In this document: positions 1-64,000 of the stretch, piece after piece | How positions within the stretch are numbered: the first letter of the stretch is position 1 | Layout: every line of letters starts with the position of its first letter | DNA from: an uncultured Clostridia bacterium | Lineage (GTDB): Bacteria; Bacillota; Clostridia; Christensenellales; CAG-314 | DNA length: 64,000 nt | NCBI GenBank assembly: GCA_947586855.1 | Contig: CANPXV010000008.1 | Span: 8,872-72,871, forward strand | Direction: 5' to 3' | Translations under genes and position numbers: made by a program | Notes under the pieces: model-generated | What the model saw: the letters and a program-made list of their open reading frames with translations, nothing else | Database searches by the model: none | Told to the model about the DNA's origin: nothing

Positions 1-1
1 C

Positions 2-253
2 GACAGCTTTGGCATATCCCGAGGCATGGTGGGCACAATGGCGGATATCCGAGGCGTGGACAGCTGGGTAAACTTTACCGAGACGGACGCAGGCATATTG
101 TGCGAGCTGCGCTCCAAAAAGTACAACATCAACCCTGTGGCCGTCAAATACGGCGGCGGAGGACACGCCAAGGCCAGCGGCGCAACCGTGCCCGATTGGC
201 AAACAGCGCACAATATGATAGAGGACCTGAAAGCACTGCACAGAGGAGCTTGA
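2..253 (+). CDS. DHH/DHHA1-family phosphoesterase (NrnA-like), C-terminal fragment; the 5' end lies outside the window
   Basis: The frame is open from the window edge to the stop at 251-253. It carries the DHHA1 signature KYGGGGHAKASGA and is a tandem paralog of the next gene. Confidence 0.6.
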   Translation, partial: DSFGISRGMVGTMADIRGVDSWVNFTETDAGILCELRSKKYNINPVAVKYGGGGHAKASGATVPDWQTAHNMIEDLKALHRGA

Positions 254-254
254 T

Positions 255-1238
255 ATGACGCAAAAAGAGACAATGCAACAAATTTTGGACAAAATCGTCC
301 AATACGACAAAATAATCATCACCCGCCATGTGCGCCCCGACGGCGACGCAATAGGTTCGTCACGAGGGCTTGCGGCAATGCTGCGGCTGAGCTTTCCCGA
401 CAAAAAAATCTACGTCCAGACCGAGGACAAAAGCGACTATCTGGCATTTTTGGGGCCGGACGACGAGCGCTTGCCCGATAGCGAGTACGAGGGGGCGCTG
501 CTTATCGTCACCGACACCGCCACGCTGGACCGCATAAGCAACAGCAGGGTGGATCTGGCAAGCGAAATTGTCAAGATCGACCACCACATCAACATCAAAC
601 CCTACGGCGACGTCAGCTGGGTGGAAGATTGGCGCTCCTCCTGCTGCGAGATGATCGCTTTCTTCTACGAGACGTTCAGCGATGTGTTGAAGCTGGACAA
701 GGAGGCGGCAACCTACATCTACTGCGGCTTGGTGACGGACAGCGGCCGATTCCGCTACGAGGCCACCACGGGCGACACGCTGCGTATCGGCGGCATGCTG
801 CTGGATTTCGGCGTGGACATCGAGACGCTGTACGCACAGCTGTACCTCGAAGACTACTCACAGCTGAAATTTCAGGCCTACGTGCTGCAACACATGCAAA
901 CCACCGCCAATGGATTGGTGTACCTGCATGTGGACAAAAAAATGCAAAAAAAGTTTGCCCTGACCACCGAGCAGGCCAGCGAGGCGATAAGCTACCTCAA
1001 ATTTATCAAGGGCTGCCTGGCGCAGTTGGCCTTTATCGATATGCCCGACGGCACCATCAGGGTGCGGCTGAGAAGTCGCTTTATGACCATCAACCGTCTG
1101 GCGGAAAAGTACGGCGGCGGCGGACATCAATGCACCTGCGGCGCAACGCTGCACAACAAAAAGGAAATTGCCGCAATGATCGCCGACGGCGACAAAATGG
1201 TGGCGCAATACAAGGCCGAAAACAAGGGGTGGCTATGA
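255..1238 (+). CDS. nrnA: DHH/DHHA1-family phosphoesterase (oligoribonuclease / pAp phosphatase NrnA-like)
   Basis: 327-aa ORF with the DHH block (ITRHVRPDGDAIGS, KIDHH) and the DHHA1 motif EKYGGGGH. Confidence 0.8.
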   Translation: MTQKETMQQILDKIVQYDKIIITRHVRPDGDAIGSSRGLAAMLRLSFPDKKIYVQTEDKSDYLAFLGPDDERLPDSEYEGALLIVTDTATLDRISNSRVDLASEIVKIDHHINIKPYGDVSWVEDWRSSCCEMIAFFYETFSDVLKLDKEAATYIYCGLVTDSGRFRYEATTGDTLRIGGMLLDFGVDIETLYAQLYLEDYSQLKFQAYVLQHMQTTANGLVYLHVDKKMQKKFALTTEQASEAISYLKFIKGCLAQLAFIDMPDGTIRVRLRSRFMTINRLAEKYGGGGHQCTCGATLHNKKEIAAMIADGDKMVAQYKAENKGWL

Positions 1239-1945
1239 AAATCTTGGTTGCAAATGACGACGGTATCAACTCCGAAGGGTTGCGGCTGCTTGTGCAATGG
1301 GCTATGCGTATGGGCCAAGTGACAGTGTGCGCACCCGCCTTGCAGCAAAGCGCAAAAAGCCACGCTATCAACATCCACGACCCGATAGAGGTGTATCCGG
1401 CCCCCTACATCGACGGTGCGGAGGCCTACGTTGTGCACTCCACCCCCGTCGACTGCGTGCGTTTTGGCACGCTTGGCCTCAAACGCAGCTATGACCTGGT
1501 GCTATCCGGCATAAACAAGGGCTTCAATATGGGCGAGGATATGCTGTACAGCGGCACTGTGGCCAACATCTACGAGGCGGCGCTGCGTGGCTGCCGAGGC
1601 ATTGCCTTCTCTACCGACCCGACAAGTTTTGAGCGGGCGGACAAGCTGGACGAAGTGTGGCAATATATCGTCAAGCACGACCTGTTTGCCCACTGCCGCC
1701 ACTTCAATGTCAACATCCCCCTCACGGTACACGGCATCAAGTGGACGCAGCAGGGCGGCCCCTACTTTACCGACGAGTTTGTAAAGGCGGGCGACAATTT
1801 GTACAGTCAGGAGGGTTACAGCGTGTACCAGATCGGCCACGACCTGACGCTGGATACCGACGCCGTGATGAACGGGTATATATCCGTGACGCCCATCTCC
1901 ATCCGCCGAGACGACCCCGAAGTGTGGCGCAAAGTGCGCTTGTGA
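1235..1945 (+). CDS. surE: 5'/3'-nucleotidase SurE
   Basis: The ATG at 1235 overlaps the upstream stop (ATGA). The N-terminus MKILVANDDGINSEGL and the SGINKGFNMG block are typical of SurE. The track start at 629 is an out-of-frame extension across nrnA. Confidence 0.9.
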   Translation: MKILVANDDGINSEGLRLLVQWAMRMGQVTVCAPALQQSAKSHAINIHDPIEVYPAPYIDGAEAYVVHSTPVDCVRFGTLGLKRSYDLVLSGINKGFNMGEDMLYSGTVANIYEAALRGCRGIAFSTDPTSFERADKLDEVWQYIVKHDLFAHCRHFNVNIPLTVHGIKWTQQGGPYFTDEFVKAGDNLYSQEGYSVYQIGHDLTLDTDAVMNGYISVTPISIRRDDPEVWRKVRL

Positions 1946-1962
1946 AAATTTCTTGCTGATTG

Positions 1963-2052
1963 CACCTCGCTGCGCCTCGCCGGTGGGGCCACCTCGCCGG
2001 TGAGGCGAGCGGGGAACATATGGTGCTCGTAATTGACGAGTGCAGGGTTTTT
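1963..2052 (+). repeat. Mosaic REP-like element: CACCTCGCCGGTGRGGC units plus a terminator hairpin (downstream of surE)
   Basis: tgCACCTCGCtgcGCCTCGCCGGTGGGGCCACCTCGCCGGTGAGGCGAGCGGGG is followed by GTGCTCGTaattgACGAGTGC and a T-run. Confidence 0.8.
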
Positions 2053-2293
2053 ATAAAATGAGACCTACTTTTTTGAAGAAGTAGGCCTTTTTATATTGCA
2101 AAGTTCTGTGAAAAATGTGGCGGGTTGGAAGCAATCAAAACACAACACAAGCTATCCTCAACTACACCCTGCGCACAAAATTTTGCGGCAATGGGGTAAA
2201 AAAACGACCCAACACGCCTCACCAATGCGGTGAAACGCCTTGCAATATCTCAATAATAAATATTTACTGAAAAAATTTCTTATATAAAAATAA

Positions 2294-2390
2294 GCACCCG
2301 CCTGCAATCAGACGAGTGCTTGAAAACTGTTCCTACTTGCCTCACCGGCGAGGTGGCCTCACCGACGAGGTGCAGCGAGGTACAGAGAGA
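2294..2390 (-). repeat. Mosaic REP-like element plus terminator hairpin (downstream of the minus-strand 5'-nucleotidase)
   Basis: Reverse-complement copy: GCACCCGCCTGcaatCAGACGAGTGC, then CCTCACCGGCGAGGTGGCCTCACCGACGAGGTG. Confidence 0.75.
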
Positions 2391-2396
2391 GTTTAT

Positions 2397-4097
2397 CTAA
2401 CGGACGGCCTTGCGCCTCTTGACGAGCAGCACCACCACAACCGTCACAACGGCGGCCACCACCAGCACTGCGCCGACGATTATCAACACCAAGGCCCAGG
2501 TGGGCAGTGTGCTGCCGCTGTTGCCGTTGTTGATAGCGGTCAGGTTGTAGGGCTCGATGGGCAGGTCGGCCAGACTGCGCAGTTTTTTGGCATTGGTGTG
2601 CACGTTGTTATCCGCTACATAGGGCGAGACGTCCAGCGTGCCCGTTTGCGACTGCAAAAAGTCCTTGGTGATGAGGCGATAGTTGTACACCTGTCCATCC
2701 TTTTGCAGCGGGATCGGATCAAAACCGCTTGTGAACGCCGACGGGAAGTAGTTGTAGTTGCGTTCGGAATTTTGGTGATACAACAGGTAGTCTATCACGG
2801 CGATGTAGTAGAAGGACTTGTCGGAGTCGGTCACCGCACGTCCGCTGACACGCCACATGCTCTGGCCGGAGTAGCCCATCTCCTTGTTGATGTCCCTGCC
2901 GGACACCTTGGCGATGTAGACGGTGTTGTCAAAGGGCAGCGCCGTGTACAGCGAGGAGTTGGTAACATTGCCGCTGATATTGGCACGGGCCTCGTTGACA
3001 ATGGCCAGATCGATGACGTAGCCCTGCTGCTTGGCAAAGTCGGCAATGGCGTTGCACACCAGGCGGGGCAGGCCGGGATTTTTGCTGAGCGAGCCGCTAA
3101 GCTTGCCCAGCACCTTGTTGCGGTCCTCGATGGCGGCATTGGAGTTGTCAATCAACGTTTGCACCTTGTTTTGCACTGTGGCATCGATATCGCTCAGGCT
3201 GTTGTACGAGATATTTTCGTAAGTCTCGACATTGACGTTGCCGTTGCTGACGGAAAACTTTACGTGCGAAACAAAGTCGCCGTAGCGCTTGCCCTGCAAA
3301 AAGGGCAAACCGTCCACCAGATAGCGCTCCTCCGAGTGGGTGTGGGCGCAGAACATGGCGTCAACGTAGTCCTCCAAGCCGGCCGCCGACGAGGGCTTTT
3401 TGTAGTCGTCATCCTCGCCGACAATGCCCTGCGGTCCTGCGTGGGCGCTTACCACCACGATGTCGCAATCTTGCTGCTCTCTCAGCTCGGTGGCAAGCTT
3501 CTTGATGATGGGCAGCGGCTCCTTGAAGCCTATCGTCTGCACCAACTGAGAGCTGATGGACGTGATCTGGTCCTTACCGATGACGCCGATGACACCCACC
3601 TTGACGCCGTTTACCTCTTTGATGATGTACTCGTCGGCAAAGTCGTCGGCAAAGTCTCCCCAGCCGTCGGTACGGTTCCAATTGTAGATGTTTGCGCCGA
3701 GAAACGGTATGCCGCTGGTGGATGCCAGGTTGCGCAGGTTATCCATACCCCAATCGAACTCGTGGTTGCCGTAGGTCATGCAGTCGAAGCCTGCCTCCTT
3801 CATGCAGTCGGTCAGCAGCCTGCCCGAGTTGCTGTTGGACTCCATCGAGCCTTGAAACATATCTCCGGAGTTGATTATCACCGCCCCCTTGGCCTTTTGT
3901 GCGGCAAGAAAGCCTGCAATTTTGGGCATTTGCTCCACCTGCCCATGAAAGTCGTTGATGGCGTACACATCCACATACTGTGTGCCGTCGGCAAAGGCGA
4001 CGCTCTGCGCAAACACAACAGCGCCCAAAGCGCAAAAAGCTATTGCAAAAAACACAACAGCCAACGCTACCGATACAAATCTCTTTTTTGTTGTCAC
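2397..4097 (-). CDS. Bifunctional metallophosphatase / 5'-nucleotidase, secreted and membrane-anchored
   Basis: Contains the motifs NDFHGQ, GDMFQGS and GNHEFDWG. The GTG at 4097 follows GGAGAT and yields the signal peptide KKRFVSVALAVVFFAIAFCALGAVVFA. The C-terminus is a hydrophobic helix followed by KRRKAVR. Confidence 0.85.
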   Translation of the reverse strand: MTTKKRFVSVALAVVFFAIAFCALGAVVFAQSVAFADGTQYVDVYAINDFHGQVEQMPKIAGFLAAQKAKGAVIINSGDMFQGSMESNSNSGRLLTDCMKEAGFDCMTYGNHEFDWGMDNLRNLASTSGIPFLGANIYNWNRTDGWGDFADDFADEYIIKEVNGVKVGVIGVIGKDQITSISSQLVQTIGFKEPLPIIKKLATELREQQDCDIVVVSAHAGPQGIVGEDDDYKKPSSAAGLEDYVDAMFCAHTHSEERYLVDGLPFLQGKRYGDFVSHVKFSVSNGNVNVETYENISYNSLSDIDATVQNKVQTLIDNSNAAIEDRNKVLGKLSGSLSKNPGLPRLVCNAIADFAKQQGYVIDLAIVNEARANISGNVTNSSLYTALPFDNTVYIAKVSGRDINKEMGYSGQSMWRVSGRAVTDSDKSFYYIAVIDYLLYHQNSERNYNYFPSAFTSGFDPIPLQKDGQVYNYRLITKDFLQSQTGTLDVSPYVADNNVHTNAKKLRSLADLPIEPYNLTAINNGNSGSTLPTWALVLIIVGAVLVVAAVVTVVVVLLVKRRKAVR

Positions 4098-4400
4098 TGT
4101 GATCTCCTTGAAGTTTCCGCTTGGTTGCGGCTGAGTTGGTAAAAAATTGTGCTGCGATAGGCGGCAAAAACCCAAAAACACTACGGAGTCTTTCGTTTGA
4201 CCGCACACGGCGGAGGAAAAGTTTCGCATAAAAAACGAACAAAACTACTTATATCCGCAGTCAACCGAATTAGTTGACGCTATTCTATCAATAAGATATT
4301 ATACAGCAAATTGTTCACTTTTGCAATAGGTGACGCAACAAAAGCCGTCGTTTTTTGCAGGTTTGACGGTGTTTTTTGCAGGTTTGGCGGCGCTTGGCAC

Positions 4401-4431
4401 AAAAAAAATCAAGCGCCTATGTGCGGCGCTT
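4401..4431 (-). terminator. Intrinsic terminator
   Basis: On the minus strand: AAGCGCCgcacataGGCGCTT followed by T8. Confidence 0.7.
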
Positions 4432-4710
4432 GACGGAGACAAACTCTATTTTGCCCCAGATGTCCCTCAACGTGGCCCTGCGACCCCGCCCCAGACGGAA
4501 AATTTTGTCGTCCCGAAAGGCGCCGTAGAAGTGCACCACCTCTTTGCGATCGGGCGTCAGGGTCAGCTCGATGTACTCGCCGCCGTCGGGCAGGGGCTGC
4601 GCCGTGACCGAGCAGTGCGCATAGTGGCCGTAATCCCGAACGCAAAATTGCGCCTCGCTGATTGCGCCCGAGTTGAGATCCTGTACAAATTGTGCGTAGG
4701 TGTAGTCCAT
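4417..4710 (-). CDS. Hypothetical small protein
   Basis: 97-aa ORF starting MDYTYAQF, with GAGG 8 nt upstream of the ATG at 4710 and a terminator at its 3' end. I recognise no motif. Confidence 0.5.
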   Translation of the reverse strand: MDYTYAQFVQDLNSGAISEAQFCVRDYGHYAHCSVTAQPLPDGGEYIELTLTPDRKEVVHFYGAFRDDKIFRLGRGRRATLRDIWGKIEFVSVKRRT

Positions 4711-4843
4711 TTGCTGCCTCGTCTGCGTTGCGGGCGACGCCACATCGCCGCCCTTTGCCGATATTATATATCATCTCACCCCCATTTTGCAACATTTTCC
4801 GCCGAAATGTGCCCGACAGCCACAAAAACAAGCAACCGAACAC

Positions 4844-4867
4844 AAAAAAACGGCTTATCAAAGCCGT
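4844..4867 (-). terminator. Intrinsic terminator
   Basis: On the minus strand: ACGGCTTtgatAAGCCGT followed by T7. Confidence 0.7.
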
Positions 4868-4875
4868 TGAAAATA

Positions 4876-5274
4876 TCAATTGATTGCACTTGCGTCGAGG
4901 TAACTCCAAGCCGAGTCGCCACGTCTGCCCGAAGAATCTACCGCCTTTATGCGAATGATAGTGTTCGGATCGTCGGGACAACTCCACCGACAAGCCTCCG
5001 CAACAAATTGCCGACCGTTTACCTCCACAATGTAGTACGAGGCATGCCTGACGGCGTCCCACGTTACCAAATCGCCCTGCCGCCTGATGTTATCCACAGC
5101 GCCCAATCTTTTTGCCACAGGCGCAACGTTGATGTGTGGCACGTCGAACAGGCTGTTGGCGACATAAATAAACGATGCCGCAACAAGCGCCACAAAAAGT
5201 ATCATTGTTGCCGTTTTGAAAATTTTGATTGCCCACACACTTCGGTGTCTGTCTGTTTTGTCTTGTCCTTTCAT
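4876..5274 (-). CDS. Hypothetical N-terminally membrane-anchored protein
   Basis: AAGGAGG lies upstream of the ATG at 5274. One TM helix (ATMILFVALVAASFIYVA) is followed by a roughly 90-aa beta-rich domain, and a terminator lies downstream. Confidence 0.55.
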   Translation of the reverse strand: MKGQDKTDRHRSVWAIKIFKTATMILFVALVAASFIYVANSLFDVPHINVAPVAKRLGAVDNIRRQGDLVTWDAVRHASYYIVEVNGRQFVAEACRWSCPDDPNTIIRIKAVDSSGRRGDSAWSYLDASAIN

Positions 5275-5712
5275 GTTTTTTTCCTCCTTGTTTTGGGACA
5301 ATTTTGCATTAAAAAAAGAGATACAATAGTACCTCTATCGCACTTGCTCTTTAAGTGCAACGCAATTCTATCACTGCGCAAAACTGCCGTCAACTGTTTT
5401 TAACTACTTTTTTGCGATTTTTACAAACAAATTTGGACAAATTTGCAAACAATTTTTTTGAGCGCTTTTTCAAAAAATGCATGCGTTACAAAGCGCCGCT
5501 AATACCGCACGGACGAAAGACAAAATATATGGACGTTGTTGCGGTATATACAAATCCGAACGCCCCATGAACCTTGTTTTGGTTCAGTTGACGTCCAGAA
5601 TGGTCTGGTTCCATTGCACAAAGCGGAAAACGGGCGATGCGCGGCGCAAGGGGCAGCGGAAAAATGAACGCCGCAGTCATATAATTTATATAATAAAATC
5701 ACCCTTCTCAAC

Positions 5713-5741
5713 TTGACATTTTTTGCGGGGGGGGGTACAAT
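5713..5741 (+). promoter_or_regulatory. Sigma-A-type promoter with a G9 tract in the spacer
   Basis: TTGACA (5713-5718), a 17-nt spacer ttttttgcGGGGGGGGG, then TACAAT (5736-5741). The GGAGG and ATG of the LRR gene lie 25-36 nt downstream. Confidence 0.7.
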
Positions 5742-5776
5742 CTATTTGTGATAAAATTTCCCTATGGAGGTAATGA

Positions 5777-8700
5777 ATGAAAAAATTCAGGCACATAGCC
5801 ATTGCGATCCTTGCGGCGTTGGCGTTGGTAAGCGTGTGTGCTGCCGTTGCTGCGTGCGATACCAACGGCCACGAAAACAACTGCACGCACCCCAATTGTG
5901 AATGGGTTCCACTGAATGAATTCCTGCACCAACAAATATGCGCAGATTGCGGCGATATTGTAAATGAAGAACCCCACAGTTTTGATACGAACAACGTGGA
6001 GTTGTTACGCAAATGCACGCTCTGCGGGTACACGGAAAATATTGAGCCAATCGACCCCGGCGATGAGGATGAATATGGCGGATTGTACGAATACCAACTG
6101 TCGAGTGAGGACGCAGACGGCGTTTGCGGCATACGGTTGCAAGTCAACCTGCACTACGCCCGAAAGAACGTGACGGAGATACCCTCCGAGGCGCCGGAAA
6201 AAGAGTGTGAAAATTTGGAGCGTTGGGCTTCGGAGCGCGGGGCCGAGTTCGCAAACGAAGTCCGCAGATTGGAGTTTGGAAACTACGATTACGACTACTA
6301 CAAGCCGACAAAAGAGATGTTCACTTCCCTCGCCATCCCCGAAAGCGTGGAAGAAATATATGTGTACTTGGACAGCACCGATACCCTTGAAGCCAACGGC
6401 CAAACAATGAGTGAGTTCCAGTGGTTCAAGTCTCTGTGCAAGCACGAGGACGGCGGCTACTACCTCGGCACGGCAAACAACGCCTACCACGCCTTTATAT
6501 GTGCGGACAAGGTGGAAGAGCTCACTGTGCATGCGGGCACCAAGATCTTCCTCAACAACGCCCTGCGTGATGGTAGTTACGAGCCGGAAGCGGCGTACAC
6601 TCTCAAAAAGATCACCCTCCCCGAGGGCATCAAGAGCCTGCCTGAGGGAGGATTCTATCGCATGTACCAACTCAGAGAGGTCAACATCCCCGATGGCGTC
6701 ACGTACATACCGGCGCATTGCTTTGAGGAAACAGAGGTGTCGGAGTTGACCATTCCCGACTCCGTTGTGGAAATAGGGGACGAGGCCTTCAGGTTTGCTC
6801 CTCTGCACACCTTGGTGCTGCCGGACAGCGTAACAAAGCTGGGCAAAAAGCTCTTTGTGCCCAGCGATGATTACGGCCACGCCATGAGATACTTGGAGTT
6901 GGGCAGCGGCATCACCGAGCTGCCCGAGGGCACCTTCACCCCCAATGTGGAGATTTTGGAGCTGTGCAACCGGTCGCAGCTGACCCTCACCAACGATGCC
7001 GAGGACGACACGGGAACGTACATCAACGCACACCACATCATCACGGACCCGGCTGAAACAAGCATATTCACGGAGGGCGAGTACGTCTACTACCGCAACG
7101 GGTACGATGTGCTGTGCATCGACTACATTGGCGAGGAAACGGCGCTGACCCTGCCGGAAATGTACGGCCAAGTATCCTACAGCGCCACGCCCCTCTTTGG
7201 CGGCTTTTCAAATGTGACGGAGTTGACCATTCCCACCACTGTGCACAGCTGGAGCCTGAACCATCCCTGCAGATACGGCGCCAACACGCAAATATGCGTT
7301 CCCGAAAAGATAACGGGCAGCTGGCAGCTAATACAAGACTTTCAAAACGACAAGCTCGAGTACCTATACGATGACCATGTGTACAGGGACACCCGCGAGA
7401 TAGTTGTACTGGGCAACATACGGATTCAGTCCACGCACAGGAGCGAGTTCGACAAGGTGACCCTCGACACATCCGTGAAAAGCGTCACGCCCGCCCCGGA
7501 TGAAACCAGCCACTACAGCAACCTGCTGACGGCAACTGACCTGTATGTGATGCCCGGCGCTTTGGCCGATTGCGACACCGCCGTGCTCGGACGACTATTT
7601 GCAAGGAACAGCCTCAAGGCAGATTGCCGCATTGTTGCGCATATTGTGGCCGATGGCGGATACGATCAGGTGATAGAGAGAGTGGAGATAACTTCCTACG
7701 ACCCCAACACATACACGACGCCTGCCAGCACATACAGCACATGCGGCATCCGTGAGCTGGTGGTAAGTGAAGGCATCACCACATTGCCGGATTACCTGTT
7801 TGGCAGCAACGATTATGTATGGCTGGAGAAGGTGACCCTGCCGCAAAGCTTCCGCGTGATACCCGATAGATTGCTGCTTGGCGGCGATTTTGAAGAGATA
7901 GAGCTGCCCGAGGGCATCACCAAGATAGGCAACGATGCCTTCAGGGACTGCGAAAACCTCAAAACACTGACCGTGCCCGCAGGAGTGGAACACATAGGCG
8001 CCTATGCGTTTTTGGATTGCAATGCGCTAACATCCATAGTGATGCCGGACGCCCTGAGTTTCCTCGGCTGGCAGGCATTCAACTCCGAAACCATCGGCGA
8101 CAGAGTGGGCGGCGTGATATACCTCGGCAAGTATGCCATCGGCTTTGACGGCACCATCGATGACGTGGTGTTGAGGGACAACACCGAAAAGCTTTTCGAC
8201 TTCGGCTATGCGCCCGGCAACCCAAGGTACAACATTGACCCCACCATCACCTCCATAGAGCTGCCTGCCTCCCTCGATTGTTGGGCGAGCTTGGTGTGGG
8301 CAGAGGACAACTTCGGCTTGGACGGCAACGGTAAAAGCGTGACATACGCCGACCTCAAGGAGATAAGGGTGGACGATGCCAACGAGCACTTCGCCTCCTG
8401 CACCGGCCTGCTGTACAACAAGGCGCAGACGGAGTTGCTGTGCGTGCCCTACTGCTTTGACCCCGAGCAGGTGCACTTCCCCGAGACGCTTACGCACATA
8501 GGCGAGGACCTGTTTAATAACACAGCGGCCTTTTGGCAGCGCCCGACCCGTGAGCTGTGGGAGCTTGACGGCTGGGTACTGTACTTATCTCTCGACAGTG
8601 GAGTGCCCGAAGTGGACCCGACCAAGCGCTACGCCGATGGCATATTGGACAATATCGACAAATTCAGCTGGCAAGGCTTCATTTATAACCAAACAGACGG

Positions 8701-9694
8701 CAAGCTTACGCTGAACTCGGTTACGGACAAGGACCTGTACTTTGTAAACATCTACCCCGGCACCTATGCGGTAGCCTCGAACGCTTTTGCGGACATGCCC
8801 AACCTGTACGGCGTGTACTTCCCCGCCTCCGTGCAGAAGCTCAACTCCGCTTTGTTCGGCAACTGCACGCATGCGGTAAACCGCTACTTTGAGGGGGACC
8901 TGCCCAAGGATAGCCGCAACTATGCCATGTCGACAGGCGGCACGCTGATATACGGTGTTGTGGATGGCGGTGAGTATACTCACGTGACTATAGACCCGAT
9001 CACGTCCAATATATACGTGGATGTGGAGAACACGTACAATCGTTCCTCCGGTGCGGAGACGTTGTACATGATCTGCGGCAATACAAGCATGCCTATGCGT
9101 CCATCTACTGTGGTGAAAGTTCCGGATATGCACGATGACAAAGTTGTGGATGGCGTTGCCGACTATGCTTTTATGGGCAGCCCCATATATTGGCTGGATG
9201 TGTCTGCCGAGGACACGCACGTCAAGTTCATCGGCAAGTATGCCTTCCAAGGGTCAAGATTGGGAGAGCTGCACGTCACCAATGTGGGATACATAGGTGA
9301 GCATGCATTCGACAAAACCCAATTGAGTTCAGTTGGTAATTGCATAACTTTTGCTTACAACGATGAGTTGAGCAATGAATTCGCGCTTTGGGTAGAAGAT
9401 AAAGCGTTTGCCAACAATGAATTTTCGGAGATCCAGTTTGGCACCACCAATGTGGTGTTCGGCAGAGCGGTATTTGAAGGGTGTCAGAGCCTCCTTGCGG
9501 TAGGCACAGGCGAAACCGATACAACGATTTCCCGCACCTGGTACACGGCAACGGTGGATATGTCAGGCGGACAGCCATCGGTTGTTGTTACAGAAGTGCA
9601 ACTGACGGCGCTGCAACTTGCCCAAGCACTCAAGAGCAACAATATGCCGTACGCCTACTTACGCTTGTACATTGATGTAAGTGCCGGGCAGTGA
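5777..9694 (+). CDS. Large leucine-rich-repeat (BspA-like) surface lipoprotein
   Basis: 1305 aa. Signal peptide with lipobox AVAAC. Many repeats of the IP..V..IG..AF..C..L type (LRR_5/BspA pattern). Confidence 0.85.
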   Translation: MKKFRHIAIAILAALALVSVCAAVAACDTNGHENNCTHPNCEWVPLNEFLHQQICADCGDIVNEEPHSFDTNNVELLRKCTLCGYTENIEPIDPGDEDEYGGLYEYQLSSEDADGVCGIRLQVNLHYARKNVTEIPSEAPEKECENLERWASERGAEFANEVRRLEFGNYDYDYYKPTKEMFTSLAIPESVEEIYVYLDSTDTLEANGQTMSEFQWFKSLCKHEDGGYYLGTANNAYHAFICADKVEELTVHAGTKIFLNNALRDGSYEPEAAYTLKKITLPEGIKSLPEGGFYRMYQLREVNIPDGVTYIPAHCFEETEVSELTIPDSVVEIGDEAFRFAPLHTLVLPDSVTKLGKKLFVPSDDYGHAMRYLELGSGITELPEGTFTPNVEILELCNRSQLTLTNDAEDDTGTYINAHHIITDPAETSIFTEGEYVYYRNGYDVLCIDYIGEETALTLPEMYGQVSYSATPLFGGFSNVTELTIPTTVHSWSLNHPCRYGANTQICVPEKITGSWQLIQDFQNDKLEYLYDDHVYRDTREIVVLGNIRIQSTHRSEFDKVTLDTSVKSVTPAPDETSHYSNLLTATDLYVMPGALADCDTAVLGRLFARNSLKADCRIVAHIVADGGYDQVIERVEITSYDPNTYTTPASTYSTCGIRELVVSEGITTLPDYLFGSNDYVWLEKVTLPQSFRVIPDRLLLGGDFEEIELPEGITKIGNDAFRDCENLKTLTVPAGVEHIGAYAFLDCNALTSIVMPDALSFLGWQAFNSETIGDRVGGVIYLGKYAIGFDGTIDDVVLRDNTEKLFDFGYAPGNPRYNIDPTITSIELPASLDCWASLVWAEDNFGLDGNGKSVTYADLKEIRVDDANEHFASCTGLLYNKAQTELLCVPYCFDPEQVHFPETLTHIGEDLFNNTAAFWQRPTRELWELDGWVLYLSLDSGVPEVDPTKRYADGILDNIDKFSWQGFIYNQTDGKLTLNSVTDKDLYFVNIYPGTYAVASNAFADMPNLYGVYFPASVQKLNSALFGNCTHAVNRYFEGDLPKDSRNYAMSTGGTLIYGVVDGGEYTHVTIDPITSNIYVDVENTYNRSSGAETLYMICGNTSMPMRPSTVVKVPDMHDDKVVDGVADYAFMGSPIYWLDVSAEDTHVKFIGKYAFQGSRLGELHVTNVGYIGEHAFDKTQLSSVGNCITFAYNDELSNEFALWVEDKAFANNEFSEIQFGTTNVVFGRAVFEGCQSLLAVGTGETDTTISRTWYTATVDMSGGQPSVVVTEVQLTALQLAQALKSNNMPYAYLRLYIDVSAGQ

Positions 9695-9831
9695 CTGTAG
9701 GCGCAACTGCACTGCCAACTGCAAGCTTACTATAAAGGGACTGCCGCACCAAGTGGCGGTCCCTTTCCATTGCGCTTGCACCTGTGCCTTCGATGAATGT
9801 CGAAACCTCAAAGCGCCACCACCTTCCCACT

Positions 9832-10060
9832 TGGTCTGAGTGACTGGACTCGTCTCCCACGCAGTGGGAGTAAGTACATTCGGCGTCGAGCCAATCTGTG
9901 CAGTGCACAGTTGGTAGCCGAATGCCCAAGGGTGTGCTCCCGCTTCGCTAAATGAGCACACCCGCAGGGATAGAAGGCAACAGATAACTTTGTCGAAACA
10001 ATGCGGTAAAAGAGAACGACACGGAACGCTACATTATTTCGTTATCCAGTCACGGAGACC
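9832..10060 (-). repeat. tRNA-Pro-3'-end-bounded inverted-repeat element, long form (copy 1)
   Basis: The left end TGGTCTGAGTGACTGGACTCG equals the 3' end of tRNA-Pro(GGG). The right end CCAGTCACGGAGACC is its inverted copy. The roughly 190-nt core is nearly identical to 10143-10332. Confidence 0.7.
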
Positions 10061-10106
10061 ACGTTGCGGCGCACCTGAGACAAGAAACAAACTACTACAA
10101 AGGGAA

Positions 10107-10332
10107 GTCGAAGTGACGGACTCGTCCCGAGCGTAGCGAGGGTAAGTACATTCGGCGTCGAGCCAATCTGTGCAGTGCACAGTTGGTAGCCGAATGCCCA
10201 AGGGTGTGCTCCCGCTTCGCTAAATGAGCACACCCGCAGGGATAGAAGGCAACAGATAACTTTGTCGAAACAATGCGGTAAAAGAGGACGACACGGAACG
10301 CTACATTATTTCGTTATCCAGTCACGGAGACC
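10107..10332 (-). repeat. tRNA-Pro-3'-end-bounded inverted-repeat element, long form (copy 2)
   Basis: The left end GTCGAAGTGACGGACTCG resembles the tRNA-Pro(CGG) 3' end. The core has one visible mismatch to copy 1. Confidence 0.7.
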
Positions 10333-10357
10333 AAGGCGAGCAAGCAATAAATGAGCA

Positions 10358-10384
10358 ACAAAGAAAGGAGCGCTTTTGCACTCC
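10358..10384 (-). terminator. Intrinsic terminator after tRNA-Pro(CGG)
   Basis: On the minus strand: GGAGTGCaaaaGCGCTCC followed by TTTCTTTG. Confidence 0.55.
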
Positions 10385-10419
10385 TCTCTTTGTTGCGACT
10401 ACACAGGCGCCGCTCGCCT

Positions 10420-10495
10420 TGGTCGAAGTGACTGGACTCGAACCAGCGGCCTCTTGGTCCCGAACCAAGCGCGCTACCAACTGCGCTACACCTCG
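10420..10495 (-). tRNA. tRNA-Pro(CGG): tRNA-Pro (anticodon CGG), CCA encoded
   Basis: Hand-folded cloverleaf: CGAGGTG TA GCGC AGTTGGTA GCGC G CTTGG TTCGGGA CCAAG AGGCC GCTGG TTCGAGT CCAGT CACTTCG A CCA. Confidence 0.9.
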
Positions 10496-10873
10496 ATATT
10501 AAATTTACTATTTTTTTTACTACTTTCTACTTGATAGCAGTTGGTAGGCCCAAGGCGCTCCCGCACTTCGAGCAAGCTCTCGTGGGTGCTATGCTACAAA
10601 CACCGCACTGTGGTGTTTGCTTAACGCGCACCCCAACTGCGCTACACCTCGATATAAATTTTGCCTTGTCTGAATTTGTTGCACTTCGGCGCTGCGCCTC
10701 GGCGCTACACCTCGATTGCTATCTTATTATACAAGATAACTCGTTTTTTTGCAACCGATTGCGCAAAATCTTTGCAATCTTGTTGGCGGCGGGACAATTT
10801 GTGCAAACTGCTTGCGATTTGGCGGCGGCAGTGCTATACTATGGTCGTAAAAAAATTTGCAAAAGGAGAAATT

Positions 10874-11443
10874 ATGAAAAAGTTTTTTGGCGAATTCAAA
10901 AAATTTATCACCCGCGGCAACGTGATCGATATGGCCGTAGGCGTGATCATCGGCGGCGCATTCAGCGCAATTGTAACGGCGCTTACCAACCAGATACTGA
11001 TGCCGCTTATCAATTGGTTTTTGGCGGTCATCACCAAGGGCGAGGGCATGGGCGACGTTGTTACCATGCTTAAACCTGTGGAGGTGGACGGCGTTGTGGA
11101 TATGACGCAATCCATCTACATCGATTGGGGTGCGTTTATCACGGCCATCATCAACTTTTTGCTGATTGCTTTGGTGCTGTTTTGCATCATCAAGTCCATC
11201 AATGTGGTGCACGAGGGCGTCAACAAACAAAAGGGCAAATATGCGCCCCTCACCAAGGACGAAGTGCGCCAGCTGCGTGCCGAGGGCAAATCCCGCGAGC
11301 AGATAGCCGCCGCTGCCCAAGCTAAACTTGCCGAGCAGCAAGCCGCCGAGGCCAAGGCCGCCGAAGAAGCTGCCGCCAACGCCCCCAAAACCGAGCAACA
11401 ACTGCTAAGCGAAATTGTGGAGCTGCTAAAAGAGAAAAAGTAA
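10874..11443 (+). CDS. mscL: Large-conductance mechanosensitive channel MscL (long loop and an Ala/Glu/Gln-rich C-terminal tail)
   Basis: AAAGGAGA lies upstream of the ATG at 10874. The N-terminus FKKFITRGNVIDMAVGVIIGGAF is the MscL signature. Confidence 0.85.
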   Translation: MKKFFGEFKKFITRGNVIDMAVGVIIGGAFSAIVTALTNQILMPLINWFLAVITKGEGMGDVVTMLKPVEVDGVVDMTQSIYIDWGAFITAIINFLLIALVLFCIIKSINVVHEGVNKQKGKYAPLTKDEVRQLRAEGKSREQIAAAAQAKLAEQQAAEAKAAEEAAANAPKTEQQLLSEIVELLKEKK

Positions 11444-11462
11444 ACTGCTGCAACATCACAAA

Positions 11463-11494
11463 ATGCGACGGATATCCCTCCGCCGCATTTTTTT
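11463..11494 (+). terminator. Intrinsic terminator of mscL
   Basis: ATGCGaCGGatatccctCCGcCGCAT followed by T7. Confidence 0.7.
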
Positions 11495-11563
11495 GCGCCC
11501 CCACCACCGCTTGCACCACCAAGCAAGCTGCAATATTGTATATCTTTATATTTATTTGCTGTG

Positions 11564-11592
11564 TTGACATCTTTGAGGCGATGTTGTAAAAT
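11564..11592 (+). promoter_or_regulatory. Sigma-A-type promoter
   Basis: TTGACA, a 17-nt spacer, then TAAAAT, about 180 nt upstream of the LRR/collagen-like gene. Confidence 0.6.
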
Positions 11593-11595
11593 TAA

Positions 11596-11747
11596 GTTAC
11601 CACATTGCTATCTATATTTGCAGATTGCGCATACTCTCTCGGTAGAGTTGTGCGTCTTTATCTTGGCGTAATCTGCAAGATAGTAGTGTGGTAACTATCG
11701 AGGCGCATACTTTGCAGGTGCCGTTTCGATAGAGACGGCACTTTTTT
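11596..11747 (+). promoter_or_regulatory. Structured 5' leader: a roughly 100-nt extended hairpin followed by an intrinsic terminator upstream of the CDS (attenuator candidate)
   Basis: GTTACCACATTGCTATCT..TTGCAGATT pairs with AATCTGCAA..AGATAGTAGTGTGGTAAC (11596-11695). GTGCCGTttcgatagagACGGCAC plus T6 follows (11718-11747), with the start codon at 11774. Confidence 0.55.
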
Positions 11748-11773
11748 ACTGCGTAGACACAAGGAGGAAGAAT

Positions 11774-14700
11774 ATGAGGAACAAAAAGCTGATCTGGATA
11801 GTGTTGCTTGCGCTTGTGTTGGCAACCGCCATTGTTTTTGTTGCCTGCAAGCCCGACGAACAAAACGACGACGTTTGGACAATCGAACGAGTGTACGCAC
11901 GGGCGCAAGAATTGGGCTATCAGGGCACGCTGGACGAATTGATCGAACAATTTAGGGGTGCGGACGGCGAGGACGGCACCGACGGAAAGGACGGAAAGGA
12001 CGGCGTCGGCATCAAAACTATCGAAATAAACGCCGACGGCGAATTGATAGTTACCCTCACCGACGGCACCGAGCTCAATCTGGGTGTTGTTGTCGGGGCC
12101 GCCGGACCGCAAGGACCTCAGGGACCCACAGGGCCACAAGGACCGCAAGGACCCTCGGGACAAGACGCCACCCAGAACGACGTCCACACCTTTACCGTGA
12201 CATTTGTGGCAGAAGGCCACGAGGCGGGCAAGGTGGTTTGTCTGGACGGCACAACTGTTGTGGCTGAACCTGCCGTTCCTCAAAAGGAACACTACACGGG
12301 CCGCTGGGAAAGCTACACGCTTGCCAATGCCGACATCACGGTGCAAGCGGTTTACACCCCCACCGAGTACAGCGTGGTTTTTGCCGGCAACGGACAACAA
12401 GAGGTGCGCACCTACACAGTGGAAACAAAGGACGACGTGACGCCTCCCGAAGTGCCCGCCAAAGAGCACTACACGGGCGCTTGGCCTCAATACGAGTTGC
12501 AATTTGAGCAAAATCAAATTGTAAACGCCGTGTACACCCCGATAGAGTACACCATCACTTTCGACGACGGCGCCAAGCAAACAAAAGTTACATATACGGC
12601 GGAAACTATGGCCGAAATTGCCCCGCCGGACATCACACCCAAAACGGAACAATACTACGGGTTTAGCTATGACGAGGGCCGTTGGGAACAATTTGATTGT
12701 GAATTTGACAATGAGCAGGTCGTCTACGCCGTTTACAGCTTGGTGACGCCCGGCTACACATACACCCTCAATGACGACGGTCAAAGTTACAGCCTGACAA
12801 ATGTCTCGGCAGAACTTGCAGACGCCATCGTCTTGCCTTATTACAATGATTTGCCTGTTACAAATATAGGAGAATATGCGCTAAGCGGTCGTTTTCAACT
12901 GATCTCGATCACAATAGCAAGCAACGTTGCAAGCATTGACGACTTTGCTTTTTCAAAGTGCACTTCGCTGGAAACAATAACATTTGAGGGCGACAGCCAT
13001 TTGCAAACAATAGGCAATCGAGCCTTTTTCGACTGTGAACAATTGCTCTCTATCACAATTCCCGACGGCGTCACAAGCATTGGCGATTACGCATTTTTGG
13101 GGTGCGGTAGTTTGCAGACGGTGACGTTTGAGAGTGAAAGCCAACTGCAAAATATTGGCGAACATGCTTTTAGTGATTGCGGAAGCTTGCAAGAAATAAC
13201 ATTAGCAACCGATCATCTGCAAAATATCGGTGATTACGCCTTCTATCGGTGTGGACAATCCGAAAAATTGACGTCAATCACAATACCAAGCAGCGTCACA
13301 AACATAGGAATATGCGCTTTTTCGGAGTGGGACAATTTGCAAACAATAACGTTTGAGGGCAGCAGTCAACTGCAAAGTATAGGACACTGCGCTTTCATGT
13401 CATGCACACGGTTGCAAACGGTAACTTTTGAGGGCACAAGTCAATTGCAAAGTATAGGCAATCAGGCTTTTGATAGTTGTTACGAATTACCATCTATCAC
13501 GATTCCCGGCAGCGTCACATACATAGGCGAATGTGCTTTTTCCGATTGCTGGGAGTTACAGACAGTAACATTTGAAGACGACAGCCAATTGCAAAGCATG
13601 GGCTACGGTATTTTCTTCCGTTGTAGTCAATTGTCTTCAATCAAAATCCCCGACACGGTAACAGAAATAGGTGAGCAGGCCTTTATGAGTTGCAGCAATT
13701 TGTCATCAATCTTTATACCAAGCGGCGTCACAAGCATAGGTGAATCTGCTTTTTATGGTTGCAGTGGTTTGATGTCCATCAACATACCTGACGGCGTCAC
13801 AGACATAGGTAAATATGCCTTTGATTTGTGCGGCAGCTTGACCACAATTGTCATACCAAGCAGCGTCACAAGCATAGGCGACGGCGCATTTGCCGAATGT
13901 GACAATTTGGAAAATATTGAGGTGCAACCCGATAACCCCAACTACCATTGCACAAACAATTGTTTGATAGAAACCGCCTCTCACACGCTTGTCGCCATTT
14001 GCAAAAACTCTACAATCCCCGAAGACGGCAGTGTTACAATCATAGGCGCATATTCCTTCTATAATCGCACCGACTTGGATTCGATAACTATCCCCGACTA
14101 CATCACAAGCATAGGTGAATCTGCTTTTTCTGGTTGCAGTGGTTTGATGTCCATCAACATACCTGACGGCGTCACAGACATAGGTAAATATGCCTTTGAT
14201 TTGTGCAGCAACTTGACCACCATTGTCATACCAAGCAGCGTCACAAGCATAGGCGACGGCGCATTTGCCGAATGTTGCAATTTGGAAAATATTGAGGTGC
14301 ACCCCGATAACCCCGTTTACCATTGCACAAACAATTGCTTGATAGAAACCGACTCTCACACACTTGTCGTCGGCTGCAAGAACTCCACAATCCCCGATGA
14401 CGGCAGCGTTACAATCATAGGCGCATTTGCTTTTAGTGGTTGCAAGGATTTGGAAGCAATCACAATACCAAGCTGCGTCACAAGCATTGGCGTCAGCGCT
14501 TTTGAATCTTGCAGCAGTTTGAAATCGATTGTAATTCCACGCAGCGTCATAAGCATTGGCGAGATTGCTTTTGTCAATTGCAGCAGTTTGCAAACGGTGA
14601 CTTTCGAAGGCGACAGCCAATTGCAAAATATAGGCACCGGTGCTTTCAGCAATTGCAGCAGCTTAGTTTCGATAGCTATACCAAGCGGTGTCACAAGCAT

Positions 14701-14899
14701 TGGCGCATGGGTTTTCTACAATTGCAAGAGTTTGACATCAATCACTATACCAAGCTCGGTTACAAACATTGGCGACAGCGCTTTCAATGATTGCTACAAC
14801 TTAACCATTTATTGTGAGGCTACAAGCAAACCGGCAGGGTGGCATAAAGATTGGAATATCGACAATTGTCCCGTTGTGTGGGGATACAAACAACAATAA
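11774..14899 (+). CDS. Surface lipoprotein with collagen-like G-X-Y tracts, Listeria-Bacteroides-type repeats and BspA-like LRRs
   Basis: 1041 aa. Lipobox VFVAC. G-X-Y tracts GADGEDGTDGKDGKDGVG and GAAGPQGPQGPTGPQGPQGPSG. Repeated ..YTG.W...Y..A.YTP.EY modules, then many IP..VT.IG..AF..C..L repeats. Confidence 0.85.
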   Translation: MRNKKLIWIVLLALVLATAIVFVACKPDEQNDDVWTIERVYARAQELGYQGTLDELIEQFRGADGEDGTDGKDGKDGVGIKTIEINADGELIVTLTDGTELNLGVVVGAAGPQGPQGPTGPQGPQGPSGQDATQNDVHTFTVTFVAEGHEAGKVVCLDGTTVVAEPAVPQKEHYTGRWESYTLANADITVQAVYTPTEYSVVFAGNGQQEVRTYTVETKDDVTPPEVPAKEHYTGAWPQYELQFEQNQIVNAVYTPIEYTITFDDGAKQTKVTYTAETMAEIAPPDITPKTEQYYGFSYDEGRWEQFDCEFDNEQVVYAVYSLVTPGYTYTLNDDGQSYSLTNVSAELADAIVLPYYNDLPVTNIGEYALSGRFQLISITIASNVASIDDFAFSKCTSLETITFEGDSHLQTIGNRAFFDCEQLLSITIPDGVTSIGDYAFLGCGSLQTVTFESESQLQNIGEHAFSDCGSLQEITLATDHLQNIGDYAFYRCGQSEKLTSITIPSSVTNIGICAFSEWDNLQTITFEGSSQLQSIGHCAFMSCTRLQTVTFEGTSQLQSIGNQAFDSCYELPSITIPGSVTYIGECAFSDCWELQTVTFEDDSQLQSMGYGIFFRCSQLSSIKIPDTVTEIGEQAFMSCSNLSSIFIPSGVTSIGESAFYGCSGLMSINIPDGVTDIGKYAFDLCGSLTTIVIPSSVTSIGDGAFAECDNLENIEVQPDNPNYHCTNNCLIETASHTLVAICKNSTIPEDGSVTIIGAYSFYNRTDLDSITIPDYITSIGESAFSGCSGLMSINIPDGVTDIGKYAFDLCSNLTTIVIPSSVTSIGDGAFAECCNLENIEVHPDNPVYHCTNNCLIETDSHTLVVGCKNSTIPDDGSVTIIGAFAFSGCKDLEAITIPSCVTSIGVSAFESCSSLKSIVIPRSVISIGEIAFVNCSSLQTVTFEGDSQLQNIGTGAFSNCSSLVSIAIPSGVTSIGAWVFYNCKSLTSITIPSSVTNIGDSAFNDCYNLTIYCEATSKPAGWHKDWNIDNCPVVWGYKQQ

Positions 14900-14927
14900 A
14901 TCAACAACCTACACAAATAAAAGAAAA

Positions 14928-14951
14928 GGGCACAAATGTTTGTGCCTTTTT
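14928..14951 (+). terminator. Intrinsic terminator
   Basis: GGCACAAatgtTTGTGCC followed by T5. Confidence 0.65.
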
Positions 14952-15000
14952 CGTTGCGACTACCAAGGCGAACAAGCAAAACACACCCCTACGAAGGAAG

Positions 15001-15076
15001 TTCTGAGTGACTGACTTGTCTCGGCGCAGCCGAGTGAGTACATTACGCTACATTATTTCCAACTGTCCAGTCACGG
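15001..15076 (-). repeat. tRNA-Pro-3'-end-bounded inverted-repeat element, miniature form (76 nt, degenerate)
   Basis: TTCTGAGTGACTGACTTG..CTCGGCgcaGCCGAG..TACATTACGCTACATTATTTCC..GTCCAGTCACGG. Confidence 0.6.
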
Positions 15077-15089
15077 CACCCATCAAATA

Positions 15090-15193
15090 GGTCTGAGTGA
15101 CTGGACTTGTCTCGGCGCAGCCGAGTAAGCGGAGCAACTTCGCAGAAGTTGCGGAGCGCTACATTATTTCAAACTGTCCAGTCACGAAAGACC
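15090..15193 (-). repeat. tRNA-Pro-3'-end-bounded inverted-repeat element, miniature form (104 nt)
   Basis: GGTCTGAGTGACTGGACTTG at the left and GTCCAGTCACGAAAGACC at the right, with internal hairpins CTCGGCgcaGCCGAG and GCAACTTCgcaGAAGTTGC. Confidence 0.65.
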
Positions 15194-15221
15194 TGCACAG
15201 GCACGCCAAAAGGGAGAAACG

Positions 15222-15247
15222 AAAAAAAGGCACAACTACTTTGTGCC
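15222..15247 (-). terminator. Intrinsic terminator after tRNA-Pro(GGG)
   Basis: On the minus strand: GGCACAAagtagTTGTGCC followed by T7. Confidence 0.7.
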
Positions 15248-15284
15248 CTTTTCGTTGCGACCCAACACGGCGTCGCCTGTGCAT

Positions 15285-15361
15285 TGGTCTGAGTGACTGG
15301 ACTTGAACCAGCGACACCTAGACCCCCAGTCTAGTGCGCTACCAAACTGCGCTACACCCAG
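15285..15361 (-). tRNA. tRNA-Pro(GGG): tRNA-Pro (anticodon GGG), CCA encoded
   Basis: Hand-folded cloverleaf: CTGGGTG TA GCGC AGTTTGGTA GCGC A CTAGA CTGGGGG TCTAG GTGTC GCTGG TTCAAGT CCAGT CACTCAG A CCA. Confidence 0.9.
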
Positions 15362-15572
15362 ATGCCTATTTATTGTACATCATTTGCGCAAAAAAATCAA
15401 CCGCTTTGCAGCAAATAGTGCAAAAGTGTTTTTTTGGAGAGCACCACCCCGCCGCAACCTGCGCAAAAAGCGATATCAGCAACGATACCATCTGCCAAAA
15501 AGTGGCTGCGGCCGCTTGTGTTTGTGCGGGACAAGTGCTACAATATAAAAAAAACACAAGGAAGTTGCCGCT

Positions 15573-16193
15573 ATGAACAAAAAAAGACAAGTCTACAAGC
15601 AGCGCATGAGCACCCTGGCAAAGGATATCCACAACAAGTACACCAACAAGCGCTTTGTGCAGCAGCGTCTGGCCGACGATGGCTCGGTGCAGATAGACGT
15701 TGTGCTGCCGCAGGATATGCCCCTGTTTGACGAGATGGCGCCCGCCAGATATGGGCTGGTAAACCCGGAAATTTTGCGCTGCATAGATGAGCAGGTGTAC
15801 TACATCCCCGCCGAAAACGACATCACGATAAATTTTGTGGGGAGGCAGCTGTCGCCCACGCAGCAAAAGCAACTGTCGCAGGCCGTGCACGACCACTACA
15901 ACCTGCAAGTATACGACAAGCTGGACGACATCCGCCGCAACCGTGCGCTGGGCATATTTTTGCTGGTGTTTGGTGCACTGGCGCTGGCGCTGTACTTTGT
16001 GATGACACTTGCCATCAAGCAGGAGGTGTTTTTGGAGATAATGAGCATTGTGGGCACCTTTGCCGTGTGGGAGGCCGTGGATTGCTGGCTGATACAGGGG
16101 CACGAGCGCAAAGTGGACCTCAACAACGCCTTGCAGATGGCGCTTGCCAAGGTAAAGTTTGACGCACCCGCACAGCAATCGCCGCAAAAATAA
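15573..16193 (+). CDS. Hypothetical membrane protein
   Basis: 206-aa ORF with AAGGAAG upstream and two predicted TM helices (ALGIFLLVFGALALALYFVM, IMSIVGTFAVWEAV). Confidence 0.6.
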   Translation: MNKKRQVYKQRMSTLAKDIHNKYTNKRFVQQRLADDGSVQIDVVLPQDMPLFDEMAPARYGLVNPEILRCIDEQVYYIPAENDITINFVGRQLSPTQQKQLSQAVHDHYNLQVYDKLDDIRRNRALGIFLLVFGALALALYFVMTLAIKQEVFLEIMSIVGTFAVWEAVDCWLIQGHERKVDLNNALQMALAKVKFDAPAQQSPQK

Positions 16194-16290
16194 TTGTCGA
16201 ATATGTAAACTTGACACGCAGCAATAACCTGCGTGTTTTTTTTGCGGTATTTTTTGCAAAGTGGGGCATACTATCCGCAGGAGAAGATCT

Positions 16291-17010
16291 ATGCAAAAAA
16301 TTGCCGAAAAAGTTGCCATTGTCGCCCAAATCTGCATCACGTTTGTTTTTGTTGTGACCACCCTGCTGTATCTTTTTAACGTGATACCCGAAAACGCCGC
16401 CCTGGCCAACAACGGAGTGCTGGGCACGCTTGTGGCCGTGCTGGCTGTGGTGTATCTGCTGCTTAGCGGCTACATTGTCTACATCAATTTTTCCGACGCA
16501 GAAAGCCTGCGGCAGGTGCTGCTGCATTGCGACAGCGAAAGCGCCACCCACGCCAATGCCAAGGTGATCAAAAACATCGTGAAAAGCTGCTGCAAACGGG
16601 TGGACGGCGTGCGAGTGCGCCGGGTCAAAATGCGCACCGACGAAAAACACGGCCTGATTGTGACTCTTAAAGTGGACATATCCACCCACAATATGTCTCA
16701 ATCGATAGACGTTTTGCGCTGCTTGCTGGCCGACGCTTTCAAAAACACACTGGGGCTGACCTTCAACTCGATAAATTTTGTGGTGCGCAAGCTAAAAAAC
16801 CGCTACAAACCCGACATCAACAAGGCCGAACGGCTGGCCAAGACCCTCACCCAGCAGCGAGAGATATCCGCCGACATCTACGACCAGCCCTTTACCGACA
16901 ACTGCGAGGAGTGCGCCAAGGCCGACGACCAAGCCTCCAATGCCGAGCAGGAGGACCTGGACGCCGTGCAAGATATCCGCCAACAACTGCACGACAACGC
17001 ACAAAAATAG
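16291..17010 (+). CDS. Hypothetical membrane-anchored protein (possibly Asp23/AmaP-like; the function call is weak)
   Basis: AGGAGAAG lies upstream of the ATG at 16291. It has two N-terminal TM helices and an acidic C-terminus, and a terminator lies downstream. Confidence 0.55.
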   Translation: MQKIAEKVAIVAQICITFVFVVTTLLYLFNVIPENAALANNGVLGTLVAVLAVVYLLLSGYIVYINFSDAESLRQVLLHCDSESATHANAKVIKNIVKSCCKRVDGVRVRRVKMRTDEKHGLIVTLKVDISTHNMSQSIDVLRCLLADAFKNTLGLTFNSINFVVRKLKNRYKPDINKAERLAKTLTQQREISADIYDQPFTDNCEECAKADDQASNAEQEDLDAVQDIRQQLHDNAQK

Positions 17011-17071
17011 GGCAACTGGTTGACTTTTTGCAAAAATTTAGCGCAATTTGGCCGGGCAGGCAAATATGCAA

Positions 17072-17103
17072 ACGGCTCTCCTGATAGAGAGCCGTGTTTT
17101 TTT
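17072..17103 (+). terminator. Intrinsic terminator
   Basis: ACGGCTCTCctgataGAGAGCCGT followed by G and T7. Confidence 0.75.
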
Positions 17104-17370
17104 GTTTGTTGATTTATTTTTTCATTTAAGTGCGGCGGTTGACGCACCTCGCCTGCAACATTTTTTGTCTTTTACTTTTCGTTTGTAAATTTGGTTTTTT
17201 GCGGAGTTTAGTTTTTGCAATGTGCGCTTTTGCACCCTCGTGCTTTGATTTTTGCCGTCGAAAATAACTTTTTTCCACCCCCATATTGTGTTTTTGGGTG
17301 GAGATTGGGCGTTTTCGAGGCGTGTCAAACCGCTGTATCCTTCCGCCATATTCTGTGTTTGCAGGGCGGG

Positions 17371-18792
17371 CTACTCTTCTTCTATCTTGCCCACCTTGAT
17401 GAGGTTGGTGCCTGCTCGGGTGCCAAGGGGCACGCCTGCCGTGATGACGATGTTGTCGCCCGGCTCGGCAATGCCCAAGCGGCGGACGGTCTCCTCGGCG
17501 TTGATGAACATATCGTCGGTGTTGTCGAAGGTCTGGCAGATGGTGGGCACAACGCCCCAGCTGGTGGACAATTGGTGATAGACCCTGTCGCTGTTGGCCA
17601 TGGCCACCACCACTGCCGCAGGACGAAAACGGCTGACCATGCGGGCCGAAACGCCGCTTTCCGTGTACACCACGATGGCCTTGGCGTTGATATCGAAGGC
17701 AGTGTTGACGGCGGCGTGGCTGATGGCGTCGGTGTTGTCCATCAGGGCGATGGGATAGGAGCGGTACATAGCGTTGTAGTCCACGTTGCGCTCGGCCTCC
17801 TCGGCTATGCGGGCCATTGTTGCAATAGTGTTGGGGGGATTGATACCCACAGCGCTCTCCGCCGAAAGCATGACGCAGCTGCTGCCGTCGTACACGGCGT
17901 TGGCCACGTCTACGATCTCCGCACGGGTGGGGCGCAGCTTTGTCACCATGCTCTCCAACATCTCGGTGGCGGTGATGACAAATTTGCCCTTCATGCGGCT
18001 TTTGGTGATGAGCATTTTTTGTATGGCGGGCAATTTTTCGTAGGGCAGCTCCACACCGAGGTCGCCGCGGGCAACCATTATGCCGTCCGACTCCTCGATG
18101 ATCTCGTCGATGTTGTTGACGCCGCTTTGGCTCTCTATCTTGGATACGATACAAACGTCCTTTGCGCCGTGGCTAAGCAGGTATTGGCGGATCTGTCGCA
18201 CGCTTTCGGCGTCCTGCACAAAGCTGGCGGCGTACAGTTCGGCGTTATTTTTGATGCCGAAATCCAAATCCCGCTTGTCCTGCTCGGACAAAAACGGCAT
18301 GTTTATCTTGATATTGGGCACAAACAGCCCCTTGCGGTTGGAGAGGGTGCCGCTGTTTTGCGCCACGGTTTTGATGGTCTCGCCGTCGATGGCGGTGATT
18401 TTGAAGGCAAGCAGACCGTCGTTGAGCAAAATCTGGCAGCCCACCGCCACATCCTGATACAGTTGCTTGTAGGTGATGGACACCTTGCTTTCGTTGCCCT
18501 CCGATCCGTCGTTTACAAAGTCGAAAGGCATGCCTTCCTTTACTTCTATCTGGCCGTTTTCGAAGGTGCCGATACGTATCTCCGGCCCTTTGGTGTCGAT
18601 CATGATGGGTATGGGCAGGCCCAAACTGCGGCGCACCTTTTTGACGGTGTCGATCTTGGCCTGATGCTCCTCGTAGAGGCCGTGGCTCATGTTGATACGG
18701 GCAACGTTCATGCCGGCCAGCGCCATTTTTTTGATTTGGTCGTAGGTGCTGCTTGCCGGACCGAGGGTACACACAATTTTGGTTTTTCTCAT
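17371..18792 (-). CDS. pyk: Pyruvate kinase
   Basis: MRKTKIVCTLGPAS..NVARINMSHG, MIDTKGPEIR and MVARGDLGVE. GGAGGT lies upstream of the ATG at 18792. Confidence 0.92.
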   Translation of the reverse strand: MRKTKIVCTLGPASSTYDQIKKMALAGMNVARINMSHGLYEEHQAKIDTVKKVRRSLGLPIPIMIDTKGPEIRIGTFENGQIEVKEGMPFDFVNDGSEGNESKVSITYKQLYQDVAVGCQILLNDGLLAFKITAIDGETIKTVAQNSGTLSNRKGLFVPNIKINMPFLSEQDKRDLDFGIKNNAELYAASFVQDAESVRQIRQYLLSHGAKDVCIVSKIESQSGVNNIDEIIEESDGIMVARGDLGVELPYEKLPAIQKMLITKSRMKGKFVITATEMLESMVTKLRPTRAEIVDVANAVYDGSSCVMLSAESAVGINPPNTIATMARIAEEAERNVDYNAMYRSYPIALMDNTDAISHAAVNTAFDINAKAIVVYTESGVSARMVSRFRPAAVVVAMANSDRVYHQLSTSWGVVPTICQTFDNTDDMFINAEETVRRLGIAEPGDNIVITAGVPLGTRAGTNLIKVGKIEEE

Positions 18793-18989
18793 ATATACCT
18801 CCACTGCACATTTTGGGGTACTTTCGCAGAGTACCATATTTTGCATTATAAACAGTATAATACAGTTGTCAAATTTTGTAAATACAATTTTCGGTTGAAT
18901 AATATGCGCAAAACAACCGATAAGTGCATTTTGCAATTGACAAAGACGGACGGCAATGAGATAATATTGTACGCAAAAGGAGCATCGAT

Positions 18990-19916
18990 ATGAAGGAATT
19001 TGTAAATGTTGCCGCCGAGGTGCGGCACGCCCTGCAACACAACAAACCCGTGGTGGCGTTGGAGTCCACCATCATATCCCACGGCATGCCCTATCCGCAA
19101 AACGTGCAAACGGCCTTGCAGGTGGAGCAGATCGTGCGGGACAAGGGCTGCGTGCCCGCCACCGTGGCCGTGATAAGCGGCAAATTGACGGTTGGTTGCA
19201 GCCGAGAGGAAATCGAGCTGCTGGGCAAGCTGGGCACAAGCGTTGCCAAGGTGTCTCACAGAGATTTGCCCCTTGTGCTGGCGCAAGGATCGCACGGCGC
19301 CACCACTGTTGCCGCAACAATGTACGCATGCAAGTTGGCGGGCATACAGATTTTTGCCACGGGCGGCATTGGCGGGGTGCATCGCAACGCACAGCAGACG
19401 ATGGATATATCCGCCGACCTGGACGAGCTGCAACACACACCCGTCACCGTGGTGTGCGCAGGGGCAAAATCCATCTTGGATATCGGCCTGACATTGGAGT
19501 GTCTGGAAACCAGGGGCGTGCCTGTGATTGGCTTTGGCACCGAAGATATGCCGGCGTTCTACACGCAAAAAAGCGGCTACAAAGTGGATTGCCGTCTGGA
19601 CAGCGCAAAAGAAATTGCCTCCGTCATTGCAGCGCACAACGCCATCGGCATGCAAAACGGCACGCTGGTGGTCAATCCCATACCGCAGCAGTACTCGATG
19701 GACGCCGACTACATAGCGCAAAACATAGATATGGCCGTGAAGGAGGCGGAAGCTCTCGGTATCGGCGGCAAACAGCTGACGCCCTTTTTGCTGGACAAAA
19801 TCCAGCGCCTGACGCAGGGCAAAAGTCTGCAAGCCAACATACAGCTGGTATTCAACAACGTGCGCCTCGCCTGCGACATAGCAGCCGAGCTGTGCGCACT
19901 GTCGGTGCAAAAATAA
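18990..19916 (+). CDS. psuG: Pseudouridine-5'-phosphate glycosidase
   Basis: The VALESTIISHGMPYPQN block and overall length are typical of PsuG. Confidence 0.85.
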   Translation: MKEFVNVAAEVRHALQHNKPVVALESTIISHGMPYPQNVQTALQVEQIVRDKGCVPATVAVISGKLTVGCSREEIELLGKLGTSVAKVSHRDLPLVLAQGSHGATTVAATMYACKLAGIQIFATGGIGGVHRNAQQTMDISADLDELQHTPVTVVCAGAKSILDIGLTLECLETRGVPVIGFGTEDMPAFYTQKSGYKVDCRLDSAKEIASVIAAHNAIGMQNGTLVVNPIPQQYSMDADYIAQNIDMAVKEAEALGIGGKQLTPFLLDKIQRLTQGKSLQANIQLVFNNVRLACDIAAELCALSVQK

Positions 19917-19995
19917 CGTGCAGACACGCCATTTAAGCGTGCAACTTGCGGCGTTAAAGAGCGTTACTGCAACATATCATTGGAGATAACTACAA

Positions 19996-20679
19996 ATGAG
20001 ATTTGGCGGACTGCAAAAACTTACATTGCTGGACTATCCCGAAAAGGTGGCCTGCACGGTGTTTTGTGCGGGGTGCAATCTGCGCTGTCCCTTTTGCCAC
20101 AACAAGACGATCGTGTGCGGCGATGGGGACGAGTGGACCCGTGAGGAGATATTGACCTTTCTTGCCAAGCGGCGCCCCGTGCTGGAAGGGGTCTGTCTGA
20201 CGGGCGGCGAACCGCTGATTTATCCCGATGTGGCGCAATTTTTGCGTCAAATCAAGGACATGGGTTACAAAATCAAGCTGGACACCAACGGCACATTCCC
20301 CTACAAGCTGCAAAATCTGTTGGAGAGCGGCCTGGTGGACTACGTGGCGATGGACGTCAAAAACTCGCCCGAGCTGTACTCGGCGACGACGGGCGCGGCT
20401 GCGGACGTGGCCTCGGTGGAGCAATCCGTGCGGCTGCTGTTGCAGGGCAGGGTGGCATACGAATTCCGCACCACCGTCACCAAAACGCACCACACCGAGA
20501 ACAGCCTGATAGACGTTGCCAAGTGGCTGGCGCAAGCCGACAAGTGGTATCTGCAACAATTTGTGCACAGCGACGACCTGATAGATCCCACCGTGGAGGG
20601 CTACACCGACGACGAGCTGCGCTCCCTCTGCGAGGCCGTCAGACCCTACTGTCCCAATGTGCACGTGCGAGGCATTTGA
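19996..20679 (+). CDS. nrdG: Anaerobic ribonucleoside-triphosphate reductase activating protein (radical SAM)
   Basis: N-terminus GLQKLTLLDYPEKVACTVFCAGCNLRCPFCHN. No nrdD gene lies next to it in this window. Confidence 0.85.
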   Translation: MRFGGLQKLTLLDYPEKVACTVFCAGCNLRCPFCHNKTIVCGDGDEWTREEILTFLAKRRPVLEGVCLTGGEPLIYPDVAQFLRQIKDMGYKIKLDTNGTFPYKLQNLLESGLVDYVAMDVKNSPELYSATTGAAADVASVEQSVRLLLQGRVAYEFRTTVTKTHHTENSLIDVAKWLAQADKWYLQQFVHSDDLIDPTVEGYTDDELRSLCEAVRPYCPNVHVRGI

Positions 20680-20694
20680 AATAATTTCGCCGCT

Positions 20695-20752
20695 GCACCT
20701 CGCCAGCGGGGCCACCTCGCCGGTGGGGCCGCCTCGCCGGCGGGGCGAGTTG
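20695..20752 (+). repeat. Mosaic REP-like units (three tandem units) downstream of nrdG
   Basis: CACCTCGCCAGCGGGGCCACCTCGCCGGTGGGGCCGCCTCGCCGGCGGGGCGAG, then the hairpin GAAGGGGCTGCATGTGCCTTC plus a T-run near 20785-20815. Confidence 0.8.
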
Positions 20753-20941
20753 AGGCTGATATCTATACAAGGTTTGTTTATTAAGGAAGGGGCTGCATGT
20801 GCCTTCTTTTTTTGGGGATTTTCGACGTTATCTGACAAAAAATTGTCATTTTGATTGCAAAAATCTTGCATTTTGTTGGGTGCAAACAGTTGATTTTGCC
20901 GAAAAATGGGGCTATAATGAAATCATCAAGGGAGGGAGACT

Positions 20942-21667
20942 ATGTACAAAAATTTTATTTTTGACGTGTACGGCACGCTGGTGGACATCCGCACCAACGA
21001 GTACGAGCAGGACACTTGGCAAAAACTGCGGGATACGCTGGCCTTTTACGGCGTGGACTACACCGCCGACGAGCTACGGCAGGCTTATTTTGGCAGTTGC
21101 GAGCTGCAAATCACGCTGGGCAGCAAGCAGTACGCCCACCCCGAAGTGGACGTTGTGGAAGTGTTTCGGCACATCTTTGAAAACAAAAACAAAAAGGCGT
21201 CCAAACAGTTGGCAACGCACATTGCGCAGCAGTTCAGGGCGTTTTCTACCGAATATCTGCGGGTTTTTGACGGGGTGACGGACACGCTGAAAGAGCTGCG
21301 GCATGCAGGCAAAAAGCTGTACATTTTGTCCAATGCGCAAACCTGCTTTACCAAGCCGGAGCTGGCCAAGCTGGGCCTCAGCAGATATTTCCACGGGATC
21401 ATGTACTCATCCGACCAGGGGTGCGCCAAGCCCGACCCGACGCTGTTCTATCGTCTGACGGAAAAATACCACCTGGACACAAAGGAGTGCATCTACATCG
21501 GCAACGACCCCACAACGGACGTCAACGGCGCCCGCAACGCCAAGATGGACTGCTGCTGGATCAAAACCTGCAACACTCCCGAGGGCGTTTCGCCGAAATT
21601 TGCGCCCAAGTACACCATTGCCAACGGCGACTTTGCCGAGATACCTCGCCTGCTGCTTAAAAAGTAG
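20942..21667 (+). CDS. HAD-superfamily hydrolase
   Basis: Motif I FDVYGTLVD, followed downstream by SNA and GND motifs. Confidence 0.8.
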   Translation: MYKNFIFDVYGTLVDIRTNEYEQDTWQKLRDTLAFYGVDYTADELRQAYFGSCELQITLGSKQYAHPEVDVVEVFRHIFENKNKKASKQLATHIAQQFRAFSTEYLRVFDGVTDTLKELRHAGKKLYILSNAQTCFTKPELAKLGLSRYFHGIMYSSDQGCAKPDPTLFYRLTEKYHLDTKECIYIGNDPTTDVNGARNAKMDCCWIKTCNTPEGVSPKFAPKYTIANGDFAEIPRLLLKK

Positions 21668-21676
21668 TTTTTATTG

Positions 21677-21750
21677 CGCCTCGCCGCACATTGCCGGTGG
21701 GGCCACCTCGCCGCACCTCGCCGGTGAGGCCACCTCGCCGGTGATGCGGG
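21677..21750 (+). repeat. Mosaic REP-like units downstream of the HAD gene
   Basis: GCCTCGCCGCACATTGCCGGTGGGGCCACCTCGCCGCACCTCGCCGGTGAGGCCACCTCGCCGGTGATGC. The 3' module GGCTGATATCTATACAAGGTTTGTTTATTAAGGAAGG is the same as at 20755. Confidence 0.8.
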
Positions 21751-21954
21751 TTGGGCTGATATCTATACAAGGTTTGTTTATTAAGGAAGGCACTGCGTGT
21801 GCCTTCTTTTTTGATTTTTTCCGTGGTTTCCGATATTCCAAGCAGTCTCGGCGCAGGTATGTGATGGCACATGTTTAGTTGAAAGCAACTTGTTTTGTTG
21901 CTCCCAAACATAAACATTTGTCACGGAGCTTTTTTGGCCCGTTCCTACCGCACC

Positions 21955-22158
21955 TCAAAAGCCGTTGATGGCGCCGAAAACGCCATTGCTGCCCACGCTG
22001 TTGGTTGTGGATCGGTTGCAGCAGCGGCTGTTGAGATAGCAATTTAGCAGCAGTATCACAAAGGCGATGACCAGCCCATTTGTGAGGGACAGCTTGCCGT
22101 CCTTGTCCAGCACGGCGTAAAGCAGCAACAGATACAGCAAACTTGATGTGATATTCAT
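21955..22158 (-). CDS. Small hydrophobic protein (67 aa)
   Basis: AAAGGGGA lies 6 nt upstream of the ATG at 22158. It has two hydrophobic segments and a Cys-rich tail. Confidence 0.5.
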   Translation of the reverse strand: MNITSSLLYLLLLYAVLDKDGKLSLTNGLVIAFVILLLNCYLNSRCCNRSTTNSVGSNGVFGAINGF

Positions 22159-22280
22159 AAAAATCCCCTTTGATTTGTCAAACTTTGTTTTTTTACTACA
22201 ATATGCGGCAATGTTTGCCAATGTGACAGCGGTACAATTTTTTTATCAAAAGGGTACAAGCCCACATATGGGAGGCGGCT

Positions 22281-22610
22281 ATGCTTGCAGCTACAACAAA
22301 AGTGCTGGACGATATGGATTGCTATCTGCCCGACGACAACAGCGTCAGGCGCATTGCACGCTTTTTTGCGCTGCTGGCCGACCCTTCGAGGGTAAAATTG
22401 CTAAGCGCATTGGCCATTTCGCCGCTGTGCGTAAGCGACATAGCCGACATATTGAAGATGAACCAGACGACCGTGTCGCACCAGCTGCGCCTGCTGCGTG
22501 ACGTGGACATTGTGACCTGCGAGCGGCAAGGCAAGATACTGAAATACAAGATCGCCAACCCAAAAATAAACGAGATTTTGCTTGTCGGCGTGGAATACCT
22601 TGGCTTTTGA
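22281..22610 (+). CDS. ArsR/SmtB-family transcriptional regulator
   Basis: LADPSRVKLLSAL..CVSDIA..LKMNQTTVSHQLRLLR is a winged-HTH signature. Confidence 0.85.
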   Translation: MLAATTKVLDDMDCYLPDDNSVRRIARFFALLADPSRVKLLSALAISPLCVSDIADILKMNQTTVSHQLRLLRDVDIVTCERQGKILKYKIANPKINEILLVGVEYLGF

Positions 22611-22820
22611 GCGCCACGCACAGATTTTTTTAAAAAAAACTCGGTCTTTGCCGAGCTTTTGTAACGTGTGATTGAAATTTAGCCGAGTTGTTGTGATGTG
22701 TTATAGAAATAACGCCCCACTCAATTTTTTCAATATATTATAAAAACTTTTCGCTTTTTATCAATATTTCAAAATTTTGTCAATATGCCGCAATTTCGCA
22801 GGGGATTGGTGGAGCAAAGG

Positions 22821-23201
22821 TCAGGCGAGGCGTTTGAGCCGCTCCAAAATTTCCTCGTCGGCGGGGCAAAACTCAAATTCATCGATTTGTTGGGGCGTGA
22901 TCCAGCGCATGTCGTTGTGCTCCAACAGGCGGGGCGTGTCGTCGGTGGAGGCGTTGAACAAAATCAGGTGCACGGTCGTGTCGGGGTAGGTGTGGGTGAC
23001 CTCGCAAAACACGTCGCCCACGGCAACGTCGATGGCCAATTCCTCACGGCACTCTCGGCGCAGTGCCTGCTGAGGCGTCTCGCCGGGCTCCACCTTGCCG
23101 CCGACAAACTCCCACAGCAGGGCACGTTTTTTGTCGGCGGGGCGCTGACATATCAAAAATTTTCCGTTGCGCCAAATGAGCGCAGCCACAACTTGAAGCA
23201 T
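22821..23201 (-). CDS. NUDIX hydrolase (MutT-like)
   Basis: Nudix box GGKVEPGETPQQALRRECREELAI. GGAGGA lies upstream of the ATG at 23201. Confidence 0.85.
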   Translation of the reverse strand: MLQVVAALIWRNGKFLICQRPADKKRALLWEFVGGKVEPGETPQQALRRECREELAIDVAVGDVFCEVTHTYPDTTVHLILFNASTDDTPRLLEHNDMRWITPQQIDEFEFCPADEEILERLKRLA

Positions 23202-23220
23202 TTTTCCTCCATTGCCACCG

Positions 23221-23275
23221 CACCTCGCCGGTAGGGCGAGTAGGGATAGCAAGCACCCGTCTGTTGGACGAGTGC
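23221..23275 (+). repeat. Mosaic REP-like unit plus hairpin, antisense to the flanking minus-strand genes
   Basis: CACCTCGCCGGTAGGGCGAGTAGGGATAGCAA, then GCACCCGTCtgttgGACGAGTGC and a T-run. The modules GAGACCTACTTTTTGACGAAGTAGGTCT and ATATTGCAAGG follow (23320-23375). Confidence 0.75.
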
Positions 23276-23466
23276 AGGTTTTTTGATAAATTTGAACTAC
23301 TTTTTGACAAATGAGACCTACTTTTTGACGAAGTAGGTCTTTTTCAATCGTATATTGCAAGGTTCCGCAAGTAATGTTCGGGCACGCGAGCGATCCAAAC
23401 ACAAAACCGGACGCTTCCAACCAAACCCTTGCAATCGCGGGCCTGTTTGCTTACATAAAACTATTT

Positions 23467-24210
23467 CTATTCCGTTTTGTCGGGCGGGGTTTGCTCCACC
23501 TCGCTTGCGGGGGATTGCTCGACTTGCGCCTCGTTTGCGGGGATCTCGGTTGCGGGTTCTTCGCTTGCGGGGGTTGGCTCAACGTTCGCCTCGACATTGT
23601 TGCCGTCGTCGGCGGCAGAAAGCTCGTCCTCTTTGATAATTTCGTCATGGCAATGGAGCAATTCGGCGTAGAACTCCGCCTCAGCCGCATCAAAGTAGGG
23701 CCGCAGGAAAATGTAGCCTATGCCCAGCGACACAACGCACAGCAAATACCAACCGATAAAGGACAGCCTCAGCTTGAACAGCTTCCACTTGAAGCCACGC
23801 ATCAGCTCCTTGCTGCGGGTGATGGCGTCGTTTGCTCCCAGCTCGAAGTCCAGCATCACAAAGTACATCTGGCTGTACGCAAAGGGCTTGATGCAACCGC
23901 CGATGACCTGCCCCACAATGGGGATGAGATTCCACAAAATGATGTACAACGCACGCAGCAGATATCCGCCAAGCGAGCTGCCGTAGCGGTCAAATCCGCA
24001 AAAAATTTGGCCCAGCTCGTTGTCGTCCTGCTCTCGCTGCTGTTTGAGGTAGTAGCCGTTTATGCCTGCCTCCATGGGGCCCGCAGTAAACACTATGCCC
24101 ACGCTGCCGATAATCCTGCCCAAAACGCTGGCGCCGACAGACCGCCAATAGTGTCCGTGAAGGCGATCCCAGGCACGACAACGCAACTCTTTGCATTTTA
24201 CATCCATCAT
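23467..24210 (-). CDS. DUF975-family integral membrane protein with an acidic/Pro-rich C-terminal tail
   Basis: The N-terminal pattern ..AW..L.G.YW and the multiple TM helices are typical of DUF975. Confidence 0.65.
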   Translation of the reverse strand: MMDVKCKELRCRAWDRLHGHYWRSVGASVLGRIIGSVGIVFTAGPMEAGINGYYLKQQREQDDNELGQIFCGFDRYGSSLGGYLLRALYIILWNLIPIVGQVIGGCIKPFAYSQMYFVMLDFELGANDAITRSKELMRGFKWKLFKLRLSFIGWYLLCVVSLGIGYIFLRPYFDAAEAEFYAELLHCHDEIIKEDELSAADDGNNVEANVEPTPASEEPATEIPANEAQVEQSPASEVEQTPPDKTE

Positions 24211-24328
24211 TGATAGCTTCCTCCTTGGTTGCTGATAAACAAATTATAGCCCAATGGAGTCCGATAAGTCAATACCTTTTGATTTTTTAGCAAAAAAACA
24301 CCCACCTCGCTAGCGAGGTGGGACAAGA

Positions 24329-24946
24329 TTACTTTTGTTTGCTGCGGCGCACAAAGTAGATAAGCACAAACCACAGCACCACCAGCACCTGCAATGCGGC
24401 ACCGATAAGATATATCATCCAGGCGTAGTTGGTCAAAACGTCGTTGAGTACCAGATGTATCAGCAGGCACAGCGTCCATATGAGCGCCGACGCCACAACG
24501 CCCCGCATCCACAGCTTGCCCCAAACGCAGCTGAACACCAACGTGACAATGAGGGCAACGGGTATGGCGGTGATGTAGGCATACTTGGCCACTTCTCTGC
24601 CGTCGGCAGGGGCCACCATCCACCACACAGCCATCACTATCGTGGCAATCAAAAACACAAGCCCTGCGCTTAGCAGTGTGATGAGCCACCGCTTTGCCCA
24701 AAAATCTTTGAGGCGCAGTTTTTTGCGCTGGACAGGGTGCGACGCCAAAAAATCGTTGACGGTGATGCCGTAGATATCCGCCAGCTCTTTCAGCACAAGT
24801 ACATCGGGTACGCCTTCGCCTCGCTCCCACTTGCTGACAGCCTTGTCGGTATAGTTTATTTTTTCCGCCAGCTGCTGCTGCGTGAGGTGCGCCTGCTTGC
24901 GATATTCCGCCAGATTGTTGGCAATTGTTTGCTTCAACTCATCCAT
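24329..24946 (-). CDS. XRE-family HTH regulator fused to a multi-pass membrane domain
   Basis: LAEYRKQAHLTQQQLAEKINYTDKAVSKWERGEGVPDV, followed by four hydrophobic helices. Confidence 0.8.
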   Translation of the reverse strand: MDELKQTIANNLAEYRKQAHLTQQQLAEKINYTDKAVSKWERGEGVPDVLVLKELADIYGITVNDFLASHPVQRKKLRLKDFWAKRWLITLLSAGLVFLIATIVMAVWWMVAPADGREVAKYAYITAIPVALIVTLVFSCVWGKLWMRGVVASALIWTLCLLIHLVLNDVLTNYAWMIYLIGAALQVLVVLWFVLIYFVRRSKQK

Positions 24947-25310
24947 ATTGTGTATTATACCACACACATCAAGGCTTGGCAAGCATAAACGGGGGCAAAA
25001 ATGCAACTCTACTGTGAGTAGAGTGCCCCGAAAACAACTCTACCAAGCCAAATTTGATTTGTAGATTTTGTATAAATAGCAGTAGGGAGACTTTTTGCGT
25101 AAATAAAGTATAATAAAATCAGCAAAAACGTTCCGGCAAACCAACGAAAGAAGAAATTTTCAGCCAAAACGTTCGGAAAGCCAAAAATTTCGGTTTAGAC
25201 ATTCGGGCAAGCGAGTAAAAAGAGATGTTTTTAGCTAAATCGTTCGGGCAATCGAACCAATAGAAGAAAAATCGGCCAACACTTTGGGCCACCAACAAAA
25301 GGAGAAAAAA

Positions 25311-26189
25311 ATGTACACGATAAGCTGCGAATCCACTGCGGATCTCAATTTGAGGTACTTTACGCAACGAAACATACCCGTCATTGCCTACGCCTACACG
25401 CTGGACGGAACCGACTACCCCGACGACATGCGAGAGGGCAACGGTCTGGCGATATTTTACAGTCAGTTGGCCGCCGGCAAGCACCCCACCACGTCCCTCA
25501 TCAATGTGGAGCGCTACAAGGAGTTTTTCCGTCCGCTGCTGCAACAGGGGGATCTTCTGCACTTGGCGTTCAGCTCGGCGCTATCCAACTCGGTGATAAA
25601 CGCCCTTGCCGCCGCCGAAGAACTGCAAGAGGAGTTTCCCGACAGAAAAATCTACGTTGTGGATACAACCTGCGCCTGCGTGGGCTTTGGCATGCTGGTG
25701 GACTGTGCGGCCGACCTGCGAGATGACGGCCAATCGATAGAGGAAGTGTATCGCTGGACGCTGGACAATCGCACCAAGCTGCACCACATATTTTACAGCA
25801 CCACGCTGACCTACTTCCGCCGCAGCGGCAGAGTGTCCAGCGCAGCGGCGCTCATCGGCAACATTTTGCGCATCTGCCCCGTGATGCACACGGATATAAA
25901 CGGCAAAATCGTGCCCGTGGGCAAATCGATAAGCGAGGCCAAGGCCGCAGGCAAAATGCTGGAAGTGATCGACAGCAGTATCCGAGACGGCGCCGACTAC
26001 GACGGCAAGCTGTGGCTGGGACACACCAACTACATCTGCTCCGCCAACAAAATGGCCGCCGCACTGCAACAGCGCTATCCCAAGGCGGATGTGCGTATCT
26101 TCGACATCGGCCCCGTGATCGCCGCCCACTGCGGCCCCGGCACCGTGTTTGCCTGCTATTGGGGAGCCGACAGGGTGCCCGCAAAATAA
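25311..26189 (+). CDS. DegV-family fatty-acid-binding protein
   Basis: SCESTADL.., TS.IN, V.DS/T...G.G and YF.RSGR blocks. AAAGGAGA lies upstream. Confidence 0.85.
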   Translation: MYTISCESTADLNLRYFTQRNIPVIAYAYTLDGTDYPDDMREGNGLAIFYSQLAAGKHPTTSLINVERYKEFFRPLLQQGDLLHLAFSSALSNSVINALAAAEELQEEFPDRKIYVVDTTCACVGFGMLVDCAADLRDDGQSIEEVYRWTLDNRTKLHHIFYSTTLTYFRRSGRVSSAAALIGNILRICPVMHTDINGKIVPVGKSISEAKAAGKMLEVIDSSIRDGADYDGKLWLGHTNYICSANKMAAALQQRYPKADVRIFDIGPVIAAHCGPGTVFACYWGADRVPAK

Positions 26190-26212
26190 ATCATAGCTGA
26201 CAAGGAGACAAT

Positions 26213-27085
26213 ATGTTTGTACTTAGCTGTGAATCGACAGTTGATCTGACCTTGCGCCATCTGCAAGAACGAAACATTTCGGCAATTGCCTACACCTACA
26301 TCATCGACGGCAAGGAATACTTTGACGATATGCGAGAGGGGGACGGCCTGCAACAATTTTATGCCCAGCTTGTGGCGGGCAAGCAGCCATCTACCTCGCT
26401 GATAAACGTGGACAGATATGCGGCGTACTTCCGCACGCTGCTGCAACAGGGCGACGCATTGCACATCACGTTCAGCTCGGGCTTGTCGCAATCGGCGTCC
26501 AACGCCGCCGTCGCCGCCGAGCTGGTGCAAAAGGAGTTTCCTCGCCGCAAGCTGTTTGTGGTGGACTCGCTGTGCGCAAGCGTGGGCTACGGTTTGTTTG
26601 TGGATACGTTGGCCGACCTGCGAGACAAGGGCAAATCGATAGAGGACGTGCGGCGCTTTGCATCGGACAATCGCAACAGGCTGGTGCATCAATTTTACAG
26701 TACCACGCTGACCTACTTCCGCCGCAGCGGCAGAGTGTCCGGGCCGGCAGCCCTCATCGGAAACCTGCTGAAACTGTGCCCCATCATGCAAATTGACGGC
26801 GCCGGCAAGATCGTGGCCTACACCAAGGTGATGAGCGAAACCAAGGCGATAGACAAAACCCTTGCGGAGATTTCTCGGAAAATCGAGAACGGCACCGACT
26901 ACGACGGCAAGCTGTGGGTGGGCCACTCCGACTACATCTCCTCGGCCGACAAGGTTGCCCAACGCCTGAAAGAACTGTACTCCAAGGCCGACGTGCGCAT
27001 CTTCGACATCGGCCCCGTGATCGCCTCTCACTGCGGCCCGGGCACGCTGGCGGTGTTCTTTTGGGGAGACAAGCTGCCGGGATAG
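26213..27085 (+). CDS. DegV-family fatty-acid-binding protein (tandem paralog)
   Basis: Colinear with the previous gene (LSCESTVDL.., STTLTYFRRSGRVS is identical in both). Confidence 0.85.
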   Translation: MFVLSCESTVDLTLRHLQERNISAIAYTYIIDGKEYFDDMREGDGLQQFYAQLVAGKQPSTSLINVDRYAAYFRTLLQQGDALHITFSSGLSQSASNAAVAAELVQKEFPRRKLFVVDSLCASVGYGLFVDTLADLRDKGKSIEDVRRFASDNRNRLVHQFYSTTLTYFRRSGRVSGPAALIGNLLKLCPIMQIDGAGKIVAYTKVMSETKAIDKTLAEISRKIENGTDYDGKLWVGHSDYISSADKVAQRLKELYSKADVRIFDIGPVIASHCGPGTLAVFFWGDKLPG

Positions 27086-27103
27086 GGATTTTCCGTCCAA
27101 ACG

Positions 27104-27166
27104 CACCTCGCACCTCGCCGGTGAGGCGAGCAGGGGAAATATCAAGCACTCGTCGTTGACGAGTGC
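27104..27166 (+). repeat. Mosaic REP-like units plus terminator hairpin downstream of degV
   Basis: CACCTCGCACCTCGCCGGTGAGGCGAGCAGGGG, then GCACTCGTCgttGACGAGTGC and T7. Confidence 0.8.
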
Positions 27167-27197
27167 AGTTTTTTTATAAATATATTTTCATTGTGGT

Positions 27198-27698
27198 TTG
27201 GTGATTTTTATTTTATTGATTAAACTTATTTTTCATTGGAGTTGGTATGTTTTTATTTCGTTGAATAATTTTTATTTTTTTGTGGTTAGTATGTCTTTAT
27301 TATTGTTTAATGTTTTGTTTTTTGAAAGAAATTTTTTGTGGGAGCTTCCCGTCCAAAGTAATGCGTTGCCTTGGCTGAATATCATTTACCAAGCAACCGA
27401 CCACTGCTATTCGGGAGCCTGCGCTTTTACGTTTTGTTTTCTCCTGCAAACTAACATTTATCACAGAACAAAAAAACTAAAATATAAAATATCAAAAGGC
27501 GCTTTTGAAGTAAATTCGGAAAAAATTTTTGTTGATAGATGTTTGATTAAAATGGTACTTGCTATCCGTTCGGAAAAAAAGCACCTCACAATTTTTTGTA
27601 AACCACAACTTCTCTTTTTCTTTTCAATAAACTACTACTTTTTCCTATTATATTTTATATTATCTTTTTTCTCGATTACAAATGTAATTCAACTTTAA
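27198..27698 (+). CDS. Possible AT-rich hydrophobic membrane protein (very uncertain; could be non-coding repeat DNA)
   Basis: A 166-codon open frame inside a strongly AT-rich island. There is no convincing RBS. The N-terminal 40 codons are homologous to minus-strand ORF 35594..35812. Confidence 0.25.
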   Translation: MVIFILLIKLIFHWSWYVFISLNNFYFFVVSMSLLLFNVLFFERNFLWELPVQSNALPWLNIIYQATDHCYSGACAFTFCFLLQTNIYHRTKKLKYKISKGAFEVNSEKIFVDRCLIKMVLAIRSEKKHLTIFCKPQLLFFFSINYYFFLLYFILSFFSITNVIQL

Positions 27699-27769
27699 TA
27701 AAAATATCAACTAAAATTTTTTATAAAACCCCCTGCACTCATCGCAGACGAATGGCATATACTGCTCAA

Positions 27770-27830
27770 CTCGCCCCACCGGCGAGGTGCGGCGAGGTGG
27801 CCCCACCGACGAGGGGTGAGGGCGAGGCGA
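27770..27830 (-). repeat. Mosaic REP-like units downstream of the minus-strand operon
   Basis: CTCGCCCCACCGGCGAGGTGCGGCGAGGTGGCCCCACCGACGAGG (reverse orientation). Confidence 0.75.
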
Positions 27831-27832
27831 TA

Positions 27833-28558
27833 TTAGTTGTGCTTGTGCAGATAGTAGTAGGCAAACACGTCGTCGCCGCAGGGCATTTCGGACAGGCCTT
27901 GGCGGGTGCGCTCGGCGTTGTAGGGCGTTTGCACACGGCGAAAAGTCCACCAAAGGTCGTCATATTCTATCACAATGCCGCTTGCGACGGGCTGGGCGTG
28001 GCAACCCACGCTGCCCACATCGACATAGAGCAGCCTGCCCTGAAATTGGCACGGCTCGTGCTTGTGCCCGAAAAACACTGCGTCGGCCTGCGTCCCATCG
28101 AAAATGGCGTCGAAGGCCTGCACCGACGGGGTGAGCTGCAAGGGCATAAAGGGATAGACCTGCCAATCGAAGGGCGTTGGCGCAAGTGCGTAGTGGCAAA
28201 ACAGTAGCTTTTGCCCGCCGCAAATGCGTGTGACGGACAGGGGCAAGCGGCTGACAGCCTGCCTAAGCGACTCTGTGAGGGTTCCAAACACAAACTTTTT
28301 GTGCGGGGCGGGCACGTGGGAATATTCTCTTACGGAAGTTTCGCCCAGCACAAAATCCCTGTCGTGATTGCCCAGCAGGCAGGTGACGTCGCTGCGAGAA
28401 AGCAGCAGTTCCAGACACTCTCTGCTGTTGGGGCCGATATCCACCACGTCGCCAAGATGGATAATTTCGTCGCAAGAAAGGCCGTCCAACAGTGCAAGAA
28501 CGGCTGTTAGAGCCTCTAAGTTGCCGTGTATGTCGGTGATGACTCCAATACGTTTCAT
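27833..28558 (-). CDS. Metallophosphoesterase-family protein
   Basis: VITDIHGN, LGDVVDIGP and GNHD motifs. Confidence 0.8.
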   Translation of the reverse strand: MKRIGVITDIHGNLEALTAVLALLDGLSCDEIIHLGDVVDIGPNSRECLELLLSRSDVTCLLGNHDRDFVLGETSVREYSHVPAPHKKFVFGTLTESLRQAVSRLPLSVTRICGGQKLLFCHYALAPTPFDWQVYPFMPLQLTPSVQAFDAIFDGTQADAVFFGHKHEPCQFQGRLLYVDVGSVGCHAQPVASGIVIEYDDLWWTFRRVQTPYNAERTRQGLSEMPCGDDVFAYYYLHKHN

Positions 28559-28965
28559 ATCTACATTATACTACTGTTTGTTGCAAAGAGCAAACAAAAA
28601 CAGCCCGTTTGCTGCGAGCCGCAATTGTTTTTTTTAATTCTGTAAACAAGTTCTTTGAAAAACGTAGCAATACCGAAATGTGATGTGAACATGTCAAATA
28701 CATTTTAGAATATATATTTTTTTAGTTCAAAAAAAATACGGGTTTTGAGAAATGTTGATATTCCAATATGTGATGTGGGCGCAGTTCATACATTTAGGAA
28801 TATAAATTGTTGTATTATTCTGTAAAAATCAGGTTCGTTAAAATATCGAAATACTAAGAGGTGATGTGTGTGGCGACATTTCAAAATATGAAGTACCCCG
28901 ACGAAAATCAACTCGTCGGGGCAAATGTTTATTTTTTCAACTCGTTTTATCCCAACATTCGGCTG

Positions 28966-30444
28966 TCAGCCCAGACGGGCACGGCGGATGCAATCGGCCC
29001 AGCCCTGCACAAGGGACAGACGGGTGGCTTGGTCCATAGTGGGCACAAAGGTGCGTTCTATCTTTTTGTTGCGCTTGATCTCCTCCGTGCTGCGCCAATA
29101 GCCCACGGTCAATCCCGCCAGATAGCATGCGCCCAGTGCGGTGGTCTCGATCACCTTGGGGCGCACAACGTTGGTCTGCAAAATATCCGCCTGAAATTGC
29201 ATCAAAAAGTTGTTTGCGGAGCCGCCGCCGTCCACATTCAACGAGGTTATCGGGCTGCCGAGGTCCTGCTCCATCGCCTTGGCCACGTCGTACACCTGAT
29301 AGGCGATACTTTCCAACGCCGCCCGCACAAAGTGCTCCTTGGTGGCGCCTCGGGTAAGCCCAAACACGGTGCCCCGCACCTTAGAGTCCCAATAGGGTGC
29401 GCCCAGCCCCACAAAAGCGGGCACAATGTACACCCCGTTGGTGTTTTTGACCCGCATTGCGTAGCGTTCGCTATCGGACGCCTGATGTATCAGACGCATT
29501 TCGTCCCGCAGCCACTGCACTATTGCGCCGCCCATAAACACGCTGCCTTCCAGCGCATACTGGGGTTGCCAATCGGTGCCGGCGGCCAGCGTTGTTACCA
29601 AACCCTGCGAGCGGACGGGCTTGTCGCCCGTGTTCATCAGCATAAAACAGCCCGTGCCAAAGGTGTTTTTCATGGAGCCGACCTCCACGCACAGCTGACC
29701 GAACAGCGCCGCCTGCTGATCGCCCACCACGCTGCAAATGGGCACCTTGGCGCCCAGCATTGTGACGTCGGCATAGCCGTACATATACCCCGACGGCTTT
29801 ACCTCGGGCAGCATGCAGGCGGGGATATCGAACAATTGCAGCAGGTCGTCGTCCCAACGCAGCGTGTGGATATTGAACAGCATGGTGCGTGCGGCATTGG
29901 TGTAGTCGGTGGCAAAAATTTTGCCCTTGGACAGGTGCCACATCAGGTAAGTATCCACCGTGCCAAAGCACAGCTCTCCCTTCTCGGCACGTGTCCGCAC
30001 GCCTGCGATGTTATCCAATATCCACTTCAACTTGGTGGCGGAAAAATATGCGTCCAGCACCAGCCCCGTCTTGTCGTAGATGAGTTGCTCGCAGCCCTGT
30101 TGCCGCAACAAGTCGCAGTAGTCGGCGGTGCGGCGGCACTGCCACACGATGGCGTTGTAGACGGGTTTGCCCGTTTTTCTGTCCCACACAAGGGTGGTTT
30201 CTCGCTGGTTGGTGATGCCCACGGCGGCAATATCCTTGCCCGTGACGCCCGCCCGCACAAATGCCTCGGCGATGACGCCCACCTGACTGCTGAGAATGTC
30301 GCTGGGGTTGTGCTCGACCCAGCCGCTGCGGGGATACACCTGCGGAAACTCCTGCTGGGCACGGGCAACAATCTCGCCGTTGTGGTCAAAAATCACCGCA
30401 CGAGAGCTTGTTGTGCCCTGATCCAGCGCAAGAATGTACTTCAT
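28966..30444 (-). CDS. glpK: Glycerol kinase
   Basis: [27 protein letters not shown] and a [12 protein letters not shown] block. Confidence 0.93.
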
Positions 30445-30460
30445 AGTTTGTCCTTTTGCG

Positions 30461-31387
30461 TTATTTGCTTGCCACAAGCGCCAGCGCACGGCGGCAGATG
30501 TCGTCGGCGGTGAGGCCGTAGTCCCGTTTGAGATCGTCCAGCTTGCCCACCTGCGTCAGCCTGTCCCTGACGGCCACTGCATCGCACAGCGTGGGCACCT
30601 TGGCGGACAACACCTCTGTCACGGCCGAATACAATCCGCCGTGGATACTGTGATTTTCTACCGTCAGCACGCAGCGAGTTTTGCGGGCCGACGCCAAGAT
30701 GGCCTCTTCGTCCAGCGGTTTGACGGTGTGTATGCCCAGCAAATCCACCGATATGCCATTGACGGCCAACCTCTCGGCCGCCTTGACTGCGTCAAAAAGC
30801 ATGGTGCCGCTTGCCACAATGGTGACGTCCTCGCCCGAGCGCAGATGCTCGGCCTTGCCAAAGCGGAACACGTAGTCCTCGCCGAAGAGGGTATCCGTTT
30901 GCTTGCGCACAAAGCGCATGTACATGGGGCCGTTGTGCTGCACAATATAGGGCAAAGCCTTGCGCAGCTGCACGCCGTCGGTGATATCCAGCACGGCAAC
31001 GTTGCACAGCGCACGCATGCAGGCCATATCCTCAAACGTCATGTGCGTACCGCCGTTGTAGGTGGTGTGCACACCGGGGTCAAAGCCCACGATCCTGACG
31101 TTTTGTTCGCTGTAACTGACGGACACGGCAATCTGGTCGAAAATGCGCCGTGTGGAGAAGGGTGCAAAACTGTGGATAAAGGGCACAAAGCCGCAAGATG
31201 CCAGCCCCACTGCCACGCACGCCATGTTGGCCTCTGCCACGCCCACGTTGAGGCACCTGTCGGGGAACTCGGCATACAGCGGTTTGGTGCCGCCTGCGCC
31301 CGCAAGGTCGGCGTCCAAAATAAATATTTTGTCGTTTTGTTTCATCAAGCGGGACAGTTCGCCCGCATATTCCTTACGCAATTCCAT
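30461..31387 (-). CDS. Transketolase, C-terminal (pyrimidine-binding) subunit
   Basis: 308 aa, colinear with split-transketolase subunit B ([15 protein letters not shown]..). Confidence 0.85.
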
Positions 31388-31398
31388 AGCGGCCCCTC

Positions 31399-32202
31399 CT
31401 ATTTAAGTTCTTCCAGAGCGGCGGCATACTGCTCGTCGGTGACGGTTGTGCTGTGCACGCCTGCGCCCATTGTCTCGTAAAAGCTGACGCCCTTGCCCTT
31501 GATGGTATCCATGATAATGCAGTGCGGCTTGCCCGACACAGCCTTGGCACGGCAGATGGCGTCGTCGATGGCCTTGTGGTCGTGGCCGTTGATACGCTGG
31601 GTATCAAACCCAAACGCCTTGAACTTGGCCACCAGATCCTCCACGTCCATCACGTCCCTTGTGTAGCCGTCTATCTGCATTTTGTTGCTATCCACAAACA
31701 CGATCATGTGGTCGAGGTGCTTGTCCGCCGCCAACATGGCCGCCTCCCAATTTTGCCCCTCTTGCAGCTCGCCTTCGCCCGTGATAACGTACACATACCT
31801 GTTGATACCACGCACCCTGTCGGCAATGGCCAGCCCGCATGCGCAGGAGAACCCTTGCCCAAGGCTGCCCGCCGTCATATCCACGCCGGGGGTCAGGTTG
31901 ATGTTGACGTGGCTGGGCAAGCGTGTGCCCAACTTGTTGAGGGTGTCCAACCACTCCAACGGGAAAAATCCTTTGAGCGCAAGCGTGGCGTACAGCGCAG
32001 GGCCTGCGTGGCCTTTGCTTAGCACCAGCTTGTCCCTATCGTCCATTTTGGGGTTGGTGGGATCGACGTGCATATGGCGAGAATACAACACTGCAAGCAG
32101 GTCCACAATGGACAAGCTGCCGCCCACATGCCCCGACCCTTGCGAGTGGAGACAGCGCAGGGTGTTGCGACGGATTTCCTTACTGAACAAAACAGTATCC
32201 AT
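31399..32202 (-). CDS. Transketolase, N-terminal (TPP-binding) subunit
   Basis: GSGHVGGSLS, LSKGHA and GSLGQG motifs. The start is at 32202 (MDTVLFSKEIR). Confidence 0.85.
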   Translation of the reverse strand: MDTVLFSKEIRRNTLRCLHSQGSGHVGGSLSIVDLLAVLYSRHMHVDPTNPKMDDRDKLVLSKGHAGPALYATLALKGFFPLEWLDTLNKLGTRLPSHVNINLTPGVDMTAGSLGQGFSCACGLAIADRVRGINRYVYVITGEGELQEGQNWEAAMLAADKHLDHMIVFVDSNKMQIDGYTRDVMDVEDLVAKFKAFGFDTQRINGHDHKAIDDAICRAKAVSGKPHCIIMDTIKGKGVSFYETMGAGVHSTTVTDEQYAAALEELK

Positions 32203-32221
32203 ACCAATTTTACCTCTTTTT

Positions 32222-34090
32222 TTATTTTTGCGTTTGCGCCAGACCGCCCAGACGGTCGTGGCAGGTGAGATACACCGTTTGCGTGTGCGCCAGACTGCCC
32301 AACAGCTGCGTTGCACGCAAAAAATTGTCGTTATCGAAGTTTACAAAGGCGTCGTCCACTATCAGCAGGGGGATATCCTTTTGATAGAGCAGCTCGCTGA
32401 GCGCCAGCCTGAAACACAGCAAAATTATCTCTCGGATACCTCGGCTGTATTCGCTCATGGGCTTGGTGAGGCCTTGCTGCCGCACGCTTATCTCAAAGTT
32501 GCCCTTGACGGTCACTTCCAGCCCCTGCTGCGTGACTGCCTGCAACAGCTCCGTGGTGCGATTGCACAGCTGCGGCAAGTAGCTAACCGACAGCTTTTGC
32601 TTGGCCTGCGCTAACATATCCGACACGGTTTGCGCCACCTTGTAGCGATATTGCGCCTGCCGTTGCTGCTCCCTGACGTACAACAGCTCGTCCTGCACGG
32701 CCACGCCGTCGGTGTTTAGACGGGCTTGCTCCTCGGCAAGCTGCCCCTGCTCTCGCAAGAGGTCGCCGTTTTGCGCTTCCAGACGGGCAATTTGCTCCTT
32801 GGTGTGGGCAAGCTCCTCTTCGGCGGAGGTGACGTCCGTTTTGGGTTTGAGCATTGGGCGCAGGGCCTCCCTCAGCTGCAACAAACTGCGATAGTTGTTG
32901 CATTTTTCCCACAAAAGGCGGTTGATTTGCGCCACGTCGTCGCCGTCAAAGTACACATACCGCCGTGCCAACGACAAAAATTCCTCTTTGAGGGTCTGCC
33001 CCTCCGACGGTTCTTGCTGCGGTTTGGATGGTTTTTTGGCCAACAGCACCGCTGCGGCCGCAACTGCACAAGCGGCAAACGTGCCCAGCCCGACGGCCAA
33101 AGACAGCACTCCCGTTGCGCCCAACACCGCCATCACTGCACCCACTGCCGCAAACAGGGCGGCTATCGCCCAACGGACGGGGGACAATTTGCCCCGTGGC
33201 GCCGTGTTTTCTGCGGGCAAAGCGGCAATTTTGCGGGCCAGCTCGTCGCACTTGTCGGCGTCCTGTTCCAATTGGGGCGGGACGCACGCAATTTCCTCTT
33301 CCACCTGCCTCAGTCGGGCGGCCACGTCGTCGTCGGAGGTCTGCGCCTGCGCCAACTGCTGCACAAGCTGCGCCTCCCTGTTGCGAAGCGTTTGCCTCTC
33401 GGCGGCGATGCCCTGTTGCTGCCCGTCTATCTGCCGCAAGCGGTCGTCAATTGCAACCTTGCGGCGCTTGGCGGAGTCCACCTCTTTCAGCTGCTCTTCC
33501 AGCCGATACTCTTTTTGTTGCACATCGTATATCAGACCGCCGTTGCCACGCTCGTAGCGCAGATTTTTGCGATAGGCTCGCAATTTTTCCTGCACCGAGT
33601 CATAGTCCTCGGCGCTGTTTTGCACCAGATTGGCCAAACGCTGCTCCAATCCGCTGTTGGACGCCAACTCCACCGCCTCCTGTGGATAGTAGGCCGAGCG
33701 GTCGAAGCTTTCGGCATTGATACCCAACAGTTCCTCGCCGGGACACTGCCAAAACATATCCTCGCCCGACTTTTCGTTGAACACATGCAACGATTCCGCA
33801 CGGGCAGTTGCCCCGAAAAAGCGCTCTATGCGATACGTTTCGCCGTTGTGCTGCACCGTCAGGCTGCCGCCGAACCGCCCGTCGCTGCCCCAGGGCTGCC
33901 AATGGGACGCATCCGAAACGCCGTTTTTGCGGGTGTATGCAAAGCCGTACAGCATGGCCCTGATAAAATTGGCCAAGGTGGATTTGCCAAAACCATTGGG
34001 TCGGCAAAGCACGTTGACGCCCTCGGTAAAGGTGATTTTTTGCTCGCTGAGGCGGCCAAAAGCCTTGATTTCCGCACTGACAAGTCTCAT
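32222..34090 (-). CDS. SbcC/YhaN-like AAA ATPase with coiled coil and central TM segment
   Basis: Walker A CRPNGFGKST. Long coiled-coil regions and a central hydrophobic stretch (WAIAALFAAVGAVMAVLG..). The C-terminus has LLIVDDAF. Confidence 0.75.
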   Translation of the reverse strand: MRLVSAEIKAFGRLSEQKITFTEGVNVLCRPNGFGKSTLANFIRAMLYGFAYTRKNGVSDASHWQPWGSDGRFGGSLTVQHNGETYRIERFFGATARAESLHVFNEKSGEDMFWQCPGEELLGINAESFDRSAYYPQEAVELASNSGLEQRLANLVQNSAEDYDSVQEKLRAYRKNLRYERGNGGLIYDVQQKEYRLEEQLKEVDSAKRRKVAIDDRLRQIDGQQQGIAAERQTLRNREAQLVQQLAQAQTSDDDVAARLRQVEEEIACVPPQLEQDADKCDELARKIAALPAENTAPRGKLSPVRWAIAALFAAVGAVMAVLGATGVLSLAVGLGTFAACAVAAAAVLLAKKPSKPQQEPSEGQTLKEEFLSLARRYVYFDGDDVAQINRLLWEKCNNYRSLLQLREALRPMLKPKTDVTSAEEELAHTKEQIARLEAQNGDLLREQGQLAEEQARLNTDGVAVQDELLYVREQQRQAQYRYKVAQTVSDMLAQAKQKLSVSYLPQLCNRTTELLQAVTQQGLEVTVKGNFEISVRQQGLTKPMSEYSRGIREIILLCFRLALSELLYQKDIPLLIVDDAFVNFDNDNFLRATQLLGSLAHTQTVYLTCHDRLGGLAQTQK

Positions 34091-35121
34091 AGAAGCTCCT
34101 CTCCGCCCAGTGCGGCAAGGCCCATTTTCAGCACGTCGTTGCGCAGTTCTTCGTCCTCTATGTCCATCGCCGCCGACACAAATTCGCCCCGCAGCGACAC
34201 CTCGTTGCCGATGGCCGCAAGGTCCAATCGGGGATGCGTTTCGTCCTTGACACGCAGCGCAAAAAATTTGTGTTCCAGCACCTGCTTGGCGGTCAGCTCC
34301 AACGGAAGCCCCTCTTGCAGCTCTCCCACAAACGCCAGATCGAGGTAGTTGGCGGTGGAAACGTCGGCAATGGCGTCCGCAAGGGCGTCTCTCAGTCCCA
34401 CTCCGCTGACAATAGGCGTGACATCCACCCTTTTGTGCACAATACGTCGTATGCTTTGCGGCACGTAGCGCACGGTGTCGGCGTCGGTATCGATCTCCAC
34501 GAAACCGCCGCTATCGCCCTCGTCGAAGCCTCTCGGCTCGGGCACGCCGCTGTAACACGCACGCACCTTGCCGAATTTGTGCTGCGCAAAGGTGTGTCGG
34601 TGCCCCAACGCAACGTAGTTGACCCCGACGGAAAGCGCTGCCTTGTCGATGAACCCGTAGGCAGGGTCGTCCACATCGCCGTGCAGCACTGCGATGTTGT
34701 AGGCGGTGGGGTCGGGATGGAAATTTTTCCACTGCGCCTCGTCGTCGGCGCCCAGCTCTCTGCCGCATACCACCACATTGCCCAGCGGATAGTACCGCCA
34801 ATCGTCGCCGAAAAATTTTATTTGCGGGCACAGCTGCCCCAACAACGCATAGGGCTCGCTGCCGCCGTGATTGCCCTTCAACACAAACCACTGCGCCCTG
34901 CTGTGCGCCACAATGTCCGCAACCGAATGTACCGTTTGCGACGTGGCAAATCGGTCGTCAAACAGGTCGCCTGCCACGATGATGGCCGCTGCGCCGTTGT
35001 TGTCGGCATAGGCCGCTATGTTTTGGAGGGATTGCACTAACTCCACCCGCCTGATTGCGGGATTGGCTACGCCCGTCATGGGAGAGCCGAGATGCACGTC
35101 CGCCGTGTGTATTATTTTCAT
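34087..35121 (-). CDS. SbcD/Mre11-like DNA repair exonuclease (YhaO-like)
   Basis: MKIIHTADVHLG, AGDLFD, GNHG and GH.H motifs. A 4-nt overlap couples it to the ATPase gene. Confidence 0.8.
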   Translation of the reverse strand: MKIIHTADVHLGSPMTGVANPAIRRVELVQSLQNIAAYADNNGAAAIIVAGDLFDDRFATSQTVHSVADIVAHSRAQWFVLKGNHGGSEPYALLGQLCPQIKFFGDDWRYYPLGNVVVCGRELGADDEAQWKNFHPDPTAYNIAVLHGDVDDPAYGFIDKAALSVGVNYVALGHRHTFAQHKFGKVRACYSGVPEPRGFDEGDSGGFVEIDTDADTVRYVPQSIRRIVHKRVDVTPIVSGVGLRDALADAIADVSTANYLDLAFVGELQEGLPLELTAKQVLEHKFFALRVKDETHPRLDLAAIGNEVSLRGEFVSAAMDIEDEELRNDVLKMGLAALGGEELL

Positions 35122-35223
35122 AAATTACATTGTAACACAAACCCCCAAAACTTTCAATACCAAATACTCCCACGCCGCCAACTTTTCCTCGCTTGTGTTT
35201 GATAGCCGCTTCGCCAGCATGGC

Positions 35224-35294
35224 AACCTCGCCGGTGAGGCCGCCTCGCCGGTGGGGCGAGCAGGGAGGGGCAAGCACACGTCTGCGACGAGTGT
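35224..35294 (+). repeat. Mosaic REP-like units plus hairpin upstream of the yhaO-like operon
   Basis: AACCTCGCCGGTGAGGCCGCCTCGCCGGTGGGGCGAGCAGGGAGGGG, then GCACACGTCtgcGACGAGTGT. Confidence 0.75.
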
Positions 35295-35589
35295 ATGGGG
35301 CTTTAATATAGGACATTTTTTGATAAAGTTTTTTTTTCAAAAATATATTATAAGAATTCATAATTGATTTGTGTACAGAGCAATCACAACATAAAACAAA
35401 TTGCCTTCTACTATACCTACAATCACGGATCTTCACCGAAATCAAGGCCGCAGTTGAGGCACTAAACTTGTGTGAAAAAGAAACAACCGATCGACGTTTG
35501 CTGTTCGTACTTGTATAAATGGTGATATCAATCGAGAATTCTGATTAAACCCGACCTTGGATAACCTCCTCACCTCGCCGATAAGACGA

Positions 35590-36025
35590 ATAATTAAAAA
35601 ATTTTTTTACAAAAAGGAGCATGAATTTTGCACCCATTTGCGCAAAAATGCAATATGGGGTAGGGATTTTTGCAATTGTACGATGTTATCTTAAAATTTA
35701 TTTTCAAAAAAAACAAAACAATAAACAAAAATAAAAGCATGCTAACCACAACAAAAAAATTTATCAATAAAATGAAAACATACCAACTACAAAAAAAAAT
35801 AAGTTTAATCAATAAAATAAAAACCTACCAACCACAACGATAAAAATTTCATCAATAAAAACATACAAACCTACAACAAAAAAATGTATCAATAAAATAC
35901 ATGCACATCAACTCAAAAAAACAAATAAATTTTCCGATAAAATAAAAACATACCGACAACAAAAAAATAAATTTAATTGATAAAAAAACTAAACTACAAC
36001 GAAAAATATTTTAATCAAATAAAAA
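35590..36025 (-). repeat. AT-rich island made of degenerate tandem repeats of about 40 bp (ATCAATAAAA..ATACCAAC.ACAA..AAAA)
   Basis: Five or six successive units are visible at 35760-36020. It is homologous in inverted orientation to 27181-27330. Confidence 0.7.
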
Positions 36026-36028
36026 ACT

Positions 36029-36115
36029 GCACTCGTCTGCCTGTCAGACGAGTGCTTGATATCTCCCCAACTTGCCTCACCGGCGAGGTGGCCCCACCGG
36101 CGAGGTGCGAGGTGG
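36029..36115 (-). repeat. Terminator hairpin plus mosaic REP-like units downstream of the araC-family gene
   Basis: GCACTCGTCTGcctgtCAGACGAGTGC, then CCCCAACTTGCCTCACCGGCGAGGTGGCCCCACCGGCGAGGTGCGAGGTG. Confidence 0.8.
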
Positions 36116-36143
36116 CTGCACGCAAAATGTCACAATGCAGCCG

Positions 36144-37043
36144 TCAGATGCGTTGGCGGCGAAACTCCCGCGGGGTCATGCCGTACTGTCGCTTGAATTG
36201 GCGGTTGAAGTAGCTGACGTTGTTGAAGCCCACACCGTAGGCAATGGCGGCGATGTCGTCATCGGTATCCCGCAGTTGCCGTCCCGCCACGGTGAGGCGA
36301 TAGTTGTTGACGTAGTCCACGCAGCTTTCGCCCGTGTACTGCTTGAACAGTTTCATCATATAAAACTCGCTGTAACCGCACACCTTGGCCAGCTTTTCGA
36401 TGGAGATTTCGTTCATATATTCCGCCCTGATGTACTCCAACGCACGGCGCACGGTGTACTGCTGTTTGTCCTCGACGGCGCTGGGCGACACGTTTAGCAG
36501 ACGGTTGTTGTAGATGTGGTAGAACATCCAATACAGGTTGGCCTTTACGTCCAGCTCGGCGCCCTCCTGATTGGGGTCGCACATCAATATGGACGTCATG
36601 CTTTGGTCAAATGGGTGATACCAGCTATCCGTTGTGCGCACCACCACAGGCACCGAGTGCTTTTCGTTGAGCAGCGGCGCAAAGTATTTTAGCGTGCACA
36701 GGTCGGCCTCGCTTGTTTCCAGCAGGCGCAGATTGAACACGATGGCGTCGATTTCCATGTCGTTGTCGTCCAGACGGTTGATGGAGTGCATCACAAAGGG
36801 GCGCAGGATCAATATGTCCCCCGCCGAGGCGACGTAGCGCTTGCCGTCCACGTAAAAACAGCCCGTGCCGCTTTGCACGCGGATAATTTCCATCTCCTCG
36901 TGCCAATGTATCGGGTAGAAGGGCAGCATCTCCGAGATGGCCGTGTGATATATTGCCAGCGGCGACAGCGGCGAGCCGTGCACGGCCTTTTCCTTGTATT
37001 GCTGGATGTTGCCATTTAGCGTGTGATAATCTTTGAATTCCAT
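36144..37043 (-). CDS. AraC-family transcriptional regulator (cupin sensor plus HTH)
   Basis: The start is MEFKDYH at 37043. The C-terminus reads FNNVSYFNRQFKRQYGMTPREFR. Confidence 0.85.
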   Translation of the reverse strand: MEFKDYHTLNGNIQQYKEKAVHGSPLSPLAIYHTAISEMLPFYPIHWHEEMEIIRVQSGTGCFYVDGKRYVASAGDILILRPFVMHSINRLDDNDMEIDAIVFNLRLLETSEADLCTLKYFAPLLNEKHSVPVVVRTTDSWYHPFDQSMTSILMCDPNQEGAELDVKANLYWMFYHIYNNRLLNVSPSAVEDKQQYTVRRALEYIRAEYMNEISIEKLAKVCGYSEFYMMKLFKQYTGESCVDYVNNYRLTVAGRQLRDTDDDIAAIAYGVGFNNVSYFNRQFKRQYGMTPREFRRQRI

Positions 37044-37205
37044 TTTTTCACCTTTGTTTTGGTATATTATACACCCCCACAGCTTTTTTGCCAACAATTT
37101 GAACGCAAAAAACAGTATTGTGTTAGTTTTTTGCAAGATATTGCAACCATCTTTTGAAAAATTGCCATATAATTTAGGCGTAAAATAAAAAAGGAGGTAA
37201 GAAGA

Positions 37206-37322
37206 ATGTTTTTTCAACAAGATCTTTACCAACAGGAAATTGAGCGCGACTACGACAAGCAACAGGCAAGCTACATCTTTGCGCTTGGATATGCAATGAT
37301 CGAAACGGACATCAACAGATAA
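37206..37322 (+). CDS. Small ORF (38 aa), hypothetical
   Basis: AAAGGAGGT lies 7 nt upstream. Sequence: MFFQQDLYQQEIERDYDKQQASYIFALGYAMIETDINR. Confidence 0.4.
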   Translation: MFFQQDLYQQEIERDYDKQQASYIFALGYAMIETDINR

Positions 37323-37386
37323 CCTGCTTGGTAACACACGGCGGCAAAACGCCACAACAACAAAAATTCATCGGGAGGTAAACACT

Positions 37387-37506
37387 ATGCTCAGATTTAA
37401 TGACGACGCACAAGAAACTTTGGATACAGTGGATGTAAGCGAATACCAAATCTCATATTTGATTGCCTTGGCCTGGCAAAACTGCTGCAACCAACTTGGA
37501 AAGTGA
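37387..37506 (+). CDS. Small ORF (39 aa), hypothetical
   Basis: GGGAGGT lies 8 nt upstream. Sequence: MLRFNDDAQETLDTVDVSEYQISYLIALAWQNCCNQLGK. A terminator follows. Confidence 0.4.
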   Translation: MLRFNDDAQETLDTVDVSEYQISYLIALAWQNCCNQLGK

Positions 37507-37534
37507 TTTTTGATACAACTATCTCGATTTTGTC

Positions 37535-37564
37535 GCCGCTGCACAACGCAGCGGCTTTTTTTTT
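37535..37564 (+). terminator. Intrinsic terminator after the small-ORF pair
   Basis: GCCGCTGCacaacGCAGCGGC followed by T9. Confidence 0.75.
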
Positions 37565-37576
37565 ACAAAAAAATTG

Positions 37577-37668
37577 CACTCGTCAAACAGACGAGTGCTT
37601 ATCTTGCCCAACTTGCCTCACCGGCGAGGTGCGGCGAGGTGGCCTCACCGACGAAGGGCGGTGAGGTG
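37577..37668 (-). repeat. Terminator hairpin plus mosaic REP-like units downstream of the AKR gene
   Basis: GCACTCGTCaaacaGACGAGTGC, then CCCAACTTGCCTCACCGGCGAGGTGCGGCGAGGTGGCCTCACCGACGAAGG. Confidence 0.8.
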
Positions 37669-37683
37669 TTTGGTCGAGAAATA

Positions 37684-38811
37684 TTAAACTTGCTTTTCGA
37701 AGGTATCGGCGGCCAGCTGTAAGTTTTTGCGGATGGCGATGTGCTGGGGGCAGGCTTTTTCGCACTTGCCGCACCTGATACAATCGGAGGCCTTGCCCCT
37801 ATCCTGCGTGGCGATGGAGTACTCTCGACGCCCGCGGAAAGCGGCGTTGCCCCGTTGATGGTTGAGCACGTGGAAAATCTCCGGTATTGGTATCTGCCTG
37901 GGGCAGCCTGCCGTGCAGTAGTGGCAAGCCGTGCAGGGCACCGAACCATCGCCGTTGAGCACGATACGGGCACGCAAAATCACCTGCTGCTCCTCGTCGG
38001 AGAGGGGCACAAAGTGGGTCATATAGGACAGGTTGTCCCGCATTTGCTCCACGTTGGACATGCCGGAAAGCACCGCAATGACGCCATCCAGCCCTGCGGC
38101 AAAGCGTATGGCCCAGCTTGCCAGCGAGGCGTTGGGGTTGGCATTGCGCAGCACCTCGGCCACCTCCGGCGAGGGATTGGCCAGCGCACCGCCCTTGACG
38201 GGTTCCATTATCACCACGGGCTTGCCGTGACGGCGGGCAATCTGCCAGCACTCGCGAGAGCGCACACCGGGGTTTTCCCAATCGGCGTAGTTGATTTGCA
38301 GCTGCACAAAGTCCACATCGGGGTGGGCGGAAAGCAGCTCCTCCAACAGCTCGGGGTCGGCGTGGAAGGAAAATCCGTAGTTTTTGATGAGCCCCTTGGC
38401 CTTTTGCTCTCGGACAAAATCCCAGATGCCAAATTGGTCGTACATCTTGTAGTTGTTGCGTTGCAGCGCATGCAGCAGATAGTAGTCGAAATAGCCTGCG
38501 CCGGTGCGCTCCAAGCTGGTGTAAAACTGCTGTTTGGCCTGCTGCTCGGTGGGGTGATCGCCCGCCCAGGCGCACAACTTGGTGGCAAGGGTGTAGCTCT
38601 GGCGAGGATAGCGATCCACCAGGGCAAGTTTAGCGGCTTTTTCCGACTCGCCGCCGTCGTAGACAAAGGCCGTGTCGAAGTAGGTGAGGCCTGCCGACAT
38701 AAACATATCCACCATTTGCTTGGTTTGTTCCACATCGATTGCGCCGTTGGCCAGCTTGGGCAGACGCATCAGCCCAAAGCCCAACTTGGCACCGTTTTGG
38801 GTAGGTTTCAT
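37684..38811 (-). CDS. Aldo/keto reductase with C-terminal 4Fe-4S ferredoxin domain
   Basis: LGFGLMRLP..YFDTAFVY, and C-terminal Cys clusters CTACHYCTAGCP and CIRCGKCEKACP. Confidence 0.85.
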   Translation of the reverse strand: MKPTQNGAKLGFGLMRLPKLANGAIDVEQTKQMVDMFMSAGLTYFDTAFVYDGGESEKAAKLALVDRYPRQSYTLATKLCAWAGDHPTEQQAKQQFYTSLERTGAGYFDYYLLHALQRNNYKMYDQFGIWDFVREQKAKGLIKNYGFSFHADPELLEELLSAHPDVDFVQLQINYADWENPGVRSRECWQIARRHGKPVVIMEPVKGGALANPSPEVAEVLRNANPNASLASWAIRFAAGLDGVIAVLSGMSNVEQMRDNLSYMTHFVPLSDEEQQVILRARIVLNGDGSVPCTACHYCTAGCPRQIPIPEIFHVLNHQRGNAAFRGRREYSIATQDRGKASDCIRCGKCEKACPQHIAIRKNLQLAADTFEKQV

Positions 38812-39117
38812 AGCTTTCTCCTTTGCGCCGGGCAACCGCACTTGGCCGCATTTGCGCAGAAAAATATATGATTTATTGTAGCACAAAGTGCGTTGACGTG
38901 TCAATGGTTATACCGTTGGCGCCAACGTCGCAACGTACACAAACGTCAGATTTGTTGCGTAGAGGGGCACAAATCGGCACAAAATATTGCAAAAACGGGC
39001 GCAAACGTCCAAAATGTCGATTTGTGGGCGTTTTGGGTTGATTTTGTCGAAAAAATCTTGTATAATTGTAGGGTAAAATGGGCAATGTGCCCTTGCAACA
39101 CTTTTCACAGGGAGCCT

Positions 39118-40656
39118 ATGATGAAAATTGCATTGACGGGAGTCACCGGCAATATGGGCGTGCAGACGCTGCGGGAGTTGCTTAAACTGCCCGACGCAGA
39201 GCTGAAACTGCTTGTATTTGCCAAAGAAAAGCGACTTGGCACAATCAAAAAAATATGCAAAGGCCATTTGCAACGCATAAAGTTTGTGTACGGCAGCCTC
39301 AATCACCCCGATGTGTGCGAAGAGTTGGTGTCGGGCACGGACTACGTTGTCAACATGGCGTCGGTCATTCCTCCGCACAGCGATCGTTTTGCGCCGCATG
39401 CGGTGGTATGCAACGAGATCGGCGTCAGGTGCCTGTGCGCCGCAATCGAAGCGCAGCCCAACCAGCCCAAGCTGATACACATATCCACAGTGGCACTGTA
39501 CGGCAACCGCAACAGCAAGCATATGTGGGCAAGGGTAGGGGATCCGCTGGTGGTTAGCCCCTTCGACATCTACTCCATCACCAAGATGCGGGGCGAATTG
39601 TGCGTGCTGGAAAGCAACATACGCTTCAAGACGGTGCTGCGCCAGACGGCCATGCTGCACAGCCACATGCTAAGCGACAACATGGACGACGGGCTGATGT
39701 TCCACACCTGCTTCAACGCCCCGTTGGAGTGGGTGACGGCGGAGGACAGCGGCCTGCTGATTGCCAACATAATAAAAGAGGATATGAACAACGCCGCAGA
39801 TATGAAAAAGCGCTTTTGGGGCAAAATTTTCAATATCGGCGGAGGGTTGTCCAACTGCGTGACGGGCTACGACGTGCTGAACGACGGGTTTGAGATCATC
39901 GGCGGCAGCGTAAAAAACTTTTTCGATCCCGATTTCAACGCCATACGCAACTTTCACGGGGTGTGGTTTTACGACAGCAACGTGTTGGAAGATATGTTTC
40001 ACTTCCAACGCCAGACAATTGCCGATTTTTGGGCGCAATTCAAGCGGGAGCACGCCATTCTCAAAGCGGGCAAGGCGGTGCCCAAAGGACTAATCAAAAA
40101 ACTTGCCATCGAACGCCTGTGCAAAGATCCCAACAGCCCCAAGTATTGGAAGGCGCACAAGGATACCGCCCGCATGCTGGCCTACTTTGGCGGGGACGCC
40201 AAATTTGAAGCGCTGGGCAAGGATTGGAGCAAGTTTCCCCTGCTGAAAGAGGGCAAGGACGAGCAGGGCAACCCTATCGACTATCAGCAACTGCTGGACA
40301 GGGACGCTGCGCCGCTGGTAAACCTTGGCTTCGACCCCAACCGAGAGGTGGGCTATCGAGAGCTGCGCCGTCTTGCGTCCATGCACGGCGGCAAGCTGAT
40401 ATCCCCCAAGGGCGGGCTGTACGACCGTCTGGAATGGGAAAACAGCGACGGCCAACGCTTCAAAATGAAGGGCTACACCGTGCTTGCGGGGCATTGGCTC
40501 AATCCCAGCTACACAAGCTACTGCTGGGATTGGGATCGCCTCGCCAAAAAGGACAGCCTGTATGCGCAGGTGTGGTACGACAGCCACGACCGCAACGAGG
40601 ACAACTTCTACTACTTCAACGACAAATTCGAGGCAAAGTACGGTAAGATAAAATGA
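39118..40656 (+). CDS. NAD-dependent epimerase/dehydratase-family protein with an uncharacterised C-terminal domain of about 200 aa
   Basis: Rossmann motif LTGVTGNMG and catalytic YSITK. I do not recognise the C-terminal half. Confidence 0.7.
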   Translation: MMKIALTGVTGNMGVQTLRELLKLPDAELKLLVFAKEKRLGTIKKICKGHLQRIKFVYGSLNHPDVCEELVSGTDYVVNMASVIPPHSDRFAPHAVVCNEIGVRCLCAAIEAQPNQPKLIHISTVALYGNRNSKHMWARVGDPLVVSPFDIYSITKMRGELCVLESNIRFKTVLRQTAMLHSHMLSDNMDDGLMFHTCFNAPLEWVTAEDSGLLIANIIKEDMNNAADMKKRFWGKIFNIGGGLSNCVTGYDVLNDGFEIIGGSVKNFFDPDFNAIRNFHGVWFYDSNVLEDMFHFQRQTIADFWAQFKREHAILKAGKAVPKGLIKKLAIERLCKDPNSPKYWKAHKDTARMLAYFGGDAKFEALGKDWSKFPLLKEGKDEQGNPIDYQQLLDRDAAPLVNLGFDPNREVGYRELRRLASMHGGKLISPKGGLYDRLEWENSDGQRFKMKGYTVLAGHWLNPSYTSYCWDWDRLAKKDSLYAQVWYDSHDRNEDNFYYFNDKFEAKYGKIK

Positions 40657-41585
40657 ACGTTTTGATATGCTATTTTTCCGGCACGGGCAACACCCATCGG
40701 GTGGCGCAACGCTTTGCCGAGTGCTTTGTCGCTGCCGGACATCAGGCAGAGATGCTGCGGCTGGACGAGACCGCCACCGAAAAATCTCTGCCCGACAATT
40801 TGTTGCAAAAAATACAACAATGCGATCTGTTGGGCATCGGCTACCCCGTGTACGCCTTCAATGCGCCGCCCATTTTGCTGCATTTTGCCAAAAAACTGCC
40901 CAAAATAACGCAAAAAAAGCACACTTTTTTGTTCAACACCTCGGGCGAACCGCTAAAACTCAACAATATTTCTTCACTGAAACTAAGCGGTATGCTGCGC
41001 CGCAGACGCTTTGACGTCACCAACGAGTACCACTACTGCATGCCCTACAATATCCTCTTTCGCCACTCCGACGAAATGGCACACAAGATGTGGCAGACGG
41101 CCTGCAACCTGATACCGCTGGATACGGCGCAGATCGTCAACGGCGAAAAACACCTGCTGAAAAGGGTGTTTGCAGGCGGCGCTTTGGCTTGGGCTATGCG
41201 CTGCGAACAATGGGGCGGCAGGCTGAACGGACGCATGTATCGGGTGAGCAAGGAATGCATAAATTGCTACAAATGCGTCAACGATTGCCCCACCCACAAC
41301 ATCACCGTCAACAAAAAGGGCAAGCTGCACTTCGGCGGAAAATGTCTGATGTGCATGCGCTGCGCCCACCTTTGCCCCAAAAATGCGATAAAAATCGGGC
41401 TGTTCAACAAGTGGAAGGTCAACGGGGCGTACTCGTTTGACGAGCCCACCACCAAATCCGGCCAGCGTTACAACAAAATGCTGACCAAGGCCTACGACCG
41501 CTACTTTGAAGAGGCTCAACGCCGCACCTCGTCGCTGAGGCAAGTTGGGGATAACCCAAACACAAAACCCACTGCTTTCAACTAA
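40653..41585 (+). CDS. Flavodoxin-like / 4Fe-4S ferredoxin fusion (EFR1-type)
   Basis: MNVLICYFSGTGNT, then CINCYKCVNDCP and CLMCMRCAHLCP. The start overlaps the upstream stop. The last roughly 20 codons are repeat-derived. Confidence 0.7.
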   Translation: MNVLICYFSGTGNTHRVAQRFAECFVAAGHQAEMLRLDETATEKSLPDNLLQKIQQCDLLGIGYPVYAFNAPPILLHFAKKLPKITQKKHTFLFNTSGEPLKLNNISSLKLSGMLRRRRFDVTNEYHYCMPYNILFRHSDEMAHKMWQTACNLIPLDTAQIVNGEKHLLKRVFAGGALAWAMRCEQWGGRLNGRMYRVSKECINCYKCVNDCPTHNITVNKKGKLHFGGKCLMCMRCAHLCPKNAIKIGLFNKWKVNGAYSFDEPTTKSGQRYNKMLTKAYDRYFEEAQRRTSSLRQVGDNPNTKPTAFN

Positions 41586-41965
41586 ACCCTGCAATCACGG
41601 ACCTGCGCCGAGATTGCAGTCCTCCCAGGGGTGCCGGGGCAATGGGAGACCCCGGCGAAGTTCAAATAATGAACAACCGTGCAGGTGCCCCAAAGGGTCC
41701 CCGCACAAGTTGAGGTACGAAACTTGTGTGGGAGAGGAACAACCGAGCGGCGTTGGCACCATTCGTGCTTGCACGTATGGTAACGCCAAGCGAGTGTTGT
41801 GACGAAGCCCGGCCAAGGCTGCGCTTGCGCCCCGTAGGGGTCGGTTGCGTAGTCAACCGAACAGCCTTGCGTTTGGCCGGATTATCCGCTTCGCCAGCGG
41901 GGCGAGCAGGGGTATTATTTAGCACTCGTCTGACAAACAGACGAGTGCTAATTTTTTTATATAAA
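41524..41965 (+). repeat. Composite mosaic element, left arm of an inverted pair
   Basis: Order of modules: REP remnant, GGATAACC.AAACACAAAACC, hairpin CTGCAATC..GATTGCAG, CCGGGG..CCCCGG hairpin, a roughly 125-nt insert, GGCCAAGGCTG..CAGCCTTG..GGCC, REP, and the terminator hairpin AGCACTCGTCTG..CAGACGAGTGCT. Confidence 0.8.
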
Positions 41966-42121
41966 ATTTATTTTCGTTGCGGTTGATATGTTTTTATAAA
42001 AAGTTTTTTATGTTTTTTTGTGAAAAAAGTTTTTTAGATTTCGTCTTGCCTGTGAGACCACGGCGAAAGTCAAAAAAAAGAAGGCACATATTGTGCCTTG
42101 CTTTATGATTCGACCACATTA

Positions 42122-42745
42122 TCAGATAGCACGCATTGCCGAGGCAATTTCTTGCGCTTGCAGTTTGCGCATGGCGTCGGCGTGTTGTTCTATCACCTGT
42201 TGCAGGGCGTTGCGCAATTTTTTGGCGTTGGATATGCCGCAAAAGGTGCGCACTGTCTTTTTGCGCATTTTCATTGTGCCGTCGGCGCCGCTTACACTGG
42301 CGATTTCCACCTCGAAGTTGCGCACAAGGCTGCCGATCAGGGTGGAGCGTATCTCGATGTGGTCCAGTTTTTCCACGGGGATATCCAGCGCACGTATGCG
42401 GAACAGCCCCACTTTGCTTATCAGGCGTTTGTTGGTAAGCACAACTTGCAGCGTCAGTATGGTGACGAGGTGCTTGTAGAAGGGTATCAGGGTGCACAGC
42501 CCCAAAATAAGTCCCAACAATATGGGCAGCACATAGTTGAAGATGGCGGGCAACATTTTGTCGATAAAGGGCGTGCCCACCTGCACCGTCTCCGACAGGG
42601 CCATGATCGCAGGTATGGCAAAGTACAGCGCAACGGCCGCACCCGCCAGACACAGCGTGGGCCAGGTGATGTACCACCAGCTTTTTTTGGCTTTGATAAC
42701 GACGGTTTCGTCGTCGGACAGGCTTTTTTTGATATATCTGCTCAT
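42122..42745 (-). CDS. PH-domain (bPH_2/YdbT-like) membrane protein
   Basis: The pattern L..DE.V...K.SWW, two TM helices, then ..LTNKR.I.K.G.F....DIP..K.. is typical of bacterial PH (DUF304) proteins. Confidence 0.7.
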   Translation of the reverse strand: MSRYIKKSLSDDETVVIKAKKSWWYITWPTLCLAGAAVALYFAIPAIMALSETVQVGTPFIDKMLPAIFNYVLPILLGLILGLCTLIPFYKHLVTILTLQVVLTNKRLISKVGLFRIRALDIPVEKLDHIEIRSTLIGSLVRNFEVEIASVSGADGTMKMRKKTVRTFCGISNAKKLRNALQQVIEQHADAMRKLQAQEIASAMRAI

Positions 42746-43055
42746 TGCGCAGCTCCTTTGTTGATATCTTTTATATTGTAAAGTGAAATTGCAATTGTGT
42801 CAAGTAACTGCCGCAAAAGAGAAAAAATTTGTGCGCTGACCGCAATTGCAATGCTACTCCACAGCACAAAGTGCCAAGCAGAGCGCACCGTGCGGCGATT
42901 TGAAAGTAGCATGAGAAAAAGGCCGATAGACATATCGACCCTTTAATTTATGTTTGTTCAGTGGTTATGTGCGCCCCCAACTTTTTCACAGAACCTTGCA
43001 ATAAATGATTGACAAAATCTACTTTCAAAAAAACAGTTACATGATAATAAAAATA

Positions 43056-43388
43056 TGCACTCGTCAATGACGAGTGCTTACTTACTCCCCCTGCTCGCCC
43101 CGCTGGCGAAGCGGCCTCACCGGCGAGGTGAATAATCCGGCCAAACGCAAGGCTGTTCGGTTGACTGCGCAACCGACCCCTACGGGGCGCAAGCGCAGCC
43201 TTGGCCGGGCTACTAAGGAACAACCTGCACGGTTGTTCATCAGTCAGACTTCGCTGGGGTCTCCCATACCCCCAGCACCCCCGGGGTGGACTGCAATCTC
43301 GGCGCAGGTCCGTGATTGCAGAATTTAATTGAAAGCAACGGGTTTTGTGTTTTGGTTATCCCCAACTTGCCTCACAGGAAAGATGATT

Positions 43389-43400
<12 letters not shown>
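43056..43400 (-). repeat. Composite mosaic element, right arm (inverted copy of 41524-41965 lacking the roughly 125-nt insert)
   Basis: The reverse complement aligns module by module with the left arm. The distal roughly 90 nt are nearly identical. Confidence 0.8.
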
Positions 43401-45338
<1,938 letters not shown>

Positions 45339-45653
45339 AGTGTACTCCTTTATGCCACGGCCTGCGCCGAAAGGGCATTTACGTCGTATATTTTTGTGCA
45401 CAGCCCGCCACAAATTGCCGACTGCGCAAAATTAGACAGATATATTCTATCACAATATATACATATTGTCAAATTGTATGCGTACTATCCGCACCGACTT
45501 AGTATTTGCAATTTTTTGCCCGATTATCGCCCGATTTGCACTGCAAAAACGCACGTTTCGACAAAAAAAGTTGCCTCAAAGTTGGATTTTGCGCCCGAGC
45601 ACCGCTAAAACCTGCGCAAAAGGGCAACACTATGCCAAAACAAGGAGACAACT

Positions 45654-46172
45654 ATGCTTGAAATCAGTATCTACAACGAGCAGGACCGCAGCCGTCTGGT
45701 GAGCGCCTTGTCCCAAAAATTGGACCGCCGCCGCACGGTGTACATGTGTATCGGCACCGAAAAGGTATTTTCGGATAGTCTTGGCCCGAGGGTGGGCACG
45801 CTGCTAAACCAAAATATGTGCCGTCCGTCTTTTGTGTACGGCATGTGCGAGCAAAACATCACGGCAGAAAACCTGCTGTACTGCTACAATTTTATCAAAT
45901 CGATGCACCCCGATTGCCAGATCGTGGTGATTGACGCCGCCGTGGGCGCCGAGGACCAGATCGGCAAGGTGCAAATCAGCGAGGGCGGCATATACCCCGG
46001 CGCCGCCACCAACAAAAATTTGCCCTCCGTTGGAGACGTGGGCATTGTGGGTATCGTCGCCGAAAAAGGTATGGCGGATTTTTATACGCTCAACTCCGAC
46101 AAGGACAAATTGGTGGGCACAGTGGCCAAATTTATCGCCGACGCCCTTGTGGAAGTGGAACGCACAGCCTAA
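45654..46172 (+). CDS. yyaC: Spore protease YyaC-like
   Basis: The CIGTEKVFSDSLGPRVG and VIDAAVG blocks are typical of YyaC (DUF1256). Confidence 0.75.
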   Translation: MLEISIYNEQDRSRLVSALSQKLDRRRTVYMCIGTEKVFSDSLGPRVGTLLNQNMCRPSFVYGMCEQNITAENLLYCYNFIKSMHPDCQIVVIDAAVGAEDQIGKVQISEGGIYPGAATNKNLPSVGDVGIVGIVAEKGMADFYTLNSDKDKLVGTVAKFIADALVEVERTA

Positions 46173-46215
46173 AAAACTTACCCCATATGCACTTTTTCGA
46201 CAAACACGCCCCACC

Positions 46216-46243
46216 GCACCTCGCCGGCGGGGCGAGCAGGGGA
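46216..46243 (+). repeat. Mosaic REP-like unit downstream of yyaC
   Basis: CACCTCGCCGGCGGGGCGAGCAGGGG, preceded by CTTACCCCATATG. Confidence 0.7.
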
Positions 46244-46325
46244 GATCGTCTCTCTGATGGGGCGAGATGAAAAAAAACCTGTATCGCCGCAAAGCGATAC
46301 AGGCATTGATTTTGCAAAAATCTCG

Positions 46326-47087
46326 CTACGAAAGTACGGGTAGCGGCGCACCAAGCATGCCCGCCAAAAGGGAGCCAAGCACGTTGGTGTTGTGGAAGAA
46401 CCTCAGCACGGTAGAGCCGGCCAGCATATTTGTCAGCCACTCCGTCATGCCCGGCAAAAAGCGCACGATCACCACTTCGGCGGCGGTCAGCACCACTCCG
46501 ATGACGATGAGATAGGTAAGCGCTGCGGCCCAGATGATACCAAACACTTTGTCGATGGACTTGAACACCACCACGGACGTGATCTTCATCAAAAGGTACT
46601 TGATACCTTTGAGCAGGTACTTGATGGCCAGGTAAAACGCCAGCCACAAAAAGAACTCCACAATCACGTTGACGATCATGCGGCCAAACCAATTGCCGAT
46701 GGTGAGGGGCAGACCGCCGGGCGCCAGACTGGATTGCATTTTAGCAAAAATCGTGTCGGACATGCCGGACAAAATGGCCAGATAGCTGCCGCTCATCGTT
46801 TGCGAAAGCTGCTCTGCGCTGGAAACGACCGTGGTGTACATCGGATTGCCAAACCAACCCGACACCGCCGACACAAAGGATATCATGCCGCCCATGTTTG
46901 CAAGCAGGGGATATATCACTATCACCAGCACCACGGCGCCCGCTATGGACAGCAGCCCAAGCAGTGGGCGAGAAAATTGTCTGCACAGCCCCTTGACTGC
47001 GCCGATGATCACGGCTATCAAAAATATTGCTACCAGCCCGATATCTACAAAAATACCCACCGTTTTTCCTCCTGTCGTCACGCACAT
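46326..47087 (-). CDS. cvpA: CvpA-family membrane protein
   Basis: N-terminal pattern D..L..IF.I.VI.G..KGL plus multiple TM helices. Confidence 0.6.
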   Translation of the reverse strand: MCVTTGGKTVGIFVDIGLVAIFLIAVIIGAVKGLCRQFSRPLLGLLSIAGAVVLVIVIYPLLANMGGMISFVSAVSGWFGNPMYTTVVSSAEQLSQTMSGSYLAILSGMSDTIFAKMQSSLAPGGLPLTIGNWFGRMIVNVIVEFFLWLAFYLAIKYLLKGIKYLLMKITSVVVFKSIDKVFGIIWAAALTYLIVIGVVLTAAEVVIVRFLPGMTEWLTNMLAGSTVLRFFHNTNVLGSLLAGMLGAPLPVLS

Positions 47088-47382
47088 CCGCCGCAGCCTT
47101 GGCCGCAGATAACTTCTTATACATTATATGATAGCATAAATCGGCGCAAAAATAAAGTATTTTGCAAAATTTGCGATATTTATCTTGTGCCGCCCGCCCG
47201 ACGGTCCTCTTTTGCAACGGGCGCAAAGGGCGCAAAAACCTACCCCATATATCAAAAACCCTACCCCATATGTCAATTTGAGAGATTTTTGCCGTCCAGC
47301 GGACGAGAAAATTTTATCCCGACAGGCTACGTTTAGACGTCGGGCGCATTGGGTACAATTATACAAAAAAAGGAGATCAAAA

Positions 47383-47976
47383 ATGAAATTAGCACAAAGT
47401 GAGACCTATCTTAACCTTGCAAAAGCCTTTTCGGCGGAGACGCAAGCCCGCACCCGATACGAGTTTATGGAGTACGGCATGCGCTACAACGGCTACAAAA
47501 CCATGGCGGAGATCGTTGACTCCATCGCCTATCAGGAGTTTAACCACGCACGCATGTTCTACACCTTTTTGCAAAAAGCCAGCGACAAGCCGATAGACAA
47601 CATCGACATCAGCGGCGGATTTCCCTTCAAGGAGAAGTGGGATATCCAGCAAAACCTCAAATTTGCCGCCGACGACGAGCACGCGGAAGCCTACGAAATC
47701 TACCTGCCCGCCGCAAAAATTGCCCGAGAGGAGGGCTTTGAGGACATCGCCGACCTGTTTGAGCTGACCGCCAAGGTAGAAATGCAGCACGAAAAAATAT
47801 TTTTGGAGCTATACGACCAGATGAAAAACGGCACCCTCTACAAAAAGGACAAAGAGGTTGTGTGGATGTGCTCCGGCTGCGGCCACATGGCAAGCGGCAA
47901 AGAGGCTTGGGACACTTGCCCCCTGTGCGGCGCCAAGCAGGGCACCGTTTGCCTCAAATTGCAAAGTCTGCAATGA
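47383..47976 (+). CDS. rbr: Rubrerythrin
   Basis: Ferritin-like E..H motifs (SAETQARTRY, QEFNHA, DDEHAE, KVEMQHE) and a C-terminal rubredoxin CSGCG..CPLCG. Confidence 0.88.
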   Translation: MKLAQSETYLNLAKAFSAETQARTRYEFMEYGMRYNGYKTMAEIVDSIAYQEFNHARMFYTFLQKASDKPIDNIDISGGFPFKEKWDIQQNLKFAADDEHAEAYEIYLPAAKIAREEGFEDIADLFELTAKVEMQHEKIFLELYDQMKNGTLYKKDKEVVWMCSGCGHMASGKEAWDTCPLCGAKQGTVCLKLQSLQ

Positions 47977-48112
47977 CTTTATAAACAAATTTTATAAATT
48001 ATCGGCAATTTGCGCAATTTTATAATTTATACATTATAATCTTGCCACTTGCACGGTTACAAAAACAGCGTTCCCGAACTTATTCGAGAACGCTGTTTGC
48101 GCAAATCAAATG

Positions 48113-48697
48113 TTATCTGCGGCGTTTTTTCTCGCTGCGATACACAAAATTGAGCGTTTTGCGGGGCGCATTGGGGCTGTTGAGAATGTCGTTTTTGGCG
48201 ATGGGCGTCACCACGACATGGCGTCCCGTGCCCTCGCCTTCGCTTTGGGTGGTAACGTACTTGCTACCCTGCAACGCCGTGTGTATGATGCGGCGCTCGT
48301 AGGGATTCATCGGTTCCAGCGAGGCCTGTTTGCCCGTGCGTTTTACCTTTTGTTCCAGATTGCTTGCCAGCCGTTGAAGCGCCTTTTCGCGCTTGGAGCG
48401 GTAGTTTTCGGCGTCCAGATTTACCCGTTTGAACTCGCCACTCTTGCCGTTGTGCATCAGGCTGCAAAGATATTGCAGTGCGTCCAACGTTTCGCCACGA
48501 TAGCCGATGGCCCCGGGTGCGTCTTCGCCCGCAATGCGCAGCAGCAGTGCGTCATCCTTGACAGAGGCCTCCACCCGGCAGTTTAGCCCCATTTTGGTCA
48601 GTACGGTTTGCAAAAAATCCACTACTTTTTGCTGTTCGCAGTCCGACGAGCTTTCCTCTGCGTCGCTTTCGGGCTGCAATTTGATATCATCACTCAT
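48113..48697 (-). CDS. jag: RNA-binding protein Jag/KhpB (KH plus R3H)
   Basis: R3H block LEPMNPYERRIIHTAL. It occupies the usual position downstream of yidC. Confidence 0.85.
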   Translation of the reverse strand: MSDDIKLQPESDAEESSSDCEQQKVVDFLQTVLTKMGLNCRVEASVKDDALLLRIAGEDAPGAIGYRGETLDALQYLCSLMHNGKSGEFKRVNLDAENYRSKREKALQRLASNLEQKVKRTGKQASLEPMNPYERRIIHTALQGSKYVTTQSEGEGTGRHVVVTPIAKNDILNSPNAPRKTLNFVYRSEKKRRR

Positions 48698-48701
48698 ATA
48701 G

Positions 48702-50042
48702 CTACCTCATATATTTGGCCTTGGCGGTGTTGTTCTTGACTTCGTCTCGGCTGATGCGTTTGAGCACCATTTTTTCCACGGGGTAGCGCAGCGCAACGGT
48801 AGACAAAATACTCAATGTGTAGTTTGTTACCATGTAGATTGCAAATGCGCCTGTGTAGATGAAGCCGAACCACGCCATCATCAAGGGCATGATTATCATC
48901 ATTGTTGTGTTTGTTACTTTTTGTTGCTGATTTTGTTCTACCACTTCGCCGCTGCGGTTTTTGCGTTCCATCCGCTGCGAAATGAACATGGACAGGAAAC
49001 TGAGGCCGATGGACAAAAAGGGCAGGATCATGAGGCCGTTCCAGCCGCCCTTGCCGTTGTAGCCGTCGCCCTCCAATACGGCATTGCGCAGTTTTTCGTA
49101 CAGCGTCTCGCCACCATCGGGAAAGTTTTTCATATTGATACTCTCTCCAAAGCCGCCGCCTTCAAACGTCCCGCCGGAGTAGGGCTGCATGACGTCCGCC
49201 CAGGTGTCGGGCTGCCAGACGTTTTTTATCCACAGCCAGCTTTCGTGATGGGTTGCGTAGTACTCCTTGGCAACCGCCAACGCAGCTTGGTCGGCGGCAC
49301 TGCACTTGGGGTTACTGCCCGTTTGATCCCGCTCGTAGCTGCGGGCCGCAAGCACGCCCTCGATTTGGCAGCGCAGTCTGTATTTCGGAACGTCCAATAG
49401 CTGCTCTTCCGTTTTGGATTCGTTGCCCGGATCGCTCTTTATCAGCGCCAACTCCTTGTTGTAGCCGCCTCTCATTCCGTAGCCGTTGTAGTACTTGTCG
49501 GCGAGGTCCTCGTCATCGAGAATTGCGGCAGAGTATGTTTGATAGTACTCGTCCGCCAATGCCTGAAAATTGGTGATACTGCTGTATGTTGAATAGTCTC
49601 GCAGGCCGGCAAACACAACAAAGAATATGATCATCGACACGATCATCGGCAAACAGGTGCCCATCATGCCCATGCCCTGTTTTTTGTACAGCTTTTGTTT
49701 TTCTTCGTTGGCACGCTGGGTGTTGGCGCCGTAACGTCTGTCGATACCCTCCATCAGAGGCTGCATTTGCTGCATTTTGAGGCTGCTTTTGCGTGCGGCA
49801 TACCGTTGCCAGATATCCAGCGGCAACATGATCAACTTCAAAAATACAGTAAACACAACTACCGTCCAGCCGTAGTTGCCTATCCAACTGTGCATCCACC
49901 TGACCAGCTTGCCCATGACGCCCAGATCGTCCTCGGAATATTGAAAGAAATCCGGTGCGGTGTTGTCGCAAGCCACAAAAACGCCCAAACAAAACACAGC
50001 CAATACAATAAGTATAAGTGCACTTTTGGTCTTTTTGTTCAT
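48702..50042 (-). CDS. yidC: YidC/Oxa1-family membrane protein insertase (long form)
   Basis: LPLDIWQ..MQ.LQP, ..GCLPMI.Q.PIF-like block (GTCLPMIVSMIIFF). Lies in the rnpA-yidD-yidC-jag context. Confidence 0.85.
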   Translation of the reverse strand: MNKKTKSALILIVLAVFCLGVFVACDNTAPDFFQYSEDDLGVMGKLVRWMHSWIGNYGWTVVVFTVFLKLIMLPLDIWQRYAARKSSLKMQQMQPLMEGIDRRYGANTQRANEEKQKLYKKQGMGMMGTCLPMIVSMIIFFVVFAGLRDYSTYSSITNFQALADEYYQTYSAAILDDEDLADKYYNGYGMRGGYNKELALIKSDPGNESKTEEQLLDVPKYRLRCQIEGVLAARSYERDQTGSNPKCSAADQAALAVAKEYYATHHESWLWIKNVWQPDTWADVMQPYSGGTFEGGGFGESINMKNFPDGGETLYEKLRNAVLEGDGYNGKGGWNGLMILPFLSIGLSFLSMFISQRMERKNRSGEVVEQNQQQKVTNTTMMIIMPLMMAWFGFIYTGAFAIYMVTNYTLSILSTVALRYPVEKMVLKRISRDEVKNNTAKAKYMR

Positions 50043-50066
50043 TTTTACTCCTGAAATGTCTCGGTA

Positions 50067-50309
50067 CTACACGTGCCACTTGATACTGCGCAATCGGGTG
50101 GGGACGGGATCGAAACCGCCCTTGCCCCAGGGCGCACACCTGCACAGCCGCTTGATTGTGAGCCAACTGCCCACCACAAATCCAAAACGGCTGTACGCCT
50201 CCATCGAATAGACCGAGCAGCTGGGTGTGTAGATGCACCGCTTGCCGCCCTTCCACTTGGATATGGTGGCCTTGTACAGTTTCAACAGCGCTATGGCGAT
50301 ATACTTCAT
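50067..50309 (-). CDS. yidD: Membrane protein insertion efficiency factor YidD
   Basis: C.Y.PSCS.Y...A....G...G..L...R..RC.P motif. Confidence 0.88.
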   Translation of the reverse strand: MKYIAIALLKLYKATISKWKGGKRCIYTPSCSVYSMEAYSRFGFVVGSWLTIKRLCRCAPWGKGGFDPVPTRLRSIKWHV

Positions 50310-50638
50310 TGCGTCAGCCCTGCCTTTTGCAGCAATTTGCCGACGCTATCCGCTATGTCGCCGTAGTTGTACGCCTCCTTTTTGCGAGGAATGAGCACCA
50401 GATTGTAGCCTGCGACTATCTGCGGCGCAAATGCCGACACCGCCGCCTTCATCTGGCGCCTGATACGATTGCGCTGCACTGCGTGCCCGTACTTTTTGCT
50501 GACGGAAAACCCTATCTTGCTGGGGTTGCTGTGCGCCGTGCAGTACAGCAAAATAAAATTTTTGTCCGCAACGCTTTGGGCGTGCTTGTACACGTAGTTG
50601 TACTGATAGTTTTTTTTGAGTCTGTATATAGACTTCAA
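50306..50638 (-). CDS. rnpA: Ribonuclease P protein component
   Basis: IGFSVSKK.G.AV.RNR.RR block. It lies immediately downstream of rpmH. Confidence 0.88.
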   Translation of the reverse strand: MKSIYRLKKNYQYNYVYKHAQSVADKNFILLYCTAHSNPSKIGFSVSKKYGHAVQRNRIRRQMKAAVSAFAPQIVAGYNLVLIPRKKEAYNYGDIADSVGKLLQKAGLTQ

Positions 50639-50650
50639 AGCTGCCCTCGG

Positions 50651-50785
50651 TTATGCGGAAATATGGTGACGACCCTTGTTTCTGCGTCTGGCCAGCGTCC
50701 TGCGGCCGCCGGTGGTCTTCATCCTGGCACGAAATCCGTGGACTTTGCTTCTCTGTCTCTTTTTGGGTTGGTAGGTTCTTTTCAT
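50651..50785 (-). CDS. rpmH: 50S ribosomal protein L34
   Basis: Hand-translated 44 aa: [44 protein letters not shown], with AAGGAGA upstream. It is below the ORF-track length cutoff. Confidence 0.95.
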
Positions 50786-51049
50786 TTTTCTGTCTCCTTA
50801 TGTCAGCGCCTTGGCGCCTTGTGATCCGTTGGGCCGCCGCAGCCGACGTGCACTTGGGCATAATCGACCACGATAGCATACAGTGATATTTTAGCAAACA
50901 ATCCCATATAAGTCAAGCAAAAACACCCCACCCGCCCGCCCCACACCGACAAGTCGGGCGATTTTTTTGCGCCCAAGCCCCGTGTGACAAATAGTGTCGT
51001 GACTTTTTGCGCCGTCATCTGTATAATGATAGTTGCAAGGAGGCACACA

Positions 51050-51541
51050 ATGAATTTCGGCGAAAAATTGAAACATCTCAGGCAACAAAACGGCCTCGCG
51101 CAGGAGGCGCTGGCGGACAAGCTGTTTGTAACTCGCACGGCCGTGTCCAAGTGGGAGACGGACAAGGGGCTGCCGTCGATTGACAGCCTGAAATTGATTT
51201 CGCAGCTGTTTGGCGTAAGCATGGACGAGCTGATTGGCGAGGGGGACATCGAAACGGGGCGGCGGCTGGAAGAAAAACGTGCCAGGGTGATGTACGGCAT
51301 TGCGCTGGGCTTTATTGCGCTGGCAACGGCGTTTGCACTGCTGGCGTATTTTTTGAAGCAGCCACTTTGGAGCGTCGGAGGGGCGGTTGCGGCGGCGATG
51401 TACGTGCTTTTTGGAGTGCTGTCCAAGCCACGGCACAGGCGATTTTCCGCCAAAAAGCTGTTGCTGCCCTACGTTTTTTCTCGCATAGTTGTTTTGCTGT
51501 TTGTGATTGGGCTGATATTGTTTACCGTGCTGACGATTTAG
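51050..51541 (+). CDS. XRE-family HTH regulator fused to a membrane domain
   Basis: LKHLRQQNGLAQEALADKLFVTRTAVSKWETDKGLPSI, then three hydrophobic helices. AAGGAGG lies upstream of the ATG at 51050. Confidence 0.8.
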   Translation: MNFGEKLKHLRQQNGLAQEALADKLFVTRTAVSKWETDKGLPSIDSLKLISQLFGVSMDELIGEGDIETGRRLEEKRARVMYGIALGFIALATAFALLAYFLKQPLWSVGGAVAAAMYVLFGVLSKPRHRRFSAKKLLLPYVFSRIVVLLFVIGLILFTVLTI

Positions 51542-54250
51542 CGCCCCCCCCCGCCAATCTGTCGTGGAAAATCAAAAATTGATTGCTCGATATATCCCCC
51601 GCAGACTTTCGAACAAAAAATAACTTTTACTTTTGTTCAAAAGTGTTTTTGCATTAAAAAGTGTGAAATACCTATTTGGCGCAGAATTTTACTGTTGCGG
51701 TTTTGGTGGGCGCAAGCGAAAATTTTATAAGCTACTTTTTAACACTATGTTATATTACTTTTGAACAAAAGTCTGCGCAATATCAACTGCAACCTGCGCA
51801 TATCGCACCATGCCCTGCCTTTCATCCCTACATCTCGCCCCCCCCCACCCACCTTTTTAGTCACCTCCGTCTCATTTACGATGGTCGCAACCATTTCTAT
51901 CGGTACTGCAGCCTTGCCACACACACGACTTATTTCAACAAAACCAGCCGCCAACCGTCGCCGCTCACTCCCGCCGAAGATCATAAAATTTAATATTTTT
52001 CCATTATCGCCTACCACACAATTTCCGACAAAACAAACTGCGCAACTCCACAAGCAAACTTTTATCGCCGAAATAAATATCGAACATTACAGTAGACGCC
52101 TTCTTCTAAAAAACCATTAAGTCATTTTATCGTAAAATATAACCCTCGTACTTTTCTCGTCGTCAATATTTTGACACAACCGAGGGTCAACCCATCAAAA
52201 AAAACACGCCGGACACGCAAGCTCGACACTCGTCACGTTGACTTCTCCAAAATAAGACGTTTCGACCATCCCTTTGCAATTTCCAATAAGTCGGCGCCAC
52301 GCAATATGCTATTTCAATCGACCACTTTGAAAAAATCACCAACGCAAGAAAAGGACACGTTTTGGAAGTAATGATTGGACATGAGACGCAAACCCGTCTC
52401 TTTTCCAAAAACATACTCCACTAAAACAATCCTATCAATTTGAGGAGCAACCATATCTTCCAATCAATAATTGTGAAAAACTGCCTGCCGCCGGAAGCTT
52501 AACCTTGCAAAAATGCATTTCTCATTCCTTTTTACAATTAAATTTCCGCATGGCAATCAGATCTTGTCATAGCAAACTCACCCACCACAAAAAAAATTGA
52601 ATACAGAAAACGGTTTATTGGGGCTCTCGTTTACACCCAACCCCAAAAGCAAAGCTCCTAACACAAAAATAATCTGAACGAACGAAGTTTATCCCAACAA
52701 AAACCGTACGGATACATCCTCAGATAAATCACAAGCGCATATAACTTGTGTGGGGAGGGCGCTACAAATGCGCTGCGTCAAATTTAAGTGTAAACCAGCG
52801 CAAGAAAATCTGAATACCCCTGGTCCATAACGCAAATGTTCCACGTGAAACAGTCGATTCGCAACAACATAACAATATGATTAATATCATCAATACTCAC
52901 ACCATTAGACAATTCGCACAATTCGCTCAAACCGACAGGCGTGGGCACCGCACGTCCAATCGCAAATATTTTTATCAAAGCAAAAACTGCTTTGCGCTAT
53001 TTTACCACAATCATCAAAAGCACCGGATTCAGTTGGGAAAATGTGCACAATATCGTTTCAGCACAAAAGCTGCGCATACATCGACAGGAAAGTTAAAAGT
53101 AACGAAAGTACATCACAGATAGGTATCTAAATCACAAAAAAAAGGACAACAATTAAAATTTGCCATTGCGGCCATCAACTCTCACTCCAAGAAAGCAACG
53201 CTCCCAAAATTTCTTTCGAAATAATCTACATATAACGAATTTTAGTTTGCGCCAAATTTTACTCTTTCGAACTTCTATAAAAAATCTTCGCACCTTATAG
53301 ATCAACGTAAAATGCCTTAAAGAACACCCCTCCGCACTTTTCCCGATTGCGATACATCAACCCACCTCAAACTATACGATATTTGTTAATTACACCCTAA
53401 TTACCAAATGTTTCACGTGAAACACATCTTAAACAATCGAACCTTATTCGTTCTTGGACAAATAGATCGCCATTTCGGCACATCTACCCACACAATTCTC
53501 AACGGTGTAGACAAAATACCCATAGAGCTTTGGCAACTTTGCAAAATTTCCCAAGCAAAGGAGCTTTGGCGAAAGTCCCGTCCAATCAAAAATCAATATA
53601 AACAATGGTCATTAACCCCGATAAACAAAAAAACAATACAGTAAATTTATCTTTGACTTCTAAAAATTATGTTATAAAATCTGTCTAAATGGGCCGTTTT
53701 AACAGAATTTTTTAGATCAATTTTTCAAAATTTCCGACCTAATAAAAACCCATTCTGTGTAATTTGAAGGATTTTTGTATAATTTAACTCATAGAACACG
53801 TCGCAAGACTCACACATCCATTGTCTTATCTACATATATGAACCGATAACACGACACACGGGATATCACAAAATGATTGCTAATGCGATAAAACCATTAG
53901 CGATGTTGCGTTTGATTTTTACAACAATTCCGGAGTCTACTTCCCATGGTGCATAGTCCGGACATAAATCATAAATCTTGAAAGTTTATGTGCGCCCACG
54001 AATAGATTAGTATTTTACTTGTAAAAAAGTCATAAAGCAACCAATATTTCAACTCATATCTCCTTCATTTATTGACGAATCGAATTACAAAAGAAAATTT
54101 TGACGCACGATCTCGCAGAAACGTTTCACGTGAAACATGTTGCCCGGCTTCACAAAATTCATTTCAAAAAGTTTGTGAAGATTTTTTTAGTGCCAACCTA
54201 TAAATGGCGGAATTATAGGGGCGCAGAAGAAATTTCTATTTGTTTTTATT

Positions 54251-54590
54251 GTGGCGCATACATAGAAATTATTTTTTTGAATCGCACAGGTATCAAAACT
54301 CGATTCTTTTAACAATACGGTTTTGAATAATGTGAATAAGTTATTTGTGTTATTGTGAGTATTAAGTGCAAAATCAATCTCTTTTTTTTTAATGTGACGC
54401 ATTACATAGAAATTATTTTTTGGTATCGCACAGACATTAGACTAAATTCTTTTACCAATACGGTTTTGAAATAATGCGAATAAGTTATTGTGTTGTTGCG
54501 AGTATTAAGTGCAAAATGGTGCAGTTGCTGTAATGTGATGGGCGCATTCAAATTTTGTTATAGATAAATGCAAAATTGTTTGTAAAAATT
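54251..54590. repeat. Tandem repeat of about 143 bp (two full copies plus a diverged third)
   Basis: GTGGCGCATACATAGAAATTATTTTT..ACGGTTTTGAATAATG.GAATAAGTTATT.GTGTT.TTG.GAGTATTAAGTGCAAAAT is seen at 54251 and 54394. A third start, GTGATGGGCGCATTC, is at 54535. Confidence 0.8.
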
Positions 54591-55358
54591 TGGCGCAGGG
54601 TGAAGCTTTTGTTGTTTCGTCAATAATATATTGGGCGCCTTCATCTTTTGTTGTAGATAAATGCAAAGTGCATGGGGCGCAAAAATTTTTGTATTTTTGC
54701 CGGAGCAAGATAACGTTGTATGCACTCAGTCACATTCCAACATTGTTCTGATTATAATCAGATTGGCAAGTGTCGGCTGCATTGTTGTTTGTCTCTGTAT
54801 TGCCCGGGATGACCGCCCGTTTTGATAAATCATGGTTTATGTCCGACCGTCATATTTATATTCAGAAATAATTTTTTGGAGAAAAAGATTGTTGGCGGCG
54901 AAAAAGACAATATAAGCAATTTTACGTTTCTATTTCAAGCATTTTCATATACCCCTTATTATTTGTTGCAAGATGGATCAGATGTAAATGTAGCAGCAAC
55001 ACTTTTCTTGATTCGATTGCGGAATTACAATTTTGCCAAAATTACATTCTTCGGCTGCTGCTCATTTTCCCGAAATACAAGTTTTTCGCAAGGCGCAGAC
55101 GGTTATTATTTCGGCGAGTTGTTAGCGCCGATTGGCAGGACGTCTCTGCGCCCGCACGCTAAATATCCGGCTTTGTGTTTTTTCGAGATGTTATAGATTA
55201 GGCTGGTCCATAGAAAAATTTTATAAGTTATGTTTTTATGACAAAATTTTCTATTAAGGGCTACACTTAAAAAGGGAGGTTCATATGATGCTCCGATATA
55301 AATGTTTGCTGAAAAACAATTGTGTGCGAGGAGATCTATATGGGGGAATTGCCAAACC

Positions 55359-55585
55359 AAGTACAACACCGAGAAAGAAGTTCAAAATAGTGCAACACTT
55401 AAGGAGAAGGTCAAAATAGCGTAGCACTCAAAGAAAAGTTAAAATAGTGCAGCACTTAGAAAGAAGTTTGAGTAGTGCGACCCTTCGAGAGAAGTTCGGA
55501 GTGGCGCACCACTTGAAGAGAAGTTCAAAATAGTGTAGCACTCAAAAAGAATTTTAAAATTTTGCAACACTTAGAAGGAAGTCCA
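55359..55585. repeat. Iteron array: seven to eight head-to-tail 28/29-bp units, consensus AAGTTCAAAATAGTGCAGCACTTARAAAG
   Basis: Unit boundaries fall at 55378, 55407, 55436, 55464, 55492, 55521 and 55550. Each unit carries the palindromic core AGTGC.GCACT. There are no intervening spacers. Confidence 0.85.
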
Positions 55586-55692
55586 TTAAATAAACCTATA
55601 GTTGTATGCTGCTATATCGTTGGCGAAGTTTATAAGCTGATGTTTAATTAAGGCAGAATGCCTACAAATTTATACCGATTCTACTGGCGATT

Positions 55693-55881
55693 GTGGGCGG
55701 TTTGCTTGGGGTTGTAATTTACTTTACCAACCCGGAAATGATTTTCAATGCAGAAAACATTTGGATTGCTTTGGGGGTCGGAATAGTCATTGGGGCATCT
55801 TCTACTGGGGCGAATCAAATCATAAAACAGTTGTTTCCGCAGCAAAATGATGTTAATTCGAAAGATAAAGACGATAATTAA
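55693..55881 (+). CDS. Holin-like small membrane protein, probably 5'-truncated
   Basis: One to two TM segments and a charged tail (SKDKDDN). The frame is open upstream to 55648 with no ATG; only a GTG at 55693. The terminator AAATGGCTTAAA..TTTAAGCCATTT lies downstream. Confidence 0.4.
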   Translation: MGGLLGVVIYFTNPEMIFNAENIWIALGVGIVIGASSTGANQIIKQLFPQQNDVNSKDKDDN

Positions 55882-55951
55882 AGAAAATATTACAAATGGC
55901 TTAAATTCAACTTTAAGCCATTTGTAGTGTTAGTGTTTTGAATTTTTTCAA

Positions 55952-56356
55952 TTATTTAAAATCGTATCCTAATAGTCCGATTGCGTCTTCTGAATTTGTT
56001 GTTATCAAGATTTTTCCAAAGCGTACCAATTTTTGTTCTGTGCTTATTTCTTGATAGTAATCGTACATTTGTTTTGCTTGTTTTTCTGTTTTGTACTCCT
56101 CAAATACTATATTGTTAACTTTGTTGATTAGCAAGCCGTAGTGATTAATGAGCTCTACTGAAAAATTCTTGTCGGCCCGTGAAAGTTCCCAATTTATTGT
56201 TTCATTGGCATTTTGCAGTGTTTCCTCATCATTTTCAATATATGTTTCAAATCCGGCTTCTTTTAAGCGAGCTATATCGTTAGCTACATCTTTATCCCAA
56301 GTATAATCAGGGGTGCATGCACCCAAAATAAGTGTAATTGCCATTAAAATCACCAT
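55952..56356 (-). CDS. Low-GC lipoprotein, hypothetical (the start region looks frameshifted)
   Basis: Lipobox LILGAC. The best RBS/ATG pair (GGAGGAcattATG at 56376) is one nt out of frame. Confidence 0.5.
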   Translation of the reverse strand: MVILMAITLILGACTPDYTWDKDVANDIARLKEAGFETYIENDEETLQNANETINWELSRADKNFSVELINHYGLLINKVNNIVFEEYKTEKQAKQMYDYYQEISTEQKLVRFGKILITTNSEDAIGLLGYDFK

Positions 56357-57254
56357 TAAAAAACTGTTTTTTTCATAATGTCCTCCATAAATCAATAATA
56401 TCATAGTCACCTATTTATGTCAATATATTGGTTTTTTGGCAGTTTCGTACTTTTCTCTGGTCAGACATTGATCAACGCTAGTTTTTTTTCACCGATGGCC
56501 CTCGCTCCATCTTTTTCATTTTGGATAGAATTTTCTCTTATATCTTGTTCAGATTCTCATTTGTCCCTTTCTGCCGGGCACAGAACGGAATCTACAAAAA
56601 CATATTGCAGTTTTATGCAGCCCCTCTCCCTCTCCAATTGGCAAACTCACTCCCTCGGCCGCAATATGCTTTTGACGCTTCTTTGAGAAATTCAAATAGA
56701 ATTTTAACAAAATTTCAGATTTAGAAAACTGTCGGAAATTGAATTTTTATTATTGTTTTGGCGTGGTGGCACAAGGCTTAGATACGGCTAACTTAGCAAG
56801 ATTTTGGGTTCAAAAAAATTGTGGGCAATCCGATCTTCTATCAACGCTTTTGGGAATGCCGGCAAAAAGCTTGGTTACGGAGAGTCGGGCAAAAATTTTA
56901 CAACTGGTTTTAGTTTTAATAGGTAAATCGTAAGTAAGTTGCAGGGCGCAGTGGAGCGAGATGTGGGGGGCTTGCTCTTTCTAAAAAGGTAAAACATTGG
57001 TTATTGCCCGTAAAAAAGATTGATAAATCTTCAAACTTTGGCCACACGACCATTTTGCAAAGCTTGATTTAGCGGTTGAGTTATGTCTGACATAGGTGCA
57101 ACCTCGTAATGCAACGGATGTCGCAGTAAATATCCACCGGCTTGGCCGATGGCTTTACAAAAGAGGGTAAAACCCTCTGTTGCGGCTACATAAAATACGT
57201 TGTGGCGTTCGCTTCGCTCGGCTGAACGTGTTTTGTGAGCGCAGCTGTCTTGCG

Positions 57255-57659
57255 TTAGCGAACCGGCCTGTCTTTCGCAAACGGGTCGTTTACCTCAAAT
57301 AGACTCATTTGCTCCATTCGCTTATCTTCGCTAAGTTGGTTCGCTATGTATTCTTTTATCTTTTTCGTATTCTTACCGACTGTGTCGACACAATATCCTC
57401 TACACCAAAACTCTCTGTTTCGGTACTTAAATTTGAGATTTCCGAATTTTTGGTATATTATTACACTCTTTTGCCTTTCAAAAATCCCATAAATCCCGAA
57501 ACGCTCATTTTCGGCGGTATCTTTACACACATGTGACATAATCGGGCACACTTCCGCTACAATTATTTCTACTATTTTCCATATGATTTTTTTTGTTAAA
57601 CGCCCCTCCTTTTTTTCCACGCCAACGAAAATCGTAGGATTTTCGCCAAACAACAGCAC
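57255..57659 (-). pseudogene. tnpA: IS200/IS605-family TnpA (Y1 transposase) pseudogene
   Basis: The C-terminal half is intact (FGNLKFKYRNREFWCRGYCVDTVGKNTKKIKEYIANQL). The conserved block HMCVKIPPKMSVSGFMGFLKGK is readable only in another frame. The first HUH histidine is replaced (CPDY..). Confidence 0.8.
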
Positions 57660-57895
57660 AATTGATTTAGCAGTGAGATATTAGCAGTGTGGCTTAAACA
57701 ATATAACTTGCAAAGAATAAAAACAACAAAAAGCTGGCGGTTTGCAAAGTGTCAAAAAAAAGATTGACAGAGGCACAAAAAGCCCATTATGTAATGTATG
57801 TGAGTGGATGTGGGTGGATCTGGGTGGCGGTTTACAAAACACACCCAAAATCTTAACCGGGAAATGACGGTGGTTTGCAAAGTGTCAAAAAATGA

Positions 57896-57924
57896 TTGAC
57901 AGAAATCCGAAGTCGTACTACAAT
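57896..57924 (+). promoter_or_regulatory. Sigma-A-type promoter of the marR operon, overlapping an inverted repeat
   Basis: TTGACA, a 17-nt spacer, then TACAAT. The -35 element is part of TGTCAAaaaatgaTTGACA. Confidence 0.7.
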
Positions 57925-57956
57925 TAAAATACGAAATAGGATTTTCGGAGTGAAAT

Positions 57957-58415
57957 ATGGACGAACGAACATTTTTTTGCAGGCTGGGGAGGCTCATTTA
58001 TCAAATCGACGGCGCCTACGAGCAGTACGGCAAGGGCTGCAAACTAGGCTCGCCCAACCTGCTGTGGATCCTCTACGCTCTCAACGACGGCGAGCGCCAC
58101 AGCCAAAAGCAGATCTGCGAGGATTGGGACATCCCCCGCAGCACGGCAAACACCATCATCAAGGATTTGGAGAACAAAAACTATGTGGCCCTGTCGCAAA
58201 TCAAGGGAGAGCGACGAGAGCTACTTGTTTCGCTGACGGACAGCGGCAAAAAATATGCCGACGGTATCCTCGGCGACCTCTATAAGCGAGAAAAGGAGGT
58301 TTTTTCGGAGATCGAGCGGCCCAACGAGCTGCTTGATGCACTGCAAAATCTGTCGGCAAAAATACAAAAAATCGCCGCTCTAAAATCGAGTGACGGAAAG
58401 AAAGGCAAAAAGTAA
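57957..58415 (+). CDS. MarR-family transcriptional regulator
   Basis: Winged-HTH block SQKQICEDWDIPRSTANTIIKDLENKNYVAL....GERRELLVSLTDSGK. Confidence 0.85.
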   Translation: MDERTFFCRLGRLIYQIDGAYEQYGKGCKLGSPNLLWILYALNDGERHSQKQICEDWDIPRSTANTIIKDLENKNYVALSQIKGERRELLVSLTDSGKKYADGILGDLYKREKEVFSEIERPNELLDALQNLSAKIQKIAALKSSDGKKGKK

Positions 58416-58792
58416 AGGTAGGTTTCACCCCTTACCTCAATGCCGATATACGGCGAGCGGAATAACGAAATAATTTATCCTAACCCTAACCCGAAAGACC
58501 CTGAACCTATGGGTATAGCAAAACGTGTGCGACACGACAAAAAAGACAATTTCGAAGAAAAACCGTTGCCGTGAAAGTACCCGAAAAAATAAGCATAAAA
58601 AAAAAGAAACGCATCCACAAGAGGCATTACCCTCTCGCAATGTCCGCCTTTACGGCTTCTTGCGTTTCGTATAGATATTTTAACACGAAAAATTGCAAAA
58701 ATCAACGGATTTTAAACGGTCCATTCCCGCTATATGACAGATGCCTACCAGTTAGGCAAAAACATCAAAAATCAATAAAAGGAGATTTGGAT

Positions 58793-59545
58793 ATGGAAAA
58801 AATCACACAAAATGCCGGCAGAAAGGCGCTGGGCGAGTTCGCCCCCGATTTTGCGCACTTCAACGACGACGTCCTCTTCGGCGAAAATTGGAACAACCCC
58901 GATATCGACCACAAAACACGCTGCATTGTCACCGTTGTGGCGCTGATGTCGTCGGGCATCACTGATAGTTCGCTGCGCTACCACCTGCAAAACGCCAAAA
59001 ATGCAGGCGTCACCCGATCGGAAATCGCCGCAGTCGTCACGCACGTTGCGTTTTATGCAGGCTGGCCCAAGGCGTGGGCGGTGTTCAACATGGCAAAGGA
59101 CGTCTGGGCGGAAGATGTTGCCGATACGGCAAAGGCGGCGCACGCAAACGCTATGATCTTCCCAATCGGTGCGCCCAACGACGGTTTCCGTCAATATTTC
59201 AGCGGACAAAGCTATCTCGCCCCAATTTCCAAGGGGCAGGTCGGCATTTTCAACGTCACGTTCGAGCCGTCCTGCCGCAACAATTGGCACATCCACCACG
59301 CAACAAAGGGCGGCGGACAAATTCTCATCTGCGTTGCGGGGTGCGGCTGGTATCAGGAGTGGGGCAAAGCGGCCGTCAAAATGCAGCCTGGGGATTGCGT
59401 CAACATCCCCGAGGGCGTCAAGCATTGGCACGGCGCAGCAAAGGACAGCTGGTTCTCTCACCTCGCCATCGAAGTCCCCGGCGAAAACGCCTCAAACGAG
59501 TGGTTGGAGCCTGTTGCGGACGAGGAATACGATAAACTTTCGTGA
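58793..59545 (+). CDS. Carboxymuconolactone decarboxylase-family / cupin fusion protein
   Basis: AGGAGA lies upstream of the ATG at 58793. The CMD part reads HFNDDVLFGENWN..LD.KTR..VTVVAL; the cupin part reads NNWHIHHATKGGGQILIC..G..P.G.KHWHGA. Confidence 0.75.
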   Translation: MEKITQNAGRKALGEFAPDFAHFNDDVLFGENWNNPDIDHKTRCIVTVVALMSSGITDSSLRYHLQNAKNAGVTRSEIAAVVTHVAFYAGWPKAWAVFNMAKDVWAEDVADTAKAAHANAMIFPIGAPNDGFRQYFSGQSYLAPISKGQVGIFNVTFEPSCRNNWHIHHATKGGGQILICVAGCGWYQEWGKAAVKMQPGDCVNIPEGVKHWHGAAKDSWFSHLAIEVPGENASNEWLEPVADEEYDKLS

Positions 59546-59580
59546 GGTCGGCAATGCGCCGATCGCGGCGGCGGTGAAAA

Positions 59581-60138
59581 ATGACAAAATCAAGATATAT
59601 TTTGCTTGTGGTACTGCTTATCTGCCTATGCCTCTTGGCGGCATGTATAGATGATGACGCACCGATCGAGCAACCGAACAAAAGCCCAACTCAACAGCCC
59701 AATGGGCAGCCAAGTAAAGATAATACAGGCTGGCAACCGAGTAGGCAGCCCGACAAGTCGGACGAGGGAACGATGACAGAAAAGATCTATTTTACCATCA
59801 ACCAAAACAAATTTGCCGTCACTTTGGAAAAAAATTCGGCGACGAAAGCACTTGTGGAACTTTTGAAGAGCGGCAACATCACCTACATCGCCGACGACTA
59901 CGGCGGATTTGAAAAGGTAGGCGGTTTGGGACATACACTTCCTCGCAGCGACAGGCAGCTCACCACACAGGCGGGCGACGTGATGTTGTATCTGGGCAAT
60001 CAGATTGTTATGTTTTACGGCAGCAACTCGTGGTCCTACACCAAACTGGGCAAAATCGAGGGCTACTCGACGCAACAACTGCGCACATTACTTGCAGCAG
60101 GCAGCGGCACCGTCACCGTGACAATAAGTTTGGATTGA
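59581..60138 (+). CDS. Lipoprotein with cyclophilin-like fold domain
   Basis: Lipobox LLAAC. The block F.V.L..N..A..L...L....I....YGGFEK.G.L...LP......T...GD..LY.GN.IV.FYG is typical of the cyclophilin-like family. Confidence 0.65.
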   Translation: MTKSRYILLVVLLICLCLLAACIDDDAPIEQPNKSPTQQPNGQPSKDNTGWQPSRQPDKSDEGTMTEKIYFTINQNKFAVTLEKNSATKALVELLKSGNITYIADDYGGFEKVGGLGHTLPRSDRQLTTQAGDVMLYLGNQIVMFYGSNSWSYTKLGKIEGYSTQQLRTLLAAGSGTVTVTISLD

Positions 60139-60384
60139 ACGCTACACCTCACCGATGGGCGGGTAGGGGATAGACAGACAAGACATACGCACAGCCAACT
60201 TGGTGTTTTCTGATAATGTAAATAATATAACTTAAAATGTACAAGAAACAATATTAAAAATCTTTACTTGTACACAAAATGTCAAAATCCAAAATCGCCC
60301 GACGGCGAGTGTTGTCTCGCAAAGGCTGAGATGAAACATGAAAAAGAATATCGGCAACAAATTTGCATTTTATCCCACGCCTGT

Positions 60385-60831
60385 TCAATCCGGGCGCTTG
60401 CAATAAATTCGGGTGTCCTCGCCGTTGATGTCGAGGCGATTTTCACGGTAGCAAAAGCCGTATTTTTCGTAGAGGCCGATGTGGTCCGTGGCCACAAAAA
60501 CTTCGTCGCAGCCCCTTTTCTTGGCGATCCGACAGGCATGGTCTATCAACAATTTGCCGTATCGGTGCCCACGATAGCGTGGCGCCGTGTAGAAAAATCC
60601 CAGCCACGGCGTGAGGGCAGGCTCGGCAACGTAGTCCTGCGCCGACAGCGTCACAAAGGAGACGAGCTCGTCGCCGTCGGTAAGCAAAAACAGCTTTGCC
60701 CAACCGCCCAATACCTCGTCCAGACGACGCTCTTTCAGCAGCTTAGCCAAAAACTGTGCTGCACCCCAATTTTCCGCCTCTATTTGACGGATAAAGCTGT
60801 CATTTTGATAATTAAATTCTGTGATTTTCAT
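60385..60831 (-). CDS. GNAT-family N-acetyltransferase
   Basis: The start is MKITEF at 60831. The acetyl-CoA-binding block is YRGHRYGKLLIDHACRIAKKRG. Confidence 0.8.
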   Translation of the reverse strand: MKITEFNYQNDSFIRQIEAENWGAAQFLAKLLKERRLDEVLGGWAKLFLLTDGDELVSFVTLSAQDYVAEPALTPWLGFFYTAPRYRGHRYGKLLIDHACRIAKKRGCDEVFVATDHIGLYEKYGFCYRENRLDINGEDTRIYCKRPD

Positions 60832-60859
60832 GTTTTCTTTGATTGATTTGTTGTTGATA

Positions 60860-60893
60860 CCACCTCGCCGCACCTCGCCGGTGGGGCGAGCAG
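60860..60893 (+). repeat. Mosaic REP-like units
   Basis: CACCTCGCCGCACCTCGCCGGTGGGGCGAGCAGAGC. Confidence 0.75.
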
Positions 60894-61290
60894 AGCAAAT
60901 CAATCACCCGTCGACGTCGAGTGCTCGTTGATTTATGTAAGAATTGCTTTTGTGCAGATATTTTTTATTGATTGTTTTGCAACGAGTTTTTCGCAGTTTT
61001 CTTTGAAACCGCTTGACAATGTGCCTTGTCTGCGAATGTAATTTGTTGCTACGCCTTTTGTGTGGGTGAGTGCAACTAAATTACAATCTTTTTAATATAT
61101 GAGACCTACTTTTGATAAAGCAGGTCTCTATTTTCGATTGTATATTGCAAGATTGTGCGAGAAATAATGATACGCAGAGGCAATCAAAACATCAAACCAT
61201 GGGCTTTCGTCTATCCATACCGCACAATCACAGTTCTGCACTGTTATAAAATTCCCGAACAGGGCGGCGCCTTTTTTTTTGTTGTTTTAC

Positions 61291-61356
61291 CTACTTGCCT
61301 CACCGGCGAGGTGGCCCCACCGGCGAGGTGCGGCGAGGTGGCCCAACATGCGAGGT
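61291..61356 (-). repeat. Mosaic REP-like units (reverse orientation)
   Basis: CTACTTGCCTCACCGGCGAGGTGGCCCCACCGGCGAGGTGCGGCGAGGTGGCCC. Confidence 0.75.
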
Positions 61357-61358
61357 GT

Positions 61359-61643
61359 TCATCTTTCCCTACTTGCCCCGCCGACGAGGCGAAGCAAGGT
61401 ATAGTCGAGGGAGATTTGCAGTGCGTCGCTGTCGTCGCTTTGCGCAAGGCGTTTTTGCACTCGTTCAAAGTCCGCAGTTGGCACACTGTCAATTTCGCCG
61501 TCCAGCAGCTGTCTTACGTAGACGGCCAAAGCGTCCACTGACGCAAAAATATCCGCATAGTCACTGCCCAGCACGCCCTTTATGTTGCGGCCAAGCAACT
61601 CCTCAACAAATTTGCGCTCGTCTTGCGAAAGCTCCACCTTCAT
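61359..61643 (-). CDS. Hypothetical small protein downstream of dnaN
   Basis: 94-aa ORF starting 15 nt after the dnaN stop on the same strand. I recognise no motif. Its stop codon lies 2 nt from the adjacent REP copy (61291-61356), so the annotated repeat does not overlap the CDS and I cannot show that the last codons are repeat-derived. Confidence 0.45.
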   Translation of the reverse strand: MKVELSQDERKFVEELLGRNIKGVLGSDYADIFASVDALAVYVRQLLDGEIDSVPTADFERVQKRLAQSDDSDALQISLDYTLLRLVGGASRER

Positions 61644-61658
61644 TTTGCCCGCTTGCGC

Positions 61659-62765
61659 CTAAACGATCTGTTTTACGGGCAGGATAAAGTACAGCACCTC
61701 GTCGCTATCCTTGATAGTGATAACGCAGCTGTTGTGTTGGGCAAACTCCATCTTGATGGTCTCGGCGGAGATAACTTTGAGGCAGTCATTGATGTATTTG
61801 CTGTTGTATGCGCACCTCACGTCCTTGCCCGTCAGCGATATGGTGATATTTTCCTTGGCGGTGCCGTATTGGCTGGTGGAGGAGATGTTCATGTTGTACT
61901 CTTCGATGTCCAGCACCACAAGGTTGTTCTTTTCACTGCGAGACATGATGGACGCCGTGCTAAGCGCTTTTTCAAAGGTCTCCTTGTTGACGTACAGCGT
62001 GGTCAAAAAGTCTCTCGGCACAATGTTGTCGTACTTGATGTATTGTCCCGCCAGCAAACGGGTAAGCAGCCGAGTGTTTTCCAGACATATCATCAGGTAG
62101 TTGTTTTCGATGTACACTTTCAGCACATTGTCGCTGTCGCCCAGCAGCTTGGATAGTTCGGACAGGCTGCGGGAGGGGATGGTGGCGGAAATGTAGTCCA
62201 CACGCTCTTCCAGCACCTTTTTGCTCATGGCAAAGCGGTAGCCGTCGGTGGCAACGGCGGATAGAGTGTACTCCTTGGCCTCAAAAAACACGCCTTTCAG
62301 CATGGGGCGGCTGTCGTCGGTGGCCACGGAGAATATCACGTTGTTGATGATGTCCTTCAAGTTGGTCTCGGTCACGGCAAAATAGTTGCTGTTGCCGATA
62401 TTTTCCGTCTCGGGGTAGTCCTCCACATCCAGCGTGCCGATGTTGCACTCGCTGTTGGCCGAGCTTACCAGCAGGCGGTTTTCGTCCGTCATTTCCAGCG
62501 AGATGTCGCTGCCGTTTTCGGCTATATTGCGGATGTAGTCGCCAAAAATGCGCCCCGGCACCAAAAAGGAGCCGCCCACGATCACATTGGCGTCTATTGT
62601 GCGCTCTATGGCAAGGTCCTTGTCGGTGGCGTACAGCGTCAGGCGGTCGTTTTCCGCAGTGACTTTGATACATTCCAGCACGGGCGCAACTTCCTTGTTG
62701 GCAAGCGCCTTGGATACCTTGCTTACGGCGTCGTTGAGATCTAAGCTGTTTACAATGATTTTCAT
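61659..62765 (-). CDS. dnaN: DNA polymerase III beta subunit (sliding clamp)
   Basis: 368 aa starting at the ATG at 62765 (GGAGAAACC upstream). Three-domain pattern: MKIIVNSLDLNDAVSKVSKA...LECIKV..., LTLYATD...A, LLAGQYIKYDNIVP. Confidence 0.9.
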   Translation of the reverse strand: MKIIVNSLDLNDAVSKVSKALANKEVAPVLECIKVTAENDRLTLYATDKDLAIERTIDANVIVGGSFLVPGRIFGDYIRNIAENGSDISLEMTDENRLLVSSANSECNIGTLDVEDYPETENIGNSNYFAVTETNLKDIINNVIFSVATDDSRPMLKGVFFEAKEYTLSAVATDGYRFAMSKKVLEERVDYISATIPSRSLSELSKLLGDSDNVLKVYIENNYLMICLENTRLLTRLLAGQYIKYDNIVPRDFLTTLYVNKETFEKALSTASIMSRSEKNNLVVLDIEEYNMNISSTSQYGTAKENITISLTGKDVRCAYNSKYINDCLKVISAETIKMEFAQHNSCVITIKDSDEVLYFILPVKQIV

Positions 62766-62795
62766 GGTTTCTCCTTTTCCGCTGTGCGGATACAC

Positions 62796-62992
62796 TGTGG
62801 ATATCCCTTCTTCGGGTAGTAGTGTTGTTGGGCGATGTGAAATTGTGTATTTGTGGCCGATAACGGTGTCTTCCAACAAGATTTTGTGGCGCAAACGGGC
62901 GTTTTGCCCAACATGTTGTGTTATGCCACAAATAATTTGTGTGGACATCTCGCCCCAAAATCCCCGACAAAAAGTGTATCGATTGTGGACAA
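62796..62992 (+). promoter_or_regulatory. Cluster of DnaA-box-like 9-mers upstream of dnaN (candidate oriC segment)
   Basis: TGTGGATAT (62796), TGTGGACAT (62940) and TGTGGACAA (62984), compared with the consensus TGTGGATAA. Weaker TGTGGCCGA/TGTGGCGCA sites are also present. An AT-rich tract lies at 63050-63105. Confidence 0.45.
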
Positions 62993-63157
62993 GCCCTTTT
63001 GGGGCAGTTTTGCGCCGCCGTCGGATACGCTTTTGCAAAGCCCTATACGCTACAATTATACTATATATTACTTCAAATTGCAAGATATAAAACAACATTT
63101 CCGTATGTCACTGCCAATTTGGAGTAAACAAGCGGCGGCCGCAAACAAAGTTCACTC

Positions 63158-63186
63158 TTGACAAGCGGCGGCATTGCATTTATAAT
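63158..63186 (+). promoter_or_regulatory. Sigma-A-type promoter of deoD
   Basis: TTGACA, a 17-nt spacer, then TATAAT, 60 nt upstream of the ATG. Confidence 0.7.
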
Positions 63187-63246
63187 GAAAAGTGAGGGAA
63201 AAATATCCCCCACACAACATCACAACCAAAGGAGACAACAAAAATC

Positions 63247-63957
63247 ATGTCAATCCCCACCCCTCACATTGCCGCCAAGGCGGGAGATTTTGCACCTACC
63301 GTACTTATGCCGGGCGATCCGCTGCGCTCCAAGTACATTGCAGATCACTATCTGGATAACGCCGTGCTTGTAAACAACGTGCGCGGAGTGCAGGGCTACA
63401 CAGGCTACTACAAGGGCAAACGTGTATCCGTCATGGCCAGCGGAATGGGCATCCCGTCCATCGGCATTTACAGCTACGAGCTGTTCAACTTCTACGACGT
63501 GCAAAACATCATTCGTATCGGCTCGGCCGGTGCCATCCATCCCGACCTCAAAGTGCGTGATCTGGTGTTTGGGCAAGGCTCCTGCACCAACAGCGACTAC
63601 GCCCGTCAATTTGGCATGCCGGGCACCTTGGCGCCCATTTGCAGCTACGACCTGCTGGAAAAGGCCGTCGCCAAGGCCAAAGAGCTGGGCTTCCGCTACA
63701 AAGTGGGCAACGTGCTTGCCAGCGACACCTTCTACGACGACGGCGGCAGCAGCGCTGTCTGGGGCAAAATGGGTGTGCTTGCCGTGGAAATGGAAAGCGC
63801 CGCCCTCTACCTCAACGCCGCCAGAGCCGGCAAAAACGCATTGTGCATTTGCACCATATCCGACCACCTGCTGACGGGCGACGTGCTGTCCAGCGAGGAA
63901 CGTCAAAACTCCTTCAACGACATGATGGTGCTTGCGCTGGAAATCGCCCCTTGCTGA
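63247..63957 (+). CDS. deoD: Purine nucleoside phosphorylase, DeoD type
   Basis: TPHI.A..GDFA..VLMPGDPLR.KYIA, GMGIPS and VEMESAAL blocks are colinear with E. coli DeoD. Confidence 0.92.
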   Translation: MSIPTPHIAAKAGDFAPTVLMPGDPLRSKYIADHYLDNAVLVNNVRGVQGYTGYYKGKRVSVMASGMGIPSIGIYSYELFNFYDVQNIIRIGSAGAIHPDLKVRDLVFGQGSCTNSDYARQFGMPGTLAPICSYDLLEKAVAKAKELGFRYKVGNVLASDTFYDDGGSSAVWGKMGVLAVEMESAALYLNAARAGKNALCICTISDHLLTGDVLSSEERQNSFNDMMVLALEIAPC

Positions 63958-64000
63958 GTTTTGCCACCCCATATGCGCAAAACGGAGTATTTTTTCACCT

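Follow-up and report, generated by a model that had tools for sequence, protein, structure and literature searches.

CIMEs are presumed to depend on a recombinase supplied in trans, and REPINs or BIMEs are REP doublets mobilized by RAYT transposases. To our knowledge, folded single-strand attachment sites are so far known from the filamentous phages that exploit Xer and from integrons. The attP(+) of CTX holds two inverted dif-like sites, 90 bp apart (PMC4246890), and in the Firmicutes genomes surveyed for integrons, no complete integrons were found and CALIN arrays only (PMC4889954). Here we compare these systems with arrays of short repeats that follow the tRNA-Pro genes of an uncultured Clostridia bacterium, analyzed in a window of 64,000 nt (GenBank assembly GCA_947586855.1, contig CANPXV010000008.1, positions 8,872 to 72,871). 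We hold, with about even confidence, that each of the two long elements of the first array represents the larger part of one unit, in a gene-less, site-specific integrative family that targets the tRNA-Pro T-loop and 3' end.

The first-pass annotation had placed two elements of about 228 nt behind tRNA-Pro(CGG), and both were recovered there: on the minus strand, element 2 spans 10333..10107 and element 1 spans 10061..9832, with the expected spacer of 46 nt between them. They are 96% identical across 216 aligned nt; the core of about 190 nt, described as almost identical, differs at a single position, and the remaining differences are confined to the final ∼45 nt, which comprise the small 3' hairpin and the tRNA-like end. 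Both begin with GGTCTCCGTGACTGGA, the reverse complement of the tRNA-Pro 3' end, and the imperfect terminal inverted repeats that had been reported are seen in every copy, at 16 to 17 nt with 2 to 3 central mismatches. The hairpins named earlier for the cores are present, as is the D-arm-like GCACAGTTGGTAGC on the plus strand of the sequence. Chance is a poor account of these repeats: CCAGTCACNNNGACC, with at most one mismatch, occurs six times in 64 kb versus 0.12 expected, each time at one of the two tRNA-Pro loci; a 68-nt core segment occurs twice versus 0 expected; and both strands fold far beyond shuffles (z −6.5 and −5.0). The long core was also considered as a degenerate tRNA-Pro pseudogene, inverted or direct, but an 11- to 14-nt D-arm match and the sense-strand resemblance were within the shuffle range, and this candidate was rejected.

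ARAGORN and Rfam call both tRNA-Pro genes of the window intact. tRNA-Pro(CGG) (10420..10495, minus strand; ARAGORN, Rfam tRNA 67.8 bits) ends in TCCAGTCACTTCGACCA, its last 17 nt (10420-10436, minus strand), which form D0, the first direct copy (D) of the array and the 5' arm of its first hairpin. The trailer module T(CGG) follows (10333..10419, minus strand; 88 nt including the last A of CCA), recognized by its fold, its terminator, and a stem test. Its start, AAGGCGAGC, pairs with its end, GCTCGCCTT, and between them lies an intrinsic terminator (10355-10396) with a 19-bp stem, as annotated earlier between the tRNA and element 2; as single-stranded DNA the module folds at −43.2 kcal/mol (z −9.7), and 11 base pairs make up its terminal stem (P 0.0065). 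At its left end, element 2 has GGTCTCCGTGACTGGA (10317..10332, minus strand), which is an inverse copy (I) and forms the 3' arm of the hairpin with D0 (25 nt, 88% complementary). The inverted repeat formed by the tRNA 3' end and this left end runs 9 bp into the trailer, around the terminator, an extension that the first-pass annotation had missed.

The interior of element 2 (10121..10316, minus strand) carries a conserved left motif, N4-GAAATAATGTAGCG, a long-form insert of ∼145 nt (∼10148-10292) with the hairpins GGGTGTGCTC/GAGCACACCC and CATTCGGC/GCCGAATG, and an imperfect small hairpin, CCCTCGC-TAC-GCTCGGG, followed by GAC. It closes with a degenerate D, TCC-GTCACTTCGAC (10107..10120, minus strand); the end, read as GAGTCC-GTCACTTCGAC, is indeed of the CGG type, with a 1-nt deletion and the CCA lost. 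The 46-nt spacer (10061..10106, minus strand) is a decayed trailer without a terminator, and its start, TTCCCTTTGTAG..., is similar to the sequence 3' of a short element, mini B, at the other tRNA-Pro locus. Element 1 then opens with its own I (10045..10060, minus strand; identified as an inverted repeat), and its interior (9849..10044, minus strand) has the left motif of element 2, the long-form insert at ∼9876-10020, and a perfect small hairpin, CTCCCAC-TGC-GTGGGAG, again followed by GAC. The long-form insert is optional, because metagenome contigs have 9 to 16 nt in place of 9876-10020. The D that ends element 1, TCCAGTCACTCAGACCA (9832..9848, minus strand), gives the terminus ...GACGAGTCCAGTCACTCAGACCA and is chimeric, with a GGG-type acceptor strand after a CGG-type T-loop base. 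This end had been equated with the 3' end of tRNA-Pro(GGG), which holds for the last 19 nt, but the claimed 20-mer matches at 19 of 20 positions, the odd base being the T-loop G of the CGG type. Since element 1 has a GGG-type acceptor strand at the CGG locus, local copying of the tRNA end found there does not account for it.

The second array lies 5 kb from the first, behind tRNA-Pro(GGG) (15285..15361, minus strand; ARAGORN and Rfam), whose 3' end is its D0. It holds two short relatives of the elements, of ∼75 and ∼105 nt, which had gone unnoticed in the first-pass annotation. The tRNA is followed by the trailer module T2 with its terminator (15194..15284, minus strand; single-stranded DNA fold z −11.2), whose ends pair, (AA)TGCACAGGCG with (T)GCCTGTGCA, and which is 92% identical to a module in another species (locus L001). 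Mini A (15089..15193, minus strand) consists of an I, GGTCTTTCGTGACTGGA, the motif N6-GAAATAATGTAGCG, a 71-nt interior that holds a small hairpin, CTCGGC-TGC-GCCGAG, and a D (15090-15105). Mini B (15000..15082, minus strand) has a truncated I (..CCGTGACTGGA), the left motif of mini A, a 50-nt interior, a small hairpin as in mini A, and a degenerate D, GTC-AGTCACTCAGAAC.

D and I copies alternate strictly in four of four arrays, the two in the window and those at L001 and L030, the direct repeats being 17 to 21 nt long, starting in the T-loop, and equal to the tRNA-Pro 3' end. Where intact, the D-to-I spacing is 88, 92, 91, 92, 88, and 91 nt (n = 6, from three unrelated trailer families). The intact segments hold a terminator, and their paired ends extend D/I to a forked hairpin of 23 to 27 bp; the outermost ∼10 nt at either end of the trailer pair with each other in each family, through different sequences (AAGGCGAGC, TGCACAGGCG, and GTGGGCGGAC), and an arm-shuffle test gave P of about 0.007 per family for this complementarity. 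Folded as single-stranded DNA, the four intact modules gave −38 to −45 kcal/mol (z −7 to −11) and a common form: 9 bp, an internal loop of 3 × 2 to 4 nt, 4 bp, a bulge of 0 to 2 nt, 9 to 10 bp, and then the terminator. The stem evidence was taken from these per-module folds and the arm-shuffle test instead of RNAalifold, which left the basal stem unscored on six trailer modules because MAFFT put the variable arms out of register. The D/I complementarity runs on into the trailer side and not into the side of the I-to-D elements, which are conserved at their ends only, over the leftmost ∼37 nt and the rightmost ∼40 nt, with interiors that vary among three species; the small 3' hairpin shows compensating changes among copies. 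Two D-to-I junctions in the window are decayed, with spacers of 46 and 13 nt and a truncated I, and part of the arrays at least is debris. Even if the arrays were only debris, the conserved 90-nt hairpin would need explaining.

Two further Clostridia species of the rabbit gut carry comparable arrays. Trailer modules T2 (window versus L001) and T1 (L001 versus L030) are 91 to 92% identical, against 63 to 65% at the DNA level for a neighboring gene between the same species, and nothing else in 8 kb aligns; selection on the trailer could produce such identity as well as transfer could. The partners of a module differ by species, T2 being joined to a mini-A-like element in the window and to X2 in L001. 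At L030, exactly one 193-nt unit, flanked by 21-nt direct repeats, lies between tRNA-Pro(GGG) and the ancestral trailer, and at L010, tRNA-Pro(CGG) is joined straight to that trailer, an empty site. Occupied versus empty sites would fit this comparison, which is between different species: none at L010, one unit at L030, and two units plus a leucine-rich repeat (LRR) gene in the window, where the ancestral tRNA-Pro trailer is represented by a remnant CAGACCA plus trailerX (TTCTGGACG...TTTGTATATACCGCAACAACGTCC...; 5510..5607, minus strand). TrailerX stands directly 3' of tRNA-Pro(CGG) in L010 and 3' of the single unit in L030, and the whole stretch that separates it from tRNA-Pro(CGG) in the window, which contains both elements and the LRR gene (5777-9694), appears to have accreted. 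The LRR gene is convergent to the elements and has its own hairpin at 9745-9775.

Many further variants, with like ends and differing interiors, were found in other rabbit-gut metagenomes, at a depth above that of their flanks. Apparent variants from the same strain (L003 and L009) were considered as proof of recent movement, a reading that we downgraded because they are possible assembly chimeras joined through a conserved tRNA; these contigs stop 44 to 99 nt beyond the tRNA common to co-resident species. The window's own sample also contains a tRNA(GGG)/trailerX junction, and the trailerX of L009, with the same start, differs from that of the window at three positions. Among the runs kept as contigs, we found neither an excised circle nor, for either long copy, a precise empty site. 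Four arrays, in three species of a single habitat, the rabbit gut, make up the family as known, and its hosts would be a small clade of uncultured Clostridia there. The arrays explain the breaks in metagenome assemblies at these tRNA-Pro loci, and they show the remodeling of a tRNA integration hot spot in uncultured gut bacteria, beside large BspA-type surface-protein genes.

Read in the tRNA sense, a unit of the proposed integrative family would start with a trailer of 88 to 92 nt containing an intrinsic terminator and pass through I to a left motif, N4-6-GAAATRATGTAGCG; variable cargo of 20 to 170 nt, the small hairpin with GAC, and a D starting inside the T-loop would complete it. Such units, non-autonomous and 190 to 310 nt long, would insert at the tRNA-Pro T-loop and 3' end, leaving the tRNA gene intact because each brings along a terminator and a substitute for the 3' end. 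The D-I-D-I arrays would then result from further rounds of insertion, from units recombining with one another, and from decay. Movement would take place in trans, through a recombinase encoded elsewhere, probably a tyrosine recombinase, and D, trailer, and I would fold in single-stranded DNA to a forked hairpin, which would mimic the duplex form of the tRNA 3' end and act as the attachment site. Maintained cis-acting sites, and not random debris, are favored by the conserved ends, the constant hairpin module of 88 to 92 nt, and the 91 to 92% cross-species identity, and the units look like a family of miniature elements not described before. Against this explanation stand the absence of a recombinase from the ORFs tested, the fact that the two long copies could be a plain tandem duplication of a 272-nt stretch, and the possibility that the hairpin is selected at the RNA level. 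If mobile, the units would rank with the smallest known site-specific integrative elements, each carrying hardly more than a terminator and a spare tRNA end besides its attachment site.

A possible, if unlikely, alternative is that the repeats are decayed leftovers of double-strand integrase events by islands or phages, shortened and multiplied by unequal crossing-over, in which case the units would never have moved by themselves and the inverse copy would be inherited from an arm of the ancestral element. Direct repeats of the tRNA 3' end that start in the T-loop are the classic signature of integration, a prophage demonstrably uses the site, parts of the arrays are visibly degenerate, the LRR gene between the array and the ancestral trailer remnant resembles island cargo, the two long copies lie side by side with 96% identity, and neither a recombinase nor an excision product was found. 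Like tRNA-gene islands, accretion arrays, and CIMEs, the arrays combine tRNA 3'-end direct repeats, tandem stacking at one attB, and a lack of recombination genes. Those elements, however, are kilobases long, compared with 190 to 310 nt for the units here, which in addition carry an inverse att copy at a fixed distance and MITE-like conserved ends. Passive decay also leaves unexplained the constant 88- to 92-nt spacing with its family-specific complementary stems in three trailer families, the conserved ends with free interiors in three species, and the module identity of 91 to 92% over a background of 63 to 65%. The earlier suggestion of integrase scars at a tRNA attB survives in the direct-repeat layout and the use of the site by a prophage, but not as random debris, given the conserved ends and the constant module.

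The first-pass annotation had also proposed a MITE-like element, and small size, lack of genes, the tie to the tRNA-Pro 3' end, conserved ends, and signs of movement all bear this out in the broad sense; a classical MITE is another matter. Under that model, a DDE-type IS would have given rise to the I-to-D element by deletion, and the transposase of that IS would move it through the 16- to 17-bp repeats, with a strong preference for the tRNA-Pro 3' end. Several copies that are small and non-coding, with imperfect terminal inverted repeats, conserved ends, a variable middle, and presumed mobilization in trans, would fit. We nevertheless consider it very unlikely, because no target-site duplication flanks elements 1 and 2, mini A, mini B, X1, or X2, and because one repeat always continues exactly as the tRNA into the T-loop (CRAGTCC) while the other arm does not; in addition, the complementarity passes beyond the element into the trailer hairpin. 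There is a single kind of target: in the 64-kb window every copy sits at a tRNA-Pro 3' end, and in the fetched loci the one other position is a prophage attR. No matching IS was seen, and a left-end pattern scan of 185,579 species genomes returned one locus, itself an array, and no longer or autonomous partner, although the exact pattern would miss diverged partners. Pattern scans of IMG/VR and JGI metagenomes found nothing, and blastn against phage and plasmid collections gave no match.

Recombinases were sought among the 20 ORFs of the window and the neighboring genes in L001, L010, L013, and L032, and no recombinase or integrase domain was found; at L032, three ORFs were scanned without a match, and its called genes have no integrase family on record. 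Nor was an integron integrase, attI, TnpA, TnpB, or RAYT seen among the ORFs tested. A neighboring gene of 206 amino acids was rejected as a candidate recombinase, having no domain matches and two hydrophobic helices, which indicate a membrane protein.

These searches bear on a further model, in which the units would be miniature elements (PATEs) of the IS200/IS605, or HUH, type, moved by peel and paste, with subterminal hairpins and insertion 3' of a short T-loop motif. Elements of this type need neither inverted repeats nor duplications, and their left and right hairpins are related in sequence. The strict orientation and the lack of duplication agree with this, as do the large D-trailer-I hairpin 3 nt inside the left unit boundary, the small hairpin 2 to 3 nt inside the right one, and unit boundaries that fall after C (GTTC/ in the tRNA; GGAC/, AGAC/, and TTGC/ in units). 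But the left and right hairpins here are unrelated in sequence, a target of 3 to 4 nt would not confine insertion to tRNA-Pro, and the ORFs tested include no TnpA or TnpB gene, so that we regard the model as highly improbable. REPINs and BIMEs resemble the arrays in their short repeats of alternating orientation, their hairpins, and their mosaic clusters with few linker types; unlike these arrays, REPs are scattered over hundreds of intergenic positions and do not originate from a tRNA end, and no RAYT gene was seen here.

A structured non-coding RNA with a role in tRNA processing or regulation, transcribed either together with the tRNA or from the opposite strand so as to be antisense to the tRNA-Pro 3' end, would account for the very stable folds predicted on both strands, for the way changes compensate each other in the small 3' hairpin, and for a sequence complementary to the tRNA 3' end. 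Co-transcription was among the first-pass proposals and found no support: the elements lie behind a strong terminator with a 19-bp stem and opposite the LRR gene's hairpin (9745-9775), and no promoter-like site was found inside them. An Rfam search, in gathering and E-value modes, returned the two tRNAs only and no family for the elements even at E up to 5. The interiors, expected to be the functional part, are the least conserved, at 50 or 200 nt, and the 3' arm of the big hairpin lies beyond the T-run of the terminator; we therefore give this explanation very little credence, the least of those considered. RNA runs contained tRNA words only, none holding an element, and are silent on transcription.

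A filamentous prophage with Zot and a G2P-type rolling-circle Rep uses the tRNA-Pro site in relatives, joined at GTTCAAATCCAGTCACTCAGACCA in L029 and L031 and at GTTCAAGTCC, a variant of the same 24-mer, in L013 and L032; it is missing from L030, of the same species. We considered it as a parent of the mini-elements and rejected it, since its right end is unrelated to theirs, and the link between the mini-elements and single-stranded DNA elements is circumstantial. An argument from the replication strand was dropped as well, the GC skew being weak and the origin not located.

By analogy, the folded hairpin of the integrative units may be a single-strand attachment site, as in the CTX phage or the integron attC. 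The arrays share with CTX-type IMEX inverse target-like copies ∼90 nt apart (88 to 92 nt here, 90 bp in CTX) that form a forked imperfect intrastrand hairpin, an integrated layout of site, ∼90-nt loop, inverse site, cargo, and site, and tandem arrays at the target; in both cases the elements lack a recombinase of their own, and a filamentous prophage occupies the same chromosomal site in a relative. They differ in that the target here is the tRNA-Pro T-loop and 3' end, whereas CTX targets dif1 via XerCD; no XerC- or XerD-type arms or dif-like 11-6-11 site were recognized by eye, and the units, at 190 to 310 nt, carry no genes and have a putative single-stranded role. As in integrons (PMC4889954), hairpin-forming imperfect palindromes, kept in structure and varying in sequence, alternate with cargo. 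The order of parts is also that of attC: an outer box (9 bp here), an unpaired spacer (3 × 2 to 4 nt), a bulged inner box, and a long variable terminal structure. However, the boxes here are TCCAGTCAC/GTGACTGGA and not the R/L consensus RYYYAAC/GTTRRRY, the cargo is free of ORFs, the first hairpin draws on a functional tRNA gene, and neither an integrase nor attI appeared among the ORFs tested. It is an unlikely extension that tRNA-Pro genes anchor an integron- or CTX-like single-strand platform on which a recombinase captures, shuffles, and exchanges gene-less cassettes of ∼200 nt between species. Were it true, such hairpin-att mobile elements would make up a new class, in a phylum in which no complete integrons were found, and mobility of the units would widen the range of folded single-strand attachment sites to include tRNA genes and Clostridia.

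Two partial copies of the tRNA 5' end (TCGAGGTGTAGCGC...; 10496..10725, minus strand), accompanied by 50 to 140 nt of extra sequence, lie upstream of tRNA-Pro(CGG), between the promoter and the true gene, and had been missed by the first-pass annotation. They are absent from L010 and from some metagenome contigs, with joints at 10497->10711 and 10495->10703. This 5'-side module also shows an 88-nt spacing, and was considered as a mirror hairpin, but its fold is no better than that of shuffled sequences (z −1.6). Whether the copies are part of the system of insertion units is uncertain; a 35-nt motif is common to their region and the long-form insert.

Behind tRNA-Pro(CGG) (10420 to 10495, minus strand) lie two near-identical elements, element 2 (10333 to 10107) and element 1 (10061 to 9832), with 96% identity over 216 nt; as the first-pass annotation had reported, the ~190-nt cores differ at a single position, and the remaining differences all fall in the last ~45 nt. 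The source is the gut of a rabbit, and the bacterium is an uncultured member of the Clostridia. Read along the minus strand, the locus comprises a gene for a 206-aa membrane protein, tRNA-Pro(GGG) (15285 to 15361, minus strand), a BspA-type LRR gene (11774 to 14899) and MscL (10874 to 11443), both antisense to the tRNAs, a sigma-70-like promoter, tRNA-Pro(CGG), elements 2 and 1, and a second, 3.9-kb BspA-type LRR gene (5777 to 9694), also antisense. Each element has GGTCTCCGTGACTGGA at its left end and a tRNA-Pro 3' end at its right. That of element 2 is indeed CGG-type, with a 1-nt deletion; element 1 had been assigned a GGG-type end, which holds for the acceptor strand and CCA, but its T-loop base is CGG-type. 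The stem of the terminator described between tRNA-Pro(CGG) and element 2 is 19 bp long. A local duplication of 272 nt may account for the two long copies, and two junctions in the window have decayed.

Direct (D) and inverse (I) copies of the tRNA-Pro 3' end alternate in all four arrays. The D-to-I segments are terminator-containing trailers of 88, 92, 91, 92, 88, and 91 nt, and these six modules fall into three sequence families with about 60% identity between families. The two ends of a trailer pair with each other over ~10 nt in every family, by sequences that differ from family to family (AAGGCGAGC/GCTCGCCTT, TGCACAGGCG/TGCCTGTGCA, and GTGGGCGGAC/GTCCGTCCAC; P about 0.007 per family against arm shuffles). 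D, trailer, and I together form a forked hairpin with a common plan across modules, consisting of a 9-bp stem (TCCAGTCAC/GTGACTGGA), a 3 by 2- to 4-nt internal loop where the acceptor sequences of the two tRNAs differ, a 4-bp stem (GACC/GGTC), a 0- to 2-nt bulge, a further 9 to 10 bp, and a terminal part that holds the terminator; the predicted single-stranded DNA folds have energies of -38 to -45 kcal/mol (z of -7 to -11). The first hairpin of each array is built on the functional tRNA's own 3' end. The D/I complementarity stops short of the I-to-D elements, so the terminal inverted repeat noted earlier, although it exists, is better taken as the two arms of a trailer hairpin. As for the MITE proposed, the comparison disfavours a classical one: the family shows neither target duplication nor dispersion, no partner IS was found, and all six occurrences of the motif CCAGTCACNNNGACC (0.12 expected) are at the two tRNA loci. 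A structured RNA had been proposed as well, and the sequence makes an RNA role unlikely, because a terminator lies upstream, the elements contain no promoter-like site, an Rfam search with them gave no match, and their interiors are not conserved.

tRNA-Pro(GGG) is followed by shorter members of the family, mini A (~105 nt) and mini B (~83 nt), whose ends are as in the long elements; two further copies, X1 and X2, are found behind tRNA-Pro(GGG) of a second species (L001), and a third species (L030) has one. Alignment of seven I-to-D elements revealed a conserved left region of ~37 nt (CGTGACTGGA, 4 to 6 nt, GAAATRATGTAGCG) and a conserved right region of ~40 nt, with interiors that are unrelated or absent. 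In the right region, a 5- to 7-bp hairpin (3-nt loop) is followed by GAC or TGC and next by C-R-A-R-TCC-AGTCAC.... The stem of this hairpin varies yet pairs, by compensating changes, in three versions (CTCCCAC/GTGGGAG, CTCGGC/GCCGAG, and GCGGC/GCCGC); a fourth, CCCTCGC/GCTCGGG, is imperfect and is found in two species. The long form corresponds to a mini element plus a ~145-nt insert, and some metagenome contigs have 9 to 16 nt in place of 9876 to 10020.

In the related locus L010, a simple hairpin trailer (trailerX) lies directly behind tRNA-Pro(CGG). In L030, tRNA-Pro(GGG) and trailerX are separated by a single 193-nt unit (trailer T1, I, mini, D), on either side of which is a 21-nt direct repeat that starts in the T-loop. 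In the window, trailerX (5510 to 5607, minus strand) is 4.8 kb away, preceded by the tRNA-Pro 3'-end remnant CAGACCA, and is separated from tRNA-Pro(CGG) by the two long elements and the second LRR gene. Together these arrangements favour insertion of units at the tRNA. The position of remnant and trailerX beyond this LRR gene implies that the gene sits within material accreted at the tRNA. The D copies have the T-loop bases of the tRNA at their own locus, which are CGAGT for CGG, CAAGT for GGG, and CAAAT in L030. The exception is the acceptor part of element 1, which is of the other tRNA's type; combined with a resident-type T-loop, it suggests that sequence was exchanged either inside the TCCAGTCAC block that the two types share or from one locus to another. 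Contigs of the same or near-identical strains (L003, 1 to 61; L009, 1 to 116; run X1 at window 15285) differ in the trailer after each tRNA-Pro: L003 has a changed T-loop base and a new trailer, and L009 has tRNA(GGG) joined to trailerX. These variants may be recent replacement events, or chimeric contigs formed through the conserved tRNA.

On the 5' side, window positions 10496 to 10725 (minus strand) hold two partial copies of the tRNA-Pro(CGG) 5' end, of 14 nt and 20 nt, together with ~10 nt from upstream of it. They intervene between the promoter and the real gene, which would give the tRNA a leader of ~220 nt; neither L010 nor certain metagenome contigs have them. The second copy is followed by 88 nt and then an 8-nt inverse copy (CCAACTGC), around which the 5'-side fold was no better than shuffles. 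A ~35-nt motif, CGAAG(T)GCGGGAGC..CCTTGGGC..CTACCAACTG, is common to the long-form insert (9896 to 9940 and 10168 to 10212) and the 5'-side insertion (10538 to 10571), with a score of 26 against 14.9 ± 2.0 (maximum, 22) for shuffles, which suggests that modules swap from one side of the tRNA to the other.

The window and L001 share trailer T2 at 92% identity, and L001 and L030 share T1 at 91%; the 206-aa gene next to the array has only 63 to 65% identity at the DNA level, and nothing else in the rest of the 8-kb locus aligned. T2 lies before a mini-A/X1-type element in the window and before the unrelated X2 in L001, where T1 is followed by X1. Both observations speak for movement of modules between genomes. 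The sole related genome in a collection of 185,579 species is a rabbit ("Lapin") Clostridia MAG, the source of L001. Among metagenome runs, compared as contigs, only those of one rabbit gut sample matched the window region at 89 to 94% of sampled words, and other rabbit and gut runs matched it in part. The core was confined to rabbit-gut metagenomes of three studies, in which pieces of it occur at a depth well above that of the window flanks and adjoin other sequences.

The same site is used by a prophage. On its 5' side, GTTCAAATCCAGTCACTCAGACCA is preceded in L029 and L031 by the end of an element with a gene for a rolling-circle Rep (PF23343, phrog_3419); in L030, of the same species (same 208-aa protein), the tRNA body occupies that position and there is no prophage. 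The homologue of this element in L032 has a gene for Zot as well (29 bits, over the Pfam threshold), which identifies it as a filamentous prophage. Inovirus-like prophages of this kind, with Zot and a G2P-type Rep, lie in tRNA-Pro(GGG) of related rabbit-gut Clostridia (L029, 739 to 2101; L031, 52 to 1345; L032, ~1 to 7810). No integrase was seen in the 7.8 kb of prophage available, whose right end shows no relation to the mini-elements.

The layout of site, ~90-nt loop, inverse site, cargo, and site is that of a product of tyrosine-recombinase single-strand hairpin integration. CTX phage carries two attP sites in inverse orientation, 90 bp apart, which pair in the (+) strand to form attP(+) and undergo one strand exchange with dif, and CTX-type elements stack in tandem (PMC4246890). 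Integron attC sites follow a plan of box, spacer, box, and variable terminal structure (PMC4889954), the same as that of the D-trailer-I hairpin. Because of this match, we read the unit (trailer, I, cargo, D) as a putative non-autonomous integrative element, in which the D-trailer-I part would serve as a folded attachment site. A recombinase would act in trans on D-trailer-I folded as a single strand, with crossover probably near the T-loop; none was found among 20 window ORFs or beside the arrays in relatives, and the metagenome contigs yielded neither a circle nor a precise excision product. A single-stranded intermediate is physically plausible, since a 190-bp duplex circle would be a poor substrate, whereas a single-stranded circle would not. 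The family departs from integrons in box consensus and integrase and from IMEX in dif; it shares direct repeats and an intact tRNA with tRNA islands, and its units are far smaller than any CIME. By analogy, its mode of action appears closest to that of a hairpin site of the CTX or attC type placed on a tRNA attB. We found nothing similar in the literature on mobile elements at tRNA genes, and we place the family among site-specific integrative elements at such genes, as a variant not seen before; that it constitutes a distinct hairpin-att cassette system seems to us rather improbable.

Several other features of the region were observed. The LRR gene at 11774 to 14899 contains an internal 331-nt repeat with 93% identity (13728 to 14058 and 14103 to 14432); its counterpart in a 98.9%-identical strain (L004) is shorter (893 versus 1041 aa), consistent with repeat-number variation in a surface protein. 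L010 encodes, at 2320 to 3690, a 456-aa ORF with only a weak match to an RYYR-CCHC domain, situated between the trailer of tRNA-Pro(CGG), which it follows directly, and the gene of the 206-aa family. Window positions ~51600 to 58500, within an AT-rich part (GC of 0.44 at 48 to 56 kb, versus about 0.53 over most of the window), contain few ORFs, a 29-nt repeat in 7.2 copies (55376 to 55582), and a 143-nt tandem duplication (54235 to 54517); flanked by YidC (48702 to 50042, minus strand) and dnaN (61659 to 63098, minus strand), this stretch may be the replication origin region.

Follow-up and report, generated by a model that had tools for sequence, protein, structure and literature searches.

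A gene-free region with clustered parS sites and mirrored strand composition beside rpmH in an uncultured gut Clostridia genome

What is the function of 3.7 kb of DNA that carries no gene, lies beside rpmH and is opposite in strand composition on its two sides? The locus belongs to a 64-kb stretch of DNA from an uncultured gut Clostridia bacterium, which was analyzed as a whole and is called the window here. The original prediction had described a gene desert at 51542–55284 with no ORF above 124 codons, and this is confirmed. The longest ORF within it has 124 aa (54822–55196, +) and the longest stop-free stretch in any frame has 127 codons; 3.7-kb windows that do not overlap the low-GC block around the desert contain stop-free stretches of at least 226 codons, usually more than 290. 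The same sequence is present at 99.9–100% identity in three independent ENA assemblies and in several Logan assemblies, and is therefore not an assembly artefact. We propose, with moderate confidence, that the desert is an origin-proximal partition (centromere-like) region of the chromosome.

The desert lies in the interval that separates rpmH-rnpA-yidD-yidC-jag from dnaN. Both dnaN and deoD are intact in the window, as confirmed by Pfam. The low-GC block is wider than the desert, extending from about 51.6 to 57.9 kb, and beyond 55.3 kb it contains fragments of a holin gene and of an IS200, along with a gene for a small lipoprotein. A search of the window and of the desert translated in six frames found neither a DnaA Walker motif nor a Bac_DnaA match, and no parAB genes lie within the 64 kb. 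In relatives, a ParB_N+HTH_ParB protein and ParA are encoded about 8 kb from rpmH, in the rpmH/dnaN neighborhood, and in the relative L012 a distance of 6.6 kb, occupied by dnaN and other genes, separates dnaA from rpmH. Homologues of the XRE-type regulator that borders the desert were considered as a route to homologous deserts and dropped, as they occupy unrelated contexts. A TGTTATATT −10-like element sits amid the operator-like palindromes next to this gene, and together they may form a putative promoter, as judged by eye. Coordinates are collected in Table 1.

Table 1. Positions of the features of the desert and its surroundings, numbered from the start of the window.
Feature	Position	Strand	Evidence or remark
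rpmH (ribosomal protein L34), left landmark	50651..50785	−	Translation matched by motif search
XRE-type HTH regulator, hydrophobic C-terminus, last gene before desert	51050..51541	+	Pfam HTH_3, E 7e-15
Operator-like palindromes ACTTTYGWWCAAAAGT at 51604, 51629, 51757	51600..51777		Inverted repeats I3, I4
Left arm: non-coding, A+C-rich, G-poor on + strand	51780..53650		A+C 0.60–0.63 throughout
parS-1, TGTTCCACGTGAAACA	52837..52852		1 mismatch
parS-2, TGTTTCACGTGAAACA, perfect palindrome	53409..53424		0 mismatches
Conserved non-coding core, ~125 nt, between parS-2 and parS-3	53661..53788	+	blastn and alignments
DnaA-box-like TTATCTACA	53826..53834	+	One mismatch
parS-3, CGTTTCACGTGAAACA, at skew switch	54122..54137		1 mismatch
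Right arm: non-coding, G+T-rich, C-poor on + strand	54200..55284
143-bp tandem repeat, 2 copies	54235..54517	+	Each copy opens with GGCGCA/GACGCA motif
Further DnaA-box-like sites	54331–54339 and 54652–54660	−	One mismatch
~93-bp repeat, 2 copies	54531..54667	+	Carries GGCGC(A/C)
Tandem array, 29-nt unit, 7.2 copies, just outside desert	55376..55582	+
Phage holin fragment	55693..55881	+	Pfam Phage_holin_5_2, profile positions 31–76 only
IS200-type Y1 transposase fragment	57255..57659	−	Pfam Y1_Tnp, profile positions 75–121 only
dnaN-deoD intergenic DnaA-box-like sites	62760..63250		2 boxes with ≤1 mismatch vs 0.18 expected, P 0.016

The desert bears no trace of genes. Period-3 power is at null level in every base (sum 1.5–5.7 versus a gene median of 32), and its six-frame translations, with stops as X, gave no Pfam match at E up to 1. 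As a decayed gene, the region shows neither codon periodicity nor similarity to proteins or unmutated DNA. Exact-protein look-up placed homologues of the longest arm ORF in the same species only. Rfam returned nothing in the desert at gathering score and only chance-level matches at E up to 1; the sole two matches of the window at gathering score are tRNAs at 10.4 and 15.3 kb. Folding of both left-arm strands revealed no exceptional stability (z −1.8, −2.2, −0.6 and +0.2), and blastn in distant mode against 50,697 phage and 72,556 plasmid records found no match to the region. Other accounts of the arms were also rejected. For an ancient inverted duplication, the inverted matches are short and not colinear. 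Decayed parS arrays would leave degenerate sites or half-sites, and these are not in excess. A polar oligomer (Chi- or KOPS-like) shared by the G+T-rich strands of all arms came down to composition-driven T-run and G words.

Chromosomal parS is a 16-bp palindrome with the consensus TGTTNCACGTGAAACA (PMC7022226). Three sites with 0–1 mismatch to TGTTTCACGTGAAACA are found inside 1.3 kb of the desert, where shuffles predict 0.01, and these are all of the parS copies in the 64-kb window. They coincide with a 14-bp palindrome that had been pointed out earlier; its three copies are real, but it had not been recognized as parS, a known element. A match to a known element was what the original prediction had set against its own account, so this identification touches that account and changes the picture. 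By sequence the palindromes are canonical chromosomal parS sites and predicted ParB-binding sites. Sites of this kind cluster near origins.

The mirrored composition holds in both size and polarity when windowed GC and AT skew are computed, with a coherent switch, and the four 60-nt lines that had been counted by hand were exact on recount. Base fractions are A.350, C.268, G.136, T.245 in the left arm (51780–53650) and A.284, C.147, G.206, T.363 in the right arm (54200–55284), compared to A.242, C.266, G.260, T.232 in the remainder of the window. GC skew is −0.33 (z −9.0) on the left and +0.16 (z +3.2) on the right, and AT skew is +0.18 and −0.12, respectively. Outside the region, GC skew in 1.8-kb windows has an sd of 0.041 and ranges from −0.115 to +0.066. 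The switch, located at about 53.8–54.2 kb by the cumulative GC-skew minimum and the A+C=0.5 crossing and centred near 54.0–54.1 kb, includes parS-3 at 54122, the third palindrome, where it had been predicted. Read 5′→3′ on the outward strand of each arm, the main component of the skew is an apparent loss of cytosine.

Ordinary replication skew is insufficient to account for the arms. Four-fold degenerate sites of the flanking genes have the same composition on + and − strand genes; ordinary replication asymmetry is thus near zero in this genome and cannot by itself yield a |GC skew| of 0.33. A neutral equilibrium under replication bias was rejected on the same sites, which are GC-rich (~0.78) and strand-symmetric. 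Replication skew at neutral sites of Firmicutes usually combines G>C with A≥T (RT negative; PMC2099444), unlike the desert, where G>C is paired with T>A. Gene orientation in the window is mixed, and 64 kb is too short to judge a chromosome-wide asymmetry switch. The skew may be caused by diverging forks, diverging transcription or selection. The suggestion of a bidirectional origin is supported indirectly, by the rpmH/dnaN setting that is classical for oriC, the parS sites, a mild DnaA-box enrichment and a distant analogue described below. The strand symmetry of the four-fold sites speaks against it.

A conserved core lies close to the switch. It is built of an invariant TGTTATAAAA, an inverted repeat AATTnTGTTAnAA / TTnTAACAnAATT and the blocks TTTCGACC and CATTCTG, and occurs also in four related Clostridia genomes, L012, L021, L014 (E 4e-11) and L023 (E 2e-7) (sequence model R1), each time within ~700 nt of parS sites. 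The core is unmatched in Rfam, and its pattern was not found in a metagenome scan. DnaA boxes (TTATCCACA) with ≤1 mismatch number 3 in 53400–54700 versus 0.49 expected (P 0.016), none of them perfect; at ≤2 mismatches there are 9 at the switch versus 5.9 expected (P 0.13). The box pair upstream of dnaN, 9 kb away, is as significant as the boxes at the switch, and this dnaN-deoD intergenic region, as judged from its boxes, may be an alternative or second part of oriC. DnaA boxes are not enriched in the related deserts L012 and L021, and neither an unwinding element nor a DnaA-trio was identified in the region.

A second strain, L195, was reached by exact-protein look-up of the XRE regulator, YidD and the arm ORF, which led to members of the same species only. 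It is about 4% diverged and retains all three parS sites and the skew, with the same composition in the left arm. Divergence from L195 is uneven, at 8.4% in 51600–51777 versus 1.0–1.2% on either side, and at 12.6% with many indels in 54200–54873, and the GCGCA motifs of the 143-bp repeat are kept. The locus has thus had this composition for a long time and keeps it stably, which a recent burst of mutation does not explain. Beyond the species, the 51.05–60.8 kb segment lacks a syntenic counterpart in relatives, and the junction upstream of rpmH is a rearrangement hot spot. Among 5.8 billion proteins, the nearest relatives of YidC reach only 71% identity, and the DNA upstream of rpmH is different in them. 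Comparison of rpmH-proximal loci, proposed earlier as a check, does find intact genes adjoining rpmH in relatives, but the deoD, dnaN or giant ORF found there are not ancestors of the desert. AT-rich, ORF-free parS clusters are present in L012, L021 and L023, and parS clusters also in L014. Skew is weak or mixed in the related deserts, and L023 has an A+C-rich arm of opposite polarity.

An independent analogue of the mirrored pattern comes from a very distant Firmicute, L118, with a YidC 29% identical. Its locus is also upstream of rpmH and reads LuxS, an A+C-rich arm, four parS sites with DnaA boxes, a TfoX gene, a G+T-rich arm and rpmH-rnpA-yidD-yidC-jag, with a skew polarity matching that of the desert. 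One perfect and four near-perfect DnaA boxes are interleaved with parS at its switch (5 versus 0.36 expected). Such a pattern is rare. Of 70 parS clusters, only the window and L118 show strong mirroring, with the two largest left–right A+C differences (+0.186 and +0.158), and 0.22% of the positions in ~1.5 Mb have a switch of that size. Mirrored skew as a general property of parS clusters was rejected, since the mean difference is ~0, with 28 positive and 40 negative. Among metagenomic parS-pair loci of at least 4 kb, 47 of 50 have less than 800 nt of ORF-free DNA around the sites.

If the desert is a partition region, established ParABS biology suggests how it would work. ParB dimers would be loaded as CTP-dependent clamps at the three parS sites and move out over the gene-free arms on either side, where they would build the partition complex and recruit SMC. 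The arms might then be unconstrained or lightly constrained spacer DNA, a step we propose more cautiously. Their skew could arise from forks that diverge at the centre, were this oriC or part of oriC, or from outward transcription beginning there; the polarity fits either.

Other explanations address the origin of the DNA or of its composition. The region could be left over from a mobile replicon, such as a prophage, a plasmid or an integrative element, that had its own centromere and iteron-like origin and lost its genes; the skew would then come from the donor, which might have replicated in a strongly asymmetric way. We regard this as unlikely, but it has the surroundings on its side. The GC content of the region is 0.31–0.44, whereas host genes have ~0.78 at their four-fold sites, the right-hand neighbors are the holin and IS200 fragments, the 143-bp, 93-bp and 29-nt tandem repeats and repeated GCGCA units recall such elements, parts of the region are hypervariable between strains, the segment is missing at the same position in relatives, and an IS200 adjoins rpmH in a close relative. 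With no syntenic counterpart and a rearrangement hot spot at the junction, the arms may be of foreign origin. Against a relic stand the chromosomal type of the parS sites, a core common to the chromosomal deserts of four related species, arms devoid of any kind of coding relic, and L118, a very distant lineage in which this architecture is found again beside the same chromosomal landmark. A relic prophage or replicon, one of the earlier suggestions, is partly supported, and for the neighborhood only (holin and IS200 fragments, repeats); the phage and plasmid records yielded no match.

A burst of strand-specific cytosine deamination, by a deaminase toxin or on an ssDNA intermediate, of formerly GC-rich and possibly coding DNA had also been suggested, and we consider it highly improbable. 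The arithmetic behind it holds for the left arm, where G is down.124 and A up.108 relative to background with C and T equal, but the right arm shows no pure C→T shift, as G is also lower and A higher. The lack of period-3 signal extends to bases that deamination would leave unaffected, Pfam is unmatched, and blastn with G/A- and C/T-collapsed sequences against the window and 58 related origin-region loci gave shuffle-level matches only, where a positive control with a simulated 50% G→A change scores 933 bits. No dinucleotide context signature was seen. Both strains share the composition, and left-arm differences from L195 are C/T in 11 cases and A/G in 5, with A/G not in excess. Deamination is largely refuted for coding or locally derived DNA. 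Another explanation, which we consider improbable, is that long non-coding transcripts diverge from a bidirectional promoter in the core, with the displaced non-template strand (R-loops possible) gaining C→T and the outward strands becoming G+T-rich. An excess of C→T on coding strands is known, and the polarity agrees with it. Judged by eye, one strand of the core has the invariant TGTTATAAAA and the opposite strand TGTTAAAAC/T or TGTTAGAAT. A promoter-like site is present at 53653–53680 (+), and the centre of L118 has strong back-to-back promoters (12/12 and 10/12). However, G+T richness on the right begins only at ~54.15 kb, 400 nt downstream of the core, the minus-strand −10 of the window lacks its final T, and the orientation of the core fails to predict the arm polarity of L023. 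Copies of the right-arm tandem repeats differ by A/G in 13 cases and C/T in 6, a balance that does not favor C/T and so does not show ongoing C→T change on the + strand. Selection for a polar composition is a doubtful possibility. The G-poor strand would read toward the parS cluster, giving an inward RNA that is C-rich, G-poor, unstructured and an ideal Rho substrate, and the arms would be transcription insulators that protect the ParB complex or origin. Rho favors C-rich, G-poor RNA. Inward-reading RNA would have C.27 and G.14 on the left and C.21 and G.15 on the right, left-arm RNA of the + strand has a weak fold that does not surpass shuffled sequence (z −1.8, −0.6), L118 shows the same polarity, and the operator-flanked −10-like element (51745–51772) faces the left arm, as judged by eye. 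The left arm is 1.2% diverged from L195, compared to ~2.0% at synonymous sites and 5–12% in adjacent non-coding DNA, but the difference between the first two values is within counting error (22 and 8 substitutions). The case is one of composition. In array 1 of L128 the G-poor strand is the one facing away from the neighboring gene, and the arm of L023 reads outward into a gene.

Returning to the partition region, a broader proposal, rather doubtful at present, is that some Clostridia have a distinct origin and centromere architecture, a kilobase-scale gene-free module beside rpmH without dnaA, with parS and sometimes DnaA boxes at the junction of functional, polar, cytosine-depleted arms. Such arms might act as Rho-dependent insulators of the ParB complex, or they might be transcribed outward, form R-loops easily and so help to open or prime the origin, and the ~125-nt core would be a control element. 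A skew of mutational cause would make the locus a natural reporter of strand exposure time near a bacterial origin or partition complex. A selected skew would point to an unrecognized polar DNA or RNA feature by which the origin region is organized or insulated. In either case this is a concrete, testable locus in uncultured gut Clostridia with a rearranged origin region, in which dnaA lies apart from dnaN and rpmH.

The desert resembles several known systems in part. It shares with chromosomal ParABS of the Bacillus subtilis type (ParB/Spo0J) the same 16-bp palindrome, its clustering and an origin-proximal gene neighborhood, and relatives of the present genome likewise encode ParA and ParB nearby. 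In model organisms parS sites are mostly inside genes or short intergenic regions; here they lie in 3.7 kb of ORF-free DNA, with an extra conserved core and strongly skewed arms. The desert is like the Firmicute rpmH-dnaA-dnaN oriC (bipartite, as in B. subtilis and C. difficile) in its adjacency to rpmH, its AT-richness, some DnaA-box-like sites and a switch of origin polarity, and L118 comes closer with clear DnaA boxes at its switch. It differs in lacking dnaA, which is elsewhere in the clade, in its weak box cluster and in being several times longer. Partition and origin regions of plasmids and phages (F sopC, P1 parS, iteron origins) are likewise non-coding, repeat-rich, AT-rich and beside mobile-element debris, but the desert has no rep or par gene, its parS is of the chromosomal type and it has no similarity to such records. 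Strand asymmetry from replication or transcription (GC or keto skew) has the same polarity, with G>C and T>A on the outward or 'leading' strand and cytosine loss as the main part, whereas the skew of the desert is local to arms of 1–2 kb and far stronger than that of the surrounding genome. As in Rho utilization (rut) regions, inward RNA from either side would be C>G and poorly structured. Regions of the rut type span tens to about a hundred nucleotides, unlike the 1–2 kb of the arms. Both oriC and parS/ParB centromeres are textbook elements that are usually short and have genes close around them. In the present locus the centromere sites occupy several gene-free kilobases together with a further conserved element, and the extreme, mirror-symmetric strand composition is found again beside rpmH in a very distant lineage.

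The gene-free desert next to rpmH (51542–55284) does not code for protein. As originally noted, it holds no ORF longer than 124 codons, the longest on either strand being 124 aa. Its longest stop-free stretch is 127 codons, whereas 3.7-kb windows clear of the low-GC block all reach 226 or more, most of them above 290. Period-3 spectral power, which is independent of the genetic code and includes the bases spared by a G→A process (C and T on the plus strand of the left arm), is at null level for all four bases across 51.6–55.2 kb (sum 1.5–5.7 versus a gene median of 32 in the window). Six-frame translations of the desert had no Pfam match at a cutoff of E 1. Rfam gave nothing there at gathering score and chance-level matches only at E up to 1, and folding of the left arm on both strands was no better than that of shuffles (z −1.8, −2.2, −0.6, +0.2). 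Three ENA assemblies made from different samples, and several Logan assemblies, carry the desert at 99.9–100% identity, so it is not an assembly artefact.

GC content in the desert is 0.31–0.44, against ~0.52 around it. GC skew is −0.33 (z −9.0) in the left arm and +0.16 (z +3.2) in the right arm, and AT skew takes the opposite sign in each. The standard deviation of GC skew across 1.8-kb windows outside the desert is 0.041, confirming the claim that the skew is stronger than normal; the four 60-nt hand counts behind it were all exact on recount. The switch is coherent, as the cumulative minimum and the A+C = 0.5 crossing both fall at ~53.8–54.2 kb. A poly-C tract at 51838, at the left end of the left arm, is length polymorphic between strains (C9 or C8).

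Features of the desert and its surroundings, with divergence from L195, a diverged strain of the same species
Feature	Window coordinates	Content or composition	Divergence from L195
Left flank		rpmH, rnpA, yidD, yidC, jag, ftsH and an XRE-type regulator	1.0% (rpmH–XRE)
Operator region	51542–51779		8.4%
Left arm	51780–53650	A.350, C.268, G.136, T.245	1.2%
Centre			5.1%
parS sites	52837, 53409, 54122		
Conserved core	53661–53788	invariant TGTTATAAAA; inverted repeat AATTnTGTTAnAA / TTnTAACAnAATT; more invariant blocks	
Right arm	54200–55284	A.284, C.147, G.206, T.363	12.6%, numerous indels
GGCGCA/GACGCA motifs	54102–54680, 55092; also 51678, 51709	one orientation throughout the right arm	
36-aa ORF, then 29-nt tandem array	55285–55582	7.2 copies, consensus AGAAGTTCAAAATAGTGCAACACTTAAAG	
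Right flank, nearest		holin fragment, small lipoprotein gene, IS200 fragment	
Right flank, beyond IS200 fragment		MarR-like, CMD, cyclophilin-like and GNAT genes, then dnaN, deoD	
10-nt unit near MarR promoter region	57798–57827	ATGTGGGTGG	copy number varies between strains
34-nt repeat	1971–2004(−), 2341–2374(+), 21712–21745(−), 36076–36109(+), 61299–61332(+)	CTCACCGGCGAGGTGGCCCCACCGGCGAGGTGCG	
Rest of window		A.242, C.266, G.260, T.232	

The palindrome GTTTCACGTGAAAC forms the core of TGTTNCACGTGAAACA, the chromosomal parS site at which ParB/Spo0J binds and loads (PMC7022226). With up to two mismatches allowed, the whole window contains exactly three such sites (0.01 expected), all inside the desert, and their identity as parS is shown. 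AT-rich, ORF-free parS clusters also occur at other places in the origin regions of related species (L012 18581–20785, L021 15988–17812, L023 15340–17408), and parS clusters are present in L014 and others too. Searches with blastn, then alignment, revealed an element of ~125 nt common to these clusters and the window. A sequence model of this core matches L014 (E 4e-11) and L023 (E 2e-7), and in both cases parS lies within about 700 nt. The desert centre, unlike the segment surrounding it, is not lineage-specific. Read by eye, the core could be a palindromic protein-binding site or an outward-firing pair of extended −10 promoters. Our preferred reading, held with about even confidence, makes the desert a ParB/parS partition region near the origin that contains a conserved core. 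By established ParABS biology, ParB would load at the three sites and spread from them, and SMC would be recruited.

The nearest relatives of this uncultured Clostridia bacterium are rabbit-gut MAGs, with YidC identity of at most 71% and DnaN identity of about 92%. Their gene order is parB-parA-mnmE-mnmG-rsmG-dnaN-deoD-rpmH, and their rpmH-proximal locus has no desert, deoD lying ~260 bp from rpmH. In the clade, deoD sits between dnaN and rpmH in an orientation that varies by species, the dnaN-deoD block of the window (61.6–64.0 kb) being inverted relative to L007, and dnaA is sited apart from dnaN and rpmH (L007, L006, L012, L021, about 6–9 kb; window 61.6–64.0 kb). No part of 51050–60831 has a syntenic counterpart in relatives. 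Because neighbours at rpmH differ, this synteny is absent and dnaA lies elsewhere, the junction upstream of rpmH is a hot spot of rearrangement, and at this position all 10.8 kb of the segment are specific to the lineage. In the closest relatives by YidC (71%), a giant ORF of at least 962–1627 aa, truncated by the contig end, lies directly upstream of rpmH/rnpA (L197 2–3737, L198 2–4885, L199 2–2890); in L197 an IS200 transposase intervenes.

Divergence from L195, whose alignment spans 50742–54873, is strikingly uneven along the locus. Synonymous divergence is about 2.0%, so the left arm does not outpace silent sites. Hypervariability is confined to the operator region and the right arm with its repeats, and there the GCGCA motifs are kept. 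Most GGCGCA/GACGCA motifs, after which an AAATTTT-like run usually comes within about 10 nt, are retained in L195 amid the surrounding right-arm divergence, and may serve as a protein-binding motif.

The polarity of the mirrored skew is that of an origin or of divergent transcription, and its main component is cytosine loss on the outward strand. Strand-biased deamination of formerly GC-rich genes, one of the explanations proposed originally, fits the left arm arithmetically but is not supported, codon periodicity and protein similarity both being absent. Searches with G/A-collapsed (left arm) or C/T-collapsed (right arm) alphabets against the rest of the window and 58 related loci gave only shuffle-level matches, while a native gene with simulated 50% G→A change was recovered at 933 bits. 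Right-arm tandem-repeat copies differ by A/G 13 times versus C/T 6, which lends no support to C→T change still under way on the outward strand. The mirrored skew is old and stable, because the L195 arms have the same composition and few left-arm sites differ (22/1871; C/T 11, A/G 5).

Diverging forks, with the desert centre as oriC or part of it, are a possible cause. Four-fold sites of flanking genes are GC-rich (0.63–0.84) and equal between strands (plus, C.427/G.339; minus, C.438/G.341), so replication-linked bias of the genome is close to nil. Ordinary replication asymmetry is accordingly not enough by itself, and in composition the desert also differs widely from host sites free of constraint. 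The largest four-fold-site G effect in one survey was about 0.43, and the Firmicute leading strand tends to A≥T (PMC2099444); the T>A of the desert arms is atypical. Transcription outward from the core also fits the polarity and is possible; so is selection that keeps inward transcripts G-poor (Rho insulation). The arms may also be of foreign, mobile-element origin; phage and plasmid records showed no similarity to the desert. Decayed parS arrays are rejected, since degenerate sites and half-sites are not in excess. Nor is mirrored skew general to parS clusters: in 70 of them, drawn from related genomes and from scanning a metagenome for parS pairs, left-right A+C differences average about 0 (28 positive, 40 negative). 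L023, with an A+C-rich arm of opposite polarity running into a gene, warns against any single simple rule.

Several further features were observed. Four-fold GC of 0.63–0.84 in window genes generally (e.g. 43389–51541, 57957–63957) compares with genomic GC of 0.41–0.49 in related species, and silent sites of this lineage seem to have moved strongly toward GC. The GC-rich 34-nt interspersed repeat (five copies versus 0 expected, one between the GNAT gene and dnaN) is internally a direct repeat of CACCGGCGAGGTG and looks like a REP-type element of the host genome. The 29-nt array, directly upstream of the phage holin fragment and preceded by an ORF with a good ribosome-binding site, is non-coding because its period is not a multiple of three; it may be iteron-like. 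A lower-GC gap at 35122–36143, between a nuclease-like gene (34087–35121, −) and an AraC-like regulator (36144–37355, −), has only weak, small ORFs (up to 106 aa), a local A+C switch of +0.16 at 36150 and one REP-like copy. Elsewhere, L134 has 15 parS sites within 1 kb (1044–2027), and a dnaA-like gene (Walker motif at 3593) lies ~1 kb downstream of them. The metagenome contig L128 (ODTK01003963.1), from an organism of higher GC, carries 29 parS sites in two ORF-free arrays (1–1950 and 4650–6229; top strand G-poor, with A+C 0.55–0.75) flanking an old-yellow-enzyme gene and a bile-acid:sodium symporter-like gene. As in the window, parS lies in strongly skewed non-coding DNA, but the L128 arrays are direct, not mirrored.

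The closest analogue is L118, from a Firmicute with YidC only 29% identical, which together with the window has the two largest left-right A+C differences of the 70 clusters (+0.158 and +0.186, respectively). Its order is LuxS, an A+C-rich arm (A+C.59–.64), four parS, a small TfoX_N gene, a G+T-rich arm (C only 5–11%) and rpmH-rnpA-yidD-yidC-jag, and its centre has back-to-back promoters (12/12 and 10/12). In both loci, mirror-image arms meet at parS upstream of rpmH and dnaA is absent, so the shared architecture arose or persisted in two very distant lineages. DnaA boxes are interleaved with the L118 parS sites (one perfect and four one-mismatch; 5 versus 0.36 expected) and mark the switch, whereas the signal at the window switch is weak (3 versus 0.49 expected, P 0.016) and comparable to that upstream of dnaN. 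A literature search of limited coverage found no paper describing a gene-free parS region with a conserved core and mirrored arms. parS and oriC are already known; what is new is a gene-free setting on the kilobase scale, together with the conserved core and with extreme mirrored arms that recur at rpmH.
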